Shown here one piece after another: positions 1 through 64,000 of a DNA stretch of 64,000 bases (position 1 is its first letter; each line of letters starts with the position of its first letter). Where the stretch lies: contig CALWJY010000002.1 in assembly GCA_944381135.1 (NCBI GenBank), forward strand, positions 1,929 to 65,928, given 5' to 3'. Origin of the DNA: an uncultured Clostridia bacterium (lineage in GTDB: Bacteria; Bacillota; Clostridia; Christensenellales; UBA1242). The translations under genes and the position numbers were made by a program. The notes beneath the pieces are model-generated. The model saw only the letters and a list, made by a program, of their open reading frames with translations. It had not been told where the DNA came from and did no database searches.

Positions 1-1370
1 CCTGTGTTTTTCATCACATAGCCTACAATGAAGCCAACAACCTTTTCAGGTGAATTGGAATAGTCTTGTGCAACTTTGGCATTTTCGATTTTCAACTTTC
101 TCAAAAGTTCCAAAATTTGTTCGTCAGAAATTGTGACAAGCAGGTTCATCTCTTTTGCCAAAACTTGCGGGTCTTTGCCCGTTTCAATGCACTTATCCAA
201 AAGTTGCAAGCCCACAGTCTTGTTGATAACCTTTTCTTCCACCATTTTGATTATGCTTGCAAGACTTTTTTCGTCAATTGGAAAGACAAATTCTTCCTGC
301 CCTTTGACAAGTTTCATAAGGTCAACCATAATCCAATTGCTGATTTTCTTTGGCGAATTGAAATTTTTGACGCAATTTTCGAAGTAGTCGGAAATATATT
401 TTGAAGATGTCAAAATTTGTGCGTCATATTCTGGCAAGCCAAACTCTTCAACATAGCGTTTTCTTCTCTCACTTGGAACCATAACCATTGTGCCACGAAT
501 ACGCTCGACATCTTGCGGTGTGATTTTGATTGGCAAAAGGTCTGGGTCTGGAAAATAGCGATAGTCCTGCGCCTGCTCTTTGCTTCTCATTGAGAAACTT
601 TCTCCGCGGTCGTCATCCCACTTGCGTGTTTCTTGCACAACAGCACCGCCAGCAGAAAGCACTTCCGCTTGACGCTCTGCCTCAAACTGAATGGCGCGTT
701 GAACACTTTTGAAAGAGTTGAGATTTTTCATTTCAGTTCGTGTGCCAAACTCGTTTGAGCCTTTTCTTTTAAGCGACAAGTTGACATCACAACGCATTCC
801 GCCTTCTTCCATCTTGCAATTTGCAATGTCTTCAAACACAAGAGTTTCACGCACTTTTTTCAAAAATTCCACCGCCTCATCTGCGGACGAAATGTCTGGC
901 TCTGTCACCATTTCAATCAGTGGAGTTCCTCCACGGTTATAGTCCACAAGCGTTCCGACACCTCTGCCAATATGCGTCAATTTTCCAGCATCCTCTTCCA
1001 AGTGAATGCGGTTGAGACGCACAACTTTCCCGCTGTCAAGCACAATCTGCCCACCCACATTCAAAGGATACACCAACTGACTGATTTGATATGCTTTTGC
1101 AAGGTCAGGATAGAAATAGTTTTTTCTTTCAAAAACAGAATATGGCGAAATCGCACACCCAAAAGAAAGCCCAGCCTTGATGGCAAGTTCCACCGCGTGC
1201 TTGTTCAAAACAGGAAGTGCGCCCGGCATACCTGTGCAGACAGGGCAAGTGTTGGTGTTTGGTTCATCTCCAAATTCGTTTTTGCAACTGCAAAAAACTT
1301 TGGTTCTGGTTTTAAGTTCGGCATGAATTTCCAAGCCAATCACAACATCAAAATCATCTAAAACACTCAT
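1..1370 (-). CDS. gatB: Asp/Glu-tRNA amidotransferase subunit B, partial (C-terminal roughly 25 aa lie beyond the window start)
   Basis: Not in the ORF track because there is no stop inside the window. The minus-strand ATG at 1370 (ATGA overlap with the gatA stop) translates MSVLDDFDVVIGLEIHAELKTRTKVFCSC. The frame is still open at base 3, where it reads NSPEKVVGFIVGYVMKNTG, matching the conserved GatB C-terminal tail. Gene order is gatC-gatA-gatB. Confidence 0.9.
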   Translation of the reverse strand, partial: MSVLDDFDVVIGLEIHAELKTRTKVFCSCKNEFGDEPNTNTCPVCTGMPGALPVLNKHAVELAIKAGLSFGCAISPYSVFERKNYFYPDLAKAYQISQLVYPLNVGGQIVLDSGKVVRLNRIHLEEDAGKLTHIGRGVGTLVDYNRGGTPLIEMVTEPDISSADEAVEFLKKVRETLVFEDIANCKMEEGGMRCDVNLSLKRKGSNEFGTRTEMKNLNSFKSVQRAIQFEAERQAEVLSAGGAVVQETRKWDDDRGESFSMRSKEQAQDYRYFPDPDLLPIKITPQDVERIRGTMVMVPSERRKRYVEEFGLPEYDAQILTSSKYISDYFENCVKNFNSPKKISNWIMVDLMKLVKGQEEFVFPIDEKSLASIIKMVEEKVINKTVGLQLLDKCIETGKDPQVLAKEMNLLVTISDEQILELLRKLKIENAKVAQDYSNSPEKVVGFIVGYVMKNT

Positions 1371-2782
1371 TTTGCGCCTCCCACTTTCTCAAACAATTTT
1401 GCCACTTCAAACATAAGCGCATCGTTTTTCTCATCCGCAATAAACTGCACGCCAAGAGGAAGACCATTCATTTCATCATATGGCACACTGATGGCAGGCA
1501 CGCCAGCAATGTTTGCAGGCACGGTGAAGACGTCTTCCAAATACATTCCAACAGGGTCGCTCAATTTTTCGCCAATTTTGAATGCTGTTCCCGCAGTTGT
1601 TGGCGTGATTATGCAATCGCAATGCTCAAATGCGGACTTAAATTCTTTCTTAATCAACCTCTGAACGCGTTTTGCTTTGTTATAATAGGCGTCAAAATAT
1701 CCGCTTGAAAGCACATAGTTTCCAAGCATAATTCTGCGCTTAACCTCTCTTCCAAAGCCTTCGCTTCGACTTTGAACATAGACACTTTCCAAATCTTTGG
1801 CATCCTGACTGCGAACGGTGTATTTCACGCCATCAAAACGCGCCAAATTGGAGGTTGCCTCCGCTGGTGCTATGATGTAATAGCACGCAAGTGAGTTTTT
1901 GATGTGCGGAACATCCACTTGAACAATGTCGAAAGTTTCGCTCAATCTTTCAAGAAGCGCATAGAACTTGTCTTTGCTTGCGCTCCTCCCAAGAAGTTCC
2001 ATAACTTGCCTGCAAACACCAAGCCTATATTTGCTTTTCTGCACACATGAAAGGTCGTTGGAAATTGTTGTGAGGTCGTGTTCGTCTTTGCCTGCAATCA
2101 CTTTAAGCACAAGTTCACAATCTTCAACCGTCTTTGCAATTGGCGAGCATTGATCAAGCGAACTTGCAAATGCCACAATTCCAAAACGCGAAACAGTGCC
2201 ATATGTTGGTTTCACACCAACAACGCCATTCAAAGACGCTGGCTGTCTGATTGAACCGCCCGTGTCTGTGCCAAGCGCACAAGGAACAAGTCCGCCTGCA
2301 ACCGCCGCCGCACTTCCACCACTGCTTCCGCCTGCAACAAACTCTGAGTCAATCGCGTTGTGGCAAACACCATAGCAAGTGTTTTCGCAACTGCTTCCCA
2401 TGGCAAATTCGTCCATGTTTGTGCGTCCTAAAATGACTGCATCTTCTGCAAGCAATTTCTTGACAACTGTTGAGGTGTATGGCGAAACAAAATTTTGCAA
2501 AAATTTACTTGCACAACCCATTTTCTTGCCCTCAAACATGATGTTGTCCTTGATGGCAATTGGCACGCCCGCAAGCACCCCAACTTTCTGTCCACTTGCA
2601 ATTTTCTTGTCAATCTTCTTTGCTCTGTCAAGCGCGTCACCAAAAACCTCAATCACAGCATTGAGGTCTTTTTTCTCTTCACATTTGTCAATGAAAAATT
2701 TGACAACTTCCTCACTTGAAAACTTGCCATTTTTAATTCCGTCACGAATTTCAATCACTGTCAACTTTGAAAAATCCATCAT
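1367..2782 (-). CDS. gatA: Asp/Glu-tRNA amidotransferase subunit A
   Basis: 471-aa ORF with the amidase signature GGSSGGSAAAVAGG and DTGGSIRQPA. ATGA overlaps couple it to gatC upstream and gatB downstream. Confidence 0.95.
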   Translation of the reverse strand: MMDFSKLTVIEIRDGIKNGKFSSEEVVKFFIDKCEEKKDLNAVIEVFGDALDRAKKIDKKIASGQKVGVLAGVPIAIKDNIMFEGKKMGCASKFLQNFVSPYTSTVVKKLLAEDAVILGRTNMDEFAMGSSCENTCYGVCHNAIDSEFVAGGSSGGSAAAVAGGLVPCALGTDTGGSIRQPASLNGVVGVKPTYGTVSRFGIVAFASSLDQCSPIAKTVEDCELVLKVIAGKDEHDLTTISNDLSCVQKSKYRLGVCRQVMELLGRSASKDKFYALLERLSETFDIVQVDVPHIKNSLACYYIIAPAEATSNLARFDGVKYTVRSQDAKDLESVYVQSRSEGFGREVKRRIMLGNYVLSSGYFDAYYNKAKRVQRLIKKEFKSAFEHCDCIITPTTAGTAFKIGEKLSDPVGMYLEDVFTVPANIAGVPAISVPYDEMNGLPLGVQFIADEKNDALMFEVAKLFEKVGGAK

Positions 2783-3051
2783 TCAACCACCAGCGGAGTC
2801 ACATAACATCCGTCCTTTTGTTTTGGTGCATTTTGCAAAACCTGCTCACGAGGCATGCTTGGTGACGGTTCGTCTGCACGCAGTTCATCCAGCCCAATTG
2901 GTTGGTCTTTGTCCAAATCGTCAGACAAATCAAGTTCGGTGATTTCATTGACGAAAGAGACGATGTCTCCAAACTCTTTTTCAAACTTTTTTCTTTCCTC
3001 GTCTGAAAACTTCAGTTTGCTTAAAAATTCCAAGTGTTCAATCGTGTCCAT
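2779..3051 (-). CDS. gatC: Asp/Glu-tRNA amidotransferase subunit C
   Basis: 90-aa ORF (MDTIEHLEFLSKLKFSDEERKKFEKEF...) directly ahead of gatA with an overlapping stop/start. An AAGGAG RBS lies upstream of the ATG. Confidence 0.9.
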   Translation of the reverse strand: MDTIEHLEFLSKLKFSDEERKKFEKEFGDIVSFVNEITELDLSDDLDKDQPIGLDELRADEPSPSMPREQVLQNAPKQKDGCYVTPLVVE

Positions 3052-3129
3052 ATTTTCTCCTTAAATCGTCTTAAATGCAAGGTTTTAATTTTTAGAAATT
3101 CAATTAAATCCTAAAACACTAACAACCAT

Positions 3130-3156
3130 ATTTTACCACATTTTTGCCACATTCAA
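3130..3156 (-). promoter_or_regulatory. putative sigma-A promoter of gatCAB (extended -10)
   Basis: The minus strand reads TTGAAT (3151-3156), 15 nt, TGgTAAAAT (3130-3138). The string TGTGGTAAAATA recurs at the uvrB promoter. The spacer is short, so the call is tentative. Confidence 0.35.
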
Positions 3157-3245
3157 AAAACAATTGACACACAAAATCTTTTAAATTCGCATTTTTGACA
3201 AATTTTTCTTATAATTCATTATAAAAATTGTAAAAAGTTTACATA

Positions 3246-3276
3246 AAACAAAAAACCAAATTCAAATTGAACTTGG
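3246..3276 (-). terminator. intrinsic terminator after rpoC
   Basis: Minus-strand RNA forms the hairpin CCAAGUUCAAUUUGAAUUUGG (3256-3276) followed by UUUUUUGUUUU (3246-3255), about 40 nt after the rpoC stop. It is flanked by A-run/T-run and so is potentially bidirectional. Confidence 0.6.
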
Positions 3277-3315
3277 TTTTTGCAAAAATTAACATTTTCA
3301 TCAATTTTTTTAAAC

Positions 3316-6300
3316 TTATCCAACAAGTGTTGAATTGTCAGTTTCTTCCTCTTTGTCAACTTTGACAGGAACAACAGTGCGATATTTCTTCAAGCCGGTT
3401 CCTGCAGGAATAAGTTTTCCAATGATGACATTTTCCTTGATTCCCACAAGGTTGTCCACCTTGCCCTTAAGAGCAGCATCTGTAAGCACACGAGATGTCT
3501 CTTGGAAAGATGAAGCGGAAAGGAAAGATTCTGTCGAAAGAGAAGCTTTTGTGATTCCCAAAAGAATTCTTCTTGCAATTGCTGGCTTCCCACCTGCACG
3601 CAAAACTCTTTCGTTTTCTTCTTCACAACGAGAGATGTCAACAATGTCTCCTGTCAAAAGTTCGGTGTCTCCAGAGTCTTCAATCTTGACTTTCTTAAGC
3701 ATTTGTCTGATGATGATTTCAATGTGTTTGTCATTAACCTTAACATCTTGTCCACGATAAACAGAAATGACTTCAGAAAGCAAATATTGTTGAAGCCCTT
3801 TAAGCCCCTTTGTCACAAGCAAATCGGATGGGTTGATTGCACCAGCAGTAAGTTGAGTTCCTGGCTCAACAGTGTCACCATTCTTCACTTTCAAAACGGC
3901 TGGTTTGCGAGCTTCATAGTCGATGTCGCCTTCACCTGTCACAATTGTGATGTAATAGTTCTTGGCGTCCTCTTTGATTTTAACCTTTCCAGAAACTTCG
4001 CAAAGCAAGCATTCGCCCTTAGGTCTTCTTGCTTCAAAAATTTCCTCGACTCTTGGCAAACCTTGAGTGATGTCGGCAGCAACCGCAGCACCACCGGTGT
4101 GGAAAGTTCTCATCGTAAGCTGAGTTCCCGGTTCACCAATTGACTGAGCGGCAATAATGCCCACAGCCTCGCCAAGTGTGACCATATCTTTTCCAGCCAA
4201 GTTTCTTCCATAGCATTTTGCACAAACGCCATGCTTGCAACGGCATGTGATGAGCGAACGGATTTGAACTTCTTTGATTCCTGCTTTGACAACTGCAGCA
4301 GCCTGCTCTTTTGAAATCATTGTGTTTGCAGGAACAATGACTTCTTTTGTTTTAGGGTCAACAATGTCATCAACAGCAACTCTGCCATAGATTCTTTCTT
4401 CCAAACTTTCAATGACGAACCCGTCTGAAACAAGGTCAGAAACCACAACACCCTTAACTTTCTCGCCTGCGTCAGCAAAGCAGTCTTCAGTCGTCACAAC
4501 AACATCTTGCGCAATGTCCACAAGTCTTCTGGTCAAATATCCAGAGTCTGCAGTTTTAAGCGCAGTGTCGGACAAACCTTTACGCGAACCACGGGAGTTG
4601 ATGAAATATTCAATTGGAGAAAGTCCGGTTTTGAACGAAGATTTGATTGGTGTGTCGTTCTTGACACCGGAAGCTGTCGCCTTAATTCCAATCATACCGC
4701 AGTCTTGGTTGAGCTGTGTGTTGTTTCCACGCGCGCCCGAAAGCACCATAAGACTGAATGGGTTGAATGTGTCAAGGTGTTTGACAACCGCATTTTGAAC
4801 TTCGTTGACTGCCTCGTTCCAAATTGCAACGTTTTCGTTTATTTTTTCATCAAAAGTGATAAGTCCGCGTTGAAGCATTTTTTCGTTTTCCAAAACTTTT
4901 GCTTCAGCGTCTTTCAAAATTTGTTTCTTTTCTTCTGGCTCTTGAATGTCATAGATGTTTACAGAAATGGAAGCAAGAGTGGAATATTTATATCCAATGT
5001 CTTTCAATCTGTCAACAAGTTTAGAGCATTCTGTTGTGCCAAATTTGTCATAGCAATCTGCCACAATTTTCTTCAATTCTTTCTTCATGACAGGCTTGTT
5101 GATTTCAAGGTCACAAATGTTTTCTGGGTTGCTTCTGTCAACATATCCCAAATTTTGTGGAATGATGTTGTTGAACAAAATTCTTCCAACAGATGTTTGC
5201 ACTCGCTTTGTGTAGGCTTTTCCGTCAACTTCTTTGGAAAGACGAACAGTGATTTCTGCTTGCAAATCCAAATTCTTTGTTTGGTATGCATAGATGACTT
5301 CATTTTTGGAAGCAAAAATTGAGCCCTCGCCTTTTGCACCTGGTTTGAGAAGTGTCAAATAATAGCATCCAAGCACAACGTCCTGTGCTGGTGTGACAAT
5401 TGGTTCACCATCTGACAATTTCAAGATGTTGTTTGAAGCAAGCATAAGAGTTCTTGCTTCTGCTCTTGCGTCTATTGAAAGAGGAATGTGAACAGGCATT
5501 TGGTCGCCGTCGAAGTCGGCGTTGAACGCAGCGCACACTGATGGATGCAGTTTGATTGCTTTTCCTTCAACAAGCACAGGTTCGAAAGCCTGAACAGAAA
5601 GTCTGTGAAGTGTTGGCGCACGGTTCAAAAGCACAGGATGGTCTTTGATGACATCAGCAAGCACATCCCAAACAATTGGTTTTTCTCTTTCAATCATGCG
5701 TTTTGCACTCTTGATGTTGTTTGATTGGTTCATGTCAATCAAGCGGTTGATGATGAATGGCTTGAAAAGTTCAAGAGCCATTTCTTTTGGAAGTCCGCAT
5801 TGATACATCTTAAGTTCTGGTCCAACAACAATAACTGAACGGCCGGAATAGTCCACACGCTTTCCAAGAAGGTTTTGTCTGAAACGACCTTGTTTTCCGC
5901 CAAGCATAGCGGTGAGTGATTTCAAATCTCTCTGTTTTGAACCTTGAACAGGTTTTCCACGCTTACCATTGTCGATGAGGTTGTCAACAGCCTCTTGAAG
6001 CATTCTCTTTTCGTTTCTGACAATCACATCAGGAGCCCCAAGTTCCATAAGTTTCTTCAAGCGATTGTTTCTGTTGATGACACGACGATAGAGGTCGTTC
6101 AAATCGCTTGTGGCATAGCGTCCGCCATCCAATGGAACCATAGGACGAAGGTCTGGTGGAAGCACAGGGATGACGTCCAAAACCATCCAAGTTGGGTTGT
6201 TTCCACTCTTTCTGAAAGATTCCACAACATCCAATTTTTTTGCAGCCTTAATTTTTCTCTGACCTTTTGAAGTCTTGATTTCTTCTTTAAGCGCAGCACT

Positions 6301-6864
6301 TTCTTTGTCGAGGTCAACATGAGAAAGAAGCACTTTGATTGCCTCTGCGCCCATGCCAGCGTCAAAACTTCCGCGACCATATTTTTCAAGTGCCTCACGA
6401 TATTCCTTATCATTCAAGATTTGCTTATATTCAAGGTCGGTGTTTTTAGGGTCTGTGACGATGTAGTTGATGTAATAAACAACCTGCTCCAAGGTTTTTG
6501 GAGTCAAATCAAGAAGTGTTCCTATGCGAGATGGAACAGAACGGAAATACCAAAGGTGTGTGACAGGAGCGGCAAGTTCGATGTGCCCCATTCTTTCACG
6601 GCGCACTTTAGACCTTGTCACCTCAACCCCGCACTTGTCGCAGACAACACCACGATAACGGATGCGTTTATATTTTCCACAGTGGCATTCCCAGTCTTTT
6701 TTAGGTCCAAAAATCTTTTCGCAGAAAAGACCATCTTTTTCAGGCTTCTGAGTGCGATAGTTGATTGTTTCTGGCTTTGTCACCTCACCATGAGACCATT
6801 CTCTGATTTTCTCAGGTGAAGCAATTCCAATTTTAATTTTTTCAAAGTTGTTAAGTTCAAACAT
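3316..6864 (-). CDS. rpoC: DNA-directed RNA polymerase subunit beta-prime
   Basis: Carries the catalytic NADFDGDQM motif and the N-terminal zinc finger [24 protein letters not shown] placed the start at the ATG at 6864 ([13 protein letters not shown]), which parallels the Firmicute MLDVNNFE N-terminus recalled from memory. An AGGGG RBS lies upstream. The ORF-track ATG at 6870 is the alternative start. Confidence 0.97.
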
Positions 6865-7035
6865 ACACATTTTCCCCTAAAATAAATTTTTGTATATAAT
6901 CTAAGCAATTTAAAATTCATTTTGATTTAAATTATTCGGCATTAAGTTTTTATTTCACATATAAATTTTCAAGACTAACTAAACCTCTTTGCCTTTCTGT
7001 TTCATTTTTAGATACATCTTCTTTAATTCTGGCAT

Positions 7036-7185
7036 TCAATTCTCTGATACCTTTTTCCCAATATCTAAACTTCGCTCTTTTGACTTAAAATCCTGTGAAA
7101 GTTGCATTGTGTTAATTGTTGAAAGCGGTTTTCTTTCTTCAAGTTTAAAATCTTGCAAGTTTGCATTGTTTTCGTCTGTATTCAT
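7036..7185 (-). CDS. hypothetical 49-aa protein in the rpoB-rpoC spacer
   Basis: My own translation gives MNTDENNANLQDFKLEERKPLSTINTMQLSQDFKSKERSLDIGKKVSEN followed by TGA. It is below the ORF-track size cut-off. An AGGAGG lies 7 nt upstream of the ATG. I recognise no homology. Confidence 0.3.
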   Translation of the reverse strand: MNTDENNANLQDFKLEERKPLSTINTMQLSQDFKSKERSLDIGKKVSEN

Positions 7186-7224
7186 CTTTCATCCTCCTAT
7201 TCTAAAACCACTTTTCTTCGTAAG

Positions 7225-7357
7225 CTCCCGCTTCGCAAGGGAGTCGCCGCAAACTCGAAAGAATTGAGAGTTTCGTTTGGCGGCGGAGTGACAAAAACCA
7301 GCGTCCGCCGAGCGCTTGCGAACAGCAAGCCGAGTTTCAGCACAGTTTTTGTCACTC
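7225..7357 (-). promoter_or_regulatory. GC-rich triple-hairpin RNA element immediately after rpoB
   Basis: In minus-strand RNA, a perfect 13-bp stem pairs GAGUGACAAAAAC (7357-7345, overlapping the rpoB GAG-TGA end) with GUUUUUGUCACUC (7298-7286). It encloses GCUUGC-UGUUC-GCAAGC (7330-7314). A CGCCGC...GCGGCG hairpin (7285-7245) and a CUCCC...GGGAG hairpin (7243-7225) follow. No U-tract follows any of the stems. Confidence 0.4.
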
Positions 7358-10300
7358 GTCAAAATCTCCAAAATCGTCAAACAAGTTCAAGTCTTCAATT
7401 CCGGCCGGCATGGAAGTTTCTTCTTCAATTTCTTTCTGAATTTCTGTCTTCTCTTCCTCGTCATTTGAAACATCGCTTGAAATCATGTCGTCAATGTCAA
7501 GAGTCACTTTGTTCAAGTCTTTTTCAACATCGCTGTCAAGTCCAATCTTGTCTTGTTCGTCTTGTGAAAGTTCTGGCAAGTCAATTTCTTCATCATTTTC
7601 CGTCAAAATCTTGACATCAAGTGCAAGTGCCTGCAATTCCTTAACCAAAACTTTGAATGATTCTGGAATGCCTGGCTCTGCAATTGGAAGACCTTTGACA
7701 ATGGATTCAAATGTCTTAACTCTGCCCACAACGTCATCGGACTTAACCGTCAACATTTCTTGAAGAACATGGCTTGCACCGTATGCTTCAAGCGCCCATA
7801 CTTCCATTTCACCAAATCTCTGTCCACCAAACAATGCTTTCCCTCCAAGAGGTTGTTGTGTGATGAGTGAGTATGGTCCAATTGAACGAGCATGAATTTT
7901 GCTGTCAACCATGTGGTTGAGTTTCAACATATATTTCATTCCAATTGTGGTTTTGTTTTCAAATGGTTCGCCCGTTCTTCCGTCATAAAGTTGAACTTTG
8001 CCGTCCTCTGGGAAGTTGTTTTCTTTGAGGAGTTGTTGAATTTTCTCTGCATCAGCGCCGTCAAATGCTGGAGTTGCAACTTTCCAGCCAAGTGAACCAG
8101 CCACAAGTCCCAAATGAACTTCCAAAACCTGTCCCAAGTTCATACGAGAAGGAACGCCAAGAGGGTTGAGCACAATGTCAAGCGCTCTTCCGTTTGCCAT
8201 GAATGGCATGTCTGCTTCTGGCAAAACAATGGAGATACATCCTTTGTTTCCATATCGACCACTCATTTTGTCGCCAACAGAAAGTTTACGCTTCTGAGCA
8301 ATGAACACTTTGACAAGTTGATTTACGCCCGGTTCAAGCTCATCCTTATTTTCACGGCTGAACACTTGAACATCCACAACAACACCGCCTTTGCCATGTT
8401 GAACACGCAGTGATGTGTCGCGCACTTCTCTTGCTTTCTCACCAAAAATTGCACGCAGAAGTCTCTCTTCAGGAGAAAGTTCTGTCTCACCCTTTGGTGT
8501 CACCTTTCCAACAAGGATGTCGCCCGGACGCACTTCCGCACCAATTCTGATGATTCCGTTTTCGTCCAAATTCTTAAGCGCCTCATCGCCAAGGTTTGGA
8601 ATGTCTCTTGTGATTTGTTCGTCACCAAGTTTGGTTGTTCTGCACTTAAGTTCTTCCACTTTCAAGCAAATTGAAGTGAAGACATCTTCTTTGACAAGTC
8701 TTTCATTAATCAAAATCGCGTCTTCATAGTTGTATCCTTCCCAATTCATATAGCCAACAAGCACATTCTTCCCAAGTGCAAGTTCGCCATTATCTGTGGA
8801 ATATCCGTCAACGATGACATCGCCTTTCTTCACCTTTTCACCTTTCACAACGCAAGGTTTTTGGTTAAAGCAGGTTTCATCGTTTGTTTTGTCAAATTTA
8901 ATGAGGTTATAGATGTCAACATCGCCTTTAGTGTTTTTCACGCGCACTTCGTCAGCGCTGACATAAACAACTTCGCCATCTTCTCTTGCAAGTTGTGTAT
9001 ATCCACAGTCATGTGCAACTTTTGCTTCCATGCCTGTTGCAACAATTGGTGCTTCAGGACGAAGAAGTGGCACTGCTTGACGTTGCATGTTTGCACCCAT
9101 CAACGCACGATTTGCTTCGTTGGAGTTGACAAAAGGAATCAAACTTGTTGCCACAGAAATGAATTGTCTTGGAGAAGCGTCCACAAAATCAACTTGTCTT
9201 GCAGGAACTTCAATGGCATAGTCTTTGTGACGACAAACAATTCTCTTGTTGATGAATCTTCCTTCTTCATCCAAAGGCTCTGTTGCCTGAGCGATATATG
9301 CCTCGTCTTCAATGTCTGCCATGAAATATTCGCACTTGTCAGAAACCTTTCCTGTCTCTTTGTCCACTCTGCGATATGGTGTTTCAAGGAAGCCATATTC
9401 ATTCACGCGGGCATAACTTGTCAGTGTGTTCACCAAACCAATTGCTTGACCTTCTGGGGTTTCAATAGGACAAATTCTGCCATAGTTTGTATAGTGAATG
9501 TCGCGCACATCTGCTTCTGCTCTTTCCTTTCTGATTCCTCCAGGACCAACGGCAGAAACACGACGTTTTTGTGTGATTCCAGAAAGTGGGTTGACTTGGT
9601 CCATAAGTTGTGAAAGTTGTGATGATGCCACAAAATCACGAAGTGCCCTGTTGATTGCTTTAGGGTTGACAATTTGTCTTGGAGTCACCTCAGAAAGTTC
9701 TTTTCCTTGAAGTGTTTCTCTGATGTTTGAAACAAGTTTGTTGACACCAGAACGGAAATGGTCATAGAACAATTCGCCAACAGTTGCAACACGCTTGTTT
9801 GAAAGGTGTTCAATCTTGTCCACACCATGAATGTCCTCAAGCACATCCAAATACATGCTGATTCCAGCCAAGATGTCGTCCATTGTGAGAGTGGTGATCA
9901 TCAAGTCTTTTGCATGTTCTTTGATGGCTTGCATTCTCTTTTCTTTTGTTTTGTTGTCTTTCAAGATTTGAGCAAGAACAGGATAGTAAACTTCCTCTTC
10001 AATTCCCAAACTCTTTTCGTCGCAAGGGAAGATGTCAGAAAGTTTCACTCTGTTGTTGCCACGCATCAAATATTTATGGTCAGCAAGTTGAAGCCAAACT
10101 TCGTTCACACCGCTTGCTTTAATTTTTTGTGCAAGTTCTCTGTCTGCCACTTGTCCTTTTTGGGCAATAAGTTCGCCATCTGGAGAAATGACATCCTCAG
10201 CCAAAATATGCCCTTCCATTCTCTTTGCAATGGAGAATTTTTTGTTGAGGTTATATCTTCCAACGCGGGAAAGGTTATACCACTGTTCTGAGAAGAACCA

Positions 10301-11071
10301 AAGGTTGAGATAACTTCTTGTGGTTTCGGCGGATGGAACATCTGCAGGACGAGTTTTTCTTGCAAATTCCAAAAGTGCCTCTTCTTGAGTGTTGACAGTT
10401 TCTTTTTCAAGCACATTCTTGACAAGTCTGTGGTCACCAAAAAGTTTGGAAATTTCGTCTGCGGTGTATCCAAAGCACTTAAGGAAAAGCCCAAGTGTCA
10501 CTTTGTGTCTGCGGTCAAGCACAACTTTCAAGACTTCGTTTGCGCCCTGTTCAAATTCAATATACATTCCGCGCTTTGGAATGATTTGTCCGCGAAGTGT
10601 GGAGTTGTCTCTTGCCTTATCTCTCAAAAGATAGAAATTTGGAGATTTGATGATTTGGTTGACAACAACTCTTTCAACGCCATTGAAAATGAATGAACAA
10701 TCGTCAGTCATATATGGAATGTCGCCCAAAAAGACAACATCTTCAACTGCCTGTCCTGTTTCTTCAACAACAAAACGAGTTTTGACATTGAGTGGGATGG
10801 AATATGTCGCACTGCGTCTTTTGCACTCTTTTTTGGAATATTTTGGTTCTTTGTCCAAAAGCACGTCAAGAAAATAGAGTTTCGCCTTGCCGGAATAGTC
10901 AACAACAGGAGAAAACTCATTCAAAACCTCTTTGATGCCGTTTTGGATGAAATCTTGATATGACGTTCTTTGAATTTCAAGCAAAGGTGGAATGTCGATG
11001 TAGTCTTTAAGTTGCGCAAAAGTGTATCTTTCTGTTTTTCCGAATTTTTGTTTTTTCATAATTTCAGACAT
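7352..11071 (-). CDS. rpoB: DNA-directed RNA polymerase subunit beta
   Basis: Long ORF with beta-subunit motifs such as GDKMSGRYGNKGCIS and PFMANGRALDIVLNPLGVPSRMN. I moved the start to the ATG at 11071 (MSEIMKKQKFGKTERY) because a GGAGAGG RBS lies 8 nt upstream. The ORF-track start at 11131 lies inside the leader hairpin. Confidence 0.97.
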   Translation of the reverse strand: MSEIMKKQKFGKTERYTFAQLKDYIDIPPLLEIQRTSYQDFIQNGIKEVLNEFSPVVDYSGKAKLYFLDVLLDKEPKYSKKECKRRSATYSIPLNVKTRFVVEETGQAVEDVVFLGDIPYMTDDCSFIFNGVERVVVNQIIKSPNFYLLRDKARDNSTLRGQIIPKRGMYIEFEQGANEVLKVVLDRRHKVTLGLFLKCFGYTADEISKLFGDHRLVKNVLEKETVNTQEEALLEFARKTRPADVPSAETTRSYLNLWFFSEQWYNLSRVGRYNLNKKFSIAKRMEGHILAEDVISPDGELIAQKGQVADRELAQKIKASGVNEVWLQLADHKYLMRGNNRVKLSDIFPCDEKSLGIEEEVYYPVLAQILKDNKTKEKRMQAIKEHAKDLMITTLTMDDILAGISMYLDVLEDIHGVDKIEHLSNKRVATVGELFYDHFRSGVNKLVSNIRETLQGKELSEVTPRQIVNPKAINRALRDFVASSQLSQLMDQVNPLSGITQKRRVSAVGPGGIRKERAEADVRDIHYTNYGRICPIETPEGQAIGLVNTLTSYARVNEYGFLETPYRRVDKETGKVSDKCEYFMADIEDEAYIAQATEPLDEEGRFINKRIVCRHKDYAIEVPARQVDFVDASPRQFISVATSLIPFVNSNEANRALMGANMQRQAVPLLRPEAPIVATGMEAKVAHDCGYTQLAREDGEVVYVSADEVRVKNTKGDVDIYNLIKFDKTNDETCFNQKPCVVKGEKVKKGDVIVDGYSTDNGELALGKNVLVGYMNWEGYNYEDAILINERLVKEDVFTSICLKVEELKCRTTKLGDEQITRDIPNLGDEALKNLDENGIIRIGAEVRPGDILVGKVTPKGETELSPEERLLRAIFGEKAREVRDTSLRVQHGKGGVVVDVQVFSRENKDELEPGVNQLVKVFIAQKRKLSVGDKMSGRYGNKGCISIVLPEADMPFMANGRALDIVLNPLGVPSRMNLGQVLEVHLGLVAGSLGWKVATPAFDGADAEKIQQLLKENNFPEDGKVQLYDGRTGEPFENKTTIGMKYMLKLNHMVDSKIHARSIGPYSLITQQPLGGKALFGGQRFGEMEVWALEAYGASHVLQEMLTVKSDDVVGRVKTFESIVKGLPIAEPGIPESFKVLVKELQALALDVKILTENDEEIDLPELSQDEQDKIGLDSDVEKDLNKVTLDIDDMISSDVSNDEEEKTEIQKEIEEETSMPAGIEDLNLFDDFGDFDE

Positions 11072-11090
11072 ATAAAAACCTCTCCTCACA

Positions 11091-11140
11091 AAAATTATAA
11101 AAAGGGAAGCATGAGGACAGAAAATCCCCACAATTCCCTT
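11091..11140 (-). terminator. terminator-like (attenuator?) hairpin in the rpoB leader
   Basis: Minus-strand RNA reads AAGGGAAUUGUGGGGAUUUUCUGUCCUCAUGCUUCCCUU followed by UUUAUAAUUUUU. The 7-bp outer stem is AAGGGAA/UUCCCUU (11140-11134 with 11108-11102). It lies downstream of both rpoB promoters and 20-70 nt upstream of the ATG. Confidence 0.45.
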
Positions 11141-11194
11141 ATTTTAAGTTAAAATGGCACAAAAATTTTTCAACATGGGCTAATTAACCAATTC

Positions 11195-11223
11195 ATTTTA
11201 ACACTTTATTTTTTAAATGTCAA
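11195..11223 (-). promoter_or_regulatory. sigma-A promoter P1 of rpoBC
   Basis: The minus strand reads TTGACA (11218-11223), 17 nt, TAAAAT (11195-11200), with TGt immediately upstream of the -10 (extended -10). Confidence 0.6.
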
Positions 11224-11290
11224 TACTTTTTCGAAAAATTTTTGCCAATAATTATTTTTTTATTCTCTTTCTTCCCAAAATATGTGAAAA

Positions 11291-11320
11291 ATTATGCCAA
11301 ATCTCCATGAAAATTGTCAA
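11291..11320 (-). promoter_or_regulatory. sigma-A promoter P2 of rpoBC
   Basis: The minus strand reads TTGACA (11315-11320), 18 nt, CATAAT (11291-11296). Confidence 0.45.
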
Positions 11321-11383
11321 ACTTTGAATTGAAATTACATAAAAATTTATGTCGAATTCAAATTGTGATTTCTAAATATTTTT

Positions 11384-14300
11384 TCAGACAACAATGTTTC
11401 CATTGCCCCACAAATTGATTTGCAAACTTGTGAACGAACCATTGTTTCTAAGCGTTGTGTAAGAAATTGCCAACTCATAAACACAGTTTGTTCCTGGCAT
11501 GGTGATTGTGTTGAAAATTCTGCTTCCTTCAATTGAACTGTCAGAAGATGAATAATCAATAATTCCGTCCGATGTGTCCAAAATTGCCGTCCCTGTGAGC
11601 TCCGATTCGTTTTGCAAAGACAAATTTATAACCGAAACCGAACAATTTGCCAAATTTGAATATGTGTTGTAAATCATATGTGAAGTTGAACTTCTGTTCA
11701 ATCCAACAATTGTTCCAACTGCATATTCGGCAGTTGTGGCATACAAATTGACTTGCACACTTGAAGAAGTGATGTTGAAGTTGTTTGTATATTCTCCACT
11801 TTCAACCTCATTTTCCACACCAAGCGCAATAATTGTGTCTTGTCCACTGCTTCCTGCAAGTCCCCCAATGGCAGCCATTTCTTGCCTAATTCCAATTGCG
11901 TTCAATTCCCCCGTGAAAGAAATGTGATTGAAAGTTGTTCTTCCCGTTGTTTCAATCAAGCCCACAATTCCTCCAACAAGTGAGTATCCTGTCAAATCAG
12001 CATTAATTGTGATGACATCCATGGTTGTTGCTTCCGAAATTTGTCCCGCAATTCCTCCAAGTGCAGAGATGCTTCCATCTGTTGAAATGGTGCTTATTGA
12101 AATGTCCTGTTCCATTGTGATGTCACTGATTGTTCCGCCACTTGCCAAACCAACAACACCACCAACTGCAATTGGCACTTCTGGAGTCCTCACAAAGTTT
12201 GTAAAGACGCTTCCTGTGCCAAGAATTGTCACATCAGTCAGTGTTCCTTTGCTTTCACCCGCAACCAAGCCTGCATATGAATATCCATTCACTGACATTT
12301 CCGCATCCATAGCAACATCGACATTATCAACAGTTGCGCCACTGTCAATAAGCCCAAACAACAACCCTGCTTCATCAGCAATTGCCGAAACCACTTCATC
12401 TGTCACACAATTGAGGATCAAACCTGTGCCACTTAAAACTCCGACAACCGACCCAGCATATGAATTTGTGCTGAAAGATGTTGCGTTTTGGTCAAACACA
12501 TTGTCTGCAACTTGCTGTCTTGCCTTTGCGCTGTAGGTGGAATAAACATTTTGGAGTTTATAATCTCCAACAGCAATTCCAATTGCACCACCAACAATGT
12601 TGTTTCCAACAATCGTAATGCCTTGTCCGTTAAGAAGTGAAACATTCAAAACAGTTCCACCATCCACTCTTCCGGTTATTGCACCCACAACTTGAGTGTT
12701 GGCGAAGTCCACATTCGTTGGATTGAGATTAAAGTTCATAACTGTTCCAATCGCACCTGAAAATGTTGAACTTCCAATTTCTGCAAAAAGACCAGCATAA
12801 GTGGCAGGAGAACTTCCAATCAAAGAGATGTTGTCAACATCCATGAAGTTTCCTTCAAAATAGCCCATAAATCTTGTTTTGTAAAGCGAACTGTTGTAGA
12901 GGATTGATGAATAGTCAACATCAGCAATAAGACGATAATATCTTGTGTTGATTGATGTTGAAGAATTTTCTTGAGTGATATAGTTTTCCATTTCTTCAGC
13001 ATCACTGATGAGAATTGGGTTATACTCCGAGCCCAAACTATATCCCGTATATTCATAGACATATCTCACATAGGATGCGCCGGTTTCCGCGTCATAAACA
13101 TCTTCAGTCCTCAAAAGTCTTCTTTCAGACTCTGCCTCAATGTTTGGCGCAACAAGTTCCGGTCTGCCAACATTAAAGAGTGTTCCTCCAAAGTTTTGGC
13201 TGTCCAAACTGTTGGTGTTCAAGAACCAAACCGAATTTGTGTCTCTCCCTTCTGCAACCACCCAATCATCAAAGTTGTCCATGTCAGAAAACTCTGCTTT
13301 TGTCAATGTGTCAATTTCGGTATAGTCATTTATTGGAATTCTTCCCAAATTCATGTTGATGACCTCATCTGTGTCATCACTGAGATAGAAGCAATCATAA
13401 ATTCCCACTGCATCATCAGTTTGCTGAACATTGTTGCTCCTTGCAAAGCCATAGTTTCTTGTCTGTCCACTTTCTAACGTGCTGGTTGAAAAACACCTTT
13501 CAACCAAACCTGTGTTATCATAGACAAATCCTGACGCGAAGAATCCGCTGTATTCCAAATGGATGTTGGAATAACTGTCTGCAACCGTGCCCCCGTTGGA
13601 ATATACAAAGCCCGAAATGTTTCCGTTTGCCATAATTGTGTTTTCTTGTGCTTGATTATCTGGGAGAACATAATACATCTCATTTTGGTCGCCAACTCTT
13701 TCTCCACTGACATAGGAAGTGTAAATTTCGCCCGTGTTGTTGACAACAAACCCAGCAGTATATTCAGTTGCTGTGTTAGTGTTGTTTCGAAGACTTGCAC
13801 CACGGAAGTAAGAACTTGCAATATGTCCCGTGTTGACACCAACAAAGCCTGAAAGGTTGACATTTGAATAGACATTCAGTCTTGAGCGTGAATTGGTGAT
13901 GTAGCCACTGTTTCTTGCAACAAGTCCCGCAACATAAGAAGAAGATGTCGTCACTGTGCTGACAACCGAAAGCGCAGAGCCATTCACAGATTCCACTTCA
14001 CAGTTGGTGATGATTCCGTTGTTTGTGCCAGCCAACAACCCCACATTAAAAGTTTGCACATTCATTCTGAAGTTGACATCTGCTGTAATTTGCACATAGA
14101 TGTTTTGCAAGATTGTGCCAGAGGCAACCTCTGCAAATAAACCGACATTTGTCAAGCCGTCAAACACATAGGTGTCTGCGAAACTGATTGTTTTGTTGTT
14201 GCCATCAAGCCCTGCAATTTGAGTTGTGATTGGAGCGAATTGCTCTTCACCACTCATTGACGCATCTTCAGAACTTGGAAGGGAGATGTCATTCATGAGG

Positions 14301-17300
14301 ATATACCACTGTCCTTCTTCCATTCCAATGAAATCTTCATAGTCATAAACCGGAATTGGACTGTCCTGAGTGCTTTGATCATGCACATCAAAAGTAAATT
14401 CCGTGTAAAATCTGTTGGAATTCAAAGCCACAGGACTGTAGGTGTATGTTCCATTCTGCATGGTGTAATGTCCATCAACCGAGAAATAATATAAGTCTCT
14501 TTCGTGATCATAGATTCTTTGAGGTGTGAAAGTGAATGACGAAATGCGATAATATCCTGCCGGAGATTCAAAAGTCTGTCCCAAAGCCAAAGTTTGAGTC
14601 CAATCACCTTCATAGACATTCCATTGAAGATTGTTTCTCATATTTTCAATAAATGTTTCAACCTGAGCATTCACACTTGCATTTGTGGAATCATATTCCA
14701 AGAAATCACGAATTGCAATTTCAAGTTCATACGGATTCCCAACTGCAGTGCTTATGACGCCGTTTTCCATTCCTTCAACAATGTCTTCATTGACGCCTTC
14801 GTCATAAGAATAGTTCAAAACAAATTCCATGATGTAGAAATCAATTTCGCTTTCATAAGGCACAAGCACACCATCCACAATCTTTTCTGCACTGACAGTG
14901 ATTGTGACAGCAAAGCCCGGTGCAGAACTGCTGTAGTTTATGTTTCCATTGTTGATTTGCAAAACATATCTTCCATTTGAGCCAGAAATTGAAGCATAGT
15001 CATTGTTTGAAAGTGTGATTTCAACTTGGTCTTCAGAATATCCAAAAAGTTCCAGCGTCAAATCATATGCAAGCCCTTTGGCAAGATAATAATGGTCACC
15101 AATTGCCTCCTTATCATCAAAGACAAGCCTTGCATAACTTCCAAGTTTGGTTTGAAGTTCAATTGTTGTTGTCATTGGGTCAACAGCATCGCCAACATAT
15201 GAAACTTCAACATTAAATGCCACAGGTGCATTATCCACAACACCACTTGAAGGCATATAATATGAAATGAAAATTCGTCCTGTGTAGGTTATCCCTTCGT
15301 CTGCAAGTTGTGTATAAAAGTCTGTCAATTCTTGATATGTGAAAGACAAGGAATTGTTTTCGTAAACACCAAAGTTTGGTGCTTGCTGATATGTGACGCC
15401 CGTTTGAGTTCTTTTTTCATAAGCAAATGTGAAGCTCGCATTTGTTGCACCCGAAGTTGTGTTGATTTCGTCATTTGAAATGGTGAACGTGTTGAACACT
15501 GCATCATATGGATCAAGCGAAATTTCCAAAATCCCTCTTTGAGACGGAACAACATATGCATCTGTTGAAGAAACATCATTTATGTTGGAATAGTTGTTGA
15601 TGTTGATGTAGTTGAGTGTTGCCTCATCAAGTCTGAAACGCATTGTGCACGAAACTGCAGATGGGTTTTGATAGGTTGGGCGAAGTTCGCTGGAATAGAA
15701 CACAACCACATATTCGCCAAAAATGTTTGCCCCGTCTGCATATCGGTTTTGATAAGCCTCTGAATTTGGATTGATTTTGCAAACCAAATCAAAAATGTTT
15801 GTGCCTGTTCTGCGCGTGAATTGAACGTTAAACAAATCGTCACTTGTACATGTGTTCAAATATTCATCATACGAAAGGTCTGATGCAACTCCATCAAGCA
15901 CATAGTCTCCAACCCTCTCAGGAACTCTGCTTTGCACAACAATTCCATTTGGTCCTGTGATTTCATAGAACAAAAGTTCTGATCTGTTTGTTGAAGTGAT
16001 GGAAACCGTGTTTTCAAAACTGCCGTTTGATTCCATAGACTCATAACTGCGCGCAACTTCAATTCTTGTTGCAGAATTTTCATAGAAAACCTCAAGGTCA
16101 ATCTCAGCGCCGTCAAGAGTGTAAAAGAATGTATGTCCACCAACTTCCACTCTCAAAATTGGTGTAAGCGTGTAGGTGTCCGCAACATCATTTGGTTCTG
16201 CGCCATTCACCCTATGGAAAATGACTGATTGTTTGCTTCCGTCTGCAGTTGAAACGGTGTTACCTTCACCTGCAACAACATCGACAGAAAATTCTGTGTT
16301 TGGAGTAAGCAAATATCCAACATTTTGATATGTCAAAATTCCGTTGCGTGAAATATAGAACTCTTCACCATTTGCCGTCTCACCACTTAAATCGTAGGTT
16401 GGCAATGCATAAATTGTTGTGTAGGCATTTCCATAGATTGTCAACTCCGAACCATTTTGCAAATTGCCAGAATTCAAATTTGCGTCAGTATAGAAAATTG
16501 AGGACGAAACATTGCTGTCAAAGAAATTTACGATGTAAAGATAAATCACTTGAGAAACATTGGTGTTCAAAATGCTGGAAAGTGTGATTTCCGCAAGCCC
16601 TGTGCCTCTGATTGTGATGTTCCCGTTGTTGTCCACAAGCAAATTGTTTGACGAGGTTGAGGAAATTCCAACATCTTGACTGTCAAGCACAAATGGATAT
16701 ATGTTTGAATTTGGAGTTATAAAGTTCAAATCTTCAATTTGTTCTTGTGCGGACGCACCCAGATTTCCTGTCAAATCACTTGAAACATGGAAATAGAATG
16801 CAAGGAAAACATTGATGTCAACATTGTCTTCAACAGGTGTCAATGCAAAGCCGTTTTCATCCGAAAGGTCCAAAGTGACACTTTGGCGAGGATAGCCAAC
16901 TGCACCCAAAATGGAATATTCTTCATTTCCAGCACTCACAACAACCATAAAATCGCCATAGTATGTTGTTGTCGAAGCAGAGTTTGATGCAATTGCTTCT
17001 TCTGGAATGTCCAAAACGTTTCTGACAGAATATGACACTGCACTGAATGTCCCGTCCGCATAAATTCTATTGTTTGTCTCACTTCCAACATTTCCAATTG
17101 AAACAATTTCAAAAAGGTCATCCCCAGCAAGTCCAGAAAGAACATTTCCAGAAACTTGACTTGTCCAATTTGGAGCAGTGGTTCTGATGAGATTGGAAGC
17201 ATAAAATTCTCCTCTTGCATCGTCCACCGCTTCCACGCGGTTTGCATTACCATAGTTGACAATGATTTCTGCCGCGTTTCCATGATAAATCTCACTTCCA

Positions 17301-20300
17301 ACAATTCCACCAACATTTTGATTTCCACGCAAATAAACGCGCGATGTGTTTTCATAAATGTTGATTGGACCAGCCATAACAGTGTCCACAGCCCCCAAAA
17401 TTCCGCCAACATTGTCAACACCTGTCATGCCAAAAGTGTTGATTTCGCCACCAACAAGGAGGTTTTCAAGCGCATATCCCTCACCTGTTGCTGAAACTCC
17501 CAAATCTGGAATTATGGAAGAAGTGTTTGCAAAGTTTGAAGCAACACCAACAATTCCGCCAACATAAACTTCATTGTTTTCAGCATTTGAGCCAGAAATG
17601 TTGAAGAGTGTGTATGCTGTATAACCCGTATATCCATACAATTTATAGTCATTTGAATATGGTGAAATTCGGCTGATTTGATTTGCTGTCACACCAGCAA
17701 CACCACCCGCATAGACTGTCGCATTTGCAACATTGATGTTGAGCACATTTTCAAAAAATGTCAAATTTTTGGATGTTTGACCGGTGTAGTCATGCAGATA
17801 TGAAAGTTCCGCACCCGTTTCATCAAACTTAATCAAATTTCCGTCATCATCAATCACAAAACCGCGAGCGTCAACACGAAATCTTTCCTCACCGTCTTGA
17901 ACATATTGAATTTCGCCATCTGTTTGAATTTCTGCAACTTCAACAATCACAAAGCCAATGCCGTCAACAATTTCTTTGTCGCCATTTTCATCAACAATAA
18001 ACAACAACTCTTCGGCATTTTCGTCAGCAAAGTTGGCAACATTCAGTCCGGTTGTGCTTGCAACATATCTCTTATATGTATAGCCCGTGCCCTCATATTT
18101 TGTGAAATCTTGCACAATCTCGCCAAGGTTCACCGCCGTGATTGCTCCAAAATAAAGCGTTCCATTTGAAATTGAAACCAAACTTTCTCCGTCCAATGAA
18201 GCCTCAACATTTTCAACCCTGCCATAGTTGACAGAAGAAAGAATGCCCACATATGCAGTGCCGGAATATGAAACGTTCACACTTCCTGCCACAGAGAAGT
18301 TTTCAAATGACATGTCTTCGTCAATTTGTGCAAAAAGCCCTGCATATAGAACGCCATCAATTTCAACTGCAAAGTTCGATTCGGTGCTGGAATGCTTAAT
18401 TGCCAAATTCACAATTCCTGCTTGGGAAGTTGTGGCTGTGATTGAGCCTCTGAAACCATACAAGTTCAATGTGCCATCAGAATTTTCAAGGACACCAATT
18501 GGAAGCGCACCACTTCTCACAGAACTCATGTCAACAATTGTGCTGATTTCATAGTGGCTTTGAAGAGTTGTTTGATTGGTGTTGATTTCCAAAACATCTT
18601 CAGCATTTTCAATCAAATATGGGTTTGTTCGAGAACCATTGCGATAGTGCACATCAATTTCAAGTGGTTGCAGGCTTGGATTGATTGCCGAAACAGAAGT
18701 GCCCCATTCTGGAGGATAGATGTAAACCCGTCCGGTCAGAGATATGTCTTCAAAAGTGACAATTTCGTCTTGATGCTCTTCAAAAAATCTTTCACAAGAC
18801 AAAGTGATGACAAACACTCCATTTCCGTTTGATTGCACAGACCATGTCAACATGTTGGTGAATGGATTTCCATTTGTTGTCACAAATTCCACTCTTGGAT
18901 TGACATCACTGTTTGTGGAATATGTAGGATAGAGTGCCACACCAACAACAGCGGTCAAATTTTGATTTGTGAAATTGATTTGAGAAAGGTTTGAAAGCAG
19001 CGTTATGCTTTCAACAGAATAATATTGTCTGATTTCAATGTGCGCATCATATCTTTTTGTGGAATTTCTTTGTCTCAAATATGCCGAAAGCACAAAAGAA
19101 TCTTCTTGAGGAAGGTCGTGTTGATATGAAAAACTGTTCAAATCGAAATCACCATAAGCACCAATGCGGAAGACATTTGAAAATGACACACTATATGTTG
19201 CCACAACCTGTTGATTGTCATCCAACTGTTCATATGTGAAATCTTCTGCAAAAAACATCAAACCATTATAGATAAACACTTGCACCGTTTTTGGTTCAAC
19301 TGTCAAAATGCCCTCTTCATTGGTGTAGGTTTTTCTGATTGTCATTGTTGTAGAAACTTGGTCAAACAAGTTGCCAGAATTGTCAAGCGGATAGAAATAG
19401 ACAAATTTATCGTCATAAGTTTCATACATCAAAGTTTCAGAGATGTAGTTTTCAAAGTTTGCGCTTGTGATACTGAAAGAAGGATATGTTTGTCCTTCTC
19501 GAGAGTTTTCAAAAAAGTCCATGATGCTTGCAGGATTGAAGTGATATTGATAGAAGTTTCGTGATTGTTCACTTCTCACGCGCGTATTGAATGTGATTGT
19601 TGAATTTTCTTCCGTCACATTTGTTCCACAATATATGACATTGTTCAGCGCATAACTTCCGCCATTCATGAGGCTAAATTCATCCACAAGAGAATAGGAG
19701 CTGACATTCACCACAACTTCATAGTTTCGCGCAATTGGAGCAAAGTTTTCCACCACTTGACCCATAAGTGTGATGTTGATTGTTGCCTCGCCGTTGCCAC
19801 GAGTTGTCACTGTGAAAGCATTGTTGGTTTTTAGAACAGAAATGTTTGCACTTGCATAACTAAATCGAATGTCCTCAGATGCCACATTTGCCAAAATCTC
19901 AAAATTGGCAACACGCCCAAAAGTGATTTCACCATTTGAAGACGCGTTTTGAATTTCAATATTCAACACATTGTCAAAATCTGCATTACCCGTTCTTTCA
20001 AAAGAAGAGGCTGTCACATTGTCATTTCCACTTGATGAAAGTTGAATGGAAGTCGAATCTCCTTTCAAAGTGTTGATACATTTGAAGATAACTTCAAAAT
20101 AAGTTCCGTTGTCAAGAATTATGTGATATCTCCCGCCGGTCTCACTTGCAAACATTGGCACAACGGAGAAATTGAGATAATAATTGCCATTTTCATATAT
20201 ATATGGTTCGTCACCAACCAAAAAATCAACACAATCTTCCCCGCCCATCAATTGGAAAGTGAAATTTTGAAACTCGCTGTTTGCATAGATGTGGTGCGAA

Positions 20301-21973
20301 AAACTTTGCACCCCGCCTGTCATGTCAAGATAGAGGTTGCTTGCGTCATATCCATCTTCAATAAAAAGTTTGCTTGCCCCTTCCGTCATGACATATGGAA
20401 TGGACAAGATAAGTTCGCTTGCCGTGTCAGAATCGGAATGTTCCAAAATGTTGCTTTGAAGATGAATTTGAATTTCACCCGCAGTCAAATCTGTCCCCTT
20501 TCCACGCACCAAGAAAGAATTTTCAAGGTCGGTGTAGAGCCTTGAACGCCCACTTGTGACAGGGGTTCCGTTGTGTGACATGTCAATTTGGTCTGAATTG
20601 AATGTGAAATAAATTCCTTCAAAATTTGGTGAAGTTGCAAAGCCAGAAAGCACATTGATGAAAAGTTCGTTCCAACCATAAGATGGTGAAGTGTAGTGTG
20701 TGTAGAGGTGAAGCGTTTCAGGCGTTGACAGGTCATTGACTGTAATCATGCTTGGTGCAATTTGCGTTTCAATTTCATAAGTCCTATCCACATTCACGCT
20801 GTCATCGTCAACACCTTGAGCAATGTCATAAAAAATGTTTAAATAAAGTTCCGTCTCAGATTGCACAATTGAATTTTGAGACACAATGAGATATTGAATG
20901 TTTGGTGCGGTTTCCAAATTGACATTTGATGTTGCGTCATAGAAATCAATAACCACATTTTCATTGTTTTGACTGACGTTCATGACAATGTTTGAAAGGT
21001 CAATTGCGTCAATCATCTCAATTTTGATGAGATATTGTGTCATGTTTGTGTTGTTTGGAACAATGATGATGTTCTCCAAAGACTCTTCAGAAAATTCAAT
21101 CGAATTGTCTGGCAAAAGATATCCTCCAGACACTTGCACATTGAGAGAAGGCAAAACATTGACGACACCAACATCATAAATCAAATTTTGACCCGCGTTG
21201 CTGGTCATTGCCCCCTCATAAATTGCCAAAATTTCAAATTGGTTGACCATTGAAGTTGTTGTTTGTGCTTCGCCATTATAAGAGAAAACAATTCCTTTTT
21301 CTTGTCCGTCTTCTGTTTCAATTGGTTGAAGACTTGCGCTGTCAAACAATGTCAAATTTCTTGTAAGCGTTTCCGTTCCGTCACTGAATGTCGCTGTCAT
21401 GTTTTCCTGGTCAAAGTTTTCCAATCTGAAAGTTGTGAAATTGATTTCATCTCCCGGTTGCAAATAGAAGAAAGAAACACCTTTTTCTGTTGTGTTGGCA
21501 TCAAATGTCAACATGTCTGCACTTGGCACAAAGTCAGTGTCGTCAGAAAGATACAACAGGTCTCCATTAAAATTGATTGAAGAAGAAAACTGACTGACTG
21601 AAACATCCACAACACATTGCTTATCTGCTTCAAGTGACCTCATAATCAATTGTCCCTCTCCACCAGCAGTTGCGGTGATTGTCACGCGAAAAGAACTGTC
21701 ATTCAAATAAACCGGGTCTGAAACGGAAAAAATCGAGTTTTGTCCGTTCACATTGGAATTTGCTTGAACTCTGTTGCTGAAACCACTTTGATAGTTTTCA
21801 AAAGTGAAAACAACATTCACGCTTTCTCCAACTTCAAGATTGACAACACTTTGGTCTGCAACAAGTCGAATTTGAGAATAGTCCACTCCGCACCCAGCAA
21901 TAAAGAAACCCGCAAACAAAAATCCGATTGCGCCAAAAACACTTATTAAGATTTTTTTCATCACTCTTGTCAT
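11384..21973 (-). CDS. giant surface lipoprotein (3,529 aa) with Ig-like repeats and GLUG/beta-helix-type modules
   Basis: Uninterrupted 10.6-kb ORF. The N-terminus MKKILISVFGAIGFLFAGFFIAGC is a signal peptide with lipobox IAGC. The start could be the ATG at 21973 or 21961. Modules contain LDGNNKTISF (about 14185-14222), FEGNFMDVDNISL (about 12820-12880) and many VGGIVG, AGGVAGV and LGGIAGQ turns. No LPXTG is present. Confidence 0.9.
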   Translation of the reverse strand: MTRVMKKILISVFGAIGFLFAGFFIAGCGVDYSQIRLVADQSVVNLEVGESVNVVFTFENYQSGFSNRVQANSNVNGQNSIFSVSDPVYLNDSSFRVTITATAGGEGQLIMRSLEADKQCVVDVSVSQFSSSINFNGDLLYLSDDTDFVPSADMLTFDANTTEKGVSFFYLQPGDEINFTTFRLENFDQENMTATFSDGTETLTRNLTLFDSASLQPIETEDGQEKGIVFSYNGEAQTTTSMVNQFEILAIYEGAMTSNAGQNLIYDVGVVNVLPSLNVQVSGGYLLPDNSIEFSEESLENIIIVPNNTNMTQYLIKIEMIDAIDLSNIVMNVSQNNENVVIDFYDATSNVNLETAPNIQYLIVSQNSIVQSETELYLNIFYDIAQGVDDDSVNVDRTYEIETQIAPSMITVNDLSTPETLHLYTHYTSPSYGWNELFINVLSGFATSPNFEGIYFTFNSDQIDMSHNGTPVTSGRSRLYTDLENSFLVRGKGTDLTAGEIQIHLQSNILEHSDSDTASELILSIPYVMTEGASKLFIEDGYDASNLYLDMTGGVQSFSHHIYANSEFQNFTFQLMGGEDCVDFLVGDEPYIYENGNYYLNFSVVPMFASETGGRYHIILDNGTYFEVIFKCINTLKGDSTSIQLSSSGNDNVTASSFERTGNADFDNVLNIEIQNASSNGEITFGRVANFEILANVASEDIRFSYASANISVLKTNNAFTVTTRGNGEATINITLMGQVVENFAPIARNYEVVVNVSSYSLVDEFSLMNGGSYALNNVIYCGTNVTEENSTITFNTRVRSEQSRNFYQYHFNPASIMDFFENSREGQTYPSFSITSANFENYISETLMYETYDDKFVYFYPLDNSGNLFDQVSTTMTIRKTYTNEEGILTVEPKTVQVFIYNGLMFFAEDFTYEQLDDNQQVVATYSVSFSNVFRIGAYGDFDLNSFSYQHDLPQEDSFVLSAYLRQRNSTKRYDAHIEIRQYYSVESITLLSNLSQINFTNQNLTAVVGVALYPTYSTNSDVNPRVEFVTTNGNPFTNMLTWSVQSNGNGVFVITLSCERFFEEHQDEIVTFEDISLTGRVYIYPPEWGTSVSAINPSLQPLEIDVHYRNGSRTNPYLIENAEDVLEINTNQTTLQSHYEISTIVDMSSVRSGALPIGVLENSDGTLNLYGFRGSITATTSQAGIVNLAIKHSSTESNFAVEIDGVLYAGLFAQIDEDMSFENFSVAGSVNVSYSGTAYVGILSSVNYGRVENVEASLDGESLVSISNGTLYFGAITAVNLGEIVQDFTKYEGTGYTYKRYVASTTGLNVANFADENAEELLFIVDENGDKEIVDGIGFVIVEVAEIQTDGEIQYVQDGEERFRVDARGFVIDDDGNLIKFDETGAELSYLHDYTGQTSKNLTFFENVLNINVANATVYAGGVAGVTANQISRISPYSNDYKLYGYTGYTAYTLFNISGSNAENNEVYVGGIVGVASNFANTSSIIPDLGVSATGEGYALENLLVGGEINTFGMTGVDNVGGILGAVDTVMAGPINIYENTSRVYLRGNQNVGGIVGSEIYHGNAAEIIVNYGNANRVEAVDDARGEFYASNLIRTTAPNWTSQVSGNVLSGLAGDDLFEIVSIGNVGSETNNRIYADGTFSAVSYSVRNVLDIPEEAIASNSASTTTYYGDFMVVVSAGNEEYSILGAVGYPRQSVTLDLSDENGFALTPVEDNVDINVFLAFYFHVSSDLTGNLGASAQEQIEDLNFITPNSNIYPFVLDSQDVGISSTSSNNLLVDNNGNITIRGTGLAEITLSSILNTNVSQVIYLYIVNFFDSNVSSSIFYTDANLNSGNLQNGSELTIYGNAYTTIYALPTYDLSGETANGEEFYISRNGILTYQNVGYLLTPNTEFSVDVVAGEGNTVSTADGSKQSVIFHRVNGAEPNDVADTYTLTPILRVEVGGHTFFYTLDGAEIDLEVFYENSATRIEVARSYESMESNGSFENTVSITSTNRSELLFYEITGPNGIVVQSRVPERVGDYVLDGVASDLSYDEYLNTCTSDDLFNVQFTRRTGTNIFDLVCKINPNSEAYQNRYADGANIFGEYVVVFYSSELRPTYQNPSAVSCTMRFRLDEATLNYININNYSNINDVSSTDAYVVPSQRGILEISLDPYDAVFNTFTISNDEINTTSGATNASFTFAYEKRTQTGVTYQQAPNFGVYENNSLSFTYQELTDFYTQLADEGITYTGRIFISYYMPSSGVVDNAPVAFNVEVSYVGDAVDPMTTTIELQTKLGSYARLVFDDKEAIGDHYYLAKGLAYDLTLELFGYSEDQVEITLSNNDYASISGSNGRYVLQINNGNINYSSSAPGFAVTITVSAEKIVDGVLVPYESEIDFYIMEFVLNYSYDEGVNEDIVEGMENGVISTAVGNPYELEIAIRDFLEYDSTNASVNAQVETFIENMRNNLQWNVYEGDWTQTLALGQTFESPAGYYRISSFTFTPQRIYDHERDLYYFSVDGHYTMQNGTYTYSPVALNSNRFYTEFTFDVHDQSTQDSPIPVYDYEDFIGMEEGQWYILMNDISLPSSEDASMSGEEQFAPITTQIAGLDGNNKTISFADTYVFDGLTNVGLFAEVASGTILQNIYVQITADVNFRMNVQTFNVGLLAGTNNGIITNCEVESVNGSALSVVSTVTTSSSYVAGLVARNSGYITNSRSRLNVYSNVNLSGFVGVNTGHIASSYFRGASLRNNTNTATEYTAGFVVNNTGEIYTSYVSGERVGDQNEMYYVLPDNQAQENTIMANGNISGFVYSNGGTVADSYSNIHLEYSGFFASGFVYDNTGLVERCFSTSTLESGQTRNYGFARSNNVQQTDDAVGIYDCFYLSDDTDEVINMNLGRIPINDYTEIDTLTKAEFSDMDNFDDWVVAEGRDTNSVWFLNTNSLDSQNFGGTLFNVGRPELVAPNIEAESERRLLRTEDVYDAETGASYVRYVYEYTGYSLGSEYNPILISDAEEMENYITQENSSTSINTRYYRLIADVDYSSILYNSSLYKTRFMGYFEGNFMDVDNISLIGSSPATYAGLFAEIGSSTFSGAIGTVMNFNLNPTNVDFANTQVVGAITGRVDGGTVLNVSLLNGQGITIVGNNIVGGAIGIAVGDYKLQNVYSTYSAKARQQVADNVFDQNATSFSTNSYAGSVVGVLSGTGLILNCVTDEVVSAIADEAGLLFGLIDSGATVDNVDVAMDAEMSVNGYSYAGLVAGESKGTLTDVTILGTGSVFTNFVRTPEVPIAVGGVVGLASGGTISDITMEQDISISTISTDGSISALGGIAGQISEATTMDVITINADLTGYSLVGGIVGLIETTGRTTFNHISFTGELNAIGIRQEMAAIGGLAGSSGQDTIIALGVENEVESGEYTNNFNITSSSVQVNLYATTAEYAVGTIVGLNRSSTSHMIYNTYSNLANCSVSVINLSLQNESELTGTAILDTSDGIIDYSSSDSSIEGSRIFNTITMPGTNCVYELAISYTTLRNNGSFTSLQINLWGNGNIVV

Positions 21974-22231
21974 AAGTTTTTTCCATGTTCCTTTTTCTTA
22001 TTTATATAAACTTTCAGTCAAGCCAAAATTCATTTCAAATCATGTCGGTTAAACAATGTTTTAAGTCAATTCTCATTTTCAACACCCTTTGGTGTTTGCA
22101 TCGTCTCGAATTTGTTTCAAAATTCTAAAATTTTCAAAACCTTAAATTCGGTTTCATTTTCCAAAAGAAGAAAATATGTAATGGAATTTATTTTCATAAT
22201 CAAACTTTTGAAAATTTTGTCTTTAAATAAA

Positions 22232-24928
22232 TCAGCCTCCAAACAATTGCTTCACATAGTCTTGCGCTGTCACTTGAACAGTTGTTCTTGAAGTTGCGCC
22301 TGTAATGAGGAAAGCCTGTCCAACACCCGCAGTGACAATTGAGTTTTGTTCTTCCTCATTGATTCCGCCCGACTTTTCATAAAGTTGAACAAGGTCGTTG
22401 ATGTCACTTGGCGCCAACGAGAAGATGAGAGAATATTGACACGCATTGATGACGGCCGTTGACTGTCTTTTGATTTCATCAGTTCCCACAAAGTCGGAGA
22501 TGTTCTGCGTGATGATGATTTGCATTCCGCCATATTTACGAATACGCTTTGCCATTTGCGCCATGAAGTCCAAAGCGATTGGATATTTTGGATTGATGAA
22601 GATGTGCGCCTCATCCACGGCAACAATAATTTTTCTGTTTTTGCGATATTTCTTGTTGAAATCTTTGTTGTTGATGATTTCGTTGTTCAAATATCTAAAA
22701 ACCAAAAGCATTTGTGCGTTTGTGATTTGAGAGTTGTTTCCAGCAACCAAAGATTGAAAGTTGAATGTAACAAAATTTTCGTTTGTTTCAATGGATGTTG
22801 GACCATTCCAAAGGGCACTGTTTCGTCCGCCTGTGGCAAACTTTTTGATGTAAGTTTCAACAGTCATCAAGTTTCTCAAAGTGAATTCGTCTTTTGCTGT
22901 CTTAATTCTTCTCAAAATCAAATCATAAAGCGCGTCAAAAGTAGGATAGTCCTCTGGTTTCAGTTTTGAAAGGTTTGTGCGATAGTCAATTTTAAATTCT
23001 TTATACATATCAATGACAAGCGAGTTTAAAACCTCAAATGCGTCGGCATTAATTCCTTCCAAAATAACTCTGAAGAATTGCTCCAAGAACTGCAAGTGCT
23101 GTGGAAAAGAGTCGTCAACTTTCTTTGACTCCTCTTTTTTCTTCTCAACAGGTCTGCCAAAACTGTCAAACTCTTCTTCCTCCTCTTCCTCGTCATCTTC
23201 GGATGCCTCCAAAGAAGAAATCACATGGAAAGGATTGATGATTCCGTGCATGGAAGAGCCAACATCAATAAACTTTCCGCCAAGGTTTGCCGTAAGGTCG
23301 CTATATTCATTTTCTGGGTCAAGAATGAAAATCTTGCAGTTGTCTGCCGCAAAGTTTGTCAAAAGTGTCTTTGTGGCATAACTCTTCCCAGAACCAGACT
23401 TCCCAATGACCATCATGTTTGAATTGACTCTCTCGCGGTCACGCTTAAAGAAATCGACAAACACAGGATATTCATTGTCGCCAACATAAATTCCGTTTGA
23501 GTCTTGAAGCGAATTGGAAATGAATGGGAAAGTTGCCGCAAGTGTGCTGGTTGGAATGCCTCGCAGATTTCCTTTCACAACATCACGCTTTGAAAGGCTG
23601 GAAGAAATGAAACCGTCAATTTGTCTTGAGAAAAGTTCGGAATATTTAAAACCTTGCTGTTTAAGCATTGCGCGGACTTCTTTCTTCGCAACGTCCTCTG
23701 CGACAATGTAGGTGTTGACATTGTAGAGTTGTTGGTTGTTGTTTTTCAAACTTTGAAGCAAACTGCGCAAAGTCTCAACGTGCGTTTGAAGTTCGATTTG
23801 AGCAGAACTTCTTCCAGCACGATAGAGTTTTGTCTCCATTTCCATGATTGCCTTATCAATCTGACGCTCTGACTCAACTTTTGGAATTGGGCTGAATTTC
23901 ATGACAGTTCTTGTTCTGTCCAAAAGGAAGAATTGTGCGCCCCACGCGTTCCCAACTTGCAAAGGATAGTCAATCAAGTTGAAACAACGATAGCAGTTGT
24001 CATCAACGAAATATCTTGCAATGTTGAAACGAATTTTGTTTGGTGTCGCCCAATTCATATATTCCGAAATTGGTGTAATTTCCAAATCTCTTTCATCAAA
24101 GTCTTTTCCAAGATTTGCCTTCATAAACACCAAAAGGTCTGTGCCTTGAACAAGATTTGCAGTGATTGGGTTAAGCGAAGACGCCATGGCAGAAATCATT
24201 CCGGAAGTGGTGTTTTCAAGAAGTTCCATATCCTTACCGTAAACCACAAGATAGAAATGATCCTTGAAAACCTTAGATTGACGGTTCATGAATTCATAAA
24301 ACGAAACGCGCTCTTCAAAAATTGGTGCACGAGCGTCAATTTCTGCCTGTGTGATTTGCCCGTCATACTGCATGTCATAAAGCACTTCATATTTCGCATT
24401 TTCATTGTGTATGTATCTGTCCAAAATCATTGGTTTTGAAATTTTGACAATTGAGCAAGATTGGTCAGAATTAAGTCTTCGGAGCGCATTTGCAAAACTT
24501 TCAATGACATTGTCTTGATAATATTCCGTAAGAAGAGTGAAAAACATTGGTTGAACTTCAATCACTTGCGCATAGTAGAGTCCAAAGTTTATGAAACGGT
24601 CTTGATAGATGCCCTCATAGGCAATCATTTCGTTGATGTCAGATTTCTTCTTCTCACCGTCACCCTTGGAAAACTTTTTCTTCTGGGCAGAATATCTCAG
24701 CAAGAAAACCAATGTGTTGTAGAACCTTGTGTCATCCGTAAATTTGAAGAACATTGAAACTGCAATGATGCACCAAGCAATGCCAATCCAAACGTGAAGT
24801 TCAAAATTGGATAAGAAAAGCACAATTGCAATTGCAACGAAAATGATTCCCAAAACGACATCAAGCCCAGTGACGCCACGAACAAACTCTGATTTAACTT
24901 TAGTTTTTCTTGGAATAACCCTGACCAT
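22232..24928 (-). CDS. VirB4/TraE-family ATPase with a fused N-terminal VirB3/PrgI-like membrane hairpin
   Basis: 898 aa with two N-terminal TM helices (VVLGIIFVAIAIVLFLSNF and VWIGIAWCIIAVSMFF). Walker A is GKSGSGKS, Walker B is IIVAVDEAHIF, and RKYGGMQIIITQNISDF matches the VirB4-type C-terminal motif. There is an acidic low-complexity insert (EDDEEEEEEEFD). An AAAGGGGAG RBS lies upstream. Confidence 0.8.
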   Translation of the reverse strand: MVRVIPRKTKVKSEFVRGVTGLDVVLGIIFVAIAIVLFLSNFELHVWIGIAWCIIAVSMFFKFTDDTRFYNTLVFLLRYSAQKKKFSKGDGEKKKSDINEMIAYEGIYQDRFINFGLYYAQVIEVQPMFFTLLTEYYQDNVIESFANALRRLNSDQSCSIVKISKPMILDRYIHNENAKYEVLYDMQYDGQITQAEIDARAPIFEERVSFYEFMNRQSKVFKDHFYLVVYGKDMELLENTTSGMISAMASSLNPITANLVQGTDLLVFMKANLGKDFDERDLEITPISEYMNWATPNKIRFNIARYFVDDNCYRCFNLIDYPLQVGNAWGAQFFLLDRTRTVMKFSPIPKVESERQIDKAIMEMETKLYRAGRSSAQIELQTHVETLRSLLQSLKNNNQQLYNVNTYIVAEDVAKKEVRAMLKQQGFKYSELFSRQIDGFISSSLSKRDVVKGNLRGIPTSTLAATFPFISNSLQDSNGIYVGDNEYPVFVDFFKRDRERVNSNMMVIGKSGSGKSYATKTLLTNFAADNCKIFILDPENEYSDLTANLGGKFIDVGSSMHGIINPFHVISSLEASEDDEEEEEEEFDSFGRPVEKKKEESKKVDDSFPQHLQFLEQFFRVILEGINADAFEVLNSLVIDMYKEFKIDYRTNLSKLKPEDYPTFDALYDLILRRIKTAKDEFTLRNLMTVETYIKKFATGGRNSALWNGPTSIETNENFVTFNFQSLVAGNNSQITNAQMLLVFRYLNNEIINNKDFNKKYRKNRKIIVAVDEAHIFINPKYPIALDFMAQMAKRIRKYGGMQIIITQNISDFVGTDEIKRQSTAVINACQYSLIFSLAPSDINDLVQLYEKSGGINEEEQNSIVTAGVGQAFLITGATSRTTVQVTAQDYVKQLFGG

Positions 24929-25468
24929 AAGCTCCCCTTTTTGTTTGAAACTCTTGTTTATATGATACTACAAAAAGGGTAAAAATACAAATGAAATGAC
25001 GAAAAAAATAACATTTTATTTTTTAAATAAAAAGGGAAAAATTAGTCGAATATTTCAAAAATAAATTCCAATTTAGAACATTTGTCAAAAATTTTATTTA
25101 AAAATTCATAAATCTTTTTTGAGATTAAACCAATTGACTCACTTTATAGAAACTTGCCAAAAACAAATCAATGAATGCACGATTAAAATGCACAAAAAGC
25201 AAATGAAAATTTTGTCACAAATTGTCAAAAAATCAAAATTTTAAATTCAACATAAAAAGAAAAAATATTGCAAAATTCAATAAAATAATTAAAAAATGCA
25301 AAAAATTATTAAAAAAATCAAAAAATTATTTAATTTTTTCGCAATTTTTGAAAATTTTGACTTATTTTTTATTTTTTAGGAAAATTCTTTTTCCATGTTT
25401 TCAATTCTGAAAGAAAGTTTGTTTTTGCCGAAAAATTTAACCACAAAACAATTTTCAAAACAAAGCAG

Positions 25469-26131
25469 TCAGCGTTTGATTGCAAAGAAAAGTTGATTAA
25501 GTTTGTTGTGCCTTTTTGCCTTTTCGACTGTCAACCTTGAAATCACTTCACCTTTGCTTATGATTTTTTCGTTGTTATAACCCGTGATGTCTTCCGATGA
25601 AATTTTGCCGACATAAAAACTGCTGGAAAGCACAATCTTTTCTGGCATCAAATTCTGTTGCTGAAGAGACTGAATTTGCACAAGCCTTTCATCACTCTGA
25701 AGCCAAGAAGGGAACTTTCGTTTTGAAGTTCTCTTTTTGAAGCCAACAAAAATCACATCATCTCCAACTTCTTTAAAATTTTTATATAAAATTTCGCATT
25801 TGTCGGTCACCAATTTTTCACACCGATTGCCCTTAAAACAAATTTTCTTCAAAACGCCCAAACTCAACCCATTTTCATCCAAAACTTCTTTTCCAATCAA
25901 AAGAGTTCTGCTTGAAACAAATTCAAGTTTGGAAACGTCATCAATAAGGACAAAGTCTTGAGAGATTGACAAAATGTCATCCCCTTTCAACAGAAATTCA
26001 CTTTCGCTTTCTTCATCAACAATATAATATCCAATTTTTGAAAGCGATTTCAAATCAACTGCCACATCAATCACATAGCCAATTTTTTTGCCACTTGTGC
26101 GCGCAACCACAATTTTTGAAATATTTTCCAT
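25469..26131 (-). CDS. PRC-barrel domain protein (YlmC/YmxH-like, tandem)
   Basis: The segments GKKIGYVIDVAVDLKSLSKIGYYIV and GKEVLDENGLSLGVLKKICF resemble PRC-barrel repeats. The start is ATG 26131 or GTG 26137. Confidence 0.5.
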   Translation of the reverse strand: MENISKIVVARTSGKKIGYVIDVAVDLKSLSKIGYYIVDEESESEFLLKGDDILSISQDFVLIDDVSKLEFVSSRTLLIGKEVLDENGLSLGVLKKICFKGNRCEKLVTDKCEILYKNFKEVGDDVIFVGFKKRTSKRKFPSWLQSDERLVQIQSLQQQNLMPEKIVLSSSFYVGKISSEDITGYNNEKIISKGEVISRLTVEKAKRHNKLNQLFFAIKR

Positions 26132-26259
26132 TTCCACCTGCCTATTCTTGTTTATGTTGCAAAGTTTTCAAATATTTGAAAAGTGCCAAAATAGACGCAA
26201 AGCGCCAATTTCTGACATGATTTTTGACAAAAAATGACATTATTTTTGCATTTAATGTT

Positions 26260-26288
26260 TTGACAAATGGTTTTGATAGTGCTAAAAT
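26260..26288 (+). promoter_or_regulatory. sigma-A promoter of the DUF1858 gene
   Basis: TTGACA (26260-26265), 17 nt, TAAAAT (26283-26288), with TGc extended -10. An AAAGGAG RBS precedes the ATG at 26328. Confidence 0.6.
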
Positions 26289-26327
26289 ATTGCATAATCA
26301 AGCTCAGTAAACAAAAGGAGAAATTTT

Positions 26328-26555
26328 ATGAAAAGCAAAAAATCTGCAGAAATCACAAAAGAAATGACAATTGGCGAAACATTGCAACAAGACCCAAATC
26401 TTGAAGAAGTTTTCCTTGGTTTTGGAATGCATTGTGTCTCCTGCCCTGTCAGCCAAATGGAAACCATTGAAGAAGCCGGACTTGTGCATGGCGTTGATGT
26501 CGATTTTCTCATCAAAAAACTGAACGAACAAAAATCTAAAAAGGGCAAAAAATAA
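26328..26555 (+). CDS. DUF1858 / hybrid-cluster-protein-associated redox disulfide domain protein
   Basis: 75 aa. The sequence ITKEMTIGETLQQDPNLEEVFLGFGMHCVSCPVSQMETIEEAGLVHGVDVDFLIKKLN fits the GMHC-x2-CP pattern of this family. Confidence 0.7.
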   Translation: MKSKKSAEITKEMTIGETLQQDPNLEEVFLGFGMHCVSCPVSQMETIEEAGLVHGVDVDFLIKKLNEQKSKKGKK

Positions 26556-26612
26556 GTTTTGCCTCTCAATTTATTTACAAATTCACTTGCATAAAAAATT
26601 AATGCAAAAAGC

Positions 26613-26643
26613 AAAAAAAACTGCAAAAATTTGCAGTTTTTTT
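26613..26643. terminator. bidirectional intrinsic terminator between the DUF1858 gene and hflX
   Basis: An A8 run, the ACTGCA-aaaatt-TGCAGT hairpin (26620-26637), then a T7 run. Confidence 0.65.
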
Positions 26644-27781
26644 AATTTTCAAGAGCATTTTTGATGATTTCTTTCAATTTTTCCAAATTTGTCTTTTTCT
26701 TTGCGGAAAACAAAACTTGATTTCTTTCAATTTCAACAACGCTTTTCAAAAGGTCACATTTGTTCAAAATCACAAGCCTATTTTCTGTTGCGCCAAGGTC
26801 ATCCAAAATTTTATTTGTGATTTCAATGTTTTTCTTATAAAATTTGTCCGACACATCCACAACATGCAAAACCAAATCAGCATTTTTGACCTCTTCCAAA
26901 GTTGCCGAAAAACTTTCAACAAGTTCATGTGGAAGTTTGCTGATGAAACCCACCGTGTCCGTCAACAAACAGAATTTTCCATCACCCAAAAACATCCTTC
27001 TGCTTGTGGTGTCAAGCGTTGCAAAAAGTTTGTCATCTGCATAGATGTTTTCTTTCGTAAGTAAATTGAAAATCGAACTTTTCCCAGCATTTGTATATCC
27101 GCCAAGCACCACACTTTTGACACCATTTTTCTCTCGCAAAATTCTGTTTTGTCTGCGCGTGTTTTTAATTTTTTCAATCTCGTTTTCAAGTGTAAAAATT
27201 TCTTTTTCAAGTTTACGCCTGTCAAGTTCAAGTTTTGTCTCACCCGGCCCACGCATTCCGGCACCCTTGCCACCAAATCTTCCAAAACTTCCTTGCAATG
27301 AAGAAAGTCTTGTGAGGAGATATCTGTTTTGTGCAAGTTTGACCTCAATTTTGCCTTCGCCCGATTTCGCATTCAGCGCAAAGATGTCGATGATAAGCAA
27401 AATTCTGTCCAAAACCTTGATGCCAAGTTCTTCAGAGATGTTTCTCAGTTGAGAGCCTGTCAGTTGAAAATCAACAACCAAACAATCACAAGGATTTTCT
27501 GCCAAAAAAGCCTTAACTTCTTCCAACTTGCCTTTTCCCATGATTGTCCTTCTGTTGAAAGCGTCAAGACTTTGGCTGAAAATTTTACAAACCTCAAGCC
27601 CCGCAGAAAAACACAGCCTGCTGATTTCAGCAAACTGAAAATCTTTGTCCTCATCTTTGTCAATCGGACAAAAAACAATTGCCCTTTCTTGAATTTCCTC
27701 TTGTGTTTGTTCCACTTTTTTCACATCATAATCATAACATAAAAATCTTGAAAATTCAAACCAATTTAACAAAAACTGCAA
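26642..27781 (-). CDS. hflX: GTPase HflX
   Basis: G1 is GYTNAGKSS, G3 is DTVGF and G4 is NKCD. The HflX N-terminal region reads GKGKLEEVKAF. The start is uncertain: the track start is a TTG, no clear RBS is visible, and in-frame GTG codons lie a few codons in. Confidence 0.85.
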   Translation of the reverse strand: MQFLLNWFEFSRFLCYDYDVKKVEQTQEEIQERAIVFCPIDKDEDKDFQFAEISRLCFSAGLEVCKIFSQSLDAFNRRTIMGKGKLEEVKAFLAENPCDCLVVDFQLTGSQLRNISEELGIKVLDRILLIIDIFALNAKSGEGKIEVKLAQNRYLLTRLSSLQGSFGRFGGKGAGMRGPGETKLELDRRKLEKEIFTLENEIEKIKNTRRQNRILREKNGVKSVVLGGYTNAGKSSIFNLLTKENIYADDKLFATLDTTSRRMFLGDGKFCLLTDTVGFISKLPHELVESFSATLEEVKNADLVLHVVDVSDKFYKKNIEITNKILDDLGATENRLVILNKCDLLKSVVEIERNQVLFSAKKKTNLEKLKEIIKNALEN

Positions 27782-28000
27782 AAATCACTAAAAAATTGAT
27801 AAAAAACAACCCAAATGCATATTTTTTCAAAATTTTAATAATTTCCTGTCATGCTAACAAATTCGGTTTCATGAATAAGAACAAAAAAATGAACTACATT
27901 TAATGCAATTCATTTTCTCAAAATGTTTTCATTTTTACGCAAGTTATTGCAAAAACTCTCACATCAATCACATTAATTGTTTCAATCGCATCAACCAATT

Positions 28001-28666
28001 TCATGTCTTTGCCAAAATGGAGCCGTCAGCAGTTGAAATAATGATTGAATAGGTCTCGTTTTCAACATTGATGACAGTGAAGCACCAAAAAGTTCCATCA
28101 AAATTGTTTGCCTGTTTGTCTAAAACTCGCAAATAGCACTCTGCATTAAGATGACTGCCCGACTTAAGTTTTGTGATTTCTTCTTCAAGTTCGGCGCTTG
28201 CAATTTCGATGGCTTGTTGGTCGTTTACAACAAAGTTATTGGAAAGATTTTCAAGCGAAATTTCCTGCCCTTCATAACTTAGTGTAACAACTTCATCCCC
28301 GGTCAATCGCCTTTCAAGGTCAACCATAAAACAATTGTTCAAGCCGTTTATTTCAAGTTCAACCTCACTTTGTGTCCCATCAATTGTCAAAGTTGCCTTA
28401 ATCAAATCTTGCCCCAAACCCTCATTGAAACAAACACTCAAAAGCGCAAAATCCACTTTGTTCTCACTGCTTCCATTCATCAAATATGGCTCTTCCCTCA
28501 CACCCGAGGAAATGGAAGCATAGAAATTTTCCGCTTCGCCATAATAGAACACACTTGTCCACTCTGACATGTTGTCCTCGACATAATCGGCTGTGGTTTT
28601 TCCACAACCAAAAAGCCCAATTGAAAGACATGCAAGCATAAGTCCCAAACAAATTTTCTTCTTCAT
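28001..28666 (-). CDS. putative lipoprotein
   Basis: MKKKICLGLMLACLSIGLFGC is a signal peptide with lipobox LFGC. A GAGGTGA RBS lies upstream. I recognise no family. Confidence 0.7.
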   Translation of the reverse strand: MKKKICLGLMLACLSIGLFGCGKTTADYVEDNMSEWTSVFYYGEAENFYASISSGVREEPYLMNGSSENKVDFALLSVCFNEGLGQDLIKATLTIDGTQSEVELEINGLNNCFMVDLERRLTGDEVVTLSYEGQEISLENLSNNFVVNDQQAIEIASAELEEEITKLKSGSHLNAECYLRVLDKQANNFDGTFWCFTVINVENETYSIIISTADGSILAKT

Positions 28667-28709
28667 TTTTTCACCTCACAAACAAATTTTTACACATTTC
28701 AAATATATG

Positions 28710-28738
28710 TTGGACAATTTATAAAAATGTGTTAAAAT
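28710..28738 (+). promoter_or_regulatory. sigma-A promoter of fba
   Basis: TTGGAC (28710-28715), 17 nt, TAAAAT (28733-28738), with TGt extended -10. Confidence 0.55.
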
Positions 28739-28764
28739 GTTACGAAACAAAAGGAATTTTGACG

Positions 28765-29679
28765 ATGACACTTAAAACATATCTTCAATCTGGTGCAAAA
28801 GATGGTTTTGCGCTTGGTGCCTACAACTTTTTTAACTTGGAAACACTGTTTGGAATTTGTGAAGGATGCAAAAAATCAAACTCACCAGCAATTTTAGCTT
28901 TGTCCGAAAGTGGATTGAAGTATTTTTCACCAAAACTTGCCCGCCCCGCTGTTGACGCCATGAAAAAGAAGTTCAACCTTCCGCTTTTCTTACATCTTGA
29001 CCACGGACACAGTTTTGAAATTTGCAAACTTGCAGTGGACCTTGGTTTCGACAGTGTCATGATTGATGGAAGCGCGTTGCCATTTGAAGACAATGTCCGC
29101 TTGACACAAAAAGTGGTTGACTATGCCCACAAAAAAGTTGTTTTGGTTGAAGCAGAACTTGGAGTGTTGTCAAATGTTGAAGATTCAACAAATTCAAACT
29201 TGACTTCATACACAAAACCAAAACAAGCTCAAGAATTTATCAAGAAAACAAAATGCGACTCTTTGGCAGTTGCAATTGGCACAAGTCATGGAGCCTACAA
29301 ATTTCATGAAAAGCAAGAAATTCGGTTTGATATTCTTGAAGAAATTGAAAATATGATTCCAAAAACTCCCCTTGTTTTACATGGTGCTTCAAGCGTTCCA
29401 GAGGAATATGTGAAAATCATAAACGAAAATGGAGGCAAAATTGATGGAGCAATCGGCATACCTGAACAAATTTTGCGAGAAGTTGCAACCAAACACCACA
29501 TTGCAAAAATCAACACCGACACAGACATCCGACTTTGCATAAGCGCAACCTTTCGAAAACATCTCACACAAAATCCAAACGGAATTGACTTACGCAAACC
29601 GGGCGCTGAGGCAATTGAAGAAATCTCAAAATTTGTTGCTGACAAAAACAGACTTTTTGGCTCTGAAAACAAAATTTAA
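28765..29679 (+). CDS. fba: class II fructose-bisphosphate aldolase
   Basis: Motifs LHLDHG, GTSHGAYKF and LVLHGASSVP. I placed the start at the ATG at 28765 (MTLKTYLQ) with AAAGGAA upstream. The track start at 28729 is a non-ATG extension. Confidence 0.9.
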   Translation: MTLKTYLQSGAKDGFALGAYNFFNLETLFGICEGCKKSNSPAILALSESGLKYFSPKLARPAVDAMKKKFNLPLFLHLDHGHSFEICKLAVDLGFDSVMIDGSALPFEDNVRLTQKVVDYAHKKVVLVEAELGVLSNVEDSTNSNLTSYTKPKQAQEFIKKTKCDSLAVAIGTSHGAYKFHEKQEIRFDILEEIENMIPKTPLVLHGASSVPEEYVKIINENGGKIDGAIGIPEQILREVATKHHIAKINTDTDIRLCISATFRKHLTQNPNGIDLRKPGAEAIEEISKFVADKNRLFGSENKI

Positions 29680-29819
29680 AAGTGTAATGACAAAACGAAA
29701 GTCAAAACACAAAAACAGTAAAAACAAAAAAACTTAAAAATCGAAAAACGAACACAAAAAATGCAAAATAAACTCAAAAAAAGCAAAAATTGATAAATTT
29801 AATATAAAAAGGATAAAAA

Positions 29820-30581
29820 ATGGAAAAAAATTCATCATCACGCAATTCTTCATCAGACAAGAAAAAGAGCGGTTCAAAAGTTGACCATGGCGGACACCGC
29901 GTGAGACTGACAAAACTTGTGTCAGACGCTGGAATTGAAAATGTGACAGACATTCAAGCTGTCGAATTTTTTCTGACATACATCATTCCAAGATGTGATG
30001 TCAACCCTCTTGCTCACAGGCTGTTGGACAGATATGGAAATTTTGGAAACATCATTGATGCGGACGTAAACGACCTTAAGAATGTTGAAGGAATCAGCAA
30101 TCAAAGTGCCATGAAAATCAAATTGTTTAAGTCGCTGATGGAGCACTACATCATTTCAAAATCAATGAAACGAATCAGTCTGCAAAACAAAAATGAGTTT
30201 TTGGACTTTTTGGAAAGTTTGATGCAAAACAAGCCCACAGAAAACTTATATTTGCTTGCAATCGACCACGGGTTTAAATTGATTGGAATGAGAAAATATG
30301 ATTTGGACAAAGTGCGAAATGTTGGACTTGAACCAATTGAAATCTATAAATTCATCATTTCAACTCACCCAGCATATCTCGCTTGCGCCCACAACCATCC
30401 GGGCGGAAGTGCCATGGCAACAGGAAACGACCAAAACGCAAGCAAATACATCATTGAAATCATAAAAAACTTGGAGTGCCAATTCCTTGACAGTTTGATT
30501 GTTGGAACAGACGGAATCTATAGTGTGAAAAACGATGGTTTCCTCAGAAACTATGACAATGTGGTTGACTTTCACTTATAA
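29820..30581 (+). CDS. RadC-like JAB-domain protein (paralogue 1, divergent metal motif)
   Basis: The N-terminal GHRVRLTKL and LAHRLLDRYGNFGNI match the RadC HhH region. The C-terminal AHNHPGGSAMATGND departs from the canonical HxHPxG-x3-PS-x2-D motif. Confidence 0.75.
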   Translation: MEKNSSSRNSSSDKKKSGSKVDHGGHRVRLTKLVSDAGIENVTDIQAVEFFLTYIIPRCDVNPLAHRLLDRYGNFGNIIDADVNDLKNVEGISNQSAMKIKLFKSLMEHYIISKSMKRISLQNKNEFLDFLESLMQNKPTENLYLLAIDHGFKLIGMRKYDLDKVRNVGLEPIEIYKFIISTHPAYLACAHNHPGGSAMATGNDQNASKYIIEIIKNLECQFLDSLIVGTDGIYSVKNDGFLRNYDNVVDFHL

Positions 30582-30809
30582 TGCCCAACACGAATTAACC
30601 ATTTGCACATATGCACAAATTTTGATTTAATCAAATTTCTCATGTTTAGATTAATAAAACAAATAAAAAATTAAAATTAAAAAAAGTAAAAATGATAAAA
30701 TTAATTAAAAATTCCAAAAATTTGATTAAAAATATTAAAAATTTAATAAAAAATCAATAAAAATATAAAAAAAATTGTTTTTTTGCAATTTTATCATCAA
30801 ATTTAAAAT

Positions 30810-30841
30810 AAAACAGAGAAGTATTTAAATTTCCCTGTTTT
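30810..30841. terminator. central hairpin, putative bidirectional terminator between convergent radC-like and MBL genes
   Basis: AAAACAGAGAA (30810-30820) pairs with TTCCCTGTTTT (30831-30841) with one mismatch. T-rich sequence follows on the plus strand and U-rich sequence follows on the minus strand. Confidence 0.45.
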
Positions 30842-30964
30842 TTGTTTGTTCAATCATTTAAAAAACAATTTTTTATTCTTTTGTTGTTTTTATTGTTTTA
30901 ATTTTTATAATTTTATTTTTTAGTTTAAATTTTTATTTTTATTTTAATTTTAAATCTAAAATAA

Positions 30965-30995
30965 CATTTAAATTTGTCATTTAAATTTGTCATTT
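30965..30995. repeat. 13-bp tandem direct repeat (2.4 copies)
   Basis: catttaaatttgt occurs at 30965-30977 and 30978-30990, followed by a partial copy. It lies just 3-prime of the MBL gene stop. Confidence 0.8.
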
Positions 30996-31007
30996 TTAAA
31001 ATGATTT

Positions 31008-31790
31008 TCATTTTAGTCTGAAAAGAGTTGTTGGCTTTGTCAACGCAACATCAATTTTAAACGATTCTCCTTCAATCAAATCATGGTCAGCCAAAAATGA
31101 AGATATGTAGTTGAATGCAAGTTCTGGAGTGTTGTTTTCTGTGCTTAAATGTGAAAGGACAATTTGTTTCGTGCCGGTTTTCACAAGTTTTTCAATAAAC
31201 TCTGCAGAAGCGTCATTTGAAAGATGTCCGTTTTTTCCTGCAATTCTCATTTTGGTTGCAAGAGGATATCTCTGATTGTTTCTCAGCATGCTTAAATCAT
31301 GATTTGCCTCCAAATAGACAAGTTGACTTTTTTGCACGCTTTTGAAAATTCGTTCATCAGTATGTCCCAAATCTGTCAAAATACTGATTTTTTTGTCTTT
31401 TTCAGTAAGCGAAAACCCAAAACATTTGACATCATGCGGAACTTCAACAGGGTCAATCGCCAAATCTTTGATTGCGAATGTTTCCGTGAAGATTTTTTTG
31501 TTCTTATCAGGCAATTTGTCAAGTTTTTCATAGAGCGTTCTCCAAACCTCATCATGTGCATAAACCGGAATGTCGTATTTTCGGCTGAACACATCCACTC
31601 CTTTGATGTGGTCAACATGTTCGTGCGTCAAAACAATACCGTCAATTTGGTTTCCACTTATTCCAAGAAGAGAAAGTCTCCTGTCCGTTTCTTTGCATGA
31701 AAGACCATCGTCCACAAGAATTCGGGCGTTTTCTGTCTCAACATATGTCAAATTTCCGTCACTTCCGGAAGAAAGATTGATAACTCTCAT
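31008..31790 (-). CDS. MBL-fold metallo-hydrolase (YycJ/WalJ-like)
   Basis: 260 aa with the HxHxDH motif THEHVDH. Confidence 0.85.
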   Translation of the reverse strand: MRVINLSSGSDGNLTYVETENARILVDDGLSCKETDRRLSLLGISGNQIDGIVLTHEHVDHIKGVDVFSRKYDIPVYAHDEVWRTLYEKLDKLPDKNKKIFTETFAIKDLAIDPVEVPHDVKCFGFSLTEKDKKISILTDLGHTDERIFKSVQKSQLVYLEANHDLSMLRNNQRYPLATKMRIAGKNGHLSNDASAEFIEKLVKTGTKQIVLSHLSTENNTPELAFNYISSFLADHDLIEGESFKIDVALTKPTTLFRLK

Positions 31791-31799
31791 TGCGTGAAC

Positions 31800-31829
31800 A
31801 TTTTATCATATGTGCACGCATTTTGTCAA
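31800..31829 (-). promoter_or_regulatory. sigma-A promoter of the MBL gene (leaderless or near-leaderless transcript)
   Basis: The minus strand reads TTGACA (31824-31829), 18 nt, TGaTAAAAT (-10 at 31800-31805). Only 9 nt separate the -10 from the ATG at 31790 and there is no SD. The spacer contains CATATGTGCA (31807-31816). Confidence 0.55.
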
Positions 31830-31958
31830 CTGAAAACCCCACACAGAACATTCAAAAAGTTTTAACAAATTTAATTCTCTTCTCATAAAAATATATTGTT
31901 TGAAATCGAAACAAAACCATGAAATTTTGCGAAATCCCTTTATTTTGCCATGAGAATA

Positions 31959-31967
31959 TGATATAAT
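31959..31967 (+). promoter_or_regulatory. extended -10 promoter of the membrane-protein gene at 32048
   Basis: TGaTATAAT spans 31959-31967. The -35 is poor. About 80 nt of A-rich leader runs up to the AAGGAG RBS. Confidence 0.4.
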
Positions 31968-32047
31968 ATTTTTATAGTAAAAAAAGCAAGAAAAACAAAA
32001 TCAAAAGTAAAAAACAACAAAAATTTGCGAAAACAAGGAGAACAATT

Positions 32048-32692
32048 GTGAATTTGGAAAATTTGTTTAAAGATAAGAAAAATTGGATTATTGGCCTGTG
32101 TATTGCTCAAATTTGCTTAATTTTAATCTATTCCATCGGCGCACTTGCCACCAACAATTTTTACAGCCCACTCAGCCAATTCATCTCAATTCTTGACATG
32201 ATTGTTGGCATTGTGGTGTTTGCTTTGGCAATTCTTGCAGTCGTCAAAGAAAGCAAATTTTGGACCAAAACACTGTTTATAACCTATTTTGCATATATAT
32301 TTTTCACAAATATGTTCGGTTTTTACACCTACCTTTACAACTTTTCTTCAAGCGACGGAATCAATGTTTGTTTTGGAATTTTCGGTTTGATTGACTCACT
32401 TTTGGTTGTTGCAATTGGAATTGTTTACATGCTGACAATTTCAGGAATCATTAAAAACGAAAAAATAACAGACATCTTGGTTGGAATCAGATTGATTTCT
32501 GTGGCAATTTTGTTTATCATTTCAATTGTGGCAATTGCAACTTCAGGCGCTTTGTGGTATTCATTCTTGTCATATCTTCAAGGCATTGTCGTGACTTTGT
32601 TGTTCTTTGTGGCAACTAAATTTAATGAACCTGCAAAAGTTGAAAATCAAACAAATTCATCTTCAGAAGAAAACGAACAGACTCAAGAATAA
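32048..32692 (+). CDS. multi-pass membrane protein, hypothetical
   Basis: GTG start with an AAGGAG RBS 7 nt upstream. It has about six hydrophobic helices and an acidic/polar tail (NSSSEENEQTQE). Confidence 0.65.
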   Translation: MNLENLFKDKKNWIIGLCIAQICLILIYSIGALATNNFYSPLSQFISILDMIVGIVVFALAILAVVKESKFWTKTLFITYFAYIFFTNMFGFYTYLYNFSSSDGINVCFGIFGLIDSLLVVAIGIVYMLTISGIIKNEKITDILVGIRLISVAILFIISIVAIATSGALWYSFLSYLQGIVVTLLFFVATKFNEPAKVENQTNSSSEENEQTQE

Positions 32693-32839
32693 TTTTTCAA
32701 CAAATTCACAAATTGTAATAATACAGGATTTGTAAAAATAAATAAAACATAAAACACCTTCTTTTGAAGGTGTTTTTTCATTTGAACATATGCTCATTTA
32801 ATCTTTTTTAAAAATTGCCTTGATTTTCTTCCACAACTT

Positions 32840-35674
32840 TCAGCGTCTGTCTTCTTTGTCTTTTTCAAGAATTTTCTTTAAGAACTGACCTGTGTAACTG
32901 TTTTTGTTTTCGGCAACTTCCTCCGGCGTGCCTGTGGCAACAATTGTTCCGCCCTCATCACCACCCTCTGGACCAAGGTCGATGATGTAATCTGCACACT
33001 TGATGACATCCAAATTGTGTTCAATCACAACAACCGAATTTCCGTTTCCAATCAAGCGTTGCAAAATTGCAATGAGTTTCTTGACATCAAACACATGAAG
33101 TCCGGTGGTTGGCTCATCCAAAATATACATCGTCTTTCCGGTGTCTTTTCTTGCAAGTTCAGTTGCCAACTTCACGCGCTGAGCCTCTCCGCCAGAAAGT
33201 GTGGTTGCTGGTTGACCAAGTTTGATGTATGAAAGCCCAACATCATAGAGCGTTTGAATTTTGTTTTTGATGGAAGGGATGTTTTCAAAAAATTTCAAAG
33301 CCTCTTCCACTGTCATGTCCAAAACATCACTGATGGTTTTGCCTTTATATTTCACTTCCAAAGTCTCGCGGTTATATCTCTTCCCATGGCAAACTTCACA
33401 AGGAACTGTGATGTCCGGCAAGAAATACATCTCAATTTCTTTCACGCCAGCACCCTCGCACGCCTCACATCTTCCGCCCTTGATGTTAAACGAAAAGCGT
33501 CCTGTTCCAAAACCACGCGCCTTGGCGTCAGGCGTTGCAGCAAAAAGTTCTCGGATTTGTGTGAAAACACCTGTGTAGGTGGCTGGATTGCTTCGTGGAG
33601 TTCTTCCAATTGGCGCTTGGTCTATGCTGATAACTTTGTCCAAAGCTTCGGCGTTTTTGATTTCCTTGAAATTTCCAAGTTCCAATTTGCTGTTGTTGAG
33701 AAGATTGGAAAGATATGGAAACAAAATTCCATTAATCAAACTTGACTTTCCTCCTCCCGAAACACCCGTCACAAGAGTCAAAATTCCTGTTGGAATGTCA
33801 ACATCAATGTTTTTGAGGTTGTTTTGTTTTGCACCAACAATCTTTATGAAATCTTTTGGCTTTCTTCGCTCTTTCGGAATTTCAATTTTTTCATCTCCAC
33901 GAAGAAAGCGTGCTGTGATGGATTTCTTGCTTTTCATCACTTGCTCAACAGTTCCGCTTGCCACAATTTCGCCGCCATGCACACCAGCATATGGCCCAAC
34001 ATCCACAAGGAAGTCCGCTGCTCTGATTGTGTCCTCGTCGTGCTCGACAACAATCAAAGTGTTGCCCAAATCTTTCAAATTTTTGAGCGAAGCAAGCAAT
34101 TTTTCATTGTCTCTTTGATGAAGCCCAATGGATGGCTCGTCTAAAATGTAAAGCACTCCCACAAGCCCGCTTCCAATTTGTGTTGCAAGCCTGATTCTCT
34201 GTGCCTCACCACCAGACAAACTTTCAGCCGAACGGTTTAAGGTGAGATATGAAAGTCCAACATCATTCAAAAAGTTCAACCTCGCCAAAATTTCTTTCAA
34301 AATTGGCTCTGCAATCTGACTTTTTGCTTTGCTTAGTTGCAAGTTCTGAAAAGTTGGAATGAGAGTTTTGATGCTGTAGGAGCAATAGTCATCAATGTCC
34401 TTATGGTTGATTTTCACCGAAAGCGCACTCTCATTCAAGCGTTTGCCGTGGCACACATGACAAGTTTGCTCTCGCATAAATCTGCCAATTTCAAACTTTG
34501 CCCATTCACTTGTGGTTTCGCGATATCTACGCCTCAAGTTGTTGACAATTCCCTCAAAATTGACGGAAATCATATGTTTTCCGCGCTCGTTGTCCACTTC
34601 AACATCAATCCTATCCGTTCCCGTGCCATAAAGAAGAATGTTGAGTTTGTCTTTTGGCAACTTTTTGACAGGTGTGTTCATGTCAATTTCATACTGCTTT
34701 GCAACCGCTGTGAGATAACTTTTTGCAAGCGACCCCTCTTCCATTCTCCAACCTGTGATGTTGAACGCCCCCTCATTGATGGAAAGGTTGCCATTTTTCA
34801 AAACGAGACCCTCGTCAATGTCCAACGTGAACCCCAAGCCTGTGCAATTTGGACAAGCGCCATATGGAGCGTTGAAAGAGAAAAGTCTTGGACTGATTTC
34901 CTCCAGTGTCCAACCGCACTCAGGGCAGGCATAGTTGGTGGAGAAAAGTTCGTTTTTCTCTCCATTTGAGACAATCACAAGCCCATCGGCAAGTTTGAGA
35001 GCGGTTTCCAAACTCCCGGAAAGACGAGTGTCTTTGCCATCTTTCAAAGTTATGCGGTCAACAACAACACTGATGTTGTGTTTAATGTTTTTGTCAAGAA
35101 CAATCGTTTCATCCAAAGTGAAAATTGAGCCATCAACTTCCACACGGACATATCCACTTCGCTTCAAACTGTCCAAAAGTTTTTCGTGGCGCCCCTTTTG
35201 CCCACGAACAACAGGCGCAAGAATGGTGATTTTTGCACCCTCGCCATATTCTTTGATTGCATCAACAATTTGGTCGATGGTTTGCTGCTTGACCTCGCGA
35301 TGACAATGCGGACAGTAAGGCGTCCCAACACGCGCAAAAAGCAGACGAAGATAGTCATAAATCTCCGTCACAGTCCCAACAGTCGAACGCGGATTGCGGT
35401 TGGTTGTTTTTTGGTCAATTGAAATGGCTGGCGAAAGTCCTTCAATCACTTCCACATCTGGCTTTTGAGTTGAACCCAAAAATTGACGCGCATATGACGA
35501 CAAACTTTCAATATATCTTCTCTGCCCCTCTGCAAAAATTGTGCCAAAAGCAAGCGAACTTTTGCCCGAACCACTCACTCCGGTGAAGACCACAAATTTG
35601 TCACGCGGAATTTCCAAACTGACATTTTTAAGGTTGTTTTCTTTTGCGCCAACAATTTTAATTGAATTTTTCAT
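32840..35674 (-). CDS. uvrA: excinuclease ABC subunit A
   Basis: 944 aa with two ABC modules (GVSGSGKSSLAF and GVSGGGKSSLIN), LSGGEAQR twice, and CxxC zinc-finger pairs. Confidence 0.97.
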   Translation of the reverse strand: MKNSIKIVGAKENNLKNVSLEIPRDKFVVFTGVSGSGKSSLAFGTIFAEGQRRYIESLSSYARQFLGSTQKPDVEVIEGLSPAISIDQKTTNRNPRSTVGTVTEIYDYLRLLFARVGTPYCPHCHREVKQQTIDQIVDAIKEYGEGAKITILAPVVRGQKGRHEKLLDSLKRSGYVRVEVDGSIFTLDETIVLDKNIKHNISVVVDRITLKDGKDTRLSGSLETALKLADGLVIVSNGEKNELFSTNYACPECGWTLEEISPRLFSFNAPYGACPNCTGLGFTLDIDEGLVLKNGNLSINEGAFNITGWRMEEGSLAKSYLTAVAKQYEIDMNTPVKKLPKDKLNILLYGTGTDRIDVEVDNERGKHMISVNFEGIVNNLRRRYRETTSEWAKFEIGRFMREQTCHVCHGKRLNESALSVKINHKDIDDYCSYSIKTLIPTFQNLQLSKAKSQIAEPILKEILARLNFLNDVGLSYLTLNRSAESLSGGEAQRIRLATQIGSGLVGVLYILDEPSIGLHQRDNEKLLASLKNLKDLGNTLIVVEHDEDTIRAADFLVDVGPYAGVHGGEIVASGTVEQVMKSKKSITARFLRGDEKIEIPKERRKPKDFIKIVGAKQNNLKNIDVDIPTGILTLVTGVSGGGKSSLINGILFPYLSNLLNNSKLELGNFKEIKNAEALDKVISIDQAPIGRTPRSNPATYTGVFTQIRELFAATPDAKARGFGTGRFSFNIKGGRCEACEGAGVKEIEMYFLPDITVPCEVCHGKRYNRETLEVKYKGKTISDVLDMTVEEALKFFENIPSIKNKIQTLYDVGLSYIKLGQPATTLSGGEAQRVKLATELARKDTGKTMYILDEPTTGLHVFDVKKLIAILQRLIGNGNSVVVIEHNLDVIKCADYIIDLGPEGGDEGGTIVATGTPEEVAENKNSYTGQFLKKILEKDKEDRR

Positions 35675-35830
35675 TTCTTTTCACCCATTTTTATAAAGTT
35701 TTTAATTTATCAAAACAAATAATTTTGAACCAAAGTCCTGAAAACTGCAATTTTCTTTCTTCGTTTAAGACACGCAAAAACAATTGATTGTTTTCACTGA
35801 AAATTATATCACACTTTGTGCAAAAAATTT

Positions 35831-35855
35831 CAACAAAAAAGCCACATTTTGTGGC
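35831..35855 (-). terminator. intrinsic terminator after the small membrane-protein gene
   Basis: Minus-strand RNA forms GCCACA-AAA-UGUGGC (35841-55) followed by UUUUUUGUUG. Confidence 0.65.
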
Positions 35856-35869
35856 AATTTTAATTTAAT

Positions 35870-36373
35870 TCAGCATAAATCAATTCCTGTATAGCGGTCA
35901 TCATCTTCGGGCAGCTCTTTCTTTTTCCCATTTTCTTGCGTCAACATTCCAACAACACCAAGTGAAGTCCCTACCACCACTGAAGAACCAAGCATGCCAA
36001 AAATTTTTCTCAAAGAAACATCATCCATTTGCTCTTGAACCGAAACATATTCTGCCGAAATTTCTGGAGAGACATTTTCACTTGTCATATATTCTTCCAC
36101 ATCCAACTCTTGCAGATTGCCAACCTTTTCAGCAAATTCTTCAGGCGTGATTTGATTTGCATTAAGTTGAAGTTTAAATTCCTCAATTTGTTGAAGTTTA
36201 AACTCCTCATTTGCCTCATAAAAACCACTTCGCTCAACGAGATTGTTTTTGTTTTCAATCAACTCGGCGTTATCGTCGTTGACCAGAAAGAAAACCATGG
36301 AACCAAAGGCACACAAAGCCACCAAACCACTCACAAATGCAGCAACTCTTTTCTTTGTTGTGTTTTTAATCAT
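35870..36373 (-). CDS. small bitopic membrane protein inserted between uvrB and uvrA, hypothetical
   Basis: The start is ATG 36373 (MIKNTTKK) with a GGAGG 5 nt upstream. It has N- and C-terminal hydrophobic helices and an acidic coiled central part containing the EEFKLQ duplication. Confidence 0.6.
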   Translation of the reverse strand: MIKNTTKKRVAAFVSGLVALCAFGSMVFFLVNDDNAELIENKNNLVERSGFYEANEEFKLQQIEEFKLQLNANQITPEEFAEKVGNLQELDVEEYMTSENVSPEISAEYVSVQEQMDDVSLRKIFGMLGSSVVVGTSLGVVGMLTQENGKKKELPEDDDRYTGIDLC

Positions 36374-36472
36374 ATCATCCTCCATTTAAGTGACCATTTC
36401 AACATATGCTCACATTTACAAATCATCTGAATTGTCCAAACTTTTCAGGTTTTCAAATCATCCACATCATTC

Positions 36473-36511
36473 TCAGACCATCACAACAGCTTTAAGTTTC
36501 CCTTTTGTCAT
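36473..36511 (-). CDS. 12-codon upstream ORF (candidate leader peptide MTKGKLKAVVMV)
   Basis: AAGAGGAAAAT-ATG-...-TGA lies just downstream of the strong promoter at 36534-36563 and about 100 nt upstream of the 35870-36373 gene. Confidence 0.25.
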   Translation of the reverse strand: MTKGKLKAVVMV

Positions 36512-36533
36512 ATTTTCCTCTTAAAACAAAAAC

Positions 36534-36563
36534 ATTATATCACCATTTTGCCTTTTTTGTCAA
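36534..36563 (-). promoter_or_regulatory. sigma-A promoter (membrane-protein gene / uORF)
   Basis: The minus strand reads TTGACA (36558-36563), 18 nt, TGaTATAAT (-10 at 36534-36539). Confidence 0.6.
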
Positions 36564-36649
36564 TATGTCGATTTTACATTTTGAGATTTAATATGAGGTT
36601 TATATATTTTTCAATGTTTTGTTTATTAACATTTTTTAAGACAGCCAAA

Positions 36650-38620
36650 TCATTCAATCTTATCTTTTCTATTTAAACGCTTCTTCAAATTGTTGATTTT
36701 ATTTCTAAGTTCAATCGCACGCTCGAAATCAAGTTGAGAGGAGGCAATTTTCATCATTGAAGTCAAGCGGTCAATTTCTTTTGGAATATCTTTCTTGGCA
36801 ACTGAGTCTTCGGAAACTTTCTTGGAAATATCCAAGGTGTTTTTGATTTCTTTTATGATTGTTTTTGGCACAATGCCATGCTCTTTGTTGAATTTTTCTT
36901 GAATTGCCCTGCGTCGTTCCGTCTCGTCAATCGCATTTTGCATAGACTTTGTTATGGTGTCTGCAAACATGATGACATGCCCATTTGCATTTCTCGCCGC
37001 CCTTCCAATTGTTTGAATAAGCGCACCTTCGCTTCTCAAAAAGCCTTCCTTATCCGCGTCCAAAATGCAGACAAGTTCCACTTCTGGCATGTCAAGCCCC
37101 TCTCTCAAAAGGTTGATGCCCACAAGGACATCAAAATCTCCCTCGCGAAGACCATTGATGATTTCCACACGCTCCATGGTGTCAATTTCACTGTGAAGAT
37201 ATTTCACTTTGAATTTGTGGTCGGCAAGATAGGTTGTCAAACTTTCTGCCATCTTCTTTGTCAATGTTGTCACCAGCACACGTGCACCTCTTTCAATCGT
37301 CTTTCGGCACTCTTCCATCAACACTTCCACTTGATTTTTGATTGGTTTGATTTCAATCTTAGGGTCCAAAAGTCCTGTCGGGCGGATGACTTGTTCCACC
37401 ACTTGCCCTGCATTTTCCATTTCATATGGACCCGGCGTTGCAGAAACATAAATTGTTTGACGAAGTTTCTTTTCAAACTCTTCAAACTTAAGCGGACGAT
37501 TGTCACGCGCCGCTTCAAGACGAAAACCATATTCCACAAGCGAATTTTTGCGCGCCCTGTCACCATTATACATCGCACGAATTTGAGGAATTGTCATGTG
37601 GCTTTCGTCAATGATTGTCAAAAAGTCGTTTGGAAAATAATCAATCAGCGTATATGGCGCTTCTCCCGGCTTTCGTCCGTCAAAATAGCGCGAATAGTTT
37701 TCAATTCCACTGCAATACCCCACTTCTTTCATCATCTCAAGGTCATAGGCAACACGCTGTCCAATTCTTTCTGCCTCAAGTGGTTTCTTTTCTGCTTCAA
37801 ACTTGGCAATCGCTTTTTGACGGTCAATTTCAATCTGAGCAATGGCGTTTTGCAAGGTGTTGCTTCCAACCGCATAGTGCGTGGCAGGATAGATTGCTAC
37901 AAAACTGACTTCATTAAGCATATTTCCGCTGACGGGGTCAAACTCGAATATTTTTTCAATTTCGTCGCCGAAAAAACGCACGCGAATTGCCACATCACTC
38001 ATGTTGGCAGGAAAAATGTCCACAACATCCCCTTTCACTCTGAAAGTTGTGCGCTTGAAATCTATGTCGTTGCGCGTGTATTGAATGGCAATGAGATGGT
38101 TGATAAGTTCGTCACGGTCGCATTCCTCGCCCTCACGCAAGGCAATGTGCAAGTTGTGATATTCCTCCGGGCTTCCCAAACCATATATGCACGAGACAGA
38201 TGCCACAACAATTGTGTCTCGGCGCTCCAAAAGAGAAGATGTGGCAGAGGAACGCAGTTTGTCAATGTCCTCATTCACACTCATATCTTTTTCAATGTAG
38301 GTGTCCGTGGAAACAATGTATGCCTCTGGCTGATAGTAGTCATAATAAGAAACAAAATATTCCACACGATTGTTTGGAAAAAACTCGCGAAATTCGTTGC
38401 AAAGTTGTGCCGCCAAGGTCTTGTTGTGCGCAATCACAAGGGTTGGCTTCTGCACCTTTTCAATGATGTTTGCCATGGTGTAGGTCTTTCCAGAACCTGT
38501 CACCCCAAGCAAAACTTGGTCTTTCAAACCATCCTCAATGCCCTCCACCAATTTTTCGATGGCTTGTGGTTGATCGCCAGCCGGCTTATATTTTGAAACT
38601 AACTTAAACTTCTCTTCCAT
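36650..38620 (-). CDS. uvrB: excinuclease ABC subunit B
   Basis: 656 aa with GVTGSGKT, the IIDESHMT (DExH) box, and a C-terminal UVR-like helix. Confidence 0.97.
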
Positions 38621-38627
38621 ATTCTCT

Positions 38628-38636
38628 ATTTTACCA
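38628..38636 (-). promoter_or_regulatory. extended -10 promoter of uvrB (leaderless transcript predicted)
   Basis: The minus strand reads TGgTAAAAT. Only 7 nt (agagaat) separate it from the ATG at 38620, and there is no SD and no good -35. Confidence 0.4.
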
Positions 38637-38731
38637 CAAAAAGTGCAAAAGTCTATACGAATTCACAAAAATCTTTAATATCACTTAAACGCTAAACAAC
38701 AAAACAAAAACACGAAGTCTTCATCTGACAA

Positions 38732-38777
38732 TAAAAAATCTTGCATAAGGAGAGCAACTCACGCAAGATTTTTTTTA
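38732..38777. terminator. intrinsic terminator after the phase-variable lipoprotein gene
   Basis: An A6 run, ATCTTGC (38738-44) pairing with GCAAGAT (38763-69), then a T8 run. The minus-strand RNA ends in UUUUUUAUU. Confidence 0.6.
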
Positions 38778-38800
38778 ACATTTAAATATGCTGAATTCGC

Positions 38801-39517
38801 TTAAGCTTTTGTCACAACATATGTTGAAACGTCATCTTCCTCAACTAAAGTGGAAACATATCCCTCTGCAACAAAATTTGTGGACATATCTGAACTTTCA
38901 GCTGCATTAGCGGCTGGATCAAAATTCTCGAAGATTCCGCCTGAAACAACAATGCTTGCAATTCCTTCTTCTCGAGCAGAATCTAACAAATTGAGTGTAA
39001 ACTGATAGTCTTTTGCAGTAGCAAGTTGTTGAATGGAAAATCTTCCACCCTTGATTTCAGCAGATCCTTCAGTCACATACACCGCACTTATGTTGCTTAC
39101 ATATGTTCCATCTTCAATGATGAGATGTCCGCCTTCTATAACATCAAATGTGTAGCAATCGTTTTCTTTTGCAATGATGCTTCCATTTCCTCTAACAGTC
39201 AAATCTCCTCCGTCACGAACGGAAATGATGGACCAAACTCCTTCGGTTTCATCCCAAAGATCCGTCTCATTGCTGAGAGTCTTTCCGTTCAAATCAAGCA
39301 CAACTTCTCTTGAAATAATCAACGCCTCATCAACAACAACATCGTCCTCAAGTCTAACAATTTCGCTTTCGCCCGCAAGTGCTTCAACAAGTTCTTCATA
39401 TGTTGAAACACTTTCTGTTTTTGAGCCTCCACAAGCAGTTGCTATAAATATGAAAGAAACAAGCATAACTGCAACAGCAAGCACAAACCCAATTTTTTTA
39501 GATTTTGAAATTTGCAT
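38801..39517 (-). CDS. small beta-helix-like surface lipoprotein (238 aa)
   Basis: The start is ATG 39517 (MQISKSKKIGFVLAVAVMLVSFIFIATAC, lipobox ATAC) with a GGAGG 5 nt upstream. VVLDLNGKTLSN and GGDLTVRGNGSIIA are typical of right-handed beta-helix adhesin-like repeats. The ORF-track TTG start at 39610 is rejected. Confidence 0.75.
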   Translation of the reverse strand: MQISKSKKIGFVLAVAVMLVSFIFIATACGGSKTESVSTYEELVEALAGESEIVRLEDDVVVDEALIISREVVLDLNGKTLSNETDLWDETEGVWSIISVRDGGDLTVRGNGSIIAKENDCYTFDVIEGGHLIIEDGTYVSNISAVYVTEGSAEIKGGRFSIQQLATAKDYQFTLNLLDSAREEGIASIVVSGGIFENFDPAANAAESSDMSTNFVAEGYVSTLVEEDDVSTYVVTKA

Positions 39518-39548
39518 ATAAACCTCCTTCAAATATGCTCTCAAATTC

Positions 39549-39577
39549 ATTATAATATGGCTGGGGGGGGGAGTCAA
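39549..39577 (-). promoter_or_regulatory. sigma-A promoter with a C9 (plus-strand G9) tract in the spacer, candidate phase-variable promoter
   Basis: The minus strand reads cgcTTGACT-CCCCCCCCCAGCCATAT-TATAATgaatttgag. The -35 is at 39572-39577 and the -10 at 39549-39554. The spacer is exactly 17 nt, of which 9 are the homopolymer. Confidence 0.7.
39563..39571. repeat. G9 homopolymer (simple sequence repeat)
   Basis: This is the only G/C homopolymer of this length that I saw in the window. Confidence 0.95.
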
Positions 39578-39630
39578 GCGTTTTAATTTTTTTTCACAAT
39601 TGTCACACAATTTTTAATATTTTTTTTGAG

Positions 39631-39990
39631 TTAACTTTTAAAAATTGCCTTCAAAATTATGCCAAAAACAAAGCTGACAGTGGCAAGAAACATGCTTCGA
39701 AGCACCAAAAGTCCAAAAGTTCGCCGATTTTTTCGTGTGTCGGCGTTGTAGGACTGCCCACTTTTCTTAAGGTTGACACAATAATAATATCCCTTTTTGC
39801 TGTCGGAAACCACAAAGTCAATATAGTTCTCGTTTGAGAGCGTCACCATAATTTCATCAATCTCTTCCACAGAAAGCACAAATTTCTTTGAAAGTGCCTG
39901 AGTGATTTCTTGCGGAGAAATGAGATATGTCCGCTTTTGCTGACACTTGTTGCAAAGATATGACATCACCATTCGCTCCTTTTTTGTCAT
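39631..39990 (-). CDS. tail-anchored winged-helix (BlaI/MarR-like) protein, paralogue A
   Basis: The start is ATG 39990 with a GGAGG 6 nt upstream. The N-terminal roughly 80 aa has a wHTH-like pattern (KERMVMSYL...ISPQEITQALSKK...). The C-terminal hydrophobic anchor is FGLLVLRSMFLATVSFVFGIILKAIF. It aligns by eye with the 40170-40547 product. Confidence 0.6.
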   Translation of the reverse strand: MTKKERMVMSYLCNKCQQKRTYLISPQEITQALSKKFVLSVEEIDEIMVTLSNENYIDFVVSDSKKGYYYCVNLKKSGQSYNADTRKNRRTFGLLVLRSMFLATVSFVFGIILKAIFKS

Positions 39991-40149
39991 GAAATTCCTC
40001 CGCACCCTTTTTTCTTAATTTCCCCAAATGCAAGACAAAATATTCTTTTGGCAAATCGCGCATATGTGCACTTGAAGTTTTGTGAAAAAACATTCAGAAA
40101 ACAGCAATAAAAGCGCACTTTTTCGTTGATTTTTGAATAATATTTTGCA

Positions 40150-40163
40150 ATTTTTGCAAAAAT
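40150..40163. promoter_or_regulatory. perfect 14-bp palindrome ATTTTTGCAAAAAT, candidate operator overlapping an extended -10
   Basis: It lies 6 nt upstream of the ATG at 40170. TGcAAAAAT (40155-40163) could serve as an extended -10 for a leaderless transcript. TTTTGCAA is also directly repeated at 40143-40150. Confidence 0.4.
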
Positions 40164-40169
40164 ATCTTC

Positions 40170-40547
40170 ATGATTGACATAAAATCAAAACTTGTGTTGT
40201 CCATTCTTGCCAAAGAAAGTGATGACGGAAGTTATAAAATTGTTGAAGTTTCCGACATAATCATGGCACTTCCAAAACATTTTCGCATGGACAGCGAGGC
40301 AGTGAAACACATTTTAACGCATTTGGAGCGTCAGGATATGATTTCAATCAAATATGACGATGATGACGTCTATTGCCTCGCCGTGCTTCCATATGGATTT
40401 GAAGTTCTGGAGACTGAAAAACCTCGCCGACCAAAAACGAAAGAAAACACAATCAATTGGAAAAATTTTTTCATCTTGTTTTCTTCGGCATTCTTTGGTG
40501 CAGTGGTTGGTGCAATTGTCTGTTTTTTGTTTTTCAAGTTTTTATAG
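40170..40547 (+). CDS. tail-anchored winged-helix protein, paralogue B
   Basis: 125 aa. KSKLVLSILAKESDDGSYKIVEVSDIIMALPKHF parallels paralogue A. The C-terminal anchor is FFILFSSAFFGAVVGAIVCFLFF. There is no SD upstream. Confidence 0.6.
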   Translation: MIDIKSKLVLSILAKESDDGSYKIVEVSDIIMALPKHFRMDSEAVKHILTHLERQDMISIKYDDDDVYCLAVLPYGFEVLETEKPRRPKTKENTINWKNFFILFSSAFFGAVVGAIVCFLFFKFL

Positions 40548-40654
40548 AAATAAGAAATTTAAATCAAATAAAAAGCAACAATCACATGCTTCGACTTAAA
40601 ACCAAAAACTCAAAACACAAAAAATTAAAGAAAAACAAAAATCATCAAATAAAA

Positions 40655-40686
40655 CAAAAAACTCAACAATTTTGTTGAGTTTTTTA
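40655..40686. terminator. bidirectional intrinsic terminator
   Basis: An A6 run, ACTCAACA-attt-TGTTGAGT (40661-40680), then a T run. It lies between the convergent 40170-40547 and radC-like genes. Confidence 0.75.
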
Positions 40687-40727
40687 AAATCATTTTGAAA
40701 TTGGAATTTTTTTGCAAATTGGAAAAT

Positions 40728-41480
40728 CTATTTTGCAAAACTTGAAATGGTTTCTTTCAGTTCATCAATGTCGCAATATGTTCTACACATGCGGTTTTCA
40801 TATTGACTGAAAACACCGTCATCGCCAACAATCAAAGAATCAATCAAATTTACGCCACAAGTTTCACAAAATTCTTTAACAATTTTGTAAGCGTCCTTGT
40901 CTGCTTCAGACGGAGTTGCTTTTCCAAAGGGATGACAATGGGCAATCACCATTGCAGAGGGTTTGGAAGAGGCAAGGAAATTTGCAAGTTCCATTGTCGG
41001 AACTCCAACCTCAACCAAACTTGAAGAAGAAAATCGGCGCTTGTGAGTGATTATGTTTGCCGAACTCAATGCAAACAAAAACAAATTTTCAGAGGTTCGA
41101 AAACGAAGATGGGCTTCAACAGTGTCGACCAAATCGGCTCTATTGGAAATTTTCAATCGTTTGCCCATCTTTCCAATGGTATATTGGAAAAACAAACCAC
41201 CAAAAAGATTAATCATTTTTGCCGAGCGTTCATTGATGCCATCAACTCTCATCAAATCTTCAACGCTGGAATCGACAACTTTTGCAAAAGTGTCAAATTC
41301 GGTCAGAAGCCTGTGAGCAAGTGGATTGACATCACCACGAGGAAAAATGTAGGTCAAAAACAACTCCAAAACTTGAAAATCGCTTAAGTTGTCCACCCCG
41401 GCATTGATTGCCAAATCCACAAGCCTTTTTCTGTGCCCCGAGTGTATGCACTTTTCTTTCTTCTTTTCCTCTGTTTTCAT
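40728..41480 (-). CDS. RadC-like JAB-domain protein (paralogue 2, canonical motif)
   Basis: GHRKRLVDL, LAHRLLTEFDTFAKV and HCHPFGKATPSEAD (HxHPxG-x3-PS-x2-D). An AAAGGAG RBS lies upstream. It starts 82 nt after the giant ORF stop, with only a weak hairpin between the two. Confidence 0.8.
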   Translation of the reverse strand: MKTEEKKKEKCIHSGHRKRLVDLAINAGVDNLSDFQVLELFLTYIFPRGDVNPLAHRLLTEFDTFAKVVDSSVEDLMRVDGINERSAKMINLFGGLFFQYTIGKMGKRLKISNRADLVDTVEAHLRFRTSENLFLFALSSANIITHKRRFSSSSLVEVGVPTMELANFLASSKPSAMVIAHCHPFGKATPSEADKDAYKIVKEFCETCGVNLIDSLIVGDDGVFSQYENRMCRTYCDIDELKETISSFAK

Positions 41481-41562
41481 TTTTTCTCCTTTGAATTTTA
41501 AGTCTTAAATTTAGAGACATTTTTTGCACAAATGTTTTTTATATTTAAAAATTCCTTATGGT

Positions 41563-44500
41563 TTAATCTCTGAATATGGTTGTGGAACCCTGGCAAGCAA
41601 CACCATAAATTCCGCCAGAGTTCACAGCCTCACCACTTGTCCAAACATATTTTTCAAAATCTCGGACATCCCAGCGTCCTTCTTGGACAACAAATTTATA
41701 TATGCCATCAAATCTCCATTCTATTCCCAATCTCACATATAATTCTTTTACAGTTGAAAGTTTGCCCCAATCAGCCCCATCTCCCGCAGAGCGGGTTTCA
41801 TCATTTATTTGCTCGTCAGTAACATCCTCAACCAAAACTTTCCAAGAATCTTTCCACGTTCCCCAAGTTTCATTATTTGTAATAAGGTCGGACCAAACTC
41901 CACCATGTCCGGTTCCAATTCCAAGAATGCTTCCTTTTTCATGACAATCAAATAAATGAGCAGCAGTTTTCAAACTTTCTGCATTATTGGCAAGCATTAA
42001 TAATGTTCCAGCACTATCAATGTTTAATTCTTTTCGCCCCATGCTTCCTCTTGAACCTGGACGATCAGCATTTCCAGAACCACCTGGTGCACCAGCAAGA
42101 AGATATTCATCCATTGTCACATATCCAAGACATCCAACACCACCATTGCCACCATATTGAATGTAATAGTCTCTGCCGGCATGTGACTCTGTGTAAACAC
42201 GGTTGCCAGCATAGTGCAAATCATATGCTCCGTTTTCACCAGCTTGTCCGCCACCGCCACCACCATAGGCAATTGCTTTGTTTTCGCTCATTGTTCCATG
42301 TGCACCATTCCCGCCATAACCACCAATGCTGTCAAGTCCTGATCGTGAATAATACACCACTGTTCCATCAAGTTGTCCGCCATGACCACCATCGTCACCA
42401 TGACCACCATTGAAATCTGAGGCACTTGAAATTTCACTACTTGTGCCATCTTCACCGTTGTCGCCTTTGACTGCATTTCCAGCAACAAACACTTCGTGAC
42501 TGACATAATTGATGTTTTCTACTGTGACTGCATCGATTTCATATTGTGCCAAAGTTATGTTTACATCTTGCCCACTTGAAGCATCTGCTCCATCCATAGT
42601 CACACTGCTGTCAACATCAATGACAACATCGCCGTCATTTATTTTTCCTAAAACTGAACTATATTCATCAGGTTGAGCGGAAATGTTTCTGAAATTTCCA
42701 AATGTTTTGACATTAAGCAAACTTGCCGAATTTGTGCCAAACAAGATTGAACTGCCTGAATTATATGCGCCAAAAGAACTTTTTGAGTAGGTTGTTTGCG
42801 CAACAAAATTCAAATTTCTTATGTCACCAGAGTTTTCTTCAAAAAGAGAACCTCCGTCGCTTGTCACCTTTGAAATGTATTTAAGCATAAATCCATTGCC
42901 ATTGAAAATCATTTCATTTAAGTCAAATCCAGAGATTTCTCCAAGAGAAATGTCAGAATTCAAAACAATTGCTGAAACTTCATCATCATGAGTTACTTCT
43001 GTTTCTGTTGAAACTGTTGTCCCTGTTGAGATTGACAATTTATAGCGATATTCATAATCTATTGCAGTGTATGAGTTTGCATTCAAAGAAACACCTTTGG
43101 AGAATGTTTGCCATTCGCCATTTCGTGTCGCGTTTCTGATTTCCAAAGAATCTTCAACATAATTGTCAGCACCCCTGAAAATCCAAGATTCTGATTCGTC
43201 CTTAGTGTTTACATACAAAGTCAAATCTCGGATATCATCACTTTCACCATCTTCTCCTGACAACTGTGCCTCTGCACCAAATGTCAGACCGCTTGTTTCG
43301 TTTTTGATGAATTGAATTCCATTTTCATCAAAATCACCAACAATTAAATCGATGTCAATTGGATGATGTTCATCATGATGTTCATCAATTATTATGTAAC
43401 CATCAATAAACTCTGTCAAATCTGTGCATGAAAAACTTTCATCCACATCCGGTTCTGGTAATTCTGAAACTGCAATCGAAAGCCCGTCTATGAATGAATG
43501 AGAAGAAGATGTCACATTTCCCTCTGCGTCAATTTGGAATTCATATAAATCAAAATCAATAAAACCTCCTCCATCAACTAGACGCGAATATAAATATGAA
43601 ATTTCAATCATTCCATTGTCATATATTCTATATTCATAAGATTCCACATCATAATCATTTGTATAGACTTCTCTTGATGTCGAAATGTAACTTCCATTAT
43701 CCTCGTCATTTCCTTTTTCAACAGAATAAGAAATACTCCCTTCTGTTGTTAAGTCAGATGAGTTTGAAATTGACAAACTGTTGCTGGTTGTATAAATGTT
43801 TAATTTTCCATTATAGTTGTCGCCATAGATATAATTTTCACCACCATATGTGAAAGAAAGTTGTGTGTTCTGAACATAAGAAACATAAACACTATCGTCA
43901 AAAGCAATGTTTCCACTTATTGAAACTTGTTTTGTTTCGTTAGAAACGCCTTGAGTTAAATTTTTGATGGTTCCACTTTCCTTATCACCCTCATAGACTC
44001 TGATGTCATAACCAACATCTTCTTCTGGCAGTTCTATGACTAAATTTCTAATTTGATCACAAATGTATGTGACAGTGACAGCGTGGAAATCCATTCCAAA
44101 ATATGTAACCGACTCGTTGACAATTCCTTCTCCAGAAAGACTATCAAAATTTTCCGGTGAGCCAATATATACTGGAATCCCACCTTCCTCAATAACACTG
44201 AATTGTTCGTTCATACTTCTGGCTGTGAGAACGAGAAAAACGTCTTCTTTAATTTCTTGCTCATTTTCAAGCATGTCACTACTTAAATCGGACATTCGCC
44301 AAGGTGTTGTATTGTAATATACCGTCCAACTTGACATCTCTTCTACAAATTCATTAACTAATGTCGAATCACCTTCCAATCTTAATGCATCTCCAGAAAT
44401 TGAAACCAACACTCCATCGTCAGGTGAGTTGTCAGTCACACTCCATGGTTCTGTTCTTTGAGAGGAATAGTTGATGGCATAAAATCCATCCATATCTCCA

Positions 44501-47500
44501 AAAGCAAATTTATTTGAATTTTCAAGTTTTTCTATTATTACAGAAAGTGGAATTTCAACTCCAACATTTTCTCCACCTTCAATGATGTCTGTCAAAGTGT
44601 CATCTTCAAACACGCCAAACTCACCAATTACACCCTCATCAAATCCAACAAAGGAAATGTCCTGTTGATTATATTCTTCTTCACTATTAATTGTGAAATT
44701 ATATTCTGATGATTCGGTTGTGATTTCAAGATCAATTGATGTATTTAATTTTGTATCCACCTTTCTTATAATTGTCAATATGTTTCCCTCAGAAATTTCT
44801 GACGAGAAAACAGTCACTGGCAATTTAAGATACATTCTTCCTTTTGTGTTATAAAGTTCATCATCAATAATGTCATAGTCCCCAAGTTCAACTGGGATAC
44901 CATCCAGTTGAAATTGGATGTCTAAAACCGTTTCATCTCGATAGTCATTTGAAACTCCAGTGAAAAATGTTTCATCAACGCCCAAAAGGTCAAGATAGAT
45001 GTAATAATAACCTGCAAATTCATCAACATTCTCTTTCCTTAAAGTGAACGTTCCAACTTCTGATTGGTAGGCCAAACCAACAGTAATTTTTCCATCGATG
45101 TAAGGCTCAACAAAATAGAGATCTCCTTCAATGTGAACTATGTTGTCTTCAATGTAAAATGTGTCAATCACTTTAAATTGAGGTTTGTTGTCTCCATCCA
45201 CTTCAATTGTCACATTGTCTTTGCTTAATGAATCGGCATCAATGCTTGAAACCTCAATATCTGCTTTAAAGTGAGCTATGTAAGGAGAAACCACACTTAA
45301 AATGTTGTTTCTGTTTCTTGCAACAGCGACATAATCTCCATCCACATAAAATCTTTCGATCTCGCTTGAATCGTCAAAAATTGCGTTGTCAATGTCCTCA
45401 ATTTCAGACTCAATTGTTGTGGATCCAAAACCAGAATAAACAGAAATAGAGGAGCCCTCTTGCTTTTGCAAATTCCCACGAAGAAAAGTATCCTCAATAT
45501 TGCAATCAAACGCAAGAAGTCCAAAGCCATCTATTAAGGTCATTAAATCTCGTTCATCACCAGTGTCAACACCTTTCAAAACTTGGTCATATTCCACAAA
45601 TGAAACTGAAGAATAATAGGTTGTGTCAGATTGGAGATAATAAACATACTCCTCATCACTTTCGTTTATTTGTGTAATAAAGTTTCCTTCTCCATTTTCC
45701 GTCTTTTGAACACCTGTGGTTCCGTTTTCATCATCAAAAACTGCACTTTCATCAATTGTTCCATCTTCCAAATTTTTAATCATGGAATAATAATGATAGT
45801 CATAATCAACATATCTACGGAACCAAGAAACAAAGTTATCAAAAGTACCCTTTTCTGCATCCCTCACAAAAGTATCATCCCAACCAACTTCTTCTGCCCA
45901 TGTTTTCAGCCAGTCTTCAGCCAATTTTCTTGTCATGGTGTCATTGACATAAATTCTTGCAGGGATGCCATAGGAATCATAACCATTGACTGTATATTTT
46001 ACTGAACCATCATCATTCTTTTCAATTGAAAATTTTGCTTCATAGTCTTCTGAACCATTGCCATTGAAATCTCCATTGTTCAACATTGTTTTTCTGTCAA
46101 ATTTCATCAACTTTGTGTCTGACACTTCACCAACATTTCCATCATTGATTATATTGTCATCTGAAGACGAGCAATCTTCAACAAAAATTCGATTTGATGG
46201 AGCTAAATTTGGCTTCAAACTCGCAGAGCCCGCCTCAACTTCTGTGCCTACAGTTCCAATTCCATATGCATAGACATGTCTTAATTCACCAGGGTTGTAT
46301 GTGATTGTCACATAATAATACAGTGTTGAAGGGTTTTTGGTGAAGTCGGTGTTTTCTGAATAACTGCTTTCATCTCCTCCCTCGAACATCGGCGTGTCGA
46401 AGATCTCAATCTCATAGTTGTCTTCTTTTGTAAGTCGGTTGAGCGCTTCCACCTGTCCGTCATTGATGCACCCTGTGACATTCACATCTTTTTCGCCTGC
46501 CACCGCATACCCAAAAATTCCACCTGCATAGCTGAAATCAGCGTTGACATAACTCCCAGCGCCAACAAGTCCTGTGTTGAAACTTGAAGAAATGTCCGTG
46601 GACACTGCATAGCCCACAATTCCTCCAGCAAGGAAGTTTCCTGATTTGTTTATTGTATATCCTGAAAGCACGGCACCAGCATTGTAGGAATTGTCAATTG
46701 ATGAGTCGTCAGAATATCCAACAACACCTCCAACAATGCTGTCAAATTTTCTCTCTTTTGTATCAGGGCTATTCACTTTAATTGCAAAGAATGAAATCAA
46801 ATTGCTCACATCTCCCGTATAGACATTAGGGGCAATCAAATTTCCACTATTAGAAGAATATGAAACTGAAGTTCTGCTTACAACCGTCTCTGTTCCGTCA
46901 TCTTCAATTTTAACAACCGGCGAAATTTTCCCAAACACACCTCCAACAATCAGATTTTCTGTCAATGTGGAGTCAACATTCACATTTGCTTGAATTGCAG
47001 TTGCCGTTCCTTGAAATTCCGCCACAACACCTCCAACAATTTCTGATTCTGAAGTTGACAAATTTCCAATCACTGTGATGTTTGACAAATTCCCAACAAC
47101 ATTATTTGCAAAAGTTGCCCTTGCACCTTTAACATTAATGTCGGAAAGTCTCAAGTTTTCAATGCTTCCAATCACCTCATTAAACAAACTTTTTTCAAGA
47201 GGAGTGCCAATCTGAGTTTCATAAGACCTACCTGTCCCTAAAACATATGAATTTTCAGTGAATGCGAAATCCAAAGTTCTGCCATTTCCATCAAGGATGA
47301 AATCATATCCATCTTTCCCAACATTTTCAATGTTTTCATCCATCATCACAATGACATTTTCCATATCAATGTCATAGCGAAGCAAGAAACGATATGCTTT
47401 TGTATAAGCCGACCCTGAAGTGTCTGAAGTCTCTTCGACAACCGAAATTGTTTCAAGCATTTGAATGAATTTGCCTTCATTTGGAACACCATAAAACCAC

Positions 47501-50500
47501 TTAAGATTGTCTGCAACACCACTGACATCAACACCTGTTTCTTCATTGCTTGCACCTGTATAAAGTGATTTACTTCCACCTGATGAAAGAATGTCCCAAT
47601 ATGTGATAGGAGTATATTCGTAATTAGGCACAGGGTCATCATCTGAAGTCCCATCTAAAACCACATCTCTCGTATAGGTTGTGACATTTTTCAAATATCC
47701 AAATCCGTGAGACGCATAGCCATAGTTGATGAATGGCGAGAAAAACCATTCCGTGTCATAAGTATCCACTTCCGCATTTGGATCTAAACTCTTCACACTG
47801 AAACTTTCGTCACTGCTGTAAGGCAAAGAAATGGAATCAGCATCAGTTGTTGCATAATTTCCCCCTACACCTTCTGCTCCAGCAGTGCCATTCATAATAT
47901 TTTTGCCGACAAAATAGTTTGGCATGCTCATTGTTCCATCAGCATTTGGCACACCGATGAAATATGTTGCTTTGTCCGGTTCTGTGATACTTTCTGAAAT
48001 AATGTTTGTTCTTTCAAATTGTGCTATTGAGAAGTCATCAATCAAATATGAATATACATTGCTTGAAAAAGTGCTACTCCCGACAAAACTTGCAAATGTG
48101 AAGATTTCAACATTTGTGTATGACAAGATTTTTCCAGAAGAATAGGTTGCCATGATGGTTGAACGAGTGTTTACATTTGCAACTCCGGCAACATGTCCAC
48201 TTGAATTTCCACGATAAACAATGTCTGCATCCACATATGACTGGTTGATAAATCCGCCTTGCATTGAACCAGCAATTCCTGCCAATTCCAAATATGTTCC
48301 AGAAGTGCTTGAAGAATTTGAACTTCCAACAGAAACTTCACCCTTAACCCCAACGCCATAGATGAACGAATTTCCAGTCATCAAGCCAGTCACAGCCCCA
48401 TATGAATATGTTGCTTTTTCGATGTCAATGTCCACCAGAATGTTTGCGTCAATCAAGAAACCTGAAATGACATTGAAGTTTGGTCTTGTTGTTTGATTTA
48501 TTGAAGTGCCATATTCCACACCCATTTCATCAACAAGTCCACCAATATAAGAATCAGAAGTGCCACCTTTCACTTCTCTTGAGTCAGAAAGATTAAGCGT
48601 CTGTCCATTTCCAATCAAAGCGACATTGACAAGTTGAGTTGAAATTGTCTGACTTAAATCAAATGCAACACCCCCATCAGCATCTTGCGAGAATGCAACC
48701 CAAGAGATGTTGTGCGTTTCATCAAGTGTTCTGGTTAACGACGATGACTTAATCACATTATAATCATCGACATTTGTTGAAGTTGCAGGATGATATTCAA
48801 TAAATCTTTCATCGTCATAATTTTCCCAAATGTAAGGATTAAGTTTGTGTCCTTCAGTGAAATCAGATGAAATGGTCACACCGCTGCTTTCCAAAACATC
48901 AAGGATGTCTTCGAAAGAAGCAATTTCGTCTTCACTTCCAATTGATTCCAAAGAAGTCAAGTTGGTGTATCCTTGATATGGCAATGTTGTTCCATAAGCC
49001 AAATCAGTGTTTCCACTTTGCTCTTGATATGCCATGCAGACAACAGAACTATATTTGTTGTCAACAAAGTTCACCGCATCTGCACTTTCTCCAACAATTG
49101 CGTTGACGTTATATTCCAACGCAGAATGTGTGCTTCCGCTGTCACCTGCGTTCACTCTGTTGTTGAAAGATGTCATGATGGAATTGCAATTTTGGATTGT
49201 CATGTACGTTGCCTTTCCGACAATTCCACCAAAGTTATAATCTTGAAGTTCATAATTATGATATGTTGTTGTGACGTTTGTTGTCTGTGGAAGATAGTTG
49301 ACAAACACATCTCCATAGGAAGAAGAATTATAAATTTGGAACTGGCTGTTTTGTGGGTCGAAACTTCCATCTGAGAGTCCCTCGGAATTGAATTCACCAA
49401 CAATTCCGCCAACACTTGCAGTCCCGCCATCAAACTTGCTTCCGAAAATCTTGACTGCTCCACCAAAAATGTAGTTTGAGATGTGAACATATTGATCTGA
49501 GTCTTCATAATCTGAGCGTCCAACATAGCCAATAGTGCCACCAAATTTAAGATTGTTCACATCCGCAAGCACAGTTCCAGTGTAAGAAACATAGGAACTT
49601 TCTTGAATGTTGACAGGATATGCAACTGGTTCGTCTGTAGAAGATCGAACTCCTGCAAGGAATCCCAAAAAACCTCCCACATATGCATAAGAAGAAAATG
49701 CACTTGTTCCGGACGCAGATGAAACATCTTGCACAGCAATGTTAATTGCAATTTCTCCGGACATGTTTGTTTTGATGCATCCAAATGCTCTTCCAATGGC
49801 TCCACCAACTGAAACAATGAAAGTTTGACCCGGAGTTGTGAAATCTTCAGGGGTGTTTGTGGCAACATCAATTGCCCCTGAAATTTCAATTGTTCCTCTA
49901 ATGTCGATTGTAGAATCTGTTGCGTTTCCAATCAAGCCACCAAAAGAATCTTCTCCGCTGCACCCGGAAACAGTGAATGGTGAAAGGTTGTAATCATAAG
50001 CATTTTGAGCAAAAATTTCATCATAATTTTCAATTGCACTGTCATCATCCAATTTTGCTACAGTCAAATTGACGCTGAGTCCTGTGATTGTGACAGCAGT
50101 TTCCGCATGACCAATCAAACCACCAACATTTGCATTTGATATTGTTGCGTCGGCTCCTTGATAGATTGCACCGATGATTTGTGACATATCAGAAGGATTG
50201 ACACTCAGTCCTCCACCAAGGACAACTTGTCCAAAACCTAAGCCGGCATACAACGTTCCAACTGAAACATTTTGATGAATTGTGATTCCTGTCTCATAGT
50301 CAATGTCTCCTCCTTGAGAGATGACAGTCACTTCAGTTACGCCATTCAGTTCACCAACAAAACCACCAATGTAAGCATTTAAAATTGTCTTATCAGTGTC
50401 ACTTTCCACGATGTTGAGAATGACATCTGTTGTGTCAGTGATTCCAACATTCAGTCTTCCTCTGTTAGATCTTACTATTGCTCCAGCATACAGTCCTGCA

Positions 50501-53500
50501 TAAAGTGACGAGTCTCCACCAATGTGTGAAACATTAAAATCTATGACAACTGGTTGTTCTTCTTCATCCAGATTCATAAATTCAAATTGCAAACCTTGAA
50601 TTGAAACAGAATTGAAATCATTGTTTTGTTCAATATATCCAGCCAGAACACCTAAATATGCATTATATGAAGAAGAATCATCCAATCCAAATGTGAAAGT
50701 GAAACTGCTTTCTCTTAATGTAATTATTGTGCCAACAATTGTTGTTGAATATGCCACACTTGCAATCAAACCTGTTGACAAAATTCGTTCATCGCTTCCT
50801 TGAATTGTAACTGTACCTGCTGTAAGACTAATGTTGTTGTTGTAAACCAAATTCAAGTTTGTGAATGTTGCTCTGGAAACATCGCCCGCAACTAAGGAAT
50901 AGTTCACGGGATTTGTTGTCCCATCTGAAGATGTTTTTCCAGACATATAGATGCTCAATCCCTCAACAACCGCTCCATCCGCAAGACTGTTGAACAAACT
51001 TCTGTTGACAATAAGACCAACATCTTCGCCCAGTTCTCCTCCTTCACCAACATTGTCTCTCACATTAACCACACCTTCTGAGCGGTCATTCATATAGCTT
51101 GAATAGGAGATCAATGTTCCACTGAAATTTGAAATCCCCGCGAATGTTTCACTGACAACACTGAAATCAGTCAAATTAATGTCAGTATATTCATTATTAT
51201 ATTCTGAATCTTCCACTTTCCCTCTAACAATGACAGTTAAGTTTGGATTTTCTCTCATTTTTTGAATTGTTTGTGGTGTGTTATACACATCCCAGAACCA
51301 AATGTTGTTTTGTGGAACCAATTGAATGTGTGGGAAGAGATCATCTTGAGAATGTGTCCAAAATTCATCCGACCAACCATTCTCAATAAAATAACTATTA
51401 AATTGGTTATATGCAGCCGACATGCTTGCAAGTGCACTACTTCCAATTGAGGTTGCATTCAAAACGTATTGGTTTGCATTAGATCCGCCTTGAGAGTCAA
51501 AGCCAAATAAGTTAAGATTGACCATGTTCTGTCCAAAAACAATTGAAGAATATCCACCCACTGTGTTTGTACCAACGATGAATCCACTAGCGCTTAAAAG
51601 GTTGTTTGTTGCAACATCAAAATATTCATTACTTGAAGCAATGAGATAAAGCCCAGAGTTTAGGTTTGAACTCACCGAAACACCGGTTTCATTAAAAATT
51701 GAACCCACCAATGCATAGTGATGACTTGATGTGCTTGTTGCATCTCGAGTTGTCTCATCTCCAAGAAGACTTGCACCGCTGAATGAATAATAATTCATTG
51801 CAAGGGCATTTTTCAGTGCAATAACAGGAGAAACTCCACCAATTCGACCAATTGCACCAATAAGTCCACCACTCACAACAACAGGAGCACCATCTTCAAC
51901 CGCAGTTGAATGCAAATCTCCCGAAGCATAAACTTCATTCAACAGTATGTTGATTTCCGGCTGTCCGTATGCAAGAGTAAGGTCATATGAAACACTTGAA
52001 ACTCCAACCATTCCAACAATTCCACCAATTGCTTTGGTCTCTTGAGTGTCAACAATTACATTCAACTTGCTGTATCCAGTGCTGATGAATCCTCCGCCCA
52101 TATATCCAACAAGTCCACCAACATAAAGTGGAGCATCCGTGTCATTAACTTTATGCGAGAAGATGTCCTGTTGTCCTTTTTCAACATCAGCGTTGCCGTT
52201 ATAATATGCATTTTCATTCTCTTCAATCAACTCTTGAATTTCATCAGAATAACTTGCATACACAGCAAACAAACCGCCGTAGTTCTCTCCAACAAGACCA
52301 CCCGCATACAAGTTTTTGGCAATTATGTATGAAGGGTTATCTCCAGAATCAGAAGCGTCCAATTCCAAATTTGCGTCATAAACATATGTCGAGTTTCCAA
52401 CATATCCAAAAAGCCCACCAGCAACTTCGCCATAGATGTCAACCGCGTCAGTGACATGAATTTTCACAATGTCATAATCGCTGATTTCAAAAGTGTTAGA
52501 ATATTCAACAAAGTCGGAACCAGCTTGACTGCTGTAAACATCCACAAAGCCAACAATTGCGCCCGCATATGAAAGCGTGCTTACAGTGTCTCTCAAATCG
52601 CTTTCTGTGTCAACAAGATTTCTGAGCCTGCTTATTGCTGCATCATTTGCACCAACAATTTTCGAACCGCTGTATGAAGATGAATAAACCACAATGTTGG
52701 TTGCTGTCACATCATACATTTTGCTTTGTCCAAAAAGCATTCCCACAACACCACCAACAATGTTGTTTCCAAGAATTGAAGTGCCCTCATCATTTGTGCT
52801 TGATGGAGTGATGGAAATTGCCACAATCACACTGTCGTTTGCAACTCCAGCAAGAGTTCCAACAACGCTTGCTTGCGCGTTGTGAATTGAATCAACAATA
52901 AGATTCAAATTCATGACAATTGCCCCGTCAAGTTTTTTGAAAAGCCCATAACTGTCAACAGTGTCTCTCGCACCCAAATTTATGTTTGAAATTGTGAAGC
53001 CATTTCCGTCCAAAACTCCAGAGAATGTCTTGTTGAAAGTTGTAAGGTTTGCCGAACCTTCTTCTTCGTTGTTTTGGTCAATTTCAGACATGTCAACATC
53101 ATTGACAAGACGATAGTGTCCCGAAATTTCTGTGTCGGTGTAGTGTTGACGATAGTATGAAATTCCGCCATCTCCCAACGCGTCACCTGTTGCCATAACA
53201 AAATCATAGGCATCTCTGATGATGATTGGGTTATTTTCGCCGCCATATGTGATGTTGACATATTGTAATGTGCTGACATCTGGAAGGGACGTGCGATAGA
53301 ATATGCTGGTCAAAGAATTGTTTGTCACGGCATATCTGTTTGAAATTGCAATCTGATTTGCACTGACAAGAGTGATTCCTCTGCCTGTGGTTGTCCAAAT
53401 TCCGTCAGTTGAAGTCTCTCCTGAAGTGAAACTGAAACCATACAAACTGTCTGCAGGAGAATTTACAAATGTTGCGCTAAGTTCAATCACGCCCGGCGTC

Positions 53501-56500
53501 AGTGCTGTTTGGTTGGAAACATCTGTTCCGCCATTATAATAGTATGAATTTGTGATTGAACCCGTGTTTAAAGATGTCAATGACGAATCAACACCAGAGA
53601 ATGGTTTTTGGTTGCTGTCAGTTGACAAAACTTGACTTGCCGAGAAACAAAGACTGATGTTGCCAGAATTTATGTAAACAAATCCAGCAGCATAAGAAGG
53701 TCTTGAAGTTTCGTTTTCAATGGCAATGTTTGAATATGCATTCTTGATTTCACCAATGTTTTCATAAACAAAGCCTCCAACAACACCCATTGTTGTGATG
53801 TTTGAAGCAGTGAATTGAATTTCTGCTTCAGTTGCATCTGAAGCACTTGTCTGCACGCCTTCAACATAACTTGCTTGAATGCTGTCGGTGTTTGTGATGA
53901 CAAAACCTGCTGTTGTGGAAAGTGTCGATTCGGTGTTGTTGTTGATTTGCAAACTCTTTGCAAAACTTGAACTTATGTTTCCAGAGTTTGAAATTGCAAA
54001 CCCTGCAACATTATCTTGCCCTTGAATTGTGAAAGTGCCAAGTGTTTCTGTTTGGAGATATGGGTCTTCACCAACCAAAATTACATGTCTGAAACTTGAG
54101 CCACCCACACGGCTGTTGACAATGGAAGAGGTGTTTGTGATGACAAAACCTGCAATATTGCTTGAAAGACCATAATATGAAATCAATCTGTCTGTCAAGT
54201 TGACAGGGGTTGTGTTTTCTCCAATGGTGTAGTTCACCACAATTCCGTTGGTGGAGAAGTTTGTTGTTTGCGCTTCGCTTCGATAAGACACCACTTCACA
54301 ATTGTAGATTGTCCCATCATTTCTGATTGCGAAACCTGCAATGTTGATGTCACTATATTGTGCAATGTTGATGTCAATTTGCCCACCTGCATAGATGTTT
54401 ACACGCACATTTTTAAGAGTTGTGCCCTCAACAACATTGTTGAACAAAGCCAAATTCAAAGTGTTTCCGGTTGGCATTGCAAAACTGTTTATGTGAATGG
54501 TGTAACCATTTCCGTCCAAACTTGAAATCAAGTCTGTGTCAAGTGGCGTATAGTCAGAAAGCGTAATGTCATTCATCAAGATGTAGTCATCTGGCTGTTC
54601 TGAATTTGTGGCATAATCGACAAACTCTTCGGCTGTTGTGATTTGTGTTGGTGTTTCTTCATCCGACCAAATGTCCACAACAATAAGGAAATAATAATCA
54701 TATGTAAACACTGTGTTTTGATATATGACCGTGGTTGTAAGTTTCATTAGTTGACGACCTGTTCTTGTTCCGGTGATTTCCAAGACATTTCGATTTTCGT
54801 CTTCTTCAATTCTGAACAAATCGTTTTGATTGATGTGGTCATAGTTTTCATTGTAGATTGGTGACGAACTGCCATCACCCTCTGCAGTTGCGTAAGAAAG
54901 TTGTTGCTTAAGCGTCAAAGGAACACTGTATCTTCCCGTTGTTTCATTAAGACCATAATTGATGTAATATCCAACGGTTTCATTTGCATAGTTAAAGTCT
55001 GTCAAAAATTCTTCTCTTTCACTCAACAAAGTCTCAACAGCGCTCACTTGAGACGGGTCACTTGGGTCATAGTTGTATGTTTCAGGCATAAGAGGATATG
55101 TGAACGAAAGTGGATCTGTTGCACCAATATAGGAATAGAACACATCATATGTTCTGCCATTATATGTGGAGGTTGAACCAGAGCTGTTCAAAGAAATGTT
55201 GTCAGCATCCAAAGTGAAATCAACAAGATAGATTGTTGCTGTGCTGACCTTAATTTCAGGGTCAACATATCCACTTAATGTTCTTGAAACGGTTGCATTA
55301 ATTTGGAAAATTCCATTTGACGCCCCATTTGCAAGCCTTGCATCAACATCTGCGGTCACATATGCCGTGTAAATTCTTTGATTTCCAACATCTTCATATG
55401 TATAAGCGGTAAGGCTGACGCCATAGCCCGCACTTGTGTTTTGAAGTGTCAAACTGTCAAGGTTCTGGTCAAGTTCAGTGGTCACAGTCACAGTTGCGCT
55501 TTCACCCTTGGCAAGAAGATAGGTTGATTGCCCATTCACGCGGACAGTTGCAGCGGAAAGGTAGTCAACATTTAGGTCGATTGACCCCCAATCTAAAAGT
55601 TCGTCTCCATTATAGAAGTTTGCGGTCAATGTCACTTGGCTGTTTGCCGTGAAAGAACTGTAAACATAAACTCGGAAATAGAAAACTCCGTCTCCTGTTT
55701 TGTCTTCGTCTGTCAAATCAACTTGAAGTCCATTTATGACAGAAGAAGTTGAACTTGAACTTGCATAGAAGCCATAGTTTGCACTTCTTTCAAGTTTGGA
55801 AATTGAAATGACTCCCGACCCACTTCCAGAATTTTGATATGTCAAAGTGAAATGTGTCATAAGTGCATATGCTGGGTTGATACTGACAGTCACAATGGCA
55901 TCCGATGCAGGTGAAAGAGTGTTCAGTGTTGTGCTTGAAGGACGATAGTATGTGGTTGAACCATTCACTGAACGGCCGGAAATTGAATAGGTTTGAATGA
56001 AAATGCTTTCAACATTCTGCGTGTTGACAGTCAAGTCCACAGTTTTCAAAAGATTTGTGTTGTTTCTTTGACTGAGTGCATTCACAGTCAGTTGAATGTC
56101 ATATTTTTTGTCAACAAGATGACGATGTGCAGAATTGACTCTTGCAACCACATGAAATCTATATTCTCGCCCATTTTGTGAAACAAGACCCCATGTCACA
56201 TCAAGTTGCAATTTGTCATCCACCTCAAACGATGTGGAAGTTGCACTGCTGTCTGCAACTCCTTGCAAAGTTGTGCCATCATAAATCAAACCAAACACAA
56301 GATTGTCTTGAGCATTGTCTGAAATCAATGTGACATCAAACTCTGCATATTCAGAAGTTTTGAAAGAGAGGTTGTTTCCACCAGAAACCTCAAGTGCTGT
56401 TGCACCATCAAAAACCACAGCAACAAAGTCTCGGTTTTGCTCGGCCTTAATGGCATCTGAAAATACTTCATCCAAATTGGATGTGACAATGCTTGCCTGA

Positions 56501-59500
56501 ACGCTTGTTTCAGAATCGTTTGAATGACTTGAAATTCCTGTCAAAGAAAGTGTGTTTCCATTTAAAGTTGCTCTGATGTTTGCGTCACTAAGCGAAATTG
56601 AGCCATTTGCAACATTCTCACCCAAGGCAAAATCATATGAGTAAGCCCCTCGCACGCTTTGATATGGATTGGAATTAAGATAAATGGTGTTGTCCATTGA
56701 GAGTGACACAGAAACAGTGCTGTCTTTTTGCACCATAACCGTCTGCCCGTCTGAAAGCGTTTGTCCATCCACAGTTGTGACAAGAGTTGGAATGTTGTTT
56801 AAAACAACAAATTCAAAAGTTCGACTTTGTGTGAAATCCATTCTTGAATGAACTGTCACCTCAAATTCACTTAAATTTGTGCTTAAAGTCCTGATTGAAC
56901 CAGACTCCAACAAGACACTTGAAGATGGAGTTGTCAAAAGAAGTGTGTTTGCCTGTCTTTCAGTTTCAAGTCCAAAAAGTTGAGAAAGTGAAATTGTGTT
57001 GAATCTTTGAAGGTCAGATTGTTCTGCCGAATTTAGTCCATTTGCCGTCTCTGAAGAAACTGCATATAAGAACAAAATTCCTTTCTGCTCTCCCTTTTCT
57101 GAAGAAACATCCAAAGCCTTAAGCACAGAGTCTTCAACTCGAGAAATTGAAAGAGTTGAAACATCCACTGCAACATTTTGTGTTATGCTTTGAAGATATG
57201 GAAGTCCAAAGTTGACATCTGCATCAATGTTTTCTGTCACCCAAATTGAAGGCAACAAAGCATCAAAAGCACTGCTCACATTGAAAGTTGCAGAGTTTAC
57301 ACTGCCGGTTGAAGTTGTGAACCAAATATATGAATTGATTTGTCCATTATAATAATATGAAACATAGGAATCAACAACCGTGACATCTCCTTGGCTGTTT
57401 ATGGAGTTGTTTCCAATTGTTGATGAAGCATTCTGCAAGTTGCCCATGAAAGCAAAACTTTGGTTCACGCTTGCACCAATTTCATAAACTCCCATGAACG
57501 CCCCAACAACACTTGTGTTTCGAATGACTGTTGAAAAGCCTGCGTCTGCAACATCTTCCATTGGATATGCATAGGCATATGACGATGAAATCTGACTGCT
57601 TTCAGATGCATAGCCCACAATTCCGCCAAAAATGCCAGAATTTGAAGTTGTGACTGTGTTTGGAGAAACAATGTCTTCTCCGTCAGAGCCTGTCCCCGTG
57701 ACAAAATTATAAAATTCCACGCCCGAACCTTGAATACTTCCGCTGTTGAATCCTGCAATTCCGCCAACATATTGCTCTGTGCCACTCAAAGAACTGCTTG
57801 AATTGATTGTCATTCCATATGTGAAAGAATTGATGATGTTTCCATAGTTTTCGCCCGCAATTCCACCAATATATGTGGTTGCGTTTGTGGAAAGCGTGCT
57901 GCTTGAATATCTTTCATTTGTTGCATAATAAACATCCACAACAACATTTTGAATTGTTCCATTGTTGACGCGCGCCAAGAAACCAGAACTTGTGTTTCCC
58001 GCAACATCCGAAACATTGCCAGCAAAAGTCAAATCACGAATTGTTCCGCTGTTTTGGTCAACAAACACTTGGCTTTCTCCAGCCATTGTGAGTGTGATGT
58101 TGTCATCATTTCCAAACAACATTCCGCTGAAAGTTTCAAAAGATTGCCAACTGTTCAATGTGATGTTGTTCATGATTGTGTAATATCTTGCTGTGTCAAT
58201 TCTTCTAAGTTCGCTTTCGTTATAAATTCTGATTGCCGTCTCTTCTGTCAGTCCATCCGCAATCGTCACTTTAATTCTCAAGATGATGTTTGCATTATAA
58301 ACTTTTTCGCCGTCATTGTTGAGGAAATAATTGGAAAATTCACCATCATCGTCATTCAACTCACCCTCGCCAACAATGTCTTGATAGTTTTCTTCCAATT
58401 GGTCAAGAGGAACATATTTCACCTCTTCAACAATGTCTCCGTCCACATCTGTGGAATAGGAATAAAGCAAAACTTGATTGATTCCGTCCACATTTTTCAC
58501 CATGTCACTTGGCAAAAGATAGAGATATCCCACACCGCCAACTTCAGTGTTTATGCTGAGGTTGAAAGTCTGCGCTGTCTCATTTGTGCTTATGTTGAGG
58601 TTTGTGCTTGCACCGGTGTAAACCCATGTCAAACTGCGGTCATTTGCATTTGCTGGTGAAATTGAAGTCGAAATTGTTGCTCGTCTTTCCGATTGAGATT
58701 GTGAAGTCAAATTGAGATAGATTTCTCCGTCATATGTTTCATTCACCCATGTGACATTTTCCACACGGTTGACATTTCTGATTGTGATTCCAATTTCCAA
58801 ACTTCTTGAAAAGCCATTTGGGTCTTGATATGTCACACGCAAAGTGTCTTCAATGACAGTTGCCAATCTTGTTGAATCAGCAGTGATTCTGAATGTGAAC
58901 ATTCTGCCTTGATTCATAAATTGCATGTTGCTGATGGAATAGTAACCATTGCTCAATCTCAGTCCGGTTTCATCCAAAGAAAGTGCATATCCCTGTTCTG
59001 AAGTGAATGTGAGATATGAAAGGTCTCCTGTGTAGGTTGGAATGATGTCGTCGTTTCTGAATGAAATGCTCACATCAACATATGAGCGTGCGATGTCACT
59101 TTGACTTAAAGTTTCCACAGTATAAAGCAATGTTTCTCCAACTGTAGAAGTGAAATTGGTCACTGAATGCAAACTTTCCAAAGCAAATGCTCTCAAAAGG
59201 ACAACACTTTCATGATTCATGTCAAATCCACTGAAGACAGCCACCACAAATCCACGAAAATCATTGTTTGAAACAATCAATCGGTTTTCATAGATGTTAA
59301 ACATGGAAACATCCACATCCGTGAAGTTGTTAAAGAAGTTCAAAACGGCATAATCTGCGCCATCGCCACTTCTGAAAAGTTGATTTGCCAAAGTTGTCGC
59401 TTCTTCCAAACTCAAACCTTCCAACCCTCGAATTTGTGTGACAAAATTGTCAAATGAAAGATATCTGAATGTCACTCCCTCTTCAGAAAGAGATTGATAG

Positions 59501-61623
59501 GTCATGTTCAAAGAAATTGTTGCGCCCGCTTCGACAGTCAATTTTGACAAACTTTCGTTTGAAAGGTTGGTATCCTCAACAATTTCTCCCGCTTCATAGA
59601 CATATCCTTGAACAGAATTTTCGCTTTCAAACACATTCGTTGACTGCAAACTTCCGTTTGTTATGGAAGCAGATGTCAAAGGCACAAAGGCATAAATTTG
59701 GAAAGTCTGTGAAACTGAACCCGTGACATGTTCAAACCAGAAGTTGCTGACAGCTTCAAAATTATAGCCGACAAGAGAAACTGTGAAATCAAAAATGACA
59801 TAAGAGTCTTCCGCGCCTGTCAAAGCAGTGTATGAGTCCACAAGTGTCAAATTTGAGAAGATGAATCTTTGATTCCCATCATTTTGAAGTTCAAGTCCAG
59901 ACAAAGACGAAATTCCTCTCACTTTCACGCGATAGTTCAAAGAGCGTGCAACTGCTGTTTGACTTGAAGAGATGTATTGTGTCAAAATTTCACCATCTTC
60001 TGCGTCTGTCACAATCAAATTTTCACCTGTTGAATTCCTCAGTAAGTTCATATATATGCTGGTGCTTTTTGATGGGTCACTTACCGGCACAAATTCAAAT
60101 TCCACGCCTTCCATCACACCGCTGATGTTTTCACTTGCTCGAACCTGAACCTCAGAGCCACTTTGAAGACGTGTGGTCGAAACATAGATTGTGCTTCCAA
60201 TTTCCGATTGCTCAAATTGCAATTCTGTGCCACGATAGAAAAATCTCACAAAAGAAGAAACTCCGCCCACAACTCTTCCAGCAAGTGCAGATTGATTTAT
60301 GTCAACGGAAATGTAGAAAAGATTGTTGTCAACAGTCACATCTGTTGGCGTCAGCAATGTGCGAATGGTGTAACCAAACCCAGATGTATAGTCAGAAAAG
60401 ACATCAATTGTGTTGTTGTTGAGATTGTTTCCACTAACATTGGAAAGTTCCACCCTCTCGACTGCATAGGAAGAACTGATTGTGGTGTTCAAATTTTGCG
60501 TTGAAATGTCATAGTTGAAATCAACATATCCAATTCTCAAGAAAAATTTGAAATCTCCACCTCTTCTGACACCATTTTGATCTTGCGCGTCAATTGAAAA
60601 GTTGTATGAAACTGTCCCCGCAACATCATCAACAATTTTTTGTGTGATGTTGAATTGGAAAAATTGAGACCAATCAGCCTCTGCCATTTCAGCCCAAACA
60701 TTGTTGGAGTTTTGTTGCAAAACCACCAAAGATAAATTGACATCATAATCTGAATTGACAACAAGTGTTCCGTCAGCATTAGACCTTGAGGCATCATTTC
60801 GCTTAACTTCAAAACTTGCACCATTTGTCAAAACATCTTCATTGACAACTCCACCTTCAATCAAGACAATCTCGCCATTCAAGTTGGTTGAAATTGACAA
60901 ATCAGAAACGGCAGCATTTTCAAGCACTTCAAAAGTTATCACATTTGAAACACTTGTGTCGTAAACAAAAGTTGCTCTCAAAACAACTTGAGAAAGGTCA
61001 CAATTTTCACTTACAAACAAAATGTTGTTTTCTATGTATGCAATTGTCAAGTCATCAACCGTCAATTCCTTTGTGCCTGTTTCATCAAAATTCCAATCAA
61101 CATCACGAATGTTTGCTGTCACAGGTCTGAAATCAAAATAAGTTTCTGCGTCAAGTTTTGTTCCGTTTGTGTCGCCCTTAACGGCAAACAAATTGGAACG
61201 ATTGTCCACAGTGTCATCAGAAGAAACAACAATCTCCTCCAAATATGTGTCAACAGAAACCGCGACTTCTTGACTTGCACTGAAATCTTCAATTGATGAA
61301 ACTCTCACCCTTGCCTCGCCACTGCTGTCGCCATAAATTGTGAAATAATATTCATCACCGGTTCTGTGAGTGACCGAACTGACATGAATGCTGTCTTGCC
61401 CATCAATCACTTCCACTCTGACACCTTCTGAAGAATCTGTCAAGGTCACACCAATTTCTGCTTGCCCATAGTTTTCCGCATTCGGATTGTTTGTGGAAAT
61501 TGTAACTTCATTTGTGGACACAGAAAGAGAAACCTGTTTTCCACAAGCTGACAACAACATACCTCCAAAAATCAGAAAGACACTTAAGATTGCAACCGAA
61601 AGACTTTTTGCATAACTTTTCAT
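41563..61623 (-). CDS. giant surface lipoprotein (about 6,686 aa) with Ig-like arrays, at least 6-7 GLUG/beta-helix-type modules and a glycine-rich C-terminal module
   Basis: Uninterrupted 20-kb ORF. The start is ATG 61623 (GGAGGTCAC-ATG). MKSYAKSLSVAILSVFLIFGGMLLSAC is a lipoprotein signal peptide. The motif (L/F)(D/N)GNGxT(I/L), with variants IGNGQTL and FNGNGFML, recurs near 54.5, 53.0, 48.6, 47.3 and 42.9 kb. IGGIAG, VGGLVG and AGGIVGY turns occur throughout. The ORF-track start at 61728 lies in the promoter. Confidence 0.9.
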   Translation of the reverse strand: MKSYAKSLSVAILSVFLIFGGMLLSACGKQVSLSVSTNEVTISTNNPNAENYGQAEIGVTLTDSSEGVRVEVIDGQDSIHVSSVTHRTGDEYYFTIYGDSSGEARVRVSSIEDFSASQEVAVSVDTYLEEIVVSSDDTVDNRSNLFAVKGDTNGTKLDAETYFDFRPVTANIRDVDWNFDETGTKELTVDDLTIAYIENNILFVSENCDLSQVVLRATFVYDTSVSNVITFEVLENAAVSDLSISTNLNGEIVLIEGGVVNEDVLTNGASFEVKRNDASRSNADGTLVVNSDYDVNLSLVVLQQNSNNVWAEMAEADWSQFFQFNITQKIVDDVAGTVSYNFSIDAQDQNGVRRGGDFKFFLRIGYVDFNYDISTQNLNTTISSSYAVERVELSNVSGNNLNNNTIDVFSDYTSGFGYTIRTLLTPTDVTVDNNLFYISVDINQSALAGRVVGGVSSFVRFFYRGTELQFEQSEIGSTIYVSTTRLQSGSEVQVRASENISGVMEGVEFEFVPVSDPSKSTSIYMNLLRNSTGENLIVTDAEDGEILTQYISSSQTAVARSLNYRVKVRGISSLSGLELQNDGNQRFIFSNLTLVDSYTALTGAEDSYVIFDFTVSLVGYNFEAVSNFWFEHVTGSVSQTFQIYAFVPLTSASITNGSLQSTNVFESENSVQGYVYEAGEIVEDTNLSNESLSKLTVEAGATISLNMTYQSLSEEGVTFRYLSFDNFVTQIRGLEGLSLEEATTLANQLFRSGDGADYAVLNFFNNFTDVDVSMFNIYENRLIVSNNDFRGFVVAVFSGFDMNHESVVLLRAFALESLHSVTNFTSTVGETLLYTVETLSQSDIARSYVDVSISFRNDDIIPTYTGDLSYLTFTSEQGYALSLDETGLRLSNGYYSISNMQFMNQGRMFTFRITADSTRLATVIEDTLRVTYQDPNGFSRSLEIGITIRNVNRVENVTWVNETYDGEIYLNLTSQSQSERRATISTSISPANANDRSLTWVYTGASTNLNISTNETAQTFNLSINTEVGGVGYLYLLPSDMVKNVDGINQVLLYSYSTDVDGDIVEEVKYVPLDQLEENYQDIVGEGELNDDDGEFSNYFLNNDGEKVYNANIILRIKVTIADGLTEETAIRIYNESELRRIDTARYYTIMNNITLNSWQSFETFSGMLFGNDDNITLTMAGESQVFVDQNSGTIRDLTFAGNVSDVAGNTSSGFLARVNNGTIQNVVVDVYYATNERYSSSTLSTNATTYIGGIAGENYGNIINSFTYGMTINSSSSLSGTEQYVGGIAGFNSGSIQGSGVEFYNFVTGTGSDGEDIVSPNTVTTSNSGIFGGIVGYASESSQISSSYAYAYPMEDVADAGFSTVIRNTSVVGAFMGVYEIGASVNQSFAFMGNLQNASSTIGNNSINSQGDVTVVDSYVSYYYNGQINSYIWFTTSTGSVNSATFNVSSAFDALLPSIWVTENIDADVNFGLPYLQSITQNVAVDVSTLSISRVEDSVLKALDVSSEKGEQKGILFLYAVSSETANGLNSAEQSDLQRFNTISLSQLFGLETERQANTLLLTTPSSSVLLESGSIRTLSTNLSEFEVTVHSRMDFTQSRTFEFVVLNNIPTLVTTVDGQTLSDGQTVMVQKDSTVSVSLSMDNTIYLNSNPYQSVRGAYSYDFALGENVANGSISLSDANIRATLNGNTLSLTGISSHSNDSETSVQASIVTSNLDEVFSDAIKAEQNRDFVAVVFDGATALEVSGGNNLSFKTSEYAEFDVTLISDNAQDNLVFGLIYDGTTLQGVADSSATSTSFEVDDKLQLDVTWGLVSQNGREYRFHVVARVNSAHRHLVDKKYDIQLTVNALSQRNNTNLLKTVDLTVNTQNVESIFIQTYSISGRSVNGSTTYYRPSSTTLNTLSPASDAIVTVSINPAYALMTHFTLTYQNSGSGSGVISISKLERSANYGFYASSSSTSSVINGLQVDLTDEDKTGDGVFYFRVYVYSSFTANSQVTLTANFYNGDELLDWGSIDLNVDYLSAATVRVNGQSTYLLAKGESATVTVTTELDQNLDSLTLQNTSAGYGVSLTAYTYEDVGNQRIYTAYVTADVDARLANGASNGIFQINATVSRTLSGYVDPEIKVSTATIYLVDFTLDADNISLNSSGSTSTYNGRTYDVFYSYIGATDPLSFTYPLMPETYNYDPSDPSQVSAVETLLSEREEFLTDFNYANETVGYYINYGLNETTGRYSVPLTLKQQLSYATAEGDGSSSPIYNENYDHINQNDLFRIEEDENRNVLEITGTRTGRQLMKLTTTVIYQNTVFTYDYYFLIVVDIWSDEETPTQITTAEEFVDYATNSEQPDDYILMNDITLSDYTPLDTDLISSLDGNGYTIHINSFAMPTGNTLNLALFNNVVEGTTLKNVRVNIYAGGQIDINIAQYSDINIAGFAIRNDGTIYNCEVVSYRSEAQTTNFSTNGIVVNYTIGENTTPVNLTDRLISYYGLSSNIAGFVITNTSSIVNSRVGGSSFRHVILVGEDPYLQTETLGTFTIQGQDNVAGFAISNSGNISSSFAKSLQINNNTESTLSTTAGFVITNTDSIQASYVEGVQTSASDATEAEIQFTASNITTMGVVGGFVYENIGEIKNAYSNIAIENETSRPSYAAGFVYINSGNISLCFSASQVLSTDSNQKPFSGVDSSLTSLNTGSITNSYYYNGGTDVSNQTALTPGVIELSATFVNSPADSLYGFSFTSGETSTDGIWTTTGRGITLVSANQIAISNRYAVTNNSLTSIFYRTSLPDVSTLQYVNITYGGENNPIIIRDAYDFVMATGDALGDGGISYYRQHYTDTEISGHYRLVNDVDMSEIDQNNEEEGSANLTTFNKTFSGVLDGNGFTISNINLGARDTVDSYGLFKKLDGAIVMNLNLIVDSIHNAQASVVGTLAGVANDSVIVAISITPSSTNDEGTSILGNNIVGGVVGMLFGQSKMYDVTATNIVVYSSSYSGSKIVGANDAAISRLRNLVDTESDLRDTVSTLSYAGAIVGFVDVYSSQAGSDFVEYSNTFEISDYDIVKIHVTDAVDIYGEVAGGLFGYVGNSTYVYDANLELDASDSGDNPSYIIAKNLYAGGLVGENYGGLFAVYASYSDEIQELIEENENAYYNGNADVEKGQQDIFSHKVNDTDAPLYVGGLVGYMGGGFISTGYSKLNVIVDTQETKAIGGIVGMVGVSSVSYDLTLAYGQPEINILLNEVYASGDLHSTAVEDGAPVVVSGGLIGAIGRIGGVSPVIALKNALAMNYYSFSGASLLGDETTRDATSTSSHHYALVGSIFNETGVSVSSNLNSGLYLIASSNEYFDVATNNLLSASGFIVGTNTVGGYSSIVFGQNMVNLNLFGFDSQGGSNANQYVLNATSIGSSALASMSAAYNQFNSYFIENGWSDEFWTHSQDDLFPHIQLVPQNNIWFWDVYNTPQTIQKMRENPNLTVIVRGKVEDSEYNNEYTDINLTDFSVVSETFAGISNFSGTLISYSSYMNDRSEGVVNVRDNVGEGGELGEDVGLIVNRSLFNSLADGAVVEGLSIYMSGKTSSDGTTNPVNYSLVAGDVSRATFTNLNLVYNNNISLTAGTVTIQGSDERILSTGLIASVAYSTTIVGTIITLRESSFTFTFGLDDSSSYNAYLGVLAGYIEQNNDFNSVSIQGLQFEFMNLDEEEQPVVIDFNVSHIGGDSSLYAGLYAGAIVRSNRGRLNVGITDTTDVILNIVESDTDKTILNAYIGGFVGELNGVTEVTVISQGGDIDYETGITIHQNVSVGTLYAGLGFGQVVLGGGLSVNPSDMSQIIGAIYQGADATISNANVGGLIGHAETAVTITGLSVNLTVAKLDDDSAIENYDEIFAQNAYDYNLSPFTVSGCSGEDSFGGLIGNATDSTIDIRGTIEISGAIDVATNTPEDFTTPGQTFIVSVGGAIGRAFGCIKTNMSGEIAINIAVQDVSSASGTSAFSSYAYVGGFLGFLAGVRSSTDEPVAYPVNIQESSYVSYTGTVLADVNNLKFGGTIGYVGRSDYEDSDQYVHISNYIFGGAVKIFGSKFDGGTASVGGIVGEFNSEGLSDGSFDPQNSQFQIYNSSSYGDVFVNYLPQTTNVTTTYHNYELQDYNFGGIVGKATYMTIQNCNSIMTSFNNRVNAGDSGSTHSALEYNVNAIVGESADAVNFVDNKYSSVVCMAYQEQSGNTDLAYGTTLPYQGYTNLTSLESIGSEDEIASFEDILDVLESSGVTISSDFTEGHKLNPYIWENYDDERFIEYHPATSTNVDDYNVIKSSSLTRTLDETHNISWVAFSQDADGGVAFDLSQTISTQLVNVALIGNGQTLNLSDSREVKGGTSDSYIGGLVDEMGVEYGTSINQTTRPNFNVISGFLIDANILVDIDIEKATYSYGAVTGLMTGNSFIYGVGVKGEVSVGSSNSSSTSGTYLELAGIAGSMQGGFINQSYVDADIVYRGNSSGHVAGVANVNTRSTIMATYSSGKILSYTNVEIFTFASFVGSSTFSSNVYSYLIDDFSIAQFERTNIISESITEPDKATYFIGVPNADGTMSMPNYFVGKNIMNGTAGAEGVGGNYATTDADSISLPYSSDESFSVKSLDPNAEVDTYDTEWFFSPFINYGYASHGFGYLKNVTTYTRDVVLDGTSDDDPVPNYEYTPITYWDILSSGGSKSLYTGASNEETGVDVSGVADNLKWFYGVPNEGKFIQMLETISVVEETSDTSGSAYTKAYRFLLRYDIDMENVIVMMDENIENVGKDGYDFILDGNGRTLDFAFTENSYVLGTGRSYETQIGTPLEKSLFNEVIGSIENLRLSDINVKGARATFANNVVGNLSNITVIGNLSTSESEIVGGVVAEFQGTATAIQANVNVDSTLTENLIVGGVFGKISPVVKIEDDGTETVVSRTSVSYSSNSGNLIAPNVYTGDVSNLISFFAIKVNSPDTKERKFDSIVGGVVGYSDDSSIDNSYNAGAVLSGYTINKSGNFLAGGIVGYAVSTDISSSFNTGLVGAGSYVNADFSYAGGIFGYAVAGEKDVNVTGCINDGQVEALNRLTKEDNYEIEIFDTPMFEGGDESSYSENTDFTKNPSTLYYYVTITYNPGELRHVYAYGIGTVGTEVEAGSASLKPNLAPSNRIFVEDCSSSDDNIINDGNVGEVSDTKLMKFDRKTMLNNGDFNGNGSEDYEAKFSIEKNDDGSVKYTVNGYDSYGIPARIYVNDTMTRKLAEDWLKTWAEEVGWDDTFVRDAEKGTFDNFVSWFRRYVDYDYHYYSMIKNLEDGTIDESAVFDDENGTTGVQKTENGEGNFITQINESDEEYVYYLQSDTTYYSSVSFVEYDQVLKGVDTGDERDLMTLIDGFGLLAFDCNIEDTFLRGNLQKQEGSSISVYSGFGSTTIESEIEDIDNAIFDDSSEIERFYVDGDYVAVARNRNNILSVVSPYIAHFKADIEVSSIDADSLSKDNVTIEVDGDNKPQFKVIDTFYIEDNIVHIEGDLYFVEPYIDGKITVGLAYQSEVGTFTLRKENVDEFAGYYYIYLDLLGVDETFFTGVSNDYRDETVLDIQFQLDGIPVELGDYDIIDDELYNTKGRMYLKLPVTVFSSEISEGNILTIIRKVDTKLNTSIDLEITTESSEYNFTINSEEEYNQQDISFVGFDEGVIGEFGVFEDDTLTDIIEGGENVGVEIPLSVIIEKLENSNKFAFGDMDGFYAINYSSQRTEPWSVTDNSPDDGVLVSISGDALRLEGDSTLVNEFVEEMSSWTVYYNTTPWRMSDLSSDMLENEQEIKEDVFLVLTARSMNEQFSVIEEGGIPVYIGSPENFDSLSGEGIVNESVTYFGMDFHAVTVTYICDQIRNLVIELPEEDVGYDIRVYEGDKESGTIKNLTQGVSNETKQVSISGNIAFDDSVYVSYVQNTQLSFTYGGENYIYGDNYNGKLNIYTTSNSLSISNSSDLTTEGSISYSVEKGNDEDNGSYISTSREVYTNDYDVESYEYRIYDNGMIEISYLYSRLVDGGGFIDFDLYEFQIDAEGNVTSSSHSFIDGLSIAVSELPEPDVDESFSCTDLTEFIDGYIIIDEHHDEHHPIDIDLIVGDFDENGIQFIKNETSGLTFGAEAQLSGEDGESDDIRDLTLYVNTKDESESWIFRGADNYVEDSLEIRNATRNGEWQTFSKGVSLNANSYTAIDYEYRYKLSISTGTTVSTETEVTHDDEVSAIVLNSDISLGEISGFDLNEMIFNGNGFMLKYISKVTSDGGSLFEENSGDIRNLNFVAQTTYSKSSFGAYNSGSSILFGTNSASLLNVKTFGNFRNISAQPDEYSSVLGKINDGDVVIDVDSSVTMDGADASSGQDVNITLAQYEIDAVTVENINYVSHEVFVAGNAVKGDNGEDGTSSEISSASDFNGGHGDDGGHGGQLDGTVVYYSRSGLDSIGGYGGNGAHGTMSENKAIAYGGGGGGQAGENGAYDLHYAGNRVYTESHAGRDYYIQYGGNGGVGCLGYVTMDEYLLAGAPGGSGNADRPGSRGSMGRKELNIDSAGTLLMLANNAESLKTAAHLFDCHEKGSILGIGTGHGGVWSDLITNNETWGTWKDSWKVLVEDVTDEQINDETRSAGDGADWGKLSTVKELYVRLGIEWRFDGIYKFVVQEGRWDVRDFEKYVWTSGEAVNSGGIYGVACQGSTTIFRD

Positions 61624-61698
61624 GTGACCTCCAAAAATAATATTTGCAAAATGATTAAAATAATCACGCGCAAAATGATTTAACACTAAGTTATAAAT

Positions 61699-61728
61699 AT
61701 TATAATACTTCTCACGCGCGCAAGTCAA
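61699..61728 (-). promoter_or_regulatory. sigma-A promoter of the giant lipoprotein gene
   Basis: The minus strand reads TTGACT (61723-61728), an 18-nt spacer tgcgcgcgtgagaagtat, then TATAAT (61699-61704). About 70 nt of leader runs to the GGAGG RBS. Confidence 0.65.
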
Positions 61729-61741
61729 ATTATGACAAAAA

Positions 61742-62021
61742 AAATCAAAAAATTCAGAAAAAATATTTTTAACGAAATTTGATGCAAATTATTTCAACAA
61801 TTTTTAATTTGACTAAAAAATTTCAAAAAAATTATTTTAATTTTTTTTAAAATTTTTAACATTCGTTAAAATTTGAAACAAAAACAAATTGAGAAAAAAT
61901 TAAACAAAAATATAAAAAATTGTAAAAAAAACAATTTTTTGGGCATTTTTTTGACTTTTTTGTGAATTTTTCATTTAATTTTTATAATTTATTTATTTTT
62001 AATTTCTGAATTTTTTGATTT
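61742..62021. repeat. perfect 19-bp inverted repeats flanking a 242-bp AT-rich segment (candidate invertible element)
   Basis: aaatcaaaaaattcagaaa at 61742-61760 is the exact reverse complement of tttctgaattttttgattt at 62003-62021. The enclosed segment carries plus-strand promoter-like TTGACT-17-TTTAAT (61951-61979) and TTGTGA-17-TATAAT (61960-61988). Confidence 0.6.
61914..61940. repeat. 10-bp inverted repeat hairpin AAAAAATTGT-A7-ACAATTTTTT
   Basis: Read directly from the sequence. A related copy with a T-rich loop occurs at 30771-30792 (AAAATTG-tttttttg-CAATTTT), preceded in both places by aaaaatataaaaaa. Confidence 0.6.
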
Positions 62022-62104
62022 ACTTTTCTAAATTTTTTCTTTTATTTTTTGTAAATTTTTTGCTTCATCATCATTTATCGCAATTCAATTTTGTTCAAGA
62101 CAAC

Positions 62105-62362
62105 CTAAAGACTTCTTTCATGTGCAAATTTGGCTTTGGTGGATTGCCCTCCTCTGATGTGTTTTTCTGAAAAATTTTCATCCAAAACCTTCTTGACTTC
62201 ATCATACATTTTGGAGTCAACTTTTTGAAGTCTTTTTGAAAGGTCATTGTGCACAGTGCTTTTGCTCAAATTGAAAACTTTGGCGGTTTGTCTGATTGTT
62301 TGATGTGTGTTTGAAATGTATTGCGCCACTTGAAGTGTTCGCTCTTTGATGTAAGGTTTCAT
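62105..62362 (-). CDS. spoIIID: sporulation transcriptional regulator SpoIIID
   Basis: 85 aa. MKPYIKERTLQVAQYI, the KSTVHNDL helix-turn-helix and the HIRGGQSTKAKF tail closely parallel B. subtilis SpoIIID as I recall it. The RBS is GGGAGGGG. Confidence 0.9.
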   Translation of the reverse strand: MKPYIKERTLQVAQYISNTHQTIRQTAKVFNLSKSTVHNDLSKRLQKVDSKMYDEVKKVLDENFSEKHIRGGQSTKAKFAHERSL

Positions 62363-62394
62363 TCACCCCTCCCACAAAAATTTAAGATACTTCA

Positions 62395-62423
62395 AATTTA
62401 TGTGAGATTTTGTCACAATATGC
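62395..62423 (-). promoter_or_regulatory. sigma-E-type promoter upstream of spoIIID
   Basis: The minus strand reads GCATATT (62417-62423), a 14-nt spacer, then CATAAATT (62395-62402). The B. subtilis sigma-E consensus is ZHATAxx-14-CATACAHT. The -35 matches fully and the -10 matches at 7 of 8 positions. Confidence 0.55.
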
Positions 62424-62641
62424 ATAAATTTGTCGAAGAGCCAACCAACAAAAATTTTTGTTTCCAAACATTAACAGCAAAAATCAAAACATTTGAAACA
62501 AATATTGTTTCTAAAAAATAAAAATATATAAAATTTTATATTGATTTTACAAAAAAATTTGTTAATTTTAACGAAAAACAATAAAAATAAAAACGACTGC
62601 AAAAACGCAATCGCTTTAAAATCTCTTTTGTTTGATTTAAA

Positions 62642-62872
62642 TCAACCTTTCAAACTTTCAATAAGTTCAACAATTTCACCAATTGTTTTCACCTGATTGA
62701 TTTTATCATCAGGAATTGTTATGCCATATTCCTCTTCCAAGGTCATCAACATTTCAATCACATCCAAAGAATCAGCACCCAAATCTTCAACGATGTTGGA
62801 TTCTTTTTTGATTTCGTCTGGAGAGATTCCAAGTTGTTCAGCAACCAATTCTTTAACTTTTTCAAAAACCAT
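62642..62872 (-). CDS. acpP: acyl carrier protein
   Basis: 76 aa from ATG 62872 with a GGAGG 6 nt upstream. LGADSLDVIEM is the phosphopantetheine attachment motif. Confidence 0.9.
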   Translation of the reverse strand: MVFEKVKELVAEQLGISPDEIKKESNIVEDLGADSLDVIEMLMTLEEEYGITIPDDKINQVKTIGEIVELIESLKG

Positions 62873-62997
62873 GTCAAACCTCCATGTGTGTATGATAACA
62901 CATTTCAGCATTTTTTCAAAACAATTTTACAAATAAATCAAAAATAAAACAAAAAAGGATGCAACCATGTGTCACATCCTTGTTTCCAATTTTTAAA

Positions 62998-63558
62998 TCA
63001 CTTGTTTTGCAGGTCGAGATAGAGGTTTGGGTCAACTTCAAGTCCGTCTTTGAACAATGTGAAGTGCAAGTGTCCTCCTGTTGCAGACTCATTTGCTGCA
63101 CTGTCTGAAGCCTCGCCGATTTGTTGTCCTTTTGACACCACATCACCTTCGGCAACTTTAACATTCTCAGAAAGCGAAGAATAAACACTCACAAAGCCAT
63201 CAGCATGCTCAATTTCAACAACATATCCTTCCAATGAATTTTCGTCCACAGAAGTCACAACACCATCGCAAGCCGCAAGCACCAAGTTGTCTTCAGAAGT
63301 CAAATCAACCGACAAATGAATTTCCCATCTGTTGAGACTTTCATTGAATTGAAGTTTGTCGTCAGCATAGTCTTTCACAACAACAGCATTGTTCATTGGC
63401 AAGCCAAATGTGATGACATTTTCTGTTGAAACCTCCTCTCCTCTTGGAATGCTGAAAGCAATTGTCAATGCAACACCAACAGCAAACACACAAGCAAGCG
63501 AAAGCGCCCCAACCTTTTTAAACAAGTTTTTCCCCTTTTTCTCTTTTTTGATTTCCAT
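62998..63558 (-). CDS. membrane-anchored M23/LytM peptidase, SpoIIQ-like
   Basis: The start is ATG 63558 with a GGAGG upstream. It has an N-terminal TM helix (VGALSLACVFAVGVALTIAF). The M23 motifs are HLSVD (HxxxD) and GGHLHF (HxH). It neighbours spoIIID, as SpoIIQ does in Clostridia. Confidence 0.7.
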   Translation of the reverse strand: MEIKKEKKGKNLFKKVGALSLACVFAVGVALTIAFSIPRGEEVSTENVITFGLPMNNAVVVKDYADDKLQFNESLNRWEIHLSVDLTSEDNLVLAACDGVVTSVDENSLEGYVVEIEHADGFVSVYSSLSENVKVAEGDVVSKGQQIGEASDSAANESATGGHLHFTLFKDGLEVDPNLYLDLQNK

Positions 63559-63753
63559 AACACCTCCACGCCTAAATGATTGCCAGAAATTCATACTTTA
63601 AACATAAAATCTCAACTTTTTTAATAAAATTCAATTTTTTCGCAGTTTTTAAGCAATTTTTTATTGAATTTTTTGATATTTTTCGTTTCAATACATTAAT
63701 TTAATTCGTAAATTTAATTTCAAAATTGATTTGTTTATCGAACAATAAGTTTT

Positions 63754-64000
63754 TTAAAATCCTGTCAGAATCATTGGGAAACCAGCAATCACTCCATTTT
63801 CAGTGGACGCAATCTGAACGTTGACTTTCTTTCCATCCACCAAAACACAATCTTGAACATATGGCGTATATCCAAGCGTTATTTCAATTCCATTTGAAGA
63901 ATAACTTTCAACAGTGTCTGCTTTCAATTTTTGCAAAATCTCCTCAACTGTGATTTCTGAAAAATAGAACTGAACCGCGTCAGAATTTTTCTCAAATTTT
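63754..64000 (-). CDS. hypothetical protein, partial (N-terminus beyond the window end)
   Basis: My translation shows the frame open up to base 63999 (KFEKNSDAVQFYFSEITVEEILQKLKADTVESY...GFPMILTGF stop). The track M at 63936 is an internal TTG. I recognise no family. Confidence 0.4.
   Translation of the reverse strand, partial: KFEKNSDAVQFYFSEITVEEILQKLKADTVESYSSNGIEITLGYTPYVQDCVLVDGKKVNVQIASTENGVIAGFPMILTGF

Follow-up and report, generated by a model that had tools for sequence, protein, structure and literature searches.

Two small genes, here called A and B, are transcribed divergently within the 64-kb stretch of Clostridia DNA analysed in this work (the window), and the question they raise is what a pair of small, membrane-anchored winged-helix proteins does, and for which of its neighbours. 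The original prediction regarded them as a dedicated regulatory or DNA-tethering module serving two surface-protein genes, a giant gene and a phase-variable lipoprotein gene, by way of two palindromes in the shared control region. The predicted protein sizes, the divergent transcription and the length of the gap between the genes were all reproduced by an ORF check (Table 1). A GTG start extending gene A to position 40005 (124 aa) was rejected, given that the homologues begin MTKKE and that a GGAGG Shine-Dalgarno sequence precedes the ATG. No match to Rfam was obtained in or around the A–B intergenic region, apart from sub-threshold ones on the terminator hairpin.

Table 1 Coordinates of genes and sequence elements at the A–B locus, by position in the window
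Feature	Position	Strand	Description
uvrA	32840-35674	minus	last gene of the conserved B-A-uvrB-uvrA arrangement
uvrB	36650-38620	minus	conserved partner downstream of A; separated from A here by the lipoprotein gene insertion
uvrB promoter	38628-38655		own extended -10 promoter, ends 7 nt before ATG
Lipoprotein gene	38801-39519	minus	inserted between A and uvrB; lineage-specific, outside the module
Gene A	39631-39990	minus	119 aa from ATG; tail-anchored winged-helix protein (ORF); winged-helix domain ~residues 1-80, then basic juxtamembrane stretch, TM ~94-117
Divergent A-B control region	39991-40169		179 bp
Shine-Dalgarno GGAGG of gene A	39997-40001	minus	6 nt before ATG
A-side promoter-like region	40016-40045	minus	GAATAT then TTTGGGGAAATTA; degenerate copy of the bipartite element
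Near-palindrome GCGCATATGTGC	40058-40069		one mismatched pair; not conserved, chance frequency
B core promoter-like bipartite element	40135-40164	plus	GAATAA (40135-40140), 15 nt, GCAAAAATA (40156-40164); TG 40155-40156, AAAAAT 40158-40163; ends 5 nt before ATG
Perfect 14-bp palindrome ATTTTTGCAAAAAT	40150-40163		overlaps the putative -16/-10 element of the B promoter
Gene B	40170-40547	plus	125 aa; tail-anchored winged-helix paralogue of A (ORF); acidic winged-helix domain, wing tip DDDD, TM ~98-122
Bidirectional terminator hairpin	40655-40686		perfect stem of 14 bp; lies between B and radC, at their 3' ends
radC	40728-41480	minus	convergent with B; Pfam RadC E 3e-18

Family, fold and membrane anchor of A and B

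Pairwise BLASTP detected no similarity between A and B, and profile methods were needed to reveal it. Alignment of the A-family and B-family profiles with hhalign extended over 121 columns, the full length of the proteins (17% identity, probability 94%, E 1.3e-7), in the same register as had been proposed from the two sequences, and the HMM of each family also matched the other family (E 1e-5 to 1e-8, ~70 loci). On these profile comparisons, A and B are true, ancient paralogues. Homologues of gene A fell into 361 clusters and were present in 153 species genomes, and homologues of gene B formed 173 clusters; the family comprises 559 representatives (50%-identity clusters, E ≤ 1e-3), nearly all of them 115–130 aa long and matching end to end.

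The original prediction had assigned the two proteins to no characterised family, and this was upheld by profile searches of Pfam, NCBIfam and PDB sequences, none of which gave a family match. Searches of PADLOC and PHROGs likewise returned no meaningful family for either protein, a match to LmuC (17.8 bits) being taken as chance, and a profile search of a named database, run with the diverse alignment as query, recovered 'hypothetical protein' labels only. No match to A or B was found by tblastn in phage and plasmid collections; a mobile-element origin was rejected for this reason, and the pair was regarded as chromosomal core genes. Literature searches brought up no earlier description of a membrane-anchored winged-helix protein with a uvrB linkage. 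A and B are two members of an old, undescribed pair of ~120-aa tail-anchored winged-helix families, and they add a sizeable family for which neither Pfam nor NCBIfam has a model.

AlphaFold2 predicted for both A and B an H1-β-H2-H3-β-hairpin arrangement followed by a C-terminal helix (pLDDT 90 and 87, respectively). Foldseek searches with these models retrieved generic MarR/PadR/kleisin-type winged helices (TM-scores 0.45–0.6, E 4e-4 to 1e-2), which agrees, at fold level, with the earlier BlaI/MarR-like assignment and places both proteins in the MarR/PadR/BlaI structural class. The best 19-residue hydrophobic segments on the Kyte-Doolittle scale were residues 94–112 of A (2.19) and 102–120 of B (2.42), with 7 and 5 residues, respectively, following them, and the external tail is put at 2–7 residues. 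Hydropathy and AlphaFold2 both point to one C-terminal membrane anchor and hardly any external part, as anticipated; both proteins are predicted to have the single C-terminal transmembrane (TM) helix, continuous in the models, and the very short tail of tail-anchored proteins. A C-terminal hydrophobic helix was present in 140 of 141 full-length family representatives (median tail 3.5–5 residues), and the predicted architecture of a winged-helix fold plus a C-terminal membrane anchor is conserved family-wide. TM residues R98, S99, F101, L102, A103, V105, S106, F107, F109 and G110 of A were invariant across 38 sequences. Both proteins would be inserted into the cytoplasmic membrane so that the winged-helix domains face the cytoplasm.

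The best Foldseek matches, PadR-like (subfamily 2) and MarR regulators (PDB 5h20, 3hhh and MepR 3eco; TM-scores within the range above), are of similar size (100–140 aa) and have the same H1-β-H2-H3-wing topology and a long C-terminal helix. In A and B, however, helix 3 is acidic, the H2-H3 loop is long (7–8 residues) and the C-terminal helix is a hydrophobic membrane span instead of an amphipathic one for dimerisation. No HMM match to MarR (PF01047/PF12802) was obtained for A or B at E ≤ 1, nor for 66 diverse members at E ≤ 0.01; the models have no N-terminal dimerisation helix, and Foldseek aligned the ~80-residue winged-helix core only, which is at variance with the MarR dimer architecture. 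PadR (PF03551) also gave no HMM match for A, B or the 66 diverse members, and the likeness is one of fold (TM-score 0.52–0.62, E 2e-3 in Foldseek), with the C-terminal helix as membrane anchor. For BlaI/MecI/CopY (Penicillinase_R, PF03965), one of the 66 members produced a weak match (E 3.7e-3), which falls short of membership; MecI and BlaI ranked 26 and 31 in Foldseek (E ~1e-2), and no gene for an M56 protease (the BlaR1/MecR1-type partner) was found in any neighbourhood, whether in the clade or in distant lineages. ToxR, CadC and BcrR resemble A and B in combining an N-terminal DNA-binding domain with a membrane anchor, but their sensor domain is external or has several TM segments and their DNA-binding domain is of the OmpR or Xre type, whereas A and B have 2–7 external residues and an unrelated winged helix. 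Neither an external domain nor, for A, B or the 66 members, a match to Trans_reg_C was found.

Gene neighbourhood of the pair

The neighbourhood was surveyed in 80 related loci of the clade, 72 of which contain both A and B, and in eight distant lineages outside it, labelled 'Clostridia/Clostridiales MAG'. In 66 of the 72 loci, uvrB was located on the strand of A and downstream of it, and its ATG lay 1–6 nt after the A stop codon, or overlapped it, in ~22 of 64 loci. In such tightly coupled loci the last codons of A (AAAGGA) provide the uvrB Shine-Dalgarno sequence; in loci without tight coupling, uvrB has its own leaderless promoter. All eight distant lineages displayed the order B, A, uvrB, with uvrA next wherever the contig extends far enough, and stop and start codons abutted or overlapped in several of them. 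uvrA (orf944) was 69–93% identical in 61 loci, with Pfam UvrA domains in related loci, and A was about as conserved as UvrB (70–92% versus 74–94%). In many uncultured gut Clostridia, the conserved partners of A and B are thus the DNA-repair genes uvrB and uvrA, and the linkage to uvrB is tight and often translationally coupled.

The supposed link to surface-protein genes did not hold: the giant gene adjoins the pair in 25 of 80 loci and a lipoprotein homologue in four, and both are absent at the pair in the eight distant lineages, which have kept A and B. A module dedicated to the giant gene and the lipoprotein gene, acting through the two palindromes, is suggested by the physical position of the pair in this single window and by the winged-helix fold; it is largely refuted by the neighbourhood survey, and with palindromes that are neither conserved nor enriched (see below) we consider it very improbable. 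Of the neighbours named in the original prediction, radC fared better, being present in 68 of 80 clade loci, but it is not adjacent in the distant lineages and is a conserved neighbour in this clade only.

Across a broad range of these uncultured bacteria, A and B head a B-A-uvrB-uvrA unit. The clade of the window has B flipped to its divergent position, and in this genome the lipoprotein gene, which has its own promoter (TTGACT-17-TATAAT), has been inserted between A and uvrB, with uvrB having its own leaderless promoter. Inversion of A–B was observed between species (loci L001, L002 and L022); flanking inverted repeats that could mediate active inversion of the cassette were considered and rejected, only weak AT-rich matches being present. 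The 179-bp A–B intergenic region of the window exceeds that of most relatives (median ~90 bp).

Palindromes and promoter-like elements

Both palindromes are present in the control region, the 14-bp one perfect and the 12-bp one with a single mismatched pair, but their interpretation as operators was not sustained. Perfect 14-bp palindromes numbered 8 in the window versus 6.9 expected, indicating no global enrichment, although just ~0.02 would be expected in a region of 179 bp. Palindromes of 12 bp with no more than one mismatched pair numbered 398 versus 375 expected, and since this corresponds to ~1 per 179 bp, the second 'operator', GCGCATATGTGC, is a chance expectation; it is also absent from all 89 related loci. 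Across 50 related intergenic regions, ATTTTTGCAAAAAT is not kept as a palindrome, and only its right half is conserved, as a position-locked TG-n-AAAAAT located 6 nt before the B ATG. This corrects a tempting misreading of the locus, in which A and B regulate surface-protein genes and the palindromes serve as operators. CATATG-centred motifs are specific to the window's genome, and the GCGCATATGTGC site has the 11-mer GTGCACATATG in common with the promoter of a metallo-β-lactamase-fold gene at 31807.

The bipartite pattern GNATAA-N14-15-GNAAAAAT was detected in 25 of 50 regions in the sense of B and in 17 of 50 in the sense of A (42 in total versus 0.86 expected), and the B promoter is its only plus-strand match in the 64-kb window. 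The A side of the window misses the strict pattern; its consensus in relatives is TTTGG[AC]AAAAT. In the same genomes, uvrB has the same promoter geometry as B. The best reading of the 14-bp palindrome is as the putative −16/−10 element of a promoter that would start the B mRNA at or next to the ATG, and the geometry, as far as sequence can tell, fits a leaderless core promoter. As the A and B promoters have the same bipartite element, the two genes are probably co-regulated. GVAAAAATA and TTTGSMAAAAWTA were rejected as regulon motifs, neither being enriched in the window.

In C. difficile, uvrB has a LexA box at −30 (PMC4234289). No exact copy of the GAAC-N4-GTTC/T box was found in the A–B, A–uvrB and upstream regions of 89 loci, and exact matches lie elsewhere in four loci only; in 5.5 kb of intergenic DNA, boxes with one mismatch numbered 8, with 5.5 expected. 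GCGCATATGTGC was rejected as a LexA box, canonical GAAC-N4-GTTC being absent from the module in all loci.

Possible roles beside UvrB and UvrA

The reading we favour, with a probability of roughly 0.4, is that of a membrane-anchored A–B adaptor acting with UvrB/UvrA and leading the B-A-uvrB-uvrA unit. A hetero-oligomer of A and B is probable because the TM helix of A has a small-residue face (S99/A103/S106/G110) and because the A domain is basic and the B domain acidic; the pair would serve the co-produced nucleotide-excision-repair (NER) proteins UvrB/UvrA as a membrane-anchored adaptor, rather than act as classical operator-binding repressors. This role would resemble that of RodZ, whose cytoplasmic HTH-type fold on a single TM helix binds a protein, MreB, and not DNA. 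RodZ is a functional analogy behind the adaptor model; it differs in its Xre-type HTH, its sizeable extracytoplasmic domain and its unpaired occurrence away from uvrBA, and no homology to A or B was detected. It counts against an adaptor that winged-helix proteins encoded first in an operon are usually autoregulators, and that linkage by itself could stem from co-regulation or from an accident of history, csbA upstream of uvrB in B. subtilis being an example.

Classical DNA binding by A and B seems doubtful because the 'recognition' helices and the B wing are acidic. Helix 3 of A (VEEIDEIM) is acidic and near-invariant, with E42, E43, D45 and E46 on the exposed face; its wing tip is KK with basic flanks, and with these a non-canonical DNA contact by A is possible. 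Helix 3 of B is mixed in the protein of the window (K46, H47, H51 and R54), while its exposed face is acidic or neutral in the B family as a whole; the wing tip is DDDD and the net charge over residues 1–78 is −6, the median domain charge in this comparison being ~0. The earlier description of A and B as DNA-binding proteins is consequently retained for the winged-helix fold and weakened for the binding itself.

The same features weigh on the alternative that A and B are membrane-tethered transcription factors which, as homo- or heterodimers, autoregulate their own promoters, so controlling uvrBA, and replace or supplement LexA. Their fold is of the MarR/PadR class, their genes come first in the operon, a position common among Firmicute stress repressors (hrcA and ctsR, for instance), their promoters have the bipartite element in common, and the module is devoid of the GAAC-N4-GTTC box seen at C. 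difficile uvrB. Set against the acidic faces and wing, however, and against conserved elements that lie exactly at −35 and −10 and need no operator, the lack of a conserved palindrome and the lack of an obvious common motif in operon upstream regions of distant lineages, this makes autoregulation somewhat unlikely, if still a credible competitor to the adaptor.

Small membrane-protein genes located beside, or co-expressed with, DNA-repair genes are known from csbA-uvrB-uvrA of Bacillus subtilis and from YneA, SosA and SidA. A and B are likewise small and membrane-anchored, and their genes are co-transcribed with those of core repair; by analogy, A and/or B could be DNA-damage checkpoint effectors that delay division via their TM helices, like YneA, SosA, SidA and DidA, and the almost invariant TM helix of A, with its helix-packing face, suggests a specific membrane partner. 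However, A and B lack the LexA boxes by which SOS inhibitors are defined. Their 80-aa cytoplasmic domain is conserved to the same degree as the TM helix, whereas known division inhibitors carry an external domain or consist of a bare TM peptide, and conservation of A close to that of UvrB would be unusual for fast-evolving checkpoint peptides. csbA, YneA, SosA and SidA also differ in topology, have no winged-helix domain and show no homology to A or B, and a checkpoint role appears quite improbable.

A bolder extension of the adaptor model, which we judge unlikely as it stands, is that A and B form an unrecognised membrane-anchored two-subunit NER module, made stoichiometrically with UvrB/UvrA, that would tether the repair machinery, or damaged DNA, to the membrane, or else a LexA-independent sensor-regulator of uvrBA, maybe with sigma-F/G-like promoters (developing spore). 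The UvrABC repair system is considered complete and soluble; if the extension were true, A and B at the head of uvrBA would add an unknown layer of repair, in spatial organisation or regulation, to poorly studied gut bacteria. The families concerned run to hundreds of sequence clusters and are as well conserved as UvrB, in loci where the usual LexA box is missing.

Forespore promoters of the sigma-F/sigma-G kind are expected to combine a GHATA-type −35 with a G-n-AAAATA-type −10. Those mapped in C. difficile include GAATAA-N15-GAAAAAATA-N5-TSS (CD2856) and GTATAA-N16-AAAAATA-N5-TSS (CD3220.1) (PMC3789822 Table S6). B promoters resemble these, with GTATAA-N15-GAAAAAATA-N5-ATG in relatives and GAATAA-N15-GCAAAAATA-N5-ATG in the window. 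The match is inexact, with a spacing ~1 nt longer, and involves low-complexity, AT-rich sequence. TG-n-AAAAAT can also plausibly be read as a sigma-A extended −10.

Family, fold and membrane anchor of A and B

Genes A and B are transcribed divergently from a 179-bp spacer. BLASTP returned no alignment of A with B. Comparison of the A-family and B-family profiles with hhalign aligned 121 columns (probability 94%, E = 1.3e-7, 17% identity), and each family's HMM matched members of the other at E values of 1e-5 to 1e-8 across ~70 loci. The paralogy proposed in the original prediction was thus borne out, in exactly the alignment register given there.

At 90% identity the homologues of A fall into 361 clusters and those of B into 173, every one of them derived from gut metagenomes or MAGs (labelled Clostridia, Clostridiales, Christensenella, Catabacter, 'Candidatus Caccovivens'); all carriers are uncultured. 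A search of 1.84 billion representatives with an A-plus-B profile produced 559 clusters (50% identity) at E ≤ 1e-3, of which 186 passed E ≤ 1e-10, nearly all matches being 115-130 aa long and aligned end to end. Among the matches listed, 148 proteins were newly returned (123 B-like, 25 A-like). No meaningful family assignment was obtained from Pfam, NCBIfam, PADLOC, PHROG or PDB sequences, neither protein was found in phage and plasmid collections, and a literature search found no paper describing such proteins. Database entries are named 'hypothetical protein', with the single exception of an automatic 'MarR family' label.

Coordinates of A, B and other features in the window
Feature	Position	Strand	Remarks
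Gene A	39631-39990	minus	119 aa counted from ATG
Shine-Dalgarno-type GGAGG ahead of A's ATG	39997-40001		
Gene B	40170-40547	plus	125 aa
Palindrome ATTTTTGCAAAAAT	40150-40163		perfect, 14-bp
Near-palindrome GCGCATATGTGC	40058-40069		one mismatched pair
11-mer GTGCACATATG	31807-31817; 40061-40071		MBL-gene promoter spacer; A-B spacer
18-nt motif TGWGCATATGTKSAAATG	30600-30617; 32779-32796; 36395-36412	minus-strand reading	three copies
Leaderless-type uvrB promoter	38628-38655	minus	
171-aa ORF (ORF171)	35870-36385	minus	between uvrB and uvrA; no family match
Lipoprotein gene	38801-39519	minus	
Lipoprotein promoter	39549-39577	minus	near-consensus TTGACT-17-TATAAT
Nine-C run	39563-39571		nine G on plus
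Hairpin	40655-40686		perfect 14-bp stem, A and T runs either side
Second RadC-family gene	29820-30581	plus	Pfam RadC E 8e-18
M23 peptidase gene	62998-63594	minus	198 aa

AlphaFold2, run on the family alignments, gave confident models (pLDDT 90 for A, 87 for B) with the order H1, beta1, H2, a 7-8 residue loop, H3, a beta-hairpin wing, a short helix and a long C-terminal helix. Foldseek against PDB returned only generic winged-helix matches for both (E values of 4e-4 to 1e-2, TM-scores of 0.45-0.6): MepR and other MarR proteins together with kleisin, ORC and TubR domains for B, and PadR-like proteins for A, with BlaI and MecI lower in the list. In both models the C-terminal helix is a hydrophobic one, with Kyte-Doolittle values of 2.19 (A, residues 94-112) and 2.42 (B, residues 102-120), and just 7 (A) or 5 (B) residues follow it; such a helix occurs in 140 of the 141 full-length proteins among those newly returned, with a median tail of 3.5-5 residues. 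These data uphold the earlier description of tail-anchored winged-helix paralogues belonging to no characterised family. At fold level A and B share a structural class with MarR, PadR and BlaI, but by the sequence and architecture criteria they qualify for none of these families; unlike ToxR/CadC, BcrR and RodZ, they have no external domain, and their winged helix is unrelated. Together with the gene linkage described below, which is deep and previously unreported, they are a new and sizeable family pair of known fold and unusual anchor.

Co-encoding with uvrB and uvrA

Gene neighbourhoods were surveyed in 80 species-level genomes of the clade (the window's own relatives). A and B were both present at 72 of 80 loci, where B lay divergent and adjacent to A in 50, divergent with a 0.7-3.8 kb insert in 20 and in tandem in two. 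Downstream of A, on the same strand, uvrB was found at 66 of the 72 loci where it was visible, and uvrA was a neighbour at 61 of 80. In ~22 of the more distant members of the clade, the ATG of uvrB overlaps the A stop codon or follows it by 1-6 nt, and the last codons of A (AAAGGA TAA) form the uvrB ribosome-binding site. The survey was extended to eight lineages much further removed, with B-like proteins sharing 20-35% identity with B. All eight displayed the order B-like, A-like, uvrB and, where the contig continues, uvrA, with starts and stops abutting or overlapping in several; an HMM test on two of these loci placed the second gene in the A family in both (E = 3e-21 and 3e-30). Since all eight share this order, we take the B-A-uvrB-uvrA operon to be the ancestral state and the window's divergent layout to be derived. 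A and B are a conserved paralogue pair co-encoded, and often translationally coupled, with UvrB and UvrA.

The neighbourhoods were also checked for radC, the giant gene and the lipoprotein gene. radC was present at 68 of 80 loci; the C-terminal part of the giant gene had a neighbouring homologue at only 25 of 80, and the lipoprotein at only 4 of 80. The lipoprotein gene thus represents an insertion that separates A from uvrB in the window. The proposal that A and B regulate surface-protein genes is contradicted by these counts, and we regard it as highly improbable.

In three relatives (L001, L002 and L022, at about 5400-6400) the A-B cassette as a whole is reversed with respect to radC and uvrB, which places B rather than A ahead of uvrB. 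Inversion apparently occurred more than once (A identities to the window of 92%, 91% and 81%); in the window, the cassette showed no clear inverted repeats on its flanks. In L052-L080, more distant clade members, an extra ORF lies between B and A, upstream of A on the same strand (for instance L056 4826-5881 and L059 4450-5910); it is highly variable, K/E-rich and coiled-coil-like, encodes 103-486 aa and lacks a family assignment. In many relatives 0.5-0.7 kb separates uvrB from uvrA, the interval that carries ORF171 in the window. The nine-C run falls within the 17-nt spacer of the lipoprotein promoter, and a homopolymer run in this position is a classic layout for on/off switching via spacer length. 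The hairpin between the 3' ends of B and radC is likely a bidirectional terminator, and the second RadC-family gene lies ~10 kb from the radC adjoining B.

Palindromes and the probable B promoter

Under a first-order Markov model of the window, 6.9 perfect 14-bp palindromes were expected and 8 observed, and 12-bp palindromes in which no more than one pair was mismatched numbered 398 versus 375 expected, about one per 179 bp. ATTTTTGCAAAAAT is unusual locally (~0.02 expected per 179 bp) and not globally, and GCGCATATGTGC is a chance-level occurrence. Alignment of 50 related A-B spacers (median ~90 bp) on their start codons revealed two elements position-locked upstream of B: G-N-A-T-A-A at about -36 to -31 and (T)G-N-AAAAAT-A at -15 to -6. 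With a 14-15 nt spacer, this bipartite pattern was present in half of the 50 B-sense regions (25) and in 17 of the 50 A-sense regions, compared with a mean of 0.86 and a maximum of 5 in shuffled sequences. Every B copy stops 5-7 nt short of the ATG, and the copy upstream of B is the sole plus-strand match in the 64-kb window. The left half of ATTTTTGCAAAAAT is unconserved, many relatives having AAAAAG in place of ATTTTTG, and the best account of the palindrome is that it combines the T-rich -16 region of the B promoter with that promoter's TG-n-AAAAAT -10 element. GCGCATATGTGC and its core GTGCACATATG were absent from all 89 related loci. The proposal that the two palindromes are operators is not supported.

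In the same genomes, uncoupled uvrB genes carry TGTGnTAtAAT ending 6-7 nt before the ATG and lack a Shine-Dalgarno sequence, a layout from which we infer that leaderless starts from extended -10 promoters are normal in the clade. The window and ~35 relatives (within L001-L068) have such a promoter upstream of uvrB, implying a leaderless mRNA, and the same geometry recurs at the MBL-fold gene (31790) and ORF171 (36385). One copy of TGWGCATATGTKSAAATG, a motif related to GTGCACATATG and resembling a degenerate GAAC-N4-GTTC box, overlaps the -10 region of ORF171; motifs of this type were not found in related loci. No canonical LexA box occurred in the module at any locus searched. The uvrB gene of C. 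difficile carries such a box at -30 (PMC4234289).

The -35-position element GNATAA is not sigma-A-like. Experimentally mapped C. difficile sigma-F/sigma-G promoters (such as GAATAA-N15-GAAAAAATA-N5-TSS and GTATAA-N16-AAAAATA-N5-TSS; Table S6 of PMC3789822) resemble it and the -10 element of B, albeit with spacing ~1 nt longer and in sequences of low complexity. Sigma-F/sigma-G-like expression of B may serve as a lead, nothing firmer. The sole sporulation-gene hint in the window, insufficient as evidence, is the M23 peptidase, whose best NCBIfam match is SpoIIQ (77 bits against a 250-bit cut-off).

Surface charge and possible roles

The exposed face of A helix 3, the usual recognition helix, consists of E42, E43, D45 and E46, invariant or nearly so, and distant A-like proteins retain an acidic xEE(I/V)(D/E)K pattern there. 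The wing tip of B reads DDDD (D63-D65 are nearly invariant), and B residues 1-78 have a net charge of -6; family-wide, A-like proteins have a median domain charge of +1 and B-like proteins one of -1. Judged from sequence, classical major-groove reading of DNA appears unlikely, although the basic wing tip (KK) and flanks of A may allow other DNA contacts.

This bears on whether the pair could be an autoregulatory, membrane-tethered regulator of its own unit, possibly replacing LexA control. The winged-helix fold, first-gene position, promoter architecture common to A and B and missing LexA boxes would all fit; the acidic helix 3 and wing speak against it, as does the lack of a conserved operator besides the promoter elements, and we consider this reading doubtful.

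The transmembrane helix is the most conserved part of A (RSxFLATVSFVFG is invariant) and presents a small-residue face (S99/A103/S106/G110), while that of B is variable. A and B would form a membrane-anchored hetero-oligomer with winged-helix domains in the cytoplasm. We prefer the reading in which this complex acts as a protein adaptor with the co-produced excision-repair proteins at the membrane, to which we assign a probability of roughly 0.4; RodZ, whose tethered HTH fold binds a protein, offers a functional likeness. That the pair is instead an effector of a DNA-damage division checkpoint seems improbable.

One cysteine in wing strand 3 is invariant and common to both families (C71 in A, C69 in B). 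A also has C13 and C16 (a CxxC in H1) and, in distant clade members, C22, and B has C17 in most relatives; the four cysteines of distant A proteins suggest that the winged-helix domain may contain a metal or redox site.

Follow-up and report, generated by a model that had tools for sequence, protein, structure and literature searches.

At its right end the window (the whole 64-kb stretch of DNA analysed here) has genes for an M23 peptidase, an acyl carrier protein and SpoIIID, then a spacer and a 20-kb gene; all of these genes are on the minus strand (Table 1). The product of this giant gene has an N-terminal lipoprotein signal peptide with the lipobox LSAC (…LLSAC-G). No Pfam domain was detected in it above threshold, the sole match being a sub-threshold one to Peptidase_M26_N. 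The spacer between spoIIID and the giant gene is 480 bp long, with ~17% GC overall and 11-15% GC in 100-nt windows mid-spacer. On the plus strand its left side is A-rich and its right side T-rich. The window genes have core functions and include rpoB, rpoC, uvrA, uvrB, hflX, fba and two radC paralogues.

Table 1. Features of the spoIIID/giant gene locus (window coordinates).
Feature	Position	Strand	Description
spoIIID	62362→62105	-	85 aa; Pfam PF12116; upstream neighbour of the spacer
Right repeat arm	62003..62021	.	TTTCTGAATTTTTTGATTT; starts 84 nt past the spoIIID stop codon, in the A-rich run-up to the putative spoIIID terminator hairpin
Bracketed segment	61761..62002	.	242 bp; 11-15% GC in 100-nt windows
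Internal promoter-like motif 2	61960-61988	+	TTGTGA-17-TATAAT, 10/12 match
Internal promoter-like motif 1	61951-61979	+	TTGACT-17-TTTAAT, 10/12 match
Putative spoIIID terminator hairpin	61914..61940	-	AAAAAATTGT / ACAATTTTTT, AU-rich, then a U-rich tract; inside the segment
Left repeat arm	61742..61760	.	AAATCAAAAAATTCAGAAA; spans about -50 to -68 relative to the start site inferred for the fixed promoter; UP-element zone
Predicted fixed sigma-A-type promoter of the giant gene	61728→61699	-	TTGACT-18-TATAAT, 11/12 match; between repeat and gene
Conserved 5' UTR box	61638..61649	-	TTGCAAATATTA; just upstream of the RBS; in the window and in L005, L007, L137 and L139
Giant gene RBS	61632→61628	-	GGAGG
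Giant gene	41563..61623	-	ATG at 61623, stop at 41563; 6,686 aa

Two arms in the spacer are perfect reverse complements of each other (19/19) and lie 242 bp apart, and the coordinates of repeat and segment agree with the original prediction. Inverted repeats around a short intergenic segment are the arrangement expected of an inverton. The complementarity is confined to the arms: identity just outside and inside them is at background level, and a 39-nt extension is merely 77% complementary. The outer edge of the left arm lies 13 nt upstream of the -35 hexamer of the fixed promoter. Arms and segment together form a 280-bp element which is 65% identical to its own reverse complement, i.e. a weak quasi-palindrome. 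Neither arm varies among the strains seen (the window plus four further assemblies of the species), in keeping with an inverton.

The original prediction read this element as a candidate inverton. An unlinked site-specific recombinase would then invert the bracketed segment between the 19-bp arms, which we regard as a tentative possibility, somewhat short of an even chance. Inversion would leave the arms and all promoter-proximal DNA up to -49 unchanged. The repeat is of the right size class, and the gene downstream is of a sort that invertons typically target. Enrichment of invertons near cell-surface genes is on record, and a position immediately before the gene of a giant surface lipoprotein is typical of phase variation (PMC11892184). 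Against inversion, neither arm as read from the sequence shows dyad symmetry within itself, which a complete core site for a recombinase usually has.

The same locus was found in five related species, reached via their SpoIIID homologues (81% identity to the window SpoIIID in L005/L006, 80% in L137, 79% in L007-L011, 76% in L139 and 75% in L140/L141). The lineage represents an uncultured Clostridia group close to Candidatus Caccovivens, and UvrB encoded on the L005 contig is 94% identical to the window UvrB. The gene order spoIIID followed by a giant gene (6,449-7,204 aa) is kept in all five relatives, which makes six species with the window. Five strains of one relative are collinear. The spacers of the five relatives also share a layout: an A-rich run, a hairpin (ATGCAAAAAA…TTTTTTGCAT), a T-rich run, a T-rich stretch and the promoter.

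The hairpin which follows the spoIIID stop codon is predicted to be the spoIIID terminator, on the evidence of a stem with a U tract at a conserved position. In the window (61940→61914) its folding energy is -8.3 kcal/mol (z = -2.1). Each of the five related species has an equivalent hairpin followed by a T tract, with folding energies of -13.6 to -14.4 kcal/mol (z from -3.0 to -4.4). A consensus terminator scanner misses the window hairpin because its stem has fewer than 3 G-C pairs.

Conservation also extends to the expression signals of the giant gene. The fixed promoter, which had been claimed to lie close to the left arm and does, is the best promoter match in the region. At this position AAAATTTGACTT-N17-TATAATATATATA (also as TTTGACTT-N17-TATAAT) aligns across six species, so that a -35/-10 pair with 17 ± 1 spacing at a conserved place marks the predicted sigma-A promoter of the giant gene. 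Most relatives have a TTGCA(A/G)ATATTA box just before the RBS, and the TTGCAAATATTA box of the window is part of the fixed expression signals of the giant gene, separate from the repeat. Because the fixed promoter is conserved and stands outside the repeat, the repeat is not needed for expression of the giant gene. In this the locus is unlike fimS or the Bacteroides polysaccharide promoters, a point against the inverton.

The repeat itself did not follow the layout through the clade. No perfect inverted repeat longer than 13 nt is present in the spacers of the five related species (longest 0-13 nt), and the repeat is therefore specific to the species of the window. Its absence from five relatives with the same locus speaks against an inverton. 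The left arm region aligns loosely with T-rich promoter-upstream DNA of the relatives. The bracketed DNA is mostly the resident putative spoIIID terminator with its A-rich and T-rich flanks, an ancestral arrangement and not an insertion.

How unusual the repeat is was assessed as the chance of a perfect inverted repeat of at least 19 nt, with a spacer of 30-1000 nt, within this intergenic spacer. Such a repeat arose in 0.2-0.4% of dinucleotide shuffles, whole-region or block-wise (local A/T skew kept), and in 0.08-0.43% of sequences from order 2-5 Markov models which were trained on 6.4 kb of other AT-rich spacers of the clade and kept the A-rich/T-rich profile. Extrapolated from the exact matches that this spacer shares with unrelated AT-rich spacers, the figure was ~0.9-2%. 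The longest inverted repeats in 20 other AT-rich spacers (≥200 nt; window and related loci) measure 8-15 nt, and the 19-nt repeat is a clear outlier among the 21 comparable spacers. For a single spacer the repeat is moderately rarer than chance. The expectation originally put forward, well below 0.01, is about right on that scale (~0.1-2%) but ignores that the window has three such spacers and a genome on the order of a hundred. From about three per 64 kb we infer roughly 0.3-0.5 chance cases per genome, a few tenths of one.

The words of which the repeat is made are common. The repeat is low-complexity, and among the matches listed its exact 19-mer turned up in genomes of at least 119 unrelated organisms, ranging from Planctomycetia to archaea. 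A 17-nt stretch (61738-61754), made up of the first 13 nt of the left arm plus the 4 nt that precede them, has a second copy in another spacer at 25311-25327, and exact matches of 16-17 nt link the spacer to two unrelated AT-rich spacers of the window. The statistics alone are unable to decide between a switch and a by-product, and genome-wide the repeat is not decisive.

The two internal promoter-like motifs exist and are oriented as predicted. They overlap, and both read toward the 3' end of spoIIID, antisense to it. Two 10/12 matches pointing outward near one end of the segment would suit an inverton: in the window orientation transcription from these promoters would cross the right arm and enter the 3' end of spoIIID in the antisense direction, and after a flip they would stand ~45 nt upstream of the fixed -35 as a second tandem promoter for the giant gene. 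Expression would thereby be modulated, with a subpopulation that has a different level of the surface protein and perhaps a spoIIID antisense RNA. In DNA so AT-rich the motifs are unremarkable. Promoter-like hits in the region number 11, against 6.1 ± 2.3 in shuffles (~2 sd above), a near-chance density, and no counterparts of the internal motifs were seen in the spacer sequences of the relatives. Because the strong conserved promoter sits outside the repeat, between it and the gene, flipping could at most add a second tandem promoter and take away a spoIIID antisense transcript; it would not switch the giant gene on and off.

In all five assemblies of the species which reach the spacer (the window and L001-L004) the segment has the same orientation, which weighs against inversion. 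The independence of these assemblies is perhaps limited to about three sources: L002 and L004 come from adjacent run accessions, and L001 and L003 share a variant base. Further contigs of the species were sought by way of three neighbouring gene products (SpoIIID, acyl carrier protein, M23 peptidase); only four reach the spacer, and the rest end at earlier AT-rich spacers. A protein search with the N-terminus of the giant protein, aimed at partial products on other contigs, gave no hit, the protein itself included. Comparison with the other species does not polarize the orientation: which orientation scores better changes with the scoring scheme, and because the region is quasi-palindromic the comparison is uninformative.

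One of the four contigs nevertheless ends in an inverted junction. L001 is the MEGAHIT contig k141_563342 of ERZ27280699 and stops five bases past the distal arm. With S for AAATCAAAAAATTCAGAAA and S' for its reverse complement TTTCTGAATTTTTTGATTT, inversion predicts the junctions GACAAAAA-S-TTAAAAATAAAT and AAAAATATTT-S'-ACTTTTCT. The end of L001/L136 reads …GATTT-ACTTT where the window reads …GATTT-TTTTT (…S'-ACTTT versus …S'-TTTTT). Reverse-complementing the flank beyond the other arm gives a sequence that begins with ACTTT. Over its final 195 nt L001 agrees exactly with the in-silico inverted allele; 5 nt of these lie past the repeat, and 2 bases discriminate. Sequencing error is an unlikely cause, as it would need two adjacent substitutions giving exactly the predicted bases. 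At least one molecule among those sequenced therefore had the far end of the segment linked, through the repeat, to the flank on the side of spoIIID. Set against the in-silico inverted allele, one independent contig end matches the junction, and all five assemblies are in one orientation.

A total of 62 contig ends were examined for a terminal stretch with its reverse complement within 800 nt. The sole scoring end was that of L001 (24 nt, 243 nt away), and the other 61 gave ≤11 nt. The inverted junction is no general property of contig ends, and its occurrence at this one, independent of the window, favours the inverton. Contig breaks as such were considered as a sign of heterogeneity and rejected, since contigs of the species break at nearly every AT-rich spacer. 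JGI metagenome contigs, scanned for the inverted junction and for an arm with its flank, gave no match; the species is therefore absent from the JGI contigs.

The junction is the product expected from inversion, and equally from fold-back or strand-pairing in library preparation. Chimeric reads arise in vitro in this manner at natural inverted repeats during end repair (PMC10908179). A spacer this AT-rich would, in our estimation, readily melt and snap back. The contig stops after 5 nt, and the junction is therefore probably supported by a single read or a duplicate set. The PDSM or fold-back chimeras, which form at nearly perfect inverted repeats, resemble it in being joined at the repeat boundary to the reverse complement of the other arm's flank; they differ in that the repeats involved are mostly close together, within a read, and arms as far apart as 242 bp are raised only as a possibility (PMC10908179). 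Since fold-back artefacts arise at the same sites, a single inverted-junction read is no proof of inversion, and the sole sign of a flip here amounts to 5 nt with 2 discriminating bases at one contig end.

No recombinase was found by a Pfam scan of 20 window ORFs of at least 89 aa and the giant gene, a scan which left aside the ORF at 11384-21973 and many small ORFs; the original prediction had likewise seen none in the window. Nor do the precomputed Pfam hits for L136 genes include one; L136 is a 7.7-kb contig which overlaps the end of the window and reaches ~5 kb beyond it. About 71 kb were examined in total, and the lack of a recombinase there counts against an inverton. Invertases need not adjoin their sites (PMC11892184).

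A search for the same repeat elsewhere, also proposed originally, found no third copy of the 19-mer at ≤2 mismatches in the 64-kb window, just two partnerless matches with 3 mismatches. Within the window the repeat thus has no other locus, again to the disadvantage of the inverton. A scan across genome contigs was swamped by chance matches, at least 119 of them in unrelated taxa, and the source genome was not among the matches listed.

Taken together, these observations suggest, at what we judge to be about an even chance, that the inverted repeat is a species-specific by-product of the make-up of the spacer and not a recombination site. In the direction of transcription the spoIIID stop codon is followed by an A-rich run, an AU-rich hairpin with a T-rich run (which would serve as the spoIIID terminator) and a T-rich, UP-like zone. 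The fixed promoter, a 5' UTR of ~70 nt with the TTGCAAATATTA box, the RBS and the giant lipoprotein gene come next. An A-rich half would thus stand opposite a T-rich half built from the same short A/T-run words, complementary matches between them would be enriched, and one of these would have reached 19 nt. The predicted terminator and promoter would work as such, the repeat would be functionless, and the giant gene would always be transcribed from the fixed promoter, with no switching. Against such an origin stand the outlier status of the 19-nt repeat (p ~0.003 in composition-matched simulations), the L001 junction, with no counterpart at the other 61 contig ends, and the position of the repeat, typical of phase variation.

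The layout assumed for the by-product is that of a bidirectional intrinsic terminator followed by an UP-type promoter region, in which an AU-rich hairpin between A-rich and T-rich runs comes after the stop codon and the promoter comes next; all six species share it. The window departs from ordinary spacers of this kind in one respect. The 20 comparable ones contain 8-15 nt matches, whereas here the match is a perfect 19 nt, with its arms 242 bp apart and not concentric with the hairpin.

Inversion has one positive line of evidence, the junction, for which an artefactual explanation is known, and its other lines are neutral or negative. Of the inverton as originally read, some parts stand: the repeat is real and unusual for its spacer, the site is plausible, and one predicted junction was found. 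The conservation, the promoter logic, the uniform orientation, the missing nearby recombinase and the low-complexity, quasi-palindromic context are the neutral or negative lines. By judgement and not by calculation, about an even chance is given to a static by-product, a substantial minority share to real inversion, and a small remainder to everything else.

The claim that the geometry matches known invertons was too strong, given a conserved fixed promoter outside the repeat, ancestral terminator DNA inside it and motifs near chance. Among the nearest parallels are the RecV-dependent switches of C. difficile (cwpV, flgB, cmrRST), in which a short intergenic segment is flanked by an AT-rich inverted repeat of ~20 bp and the recombinase is encoded far away. 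The window resembles them in its Clostridia host, in an AT-rich repeat of ~20 bp and in a large surface or envelope protein as the target. The invertible DNA of cwpV and flgB acts on the transcript, being placed after a fixed promoter and before the coding sequence, and in C. difficile both orientations have been demonstrated. The window segment, in contrast, sits upstream of the fixed promoter, so that transcripts initiated at this promoter are beyond its reach; the hint of a flip is one 5-nt contig end, and ~71 kb yielded no recombinase.

E. coli fimS and the Bacteroides polysaccharide invertons (Mpi/Tsr) are alike in a segment of a few hundred bp, an outward promoter and a surface gene as neighbour. 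There the operon has no promoter other than the invertible one, which gives ON/OFF control, whereas the window has a stronger, conserved promoter beyond the element. In Bacteroides the repeats share a consensus and are found at many loci of one genome, unlike the repeat here with no second copy in 64 kb. The fimB and fimE genes adjoin fimS, while here ~20 kb toward the giant gene and ~7 kb toward spoIIID yielded no recombinase.

Should inversion occur, the dose of a 6,686-aa lipoprotein, encoded next to spoIIID in at least six species, would be phase-varied in an uncultured lineage of gut Clostridia. The giant lipoprotein would then be marked as a surface antigen or adhesin under fluctuating selection, and a further inverton run by a distant recombinase would be on record, a useful addition of a kind already known. 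If the segment is static, the locus is a caution: very AT-rich spacers between terminator and promoter are compositionally palindromic and can yield perfect 19-bp inverted repeats with plausible internal "promoters".

A more elaborate form of the inversion reading, which we consider unlikely, is a two-way switch worked by an unlinked recombinase, with the spoIIID terminator inside the invertible DNA, that ties the sporulation regulator to the surface protein. One orientation would produce antisense RNA over the 3' end of spoIIID and damp this mother-cell regulator. The other would add transcription of the gene for the 6,686-aa lipoprotein, the neighbour of spoIIID across the clade.

The remaining explanations fare worse than either a by-product or an inverton. 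A regulator bound to both 19-bp sites might loop the spacer and so control the fixed promoter, and the spacing is suitable: one site is centred at about -59 of the promoter, in the promoter-upstream zone, and the other 261 bp further upstream, ~25 helical turns and thus near-integral, both being invariant in the strains seen. Neither site, however, has dyad symmetry. Their sequence is low-complexity and has not been kept in the orthologous promoters of the five related species, even though these promoters are conserved. SpoIIID-type binding sites have an ACA core, which a check of the 19-mer did not find. Looping would also leave the inverted junction of L001 unexplained, and is altogether improbable.

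Still less probable is an RNA stem, in which the arms would pair in read-through spoIIID transcripts as a 19-bp A-U helix, e.g. as an RNase III site. The arms do pair in the minimum-free-energy and centroid folds of both strands, but the stability is no better than that of shuffles (z = -0.15 for the transcribed strand, -1.36 for the other), there is no Rfam family match and the pairing is not conserved in the relatives. With the predicted terminator hairpin between the arms, most transcripts should end before the second arm.

A MITE would be a 280-bp non-autonomous element, bounded by 19-bp terminal inverted repeats, that had entered the DNA between spoIIID and the giant gene. Size, termini and the absence of the repeat from related species fit, but the MITE was rejected as scarcely credible: the flanks (...GACAAAAA and ACTTTTCT...) contain no target-site duplication, the window and L136 show just low-complexity similarity in place of a second copy, and the interior shares homology with the DNA resident in the relatives around the spoIIID terminator, hence it is not foreign.

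In six related uncultured Clostridia, represented by the window and by loci L005, L007, L137, L139 and L140, spoIIID lies directly upstream of the giant lipoprotein gene, and the encoded proteins range from 6,449 to 7,204 aa. No Pfam domain scores above threshold in the giant protein; its sole match, Peptidase_M26_N (residues 2832-2937), is sub-threshold. A search of its N-terminus against an index of 5.8 billion proteins gave zero matches, with the self-match also absent.

The giant gene's 5' untranslated region is divergent between species outside one box, TTGCA(A/G)ATATTA. In five of the six species this box is conserved and precedes the ribosome-binding site (GGAGG) by 5-9 nt; it could be an operator site for a regulator of transcription or translation.

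Positions of the giant gene and of the conserved box in the window and in the loci of related species
Feature	Locus	Position	Strand	Remark
Giant lipoprotein gene	window	41563-61623	minus	lipobox LSAC
TTGCA(A/G)ATATTA box	window	61638-61649	minus	
TTGCA(A/G)ATATTA box	L005	about 5067-5078		
TTGCA(A/G)ATATTA box	L007	about 4584-4595		
TTGCA(A/G)ATATTA box	L137	about 3047-3058		
TTGCA(A/G)ATATTA box	L139	about 3345-3356		

Upstream of the giant gene in the window, its promoter spacer and 5' untranslated region (61635-61720, minus strand) also contain short direct repeats. Both GCGCGTGA and AATCATTTTGC occur twice there, as G+C-containing islands in DNA that is otherwise A/T-only, and may represent regulator sites. 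In the closest relative (L005), the spacer between spoIIID and the giant gene is 839 bp long and carries two direct copies of TTGTTTTTAGAGTGTTTGT, each about 20 nt in length (4354-4372 and 4702-4722) and 350 nt apart. An extra consensus promoter-like site, TTGACG-17-TATAAT, is found at about 4667-4695. The combination of the direct repeat and the extra site suggests a local duplication in this spacer.

Contig breaks were rejected as a signal of structural heterogeneity in this genome, because the short-read contigs of the same species (L132-L134, L143-L147 and L003) end at nearly every AT-rich intergenic spacer.

In the window, the spacer at 30593-31034 is a 440-bp quasi-palindrome (14% GC) with a 15-nt perfect inverted repeat, AAAAAATTGTTTTTT, inside it. 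Its two flanking genes converge on it; the plus-strand one is radC-like, and the minus-strand one is of the metallo-beta-lactamase fold. The spacer can be aligned with the spoIIID terminator region in both orientations, which shows that AT-rich quasi-palindromic spacers have A/T-run words in common. The window contains two RadC-like JAB-domain paralogues less than 11 kb apart (29820-30581, plus; 40728-41480, minus). Another AT-rich spacer, of 480 bp (24948-25427), precedes a gene pair on the minus strand: an 898-aa protein with TraG/HerA/FtsK-type P-loop domains (22232-24928) is encoded just upstream of a second giant ORF of 3,529 aa (11384-21973).
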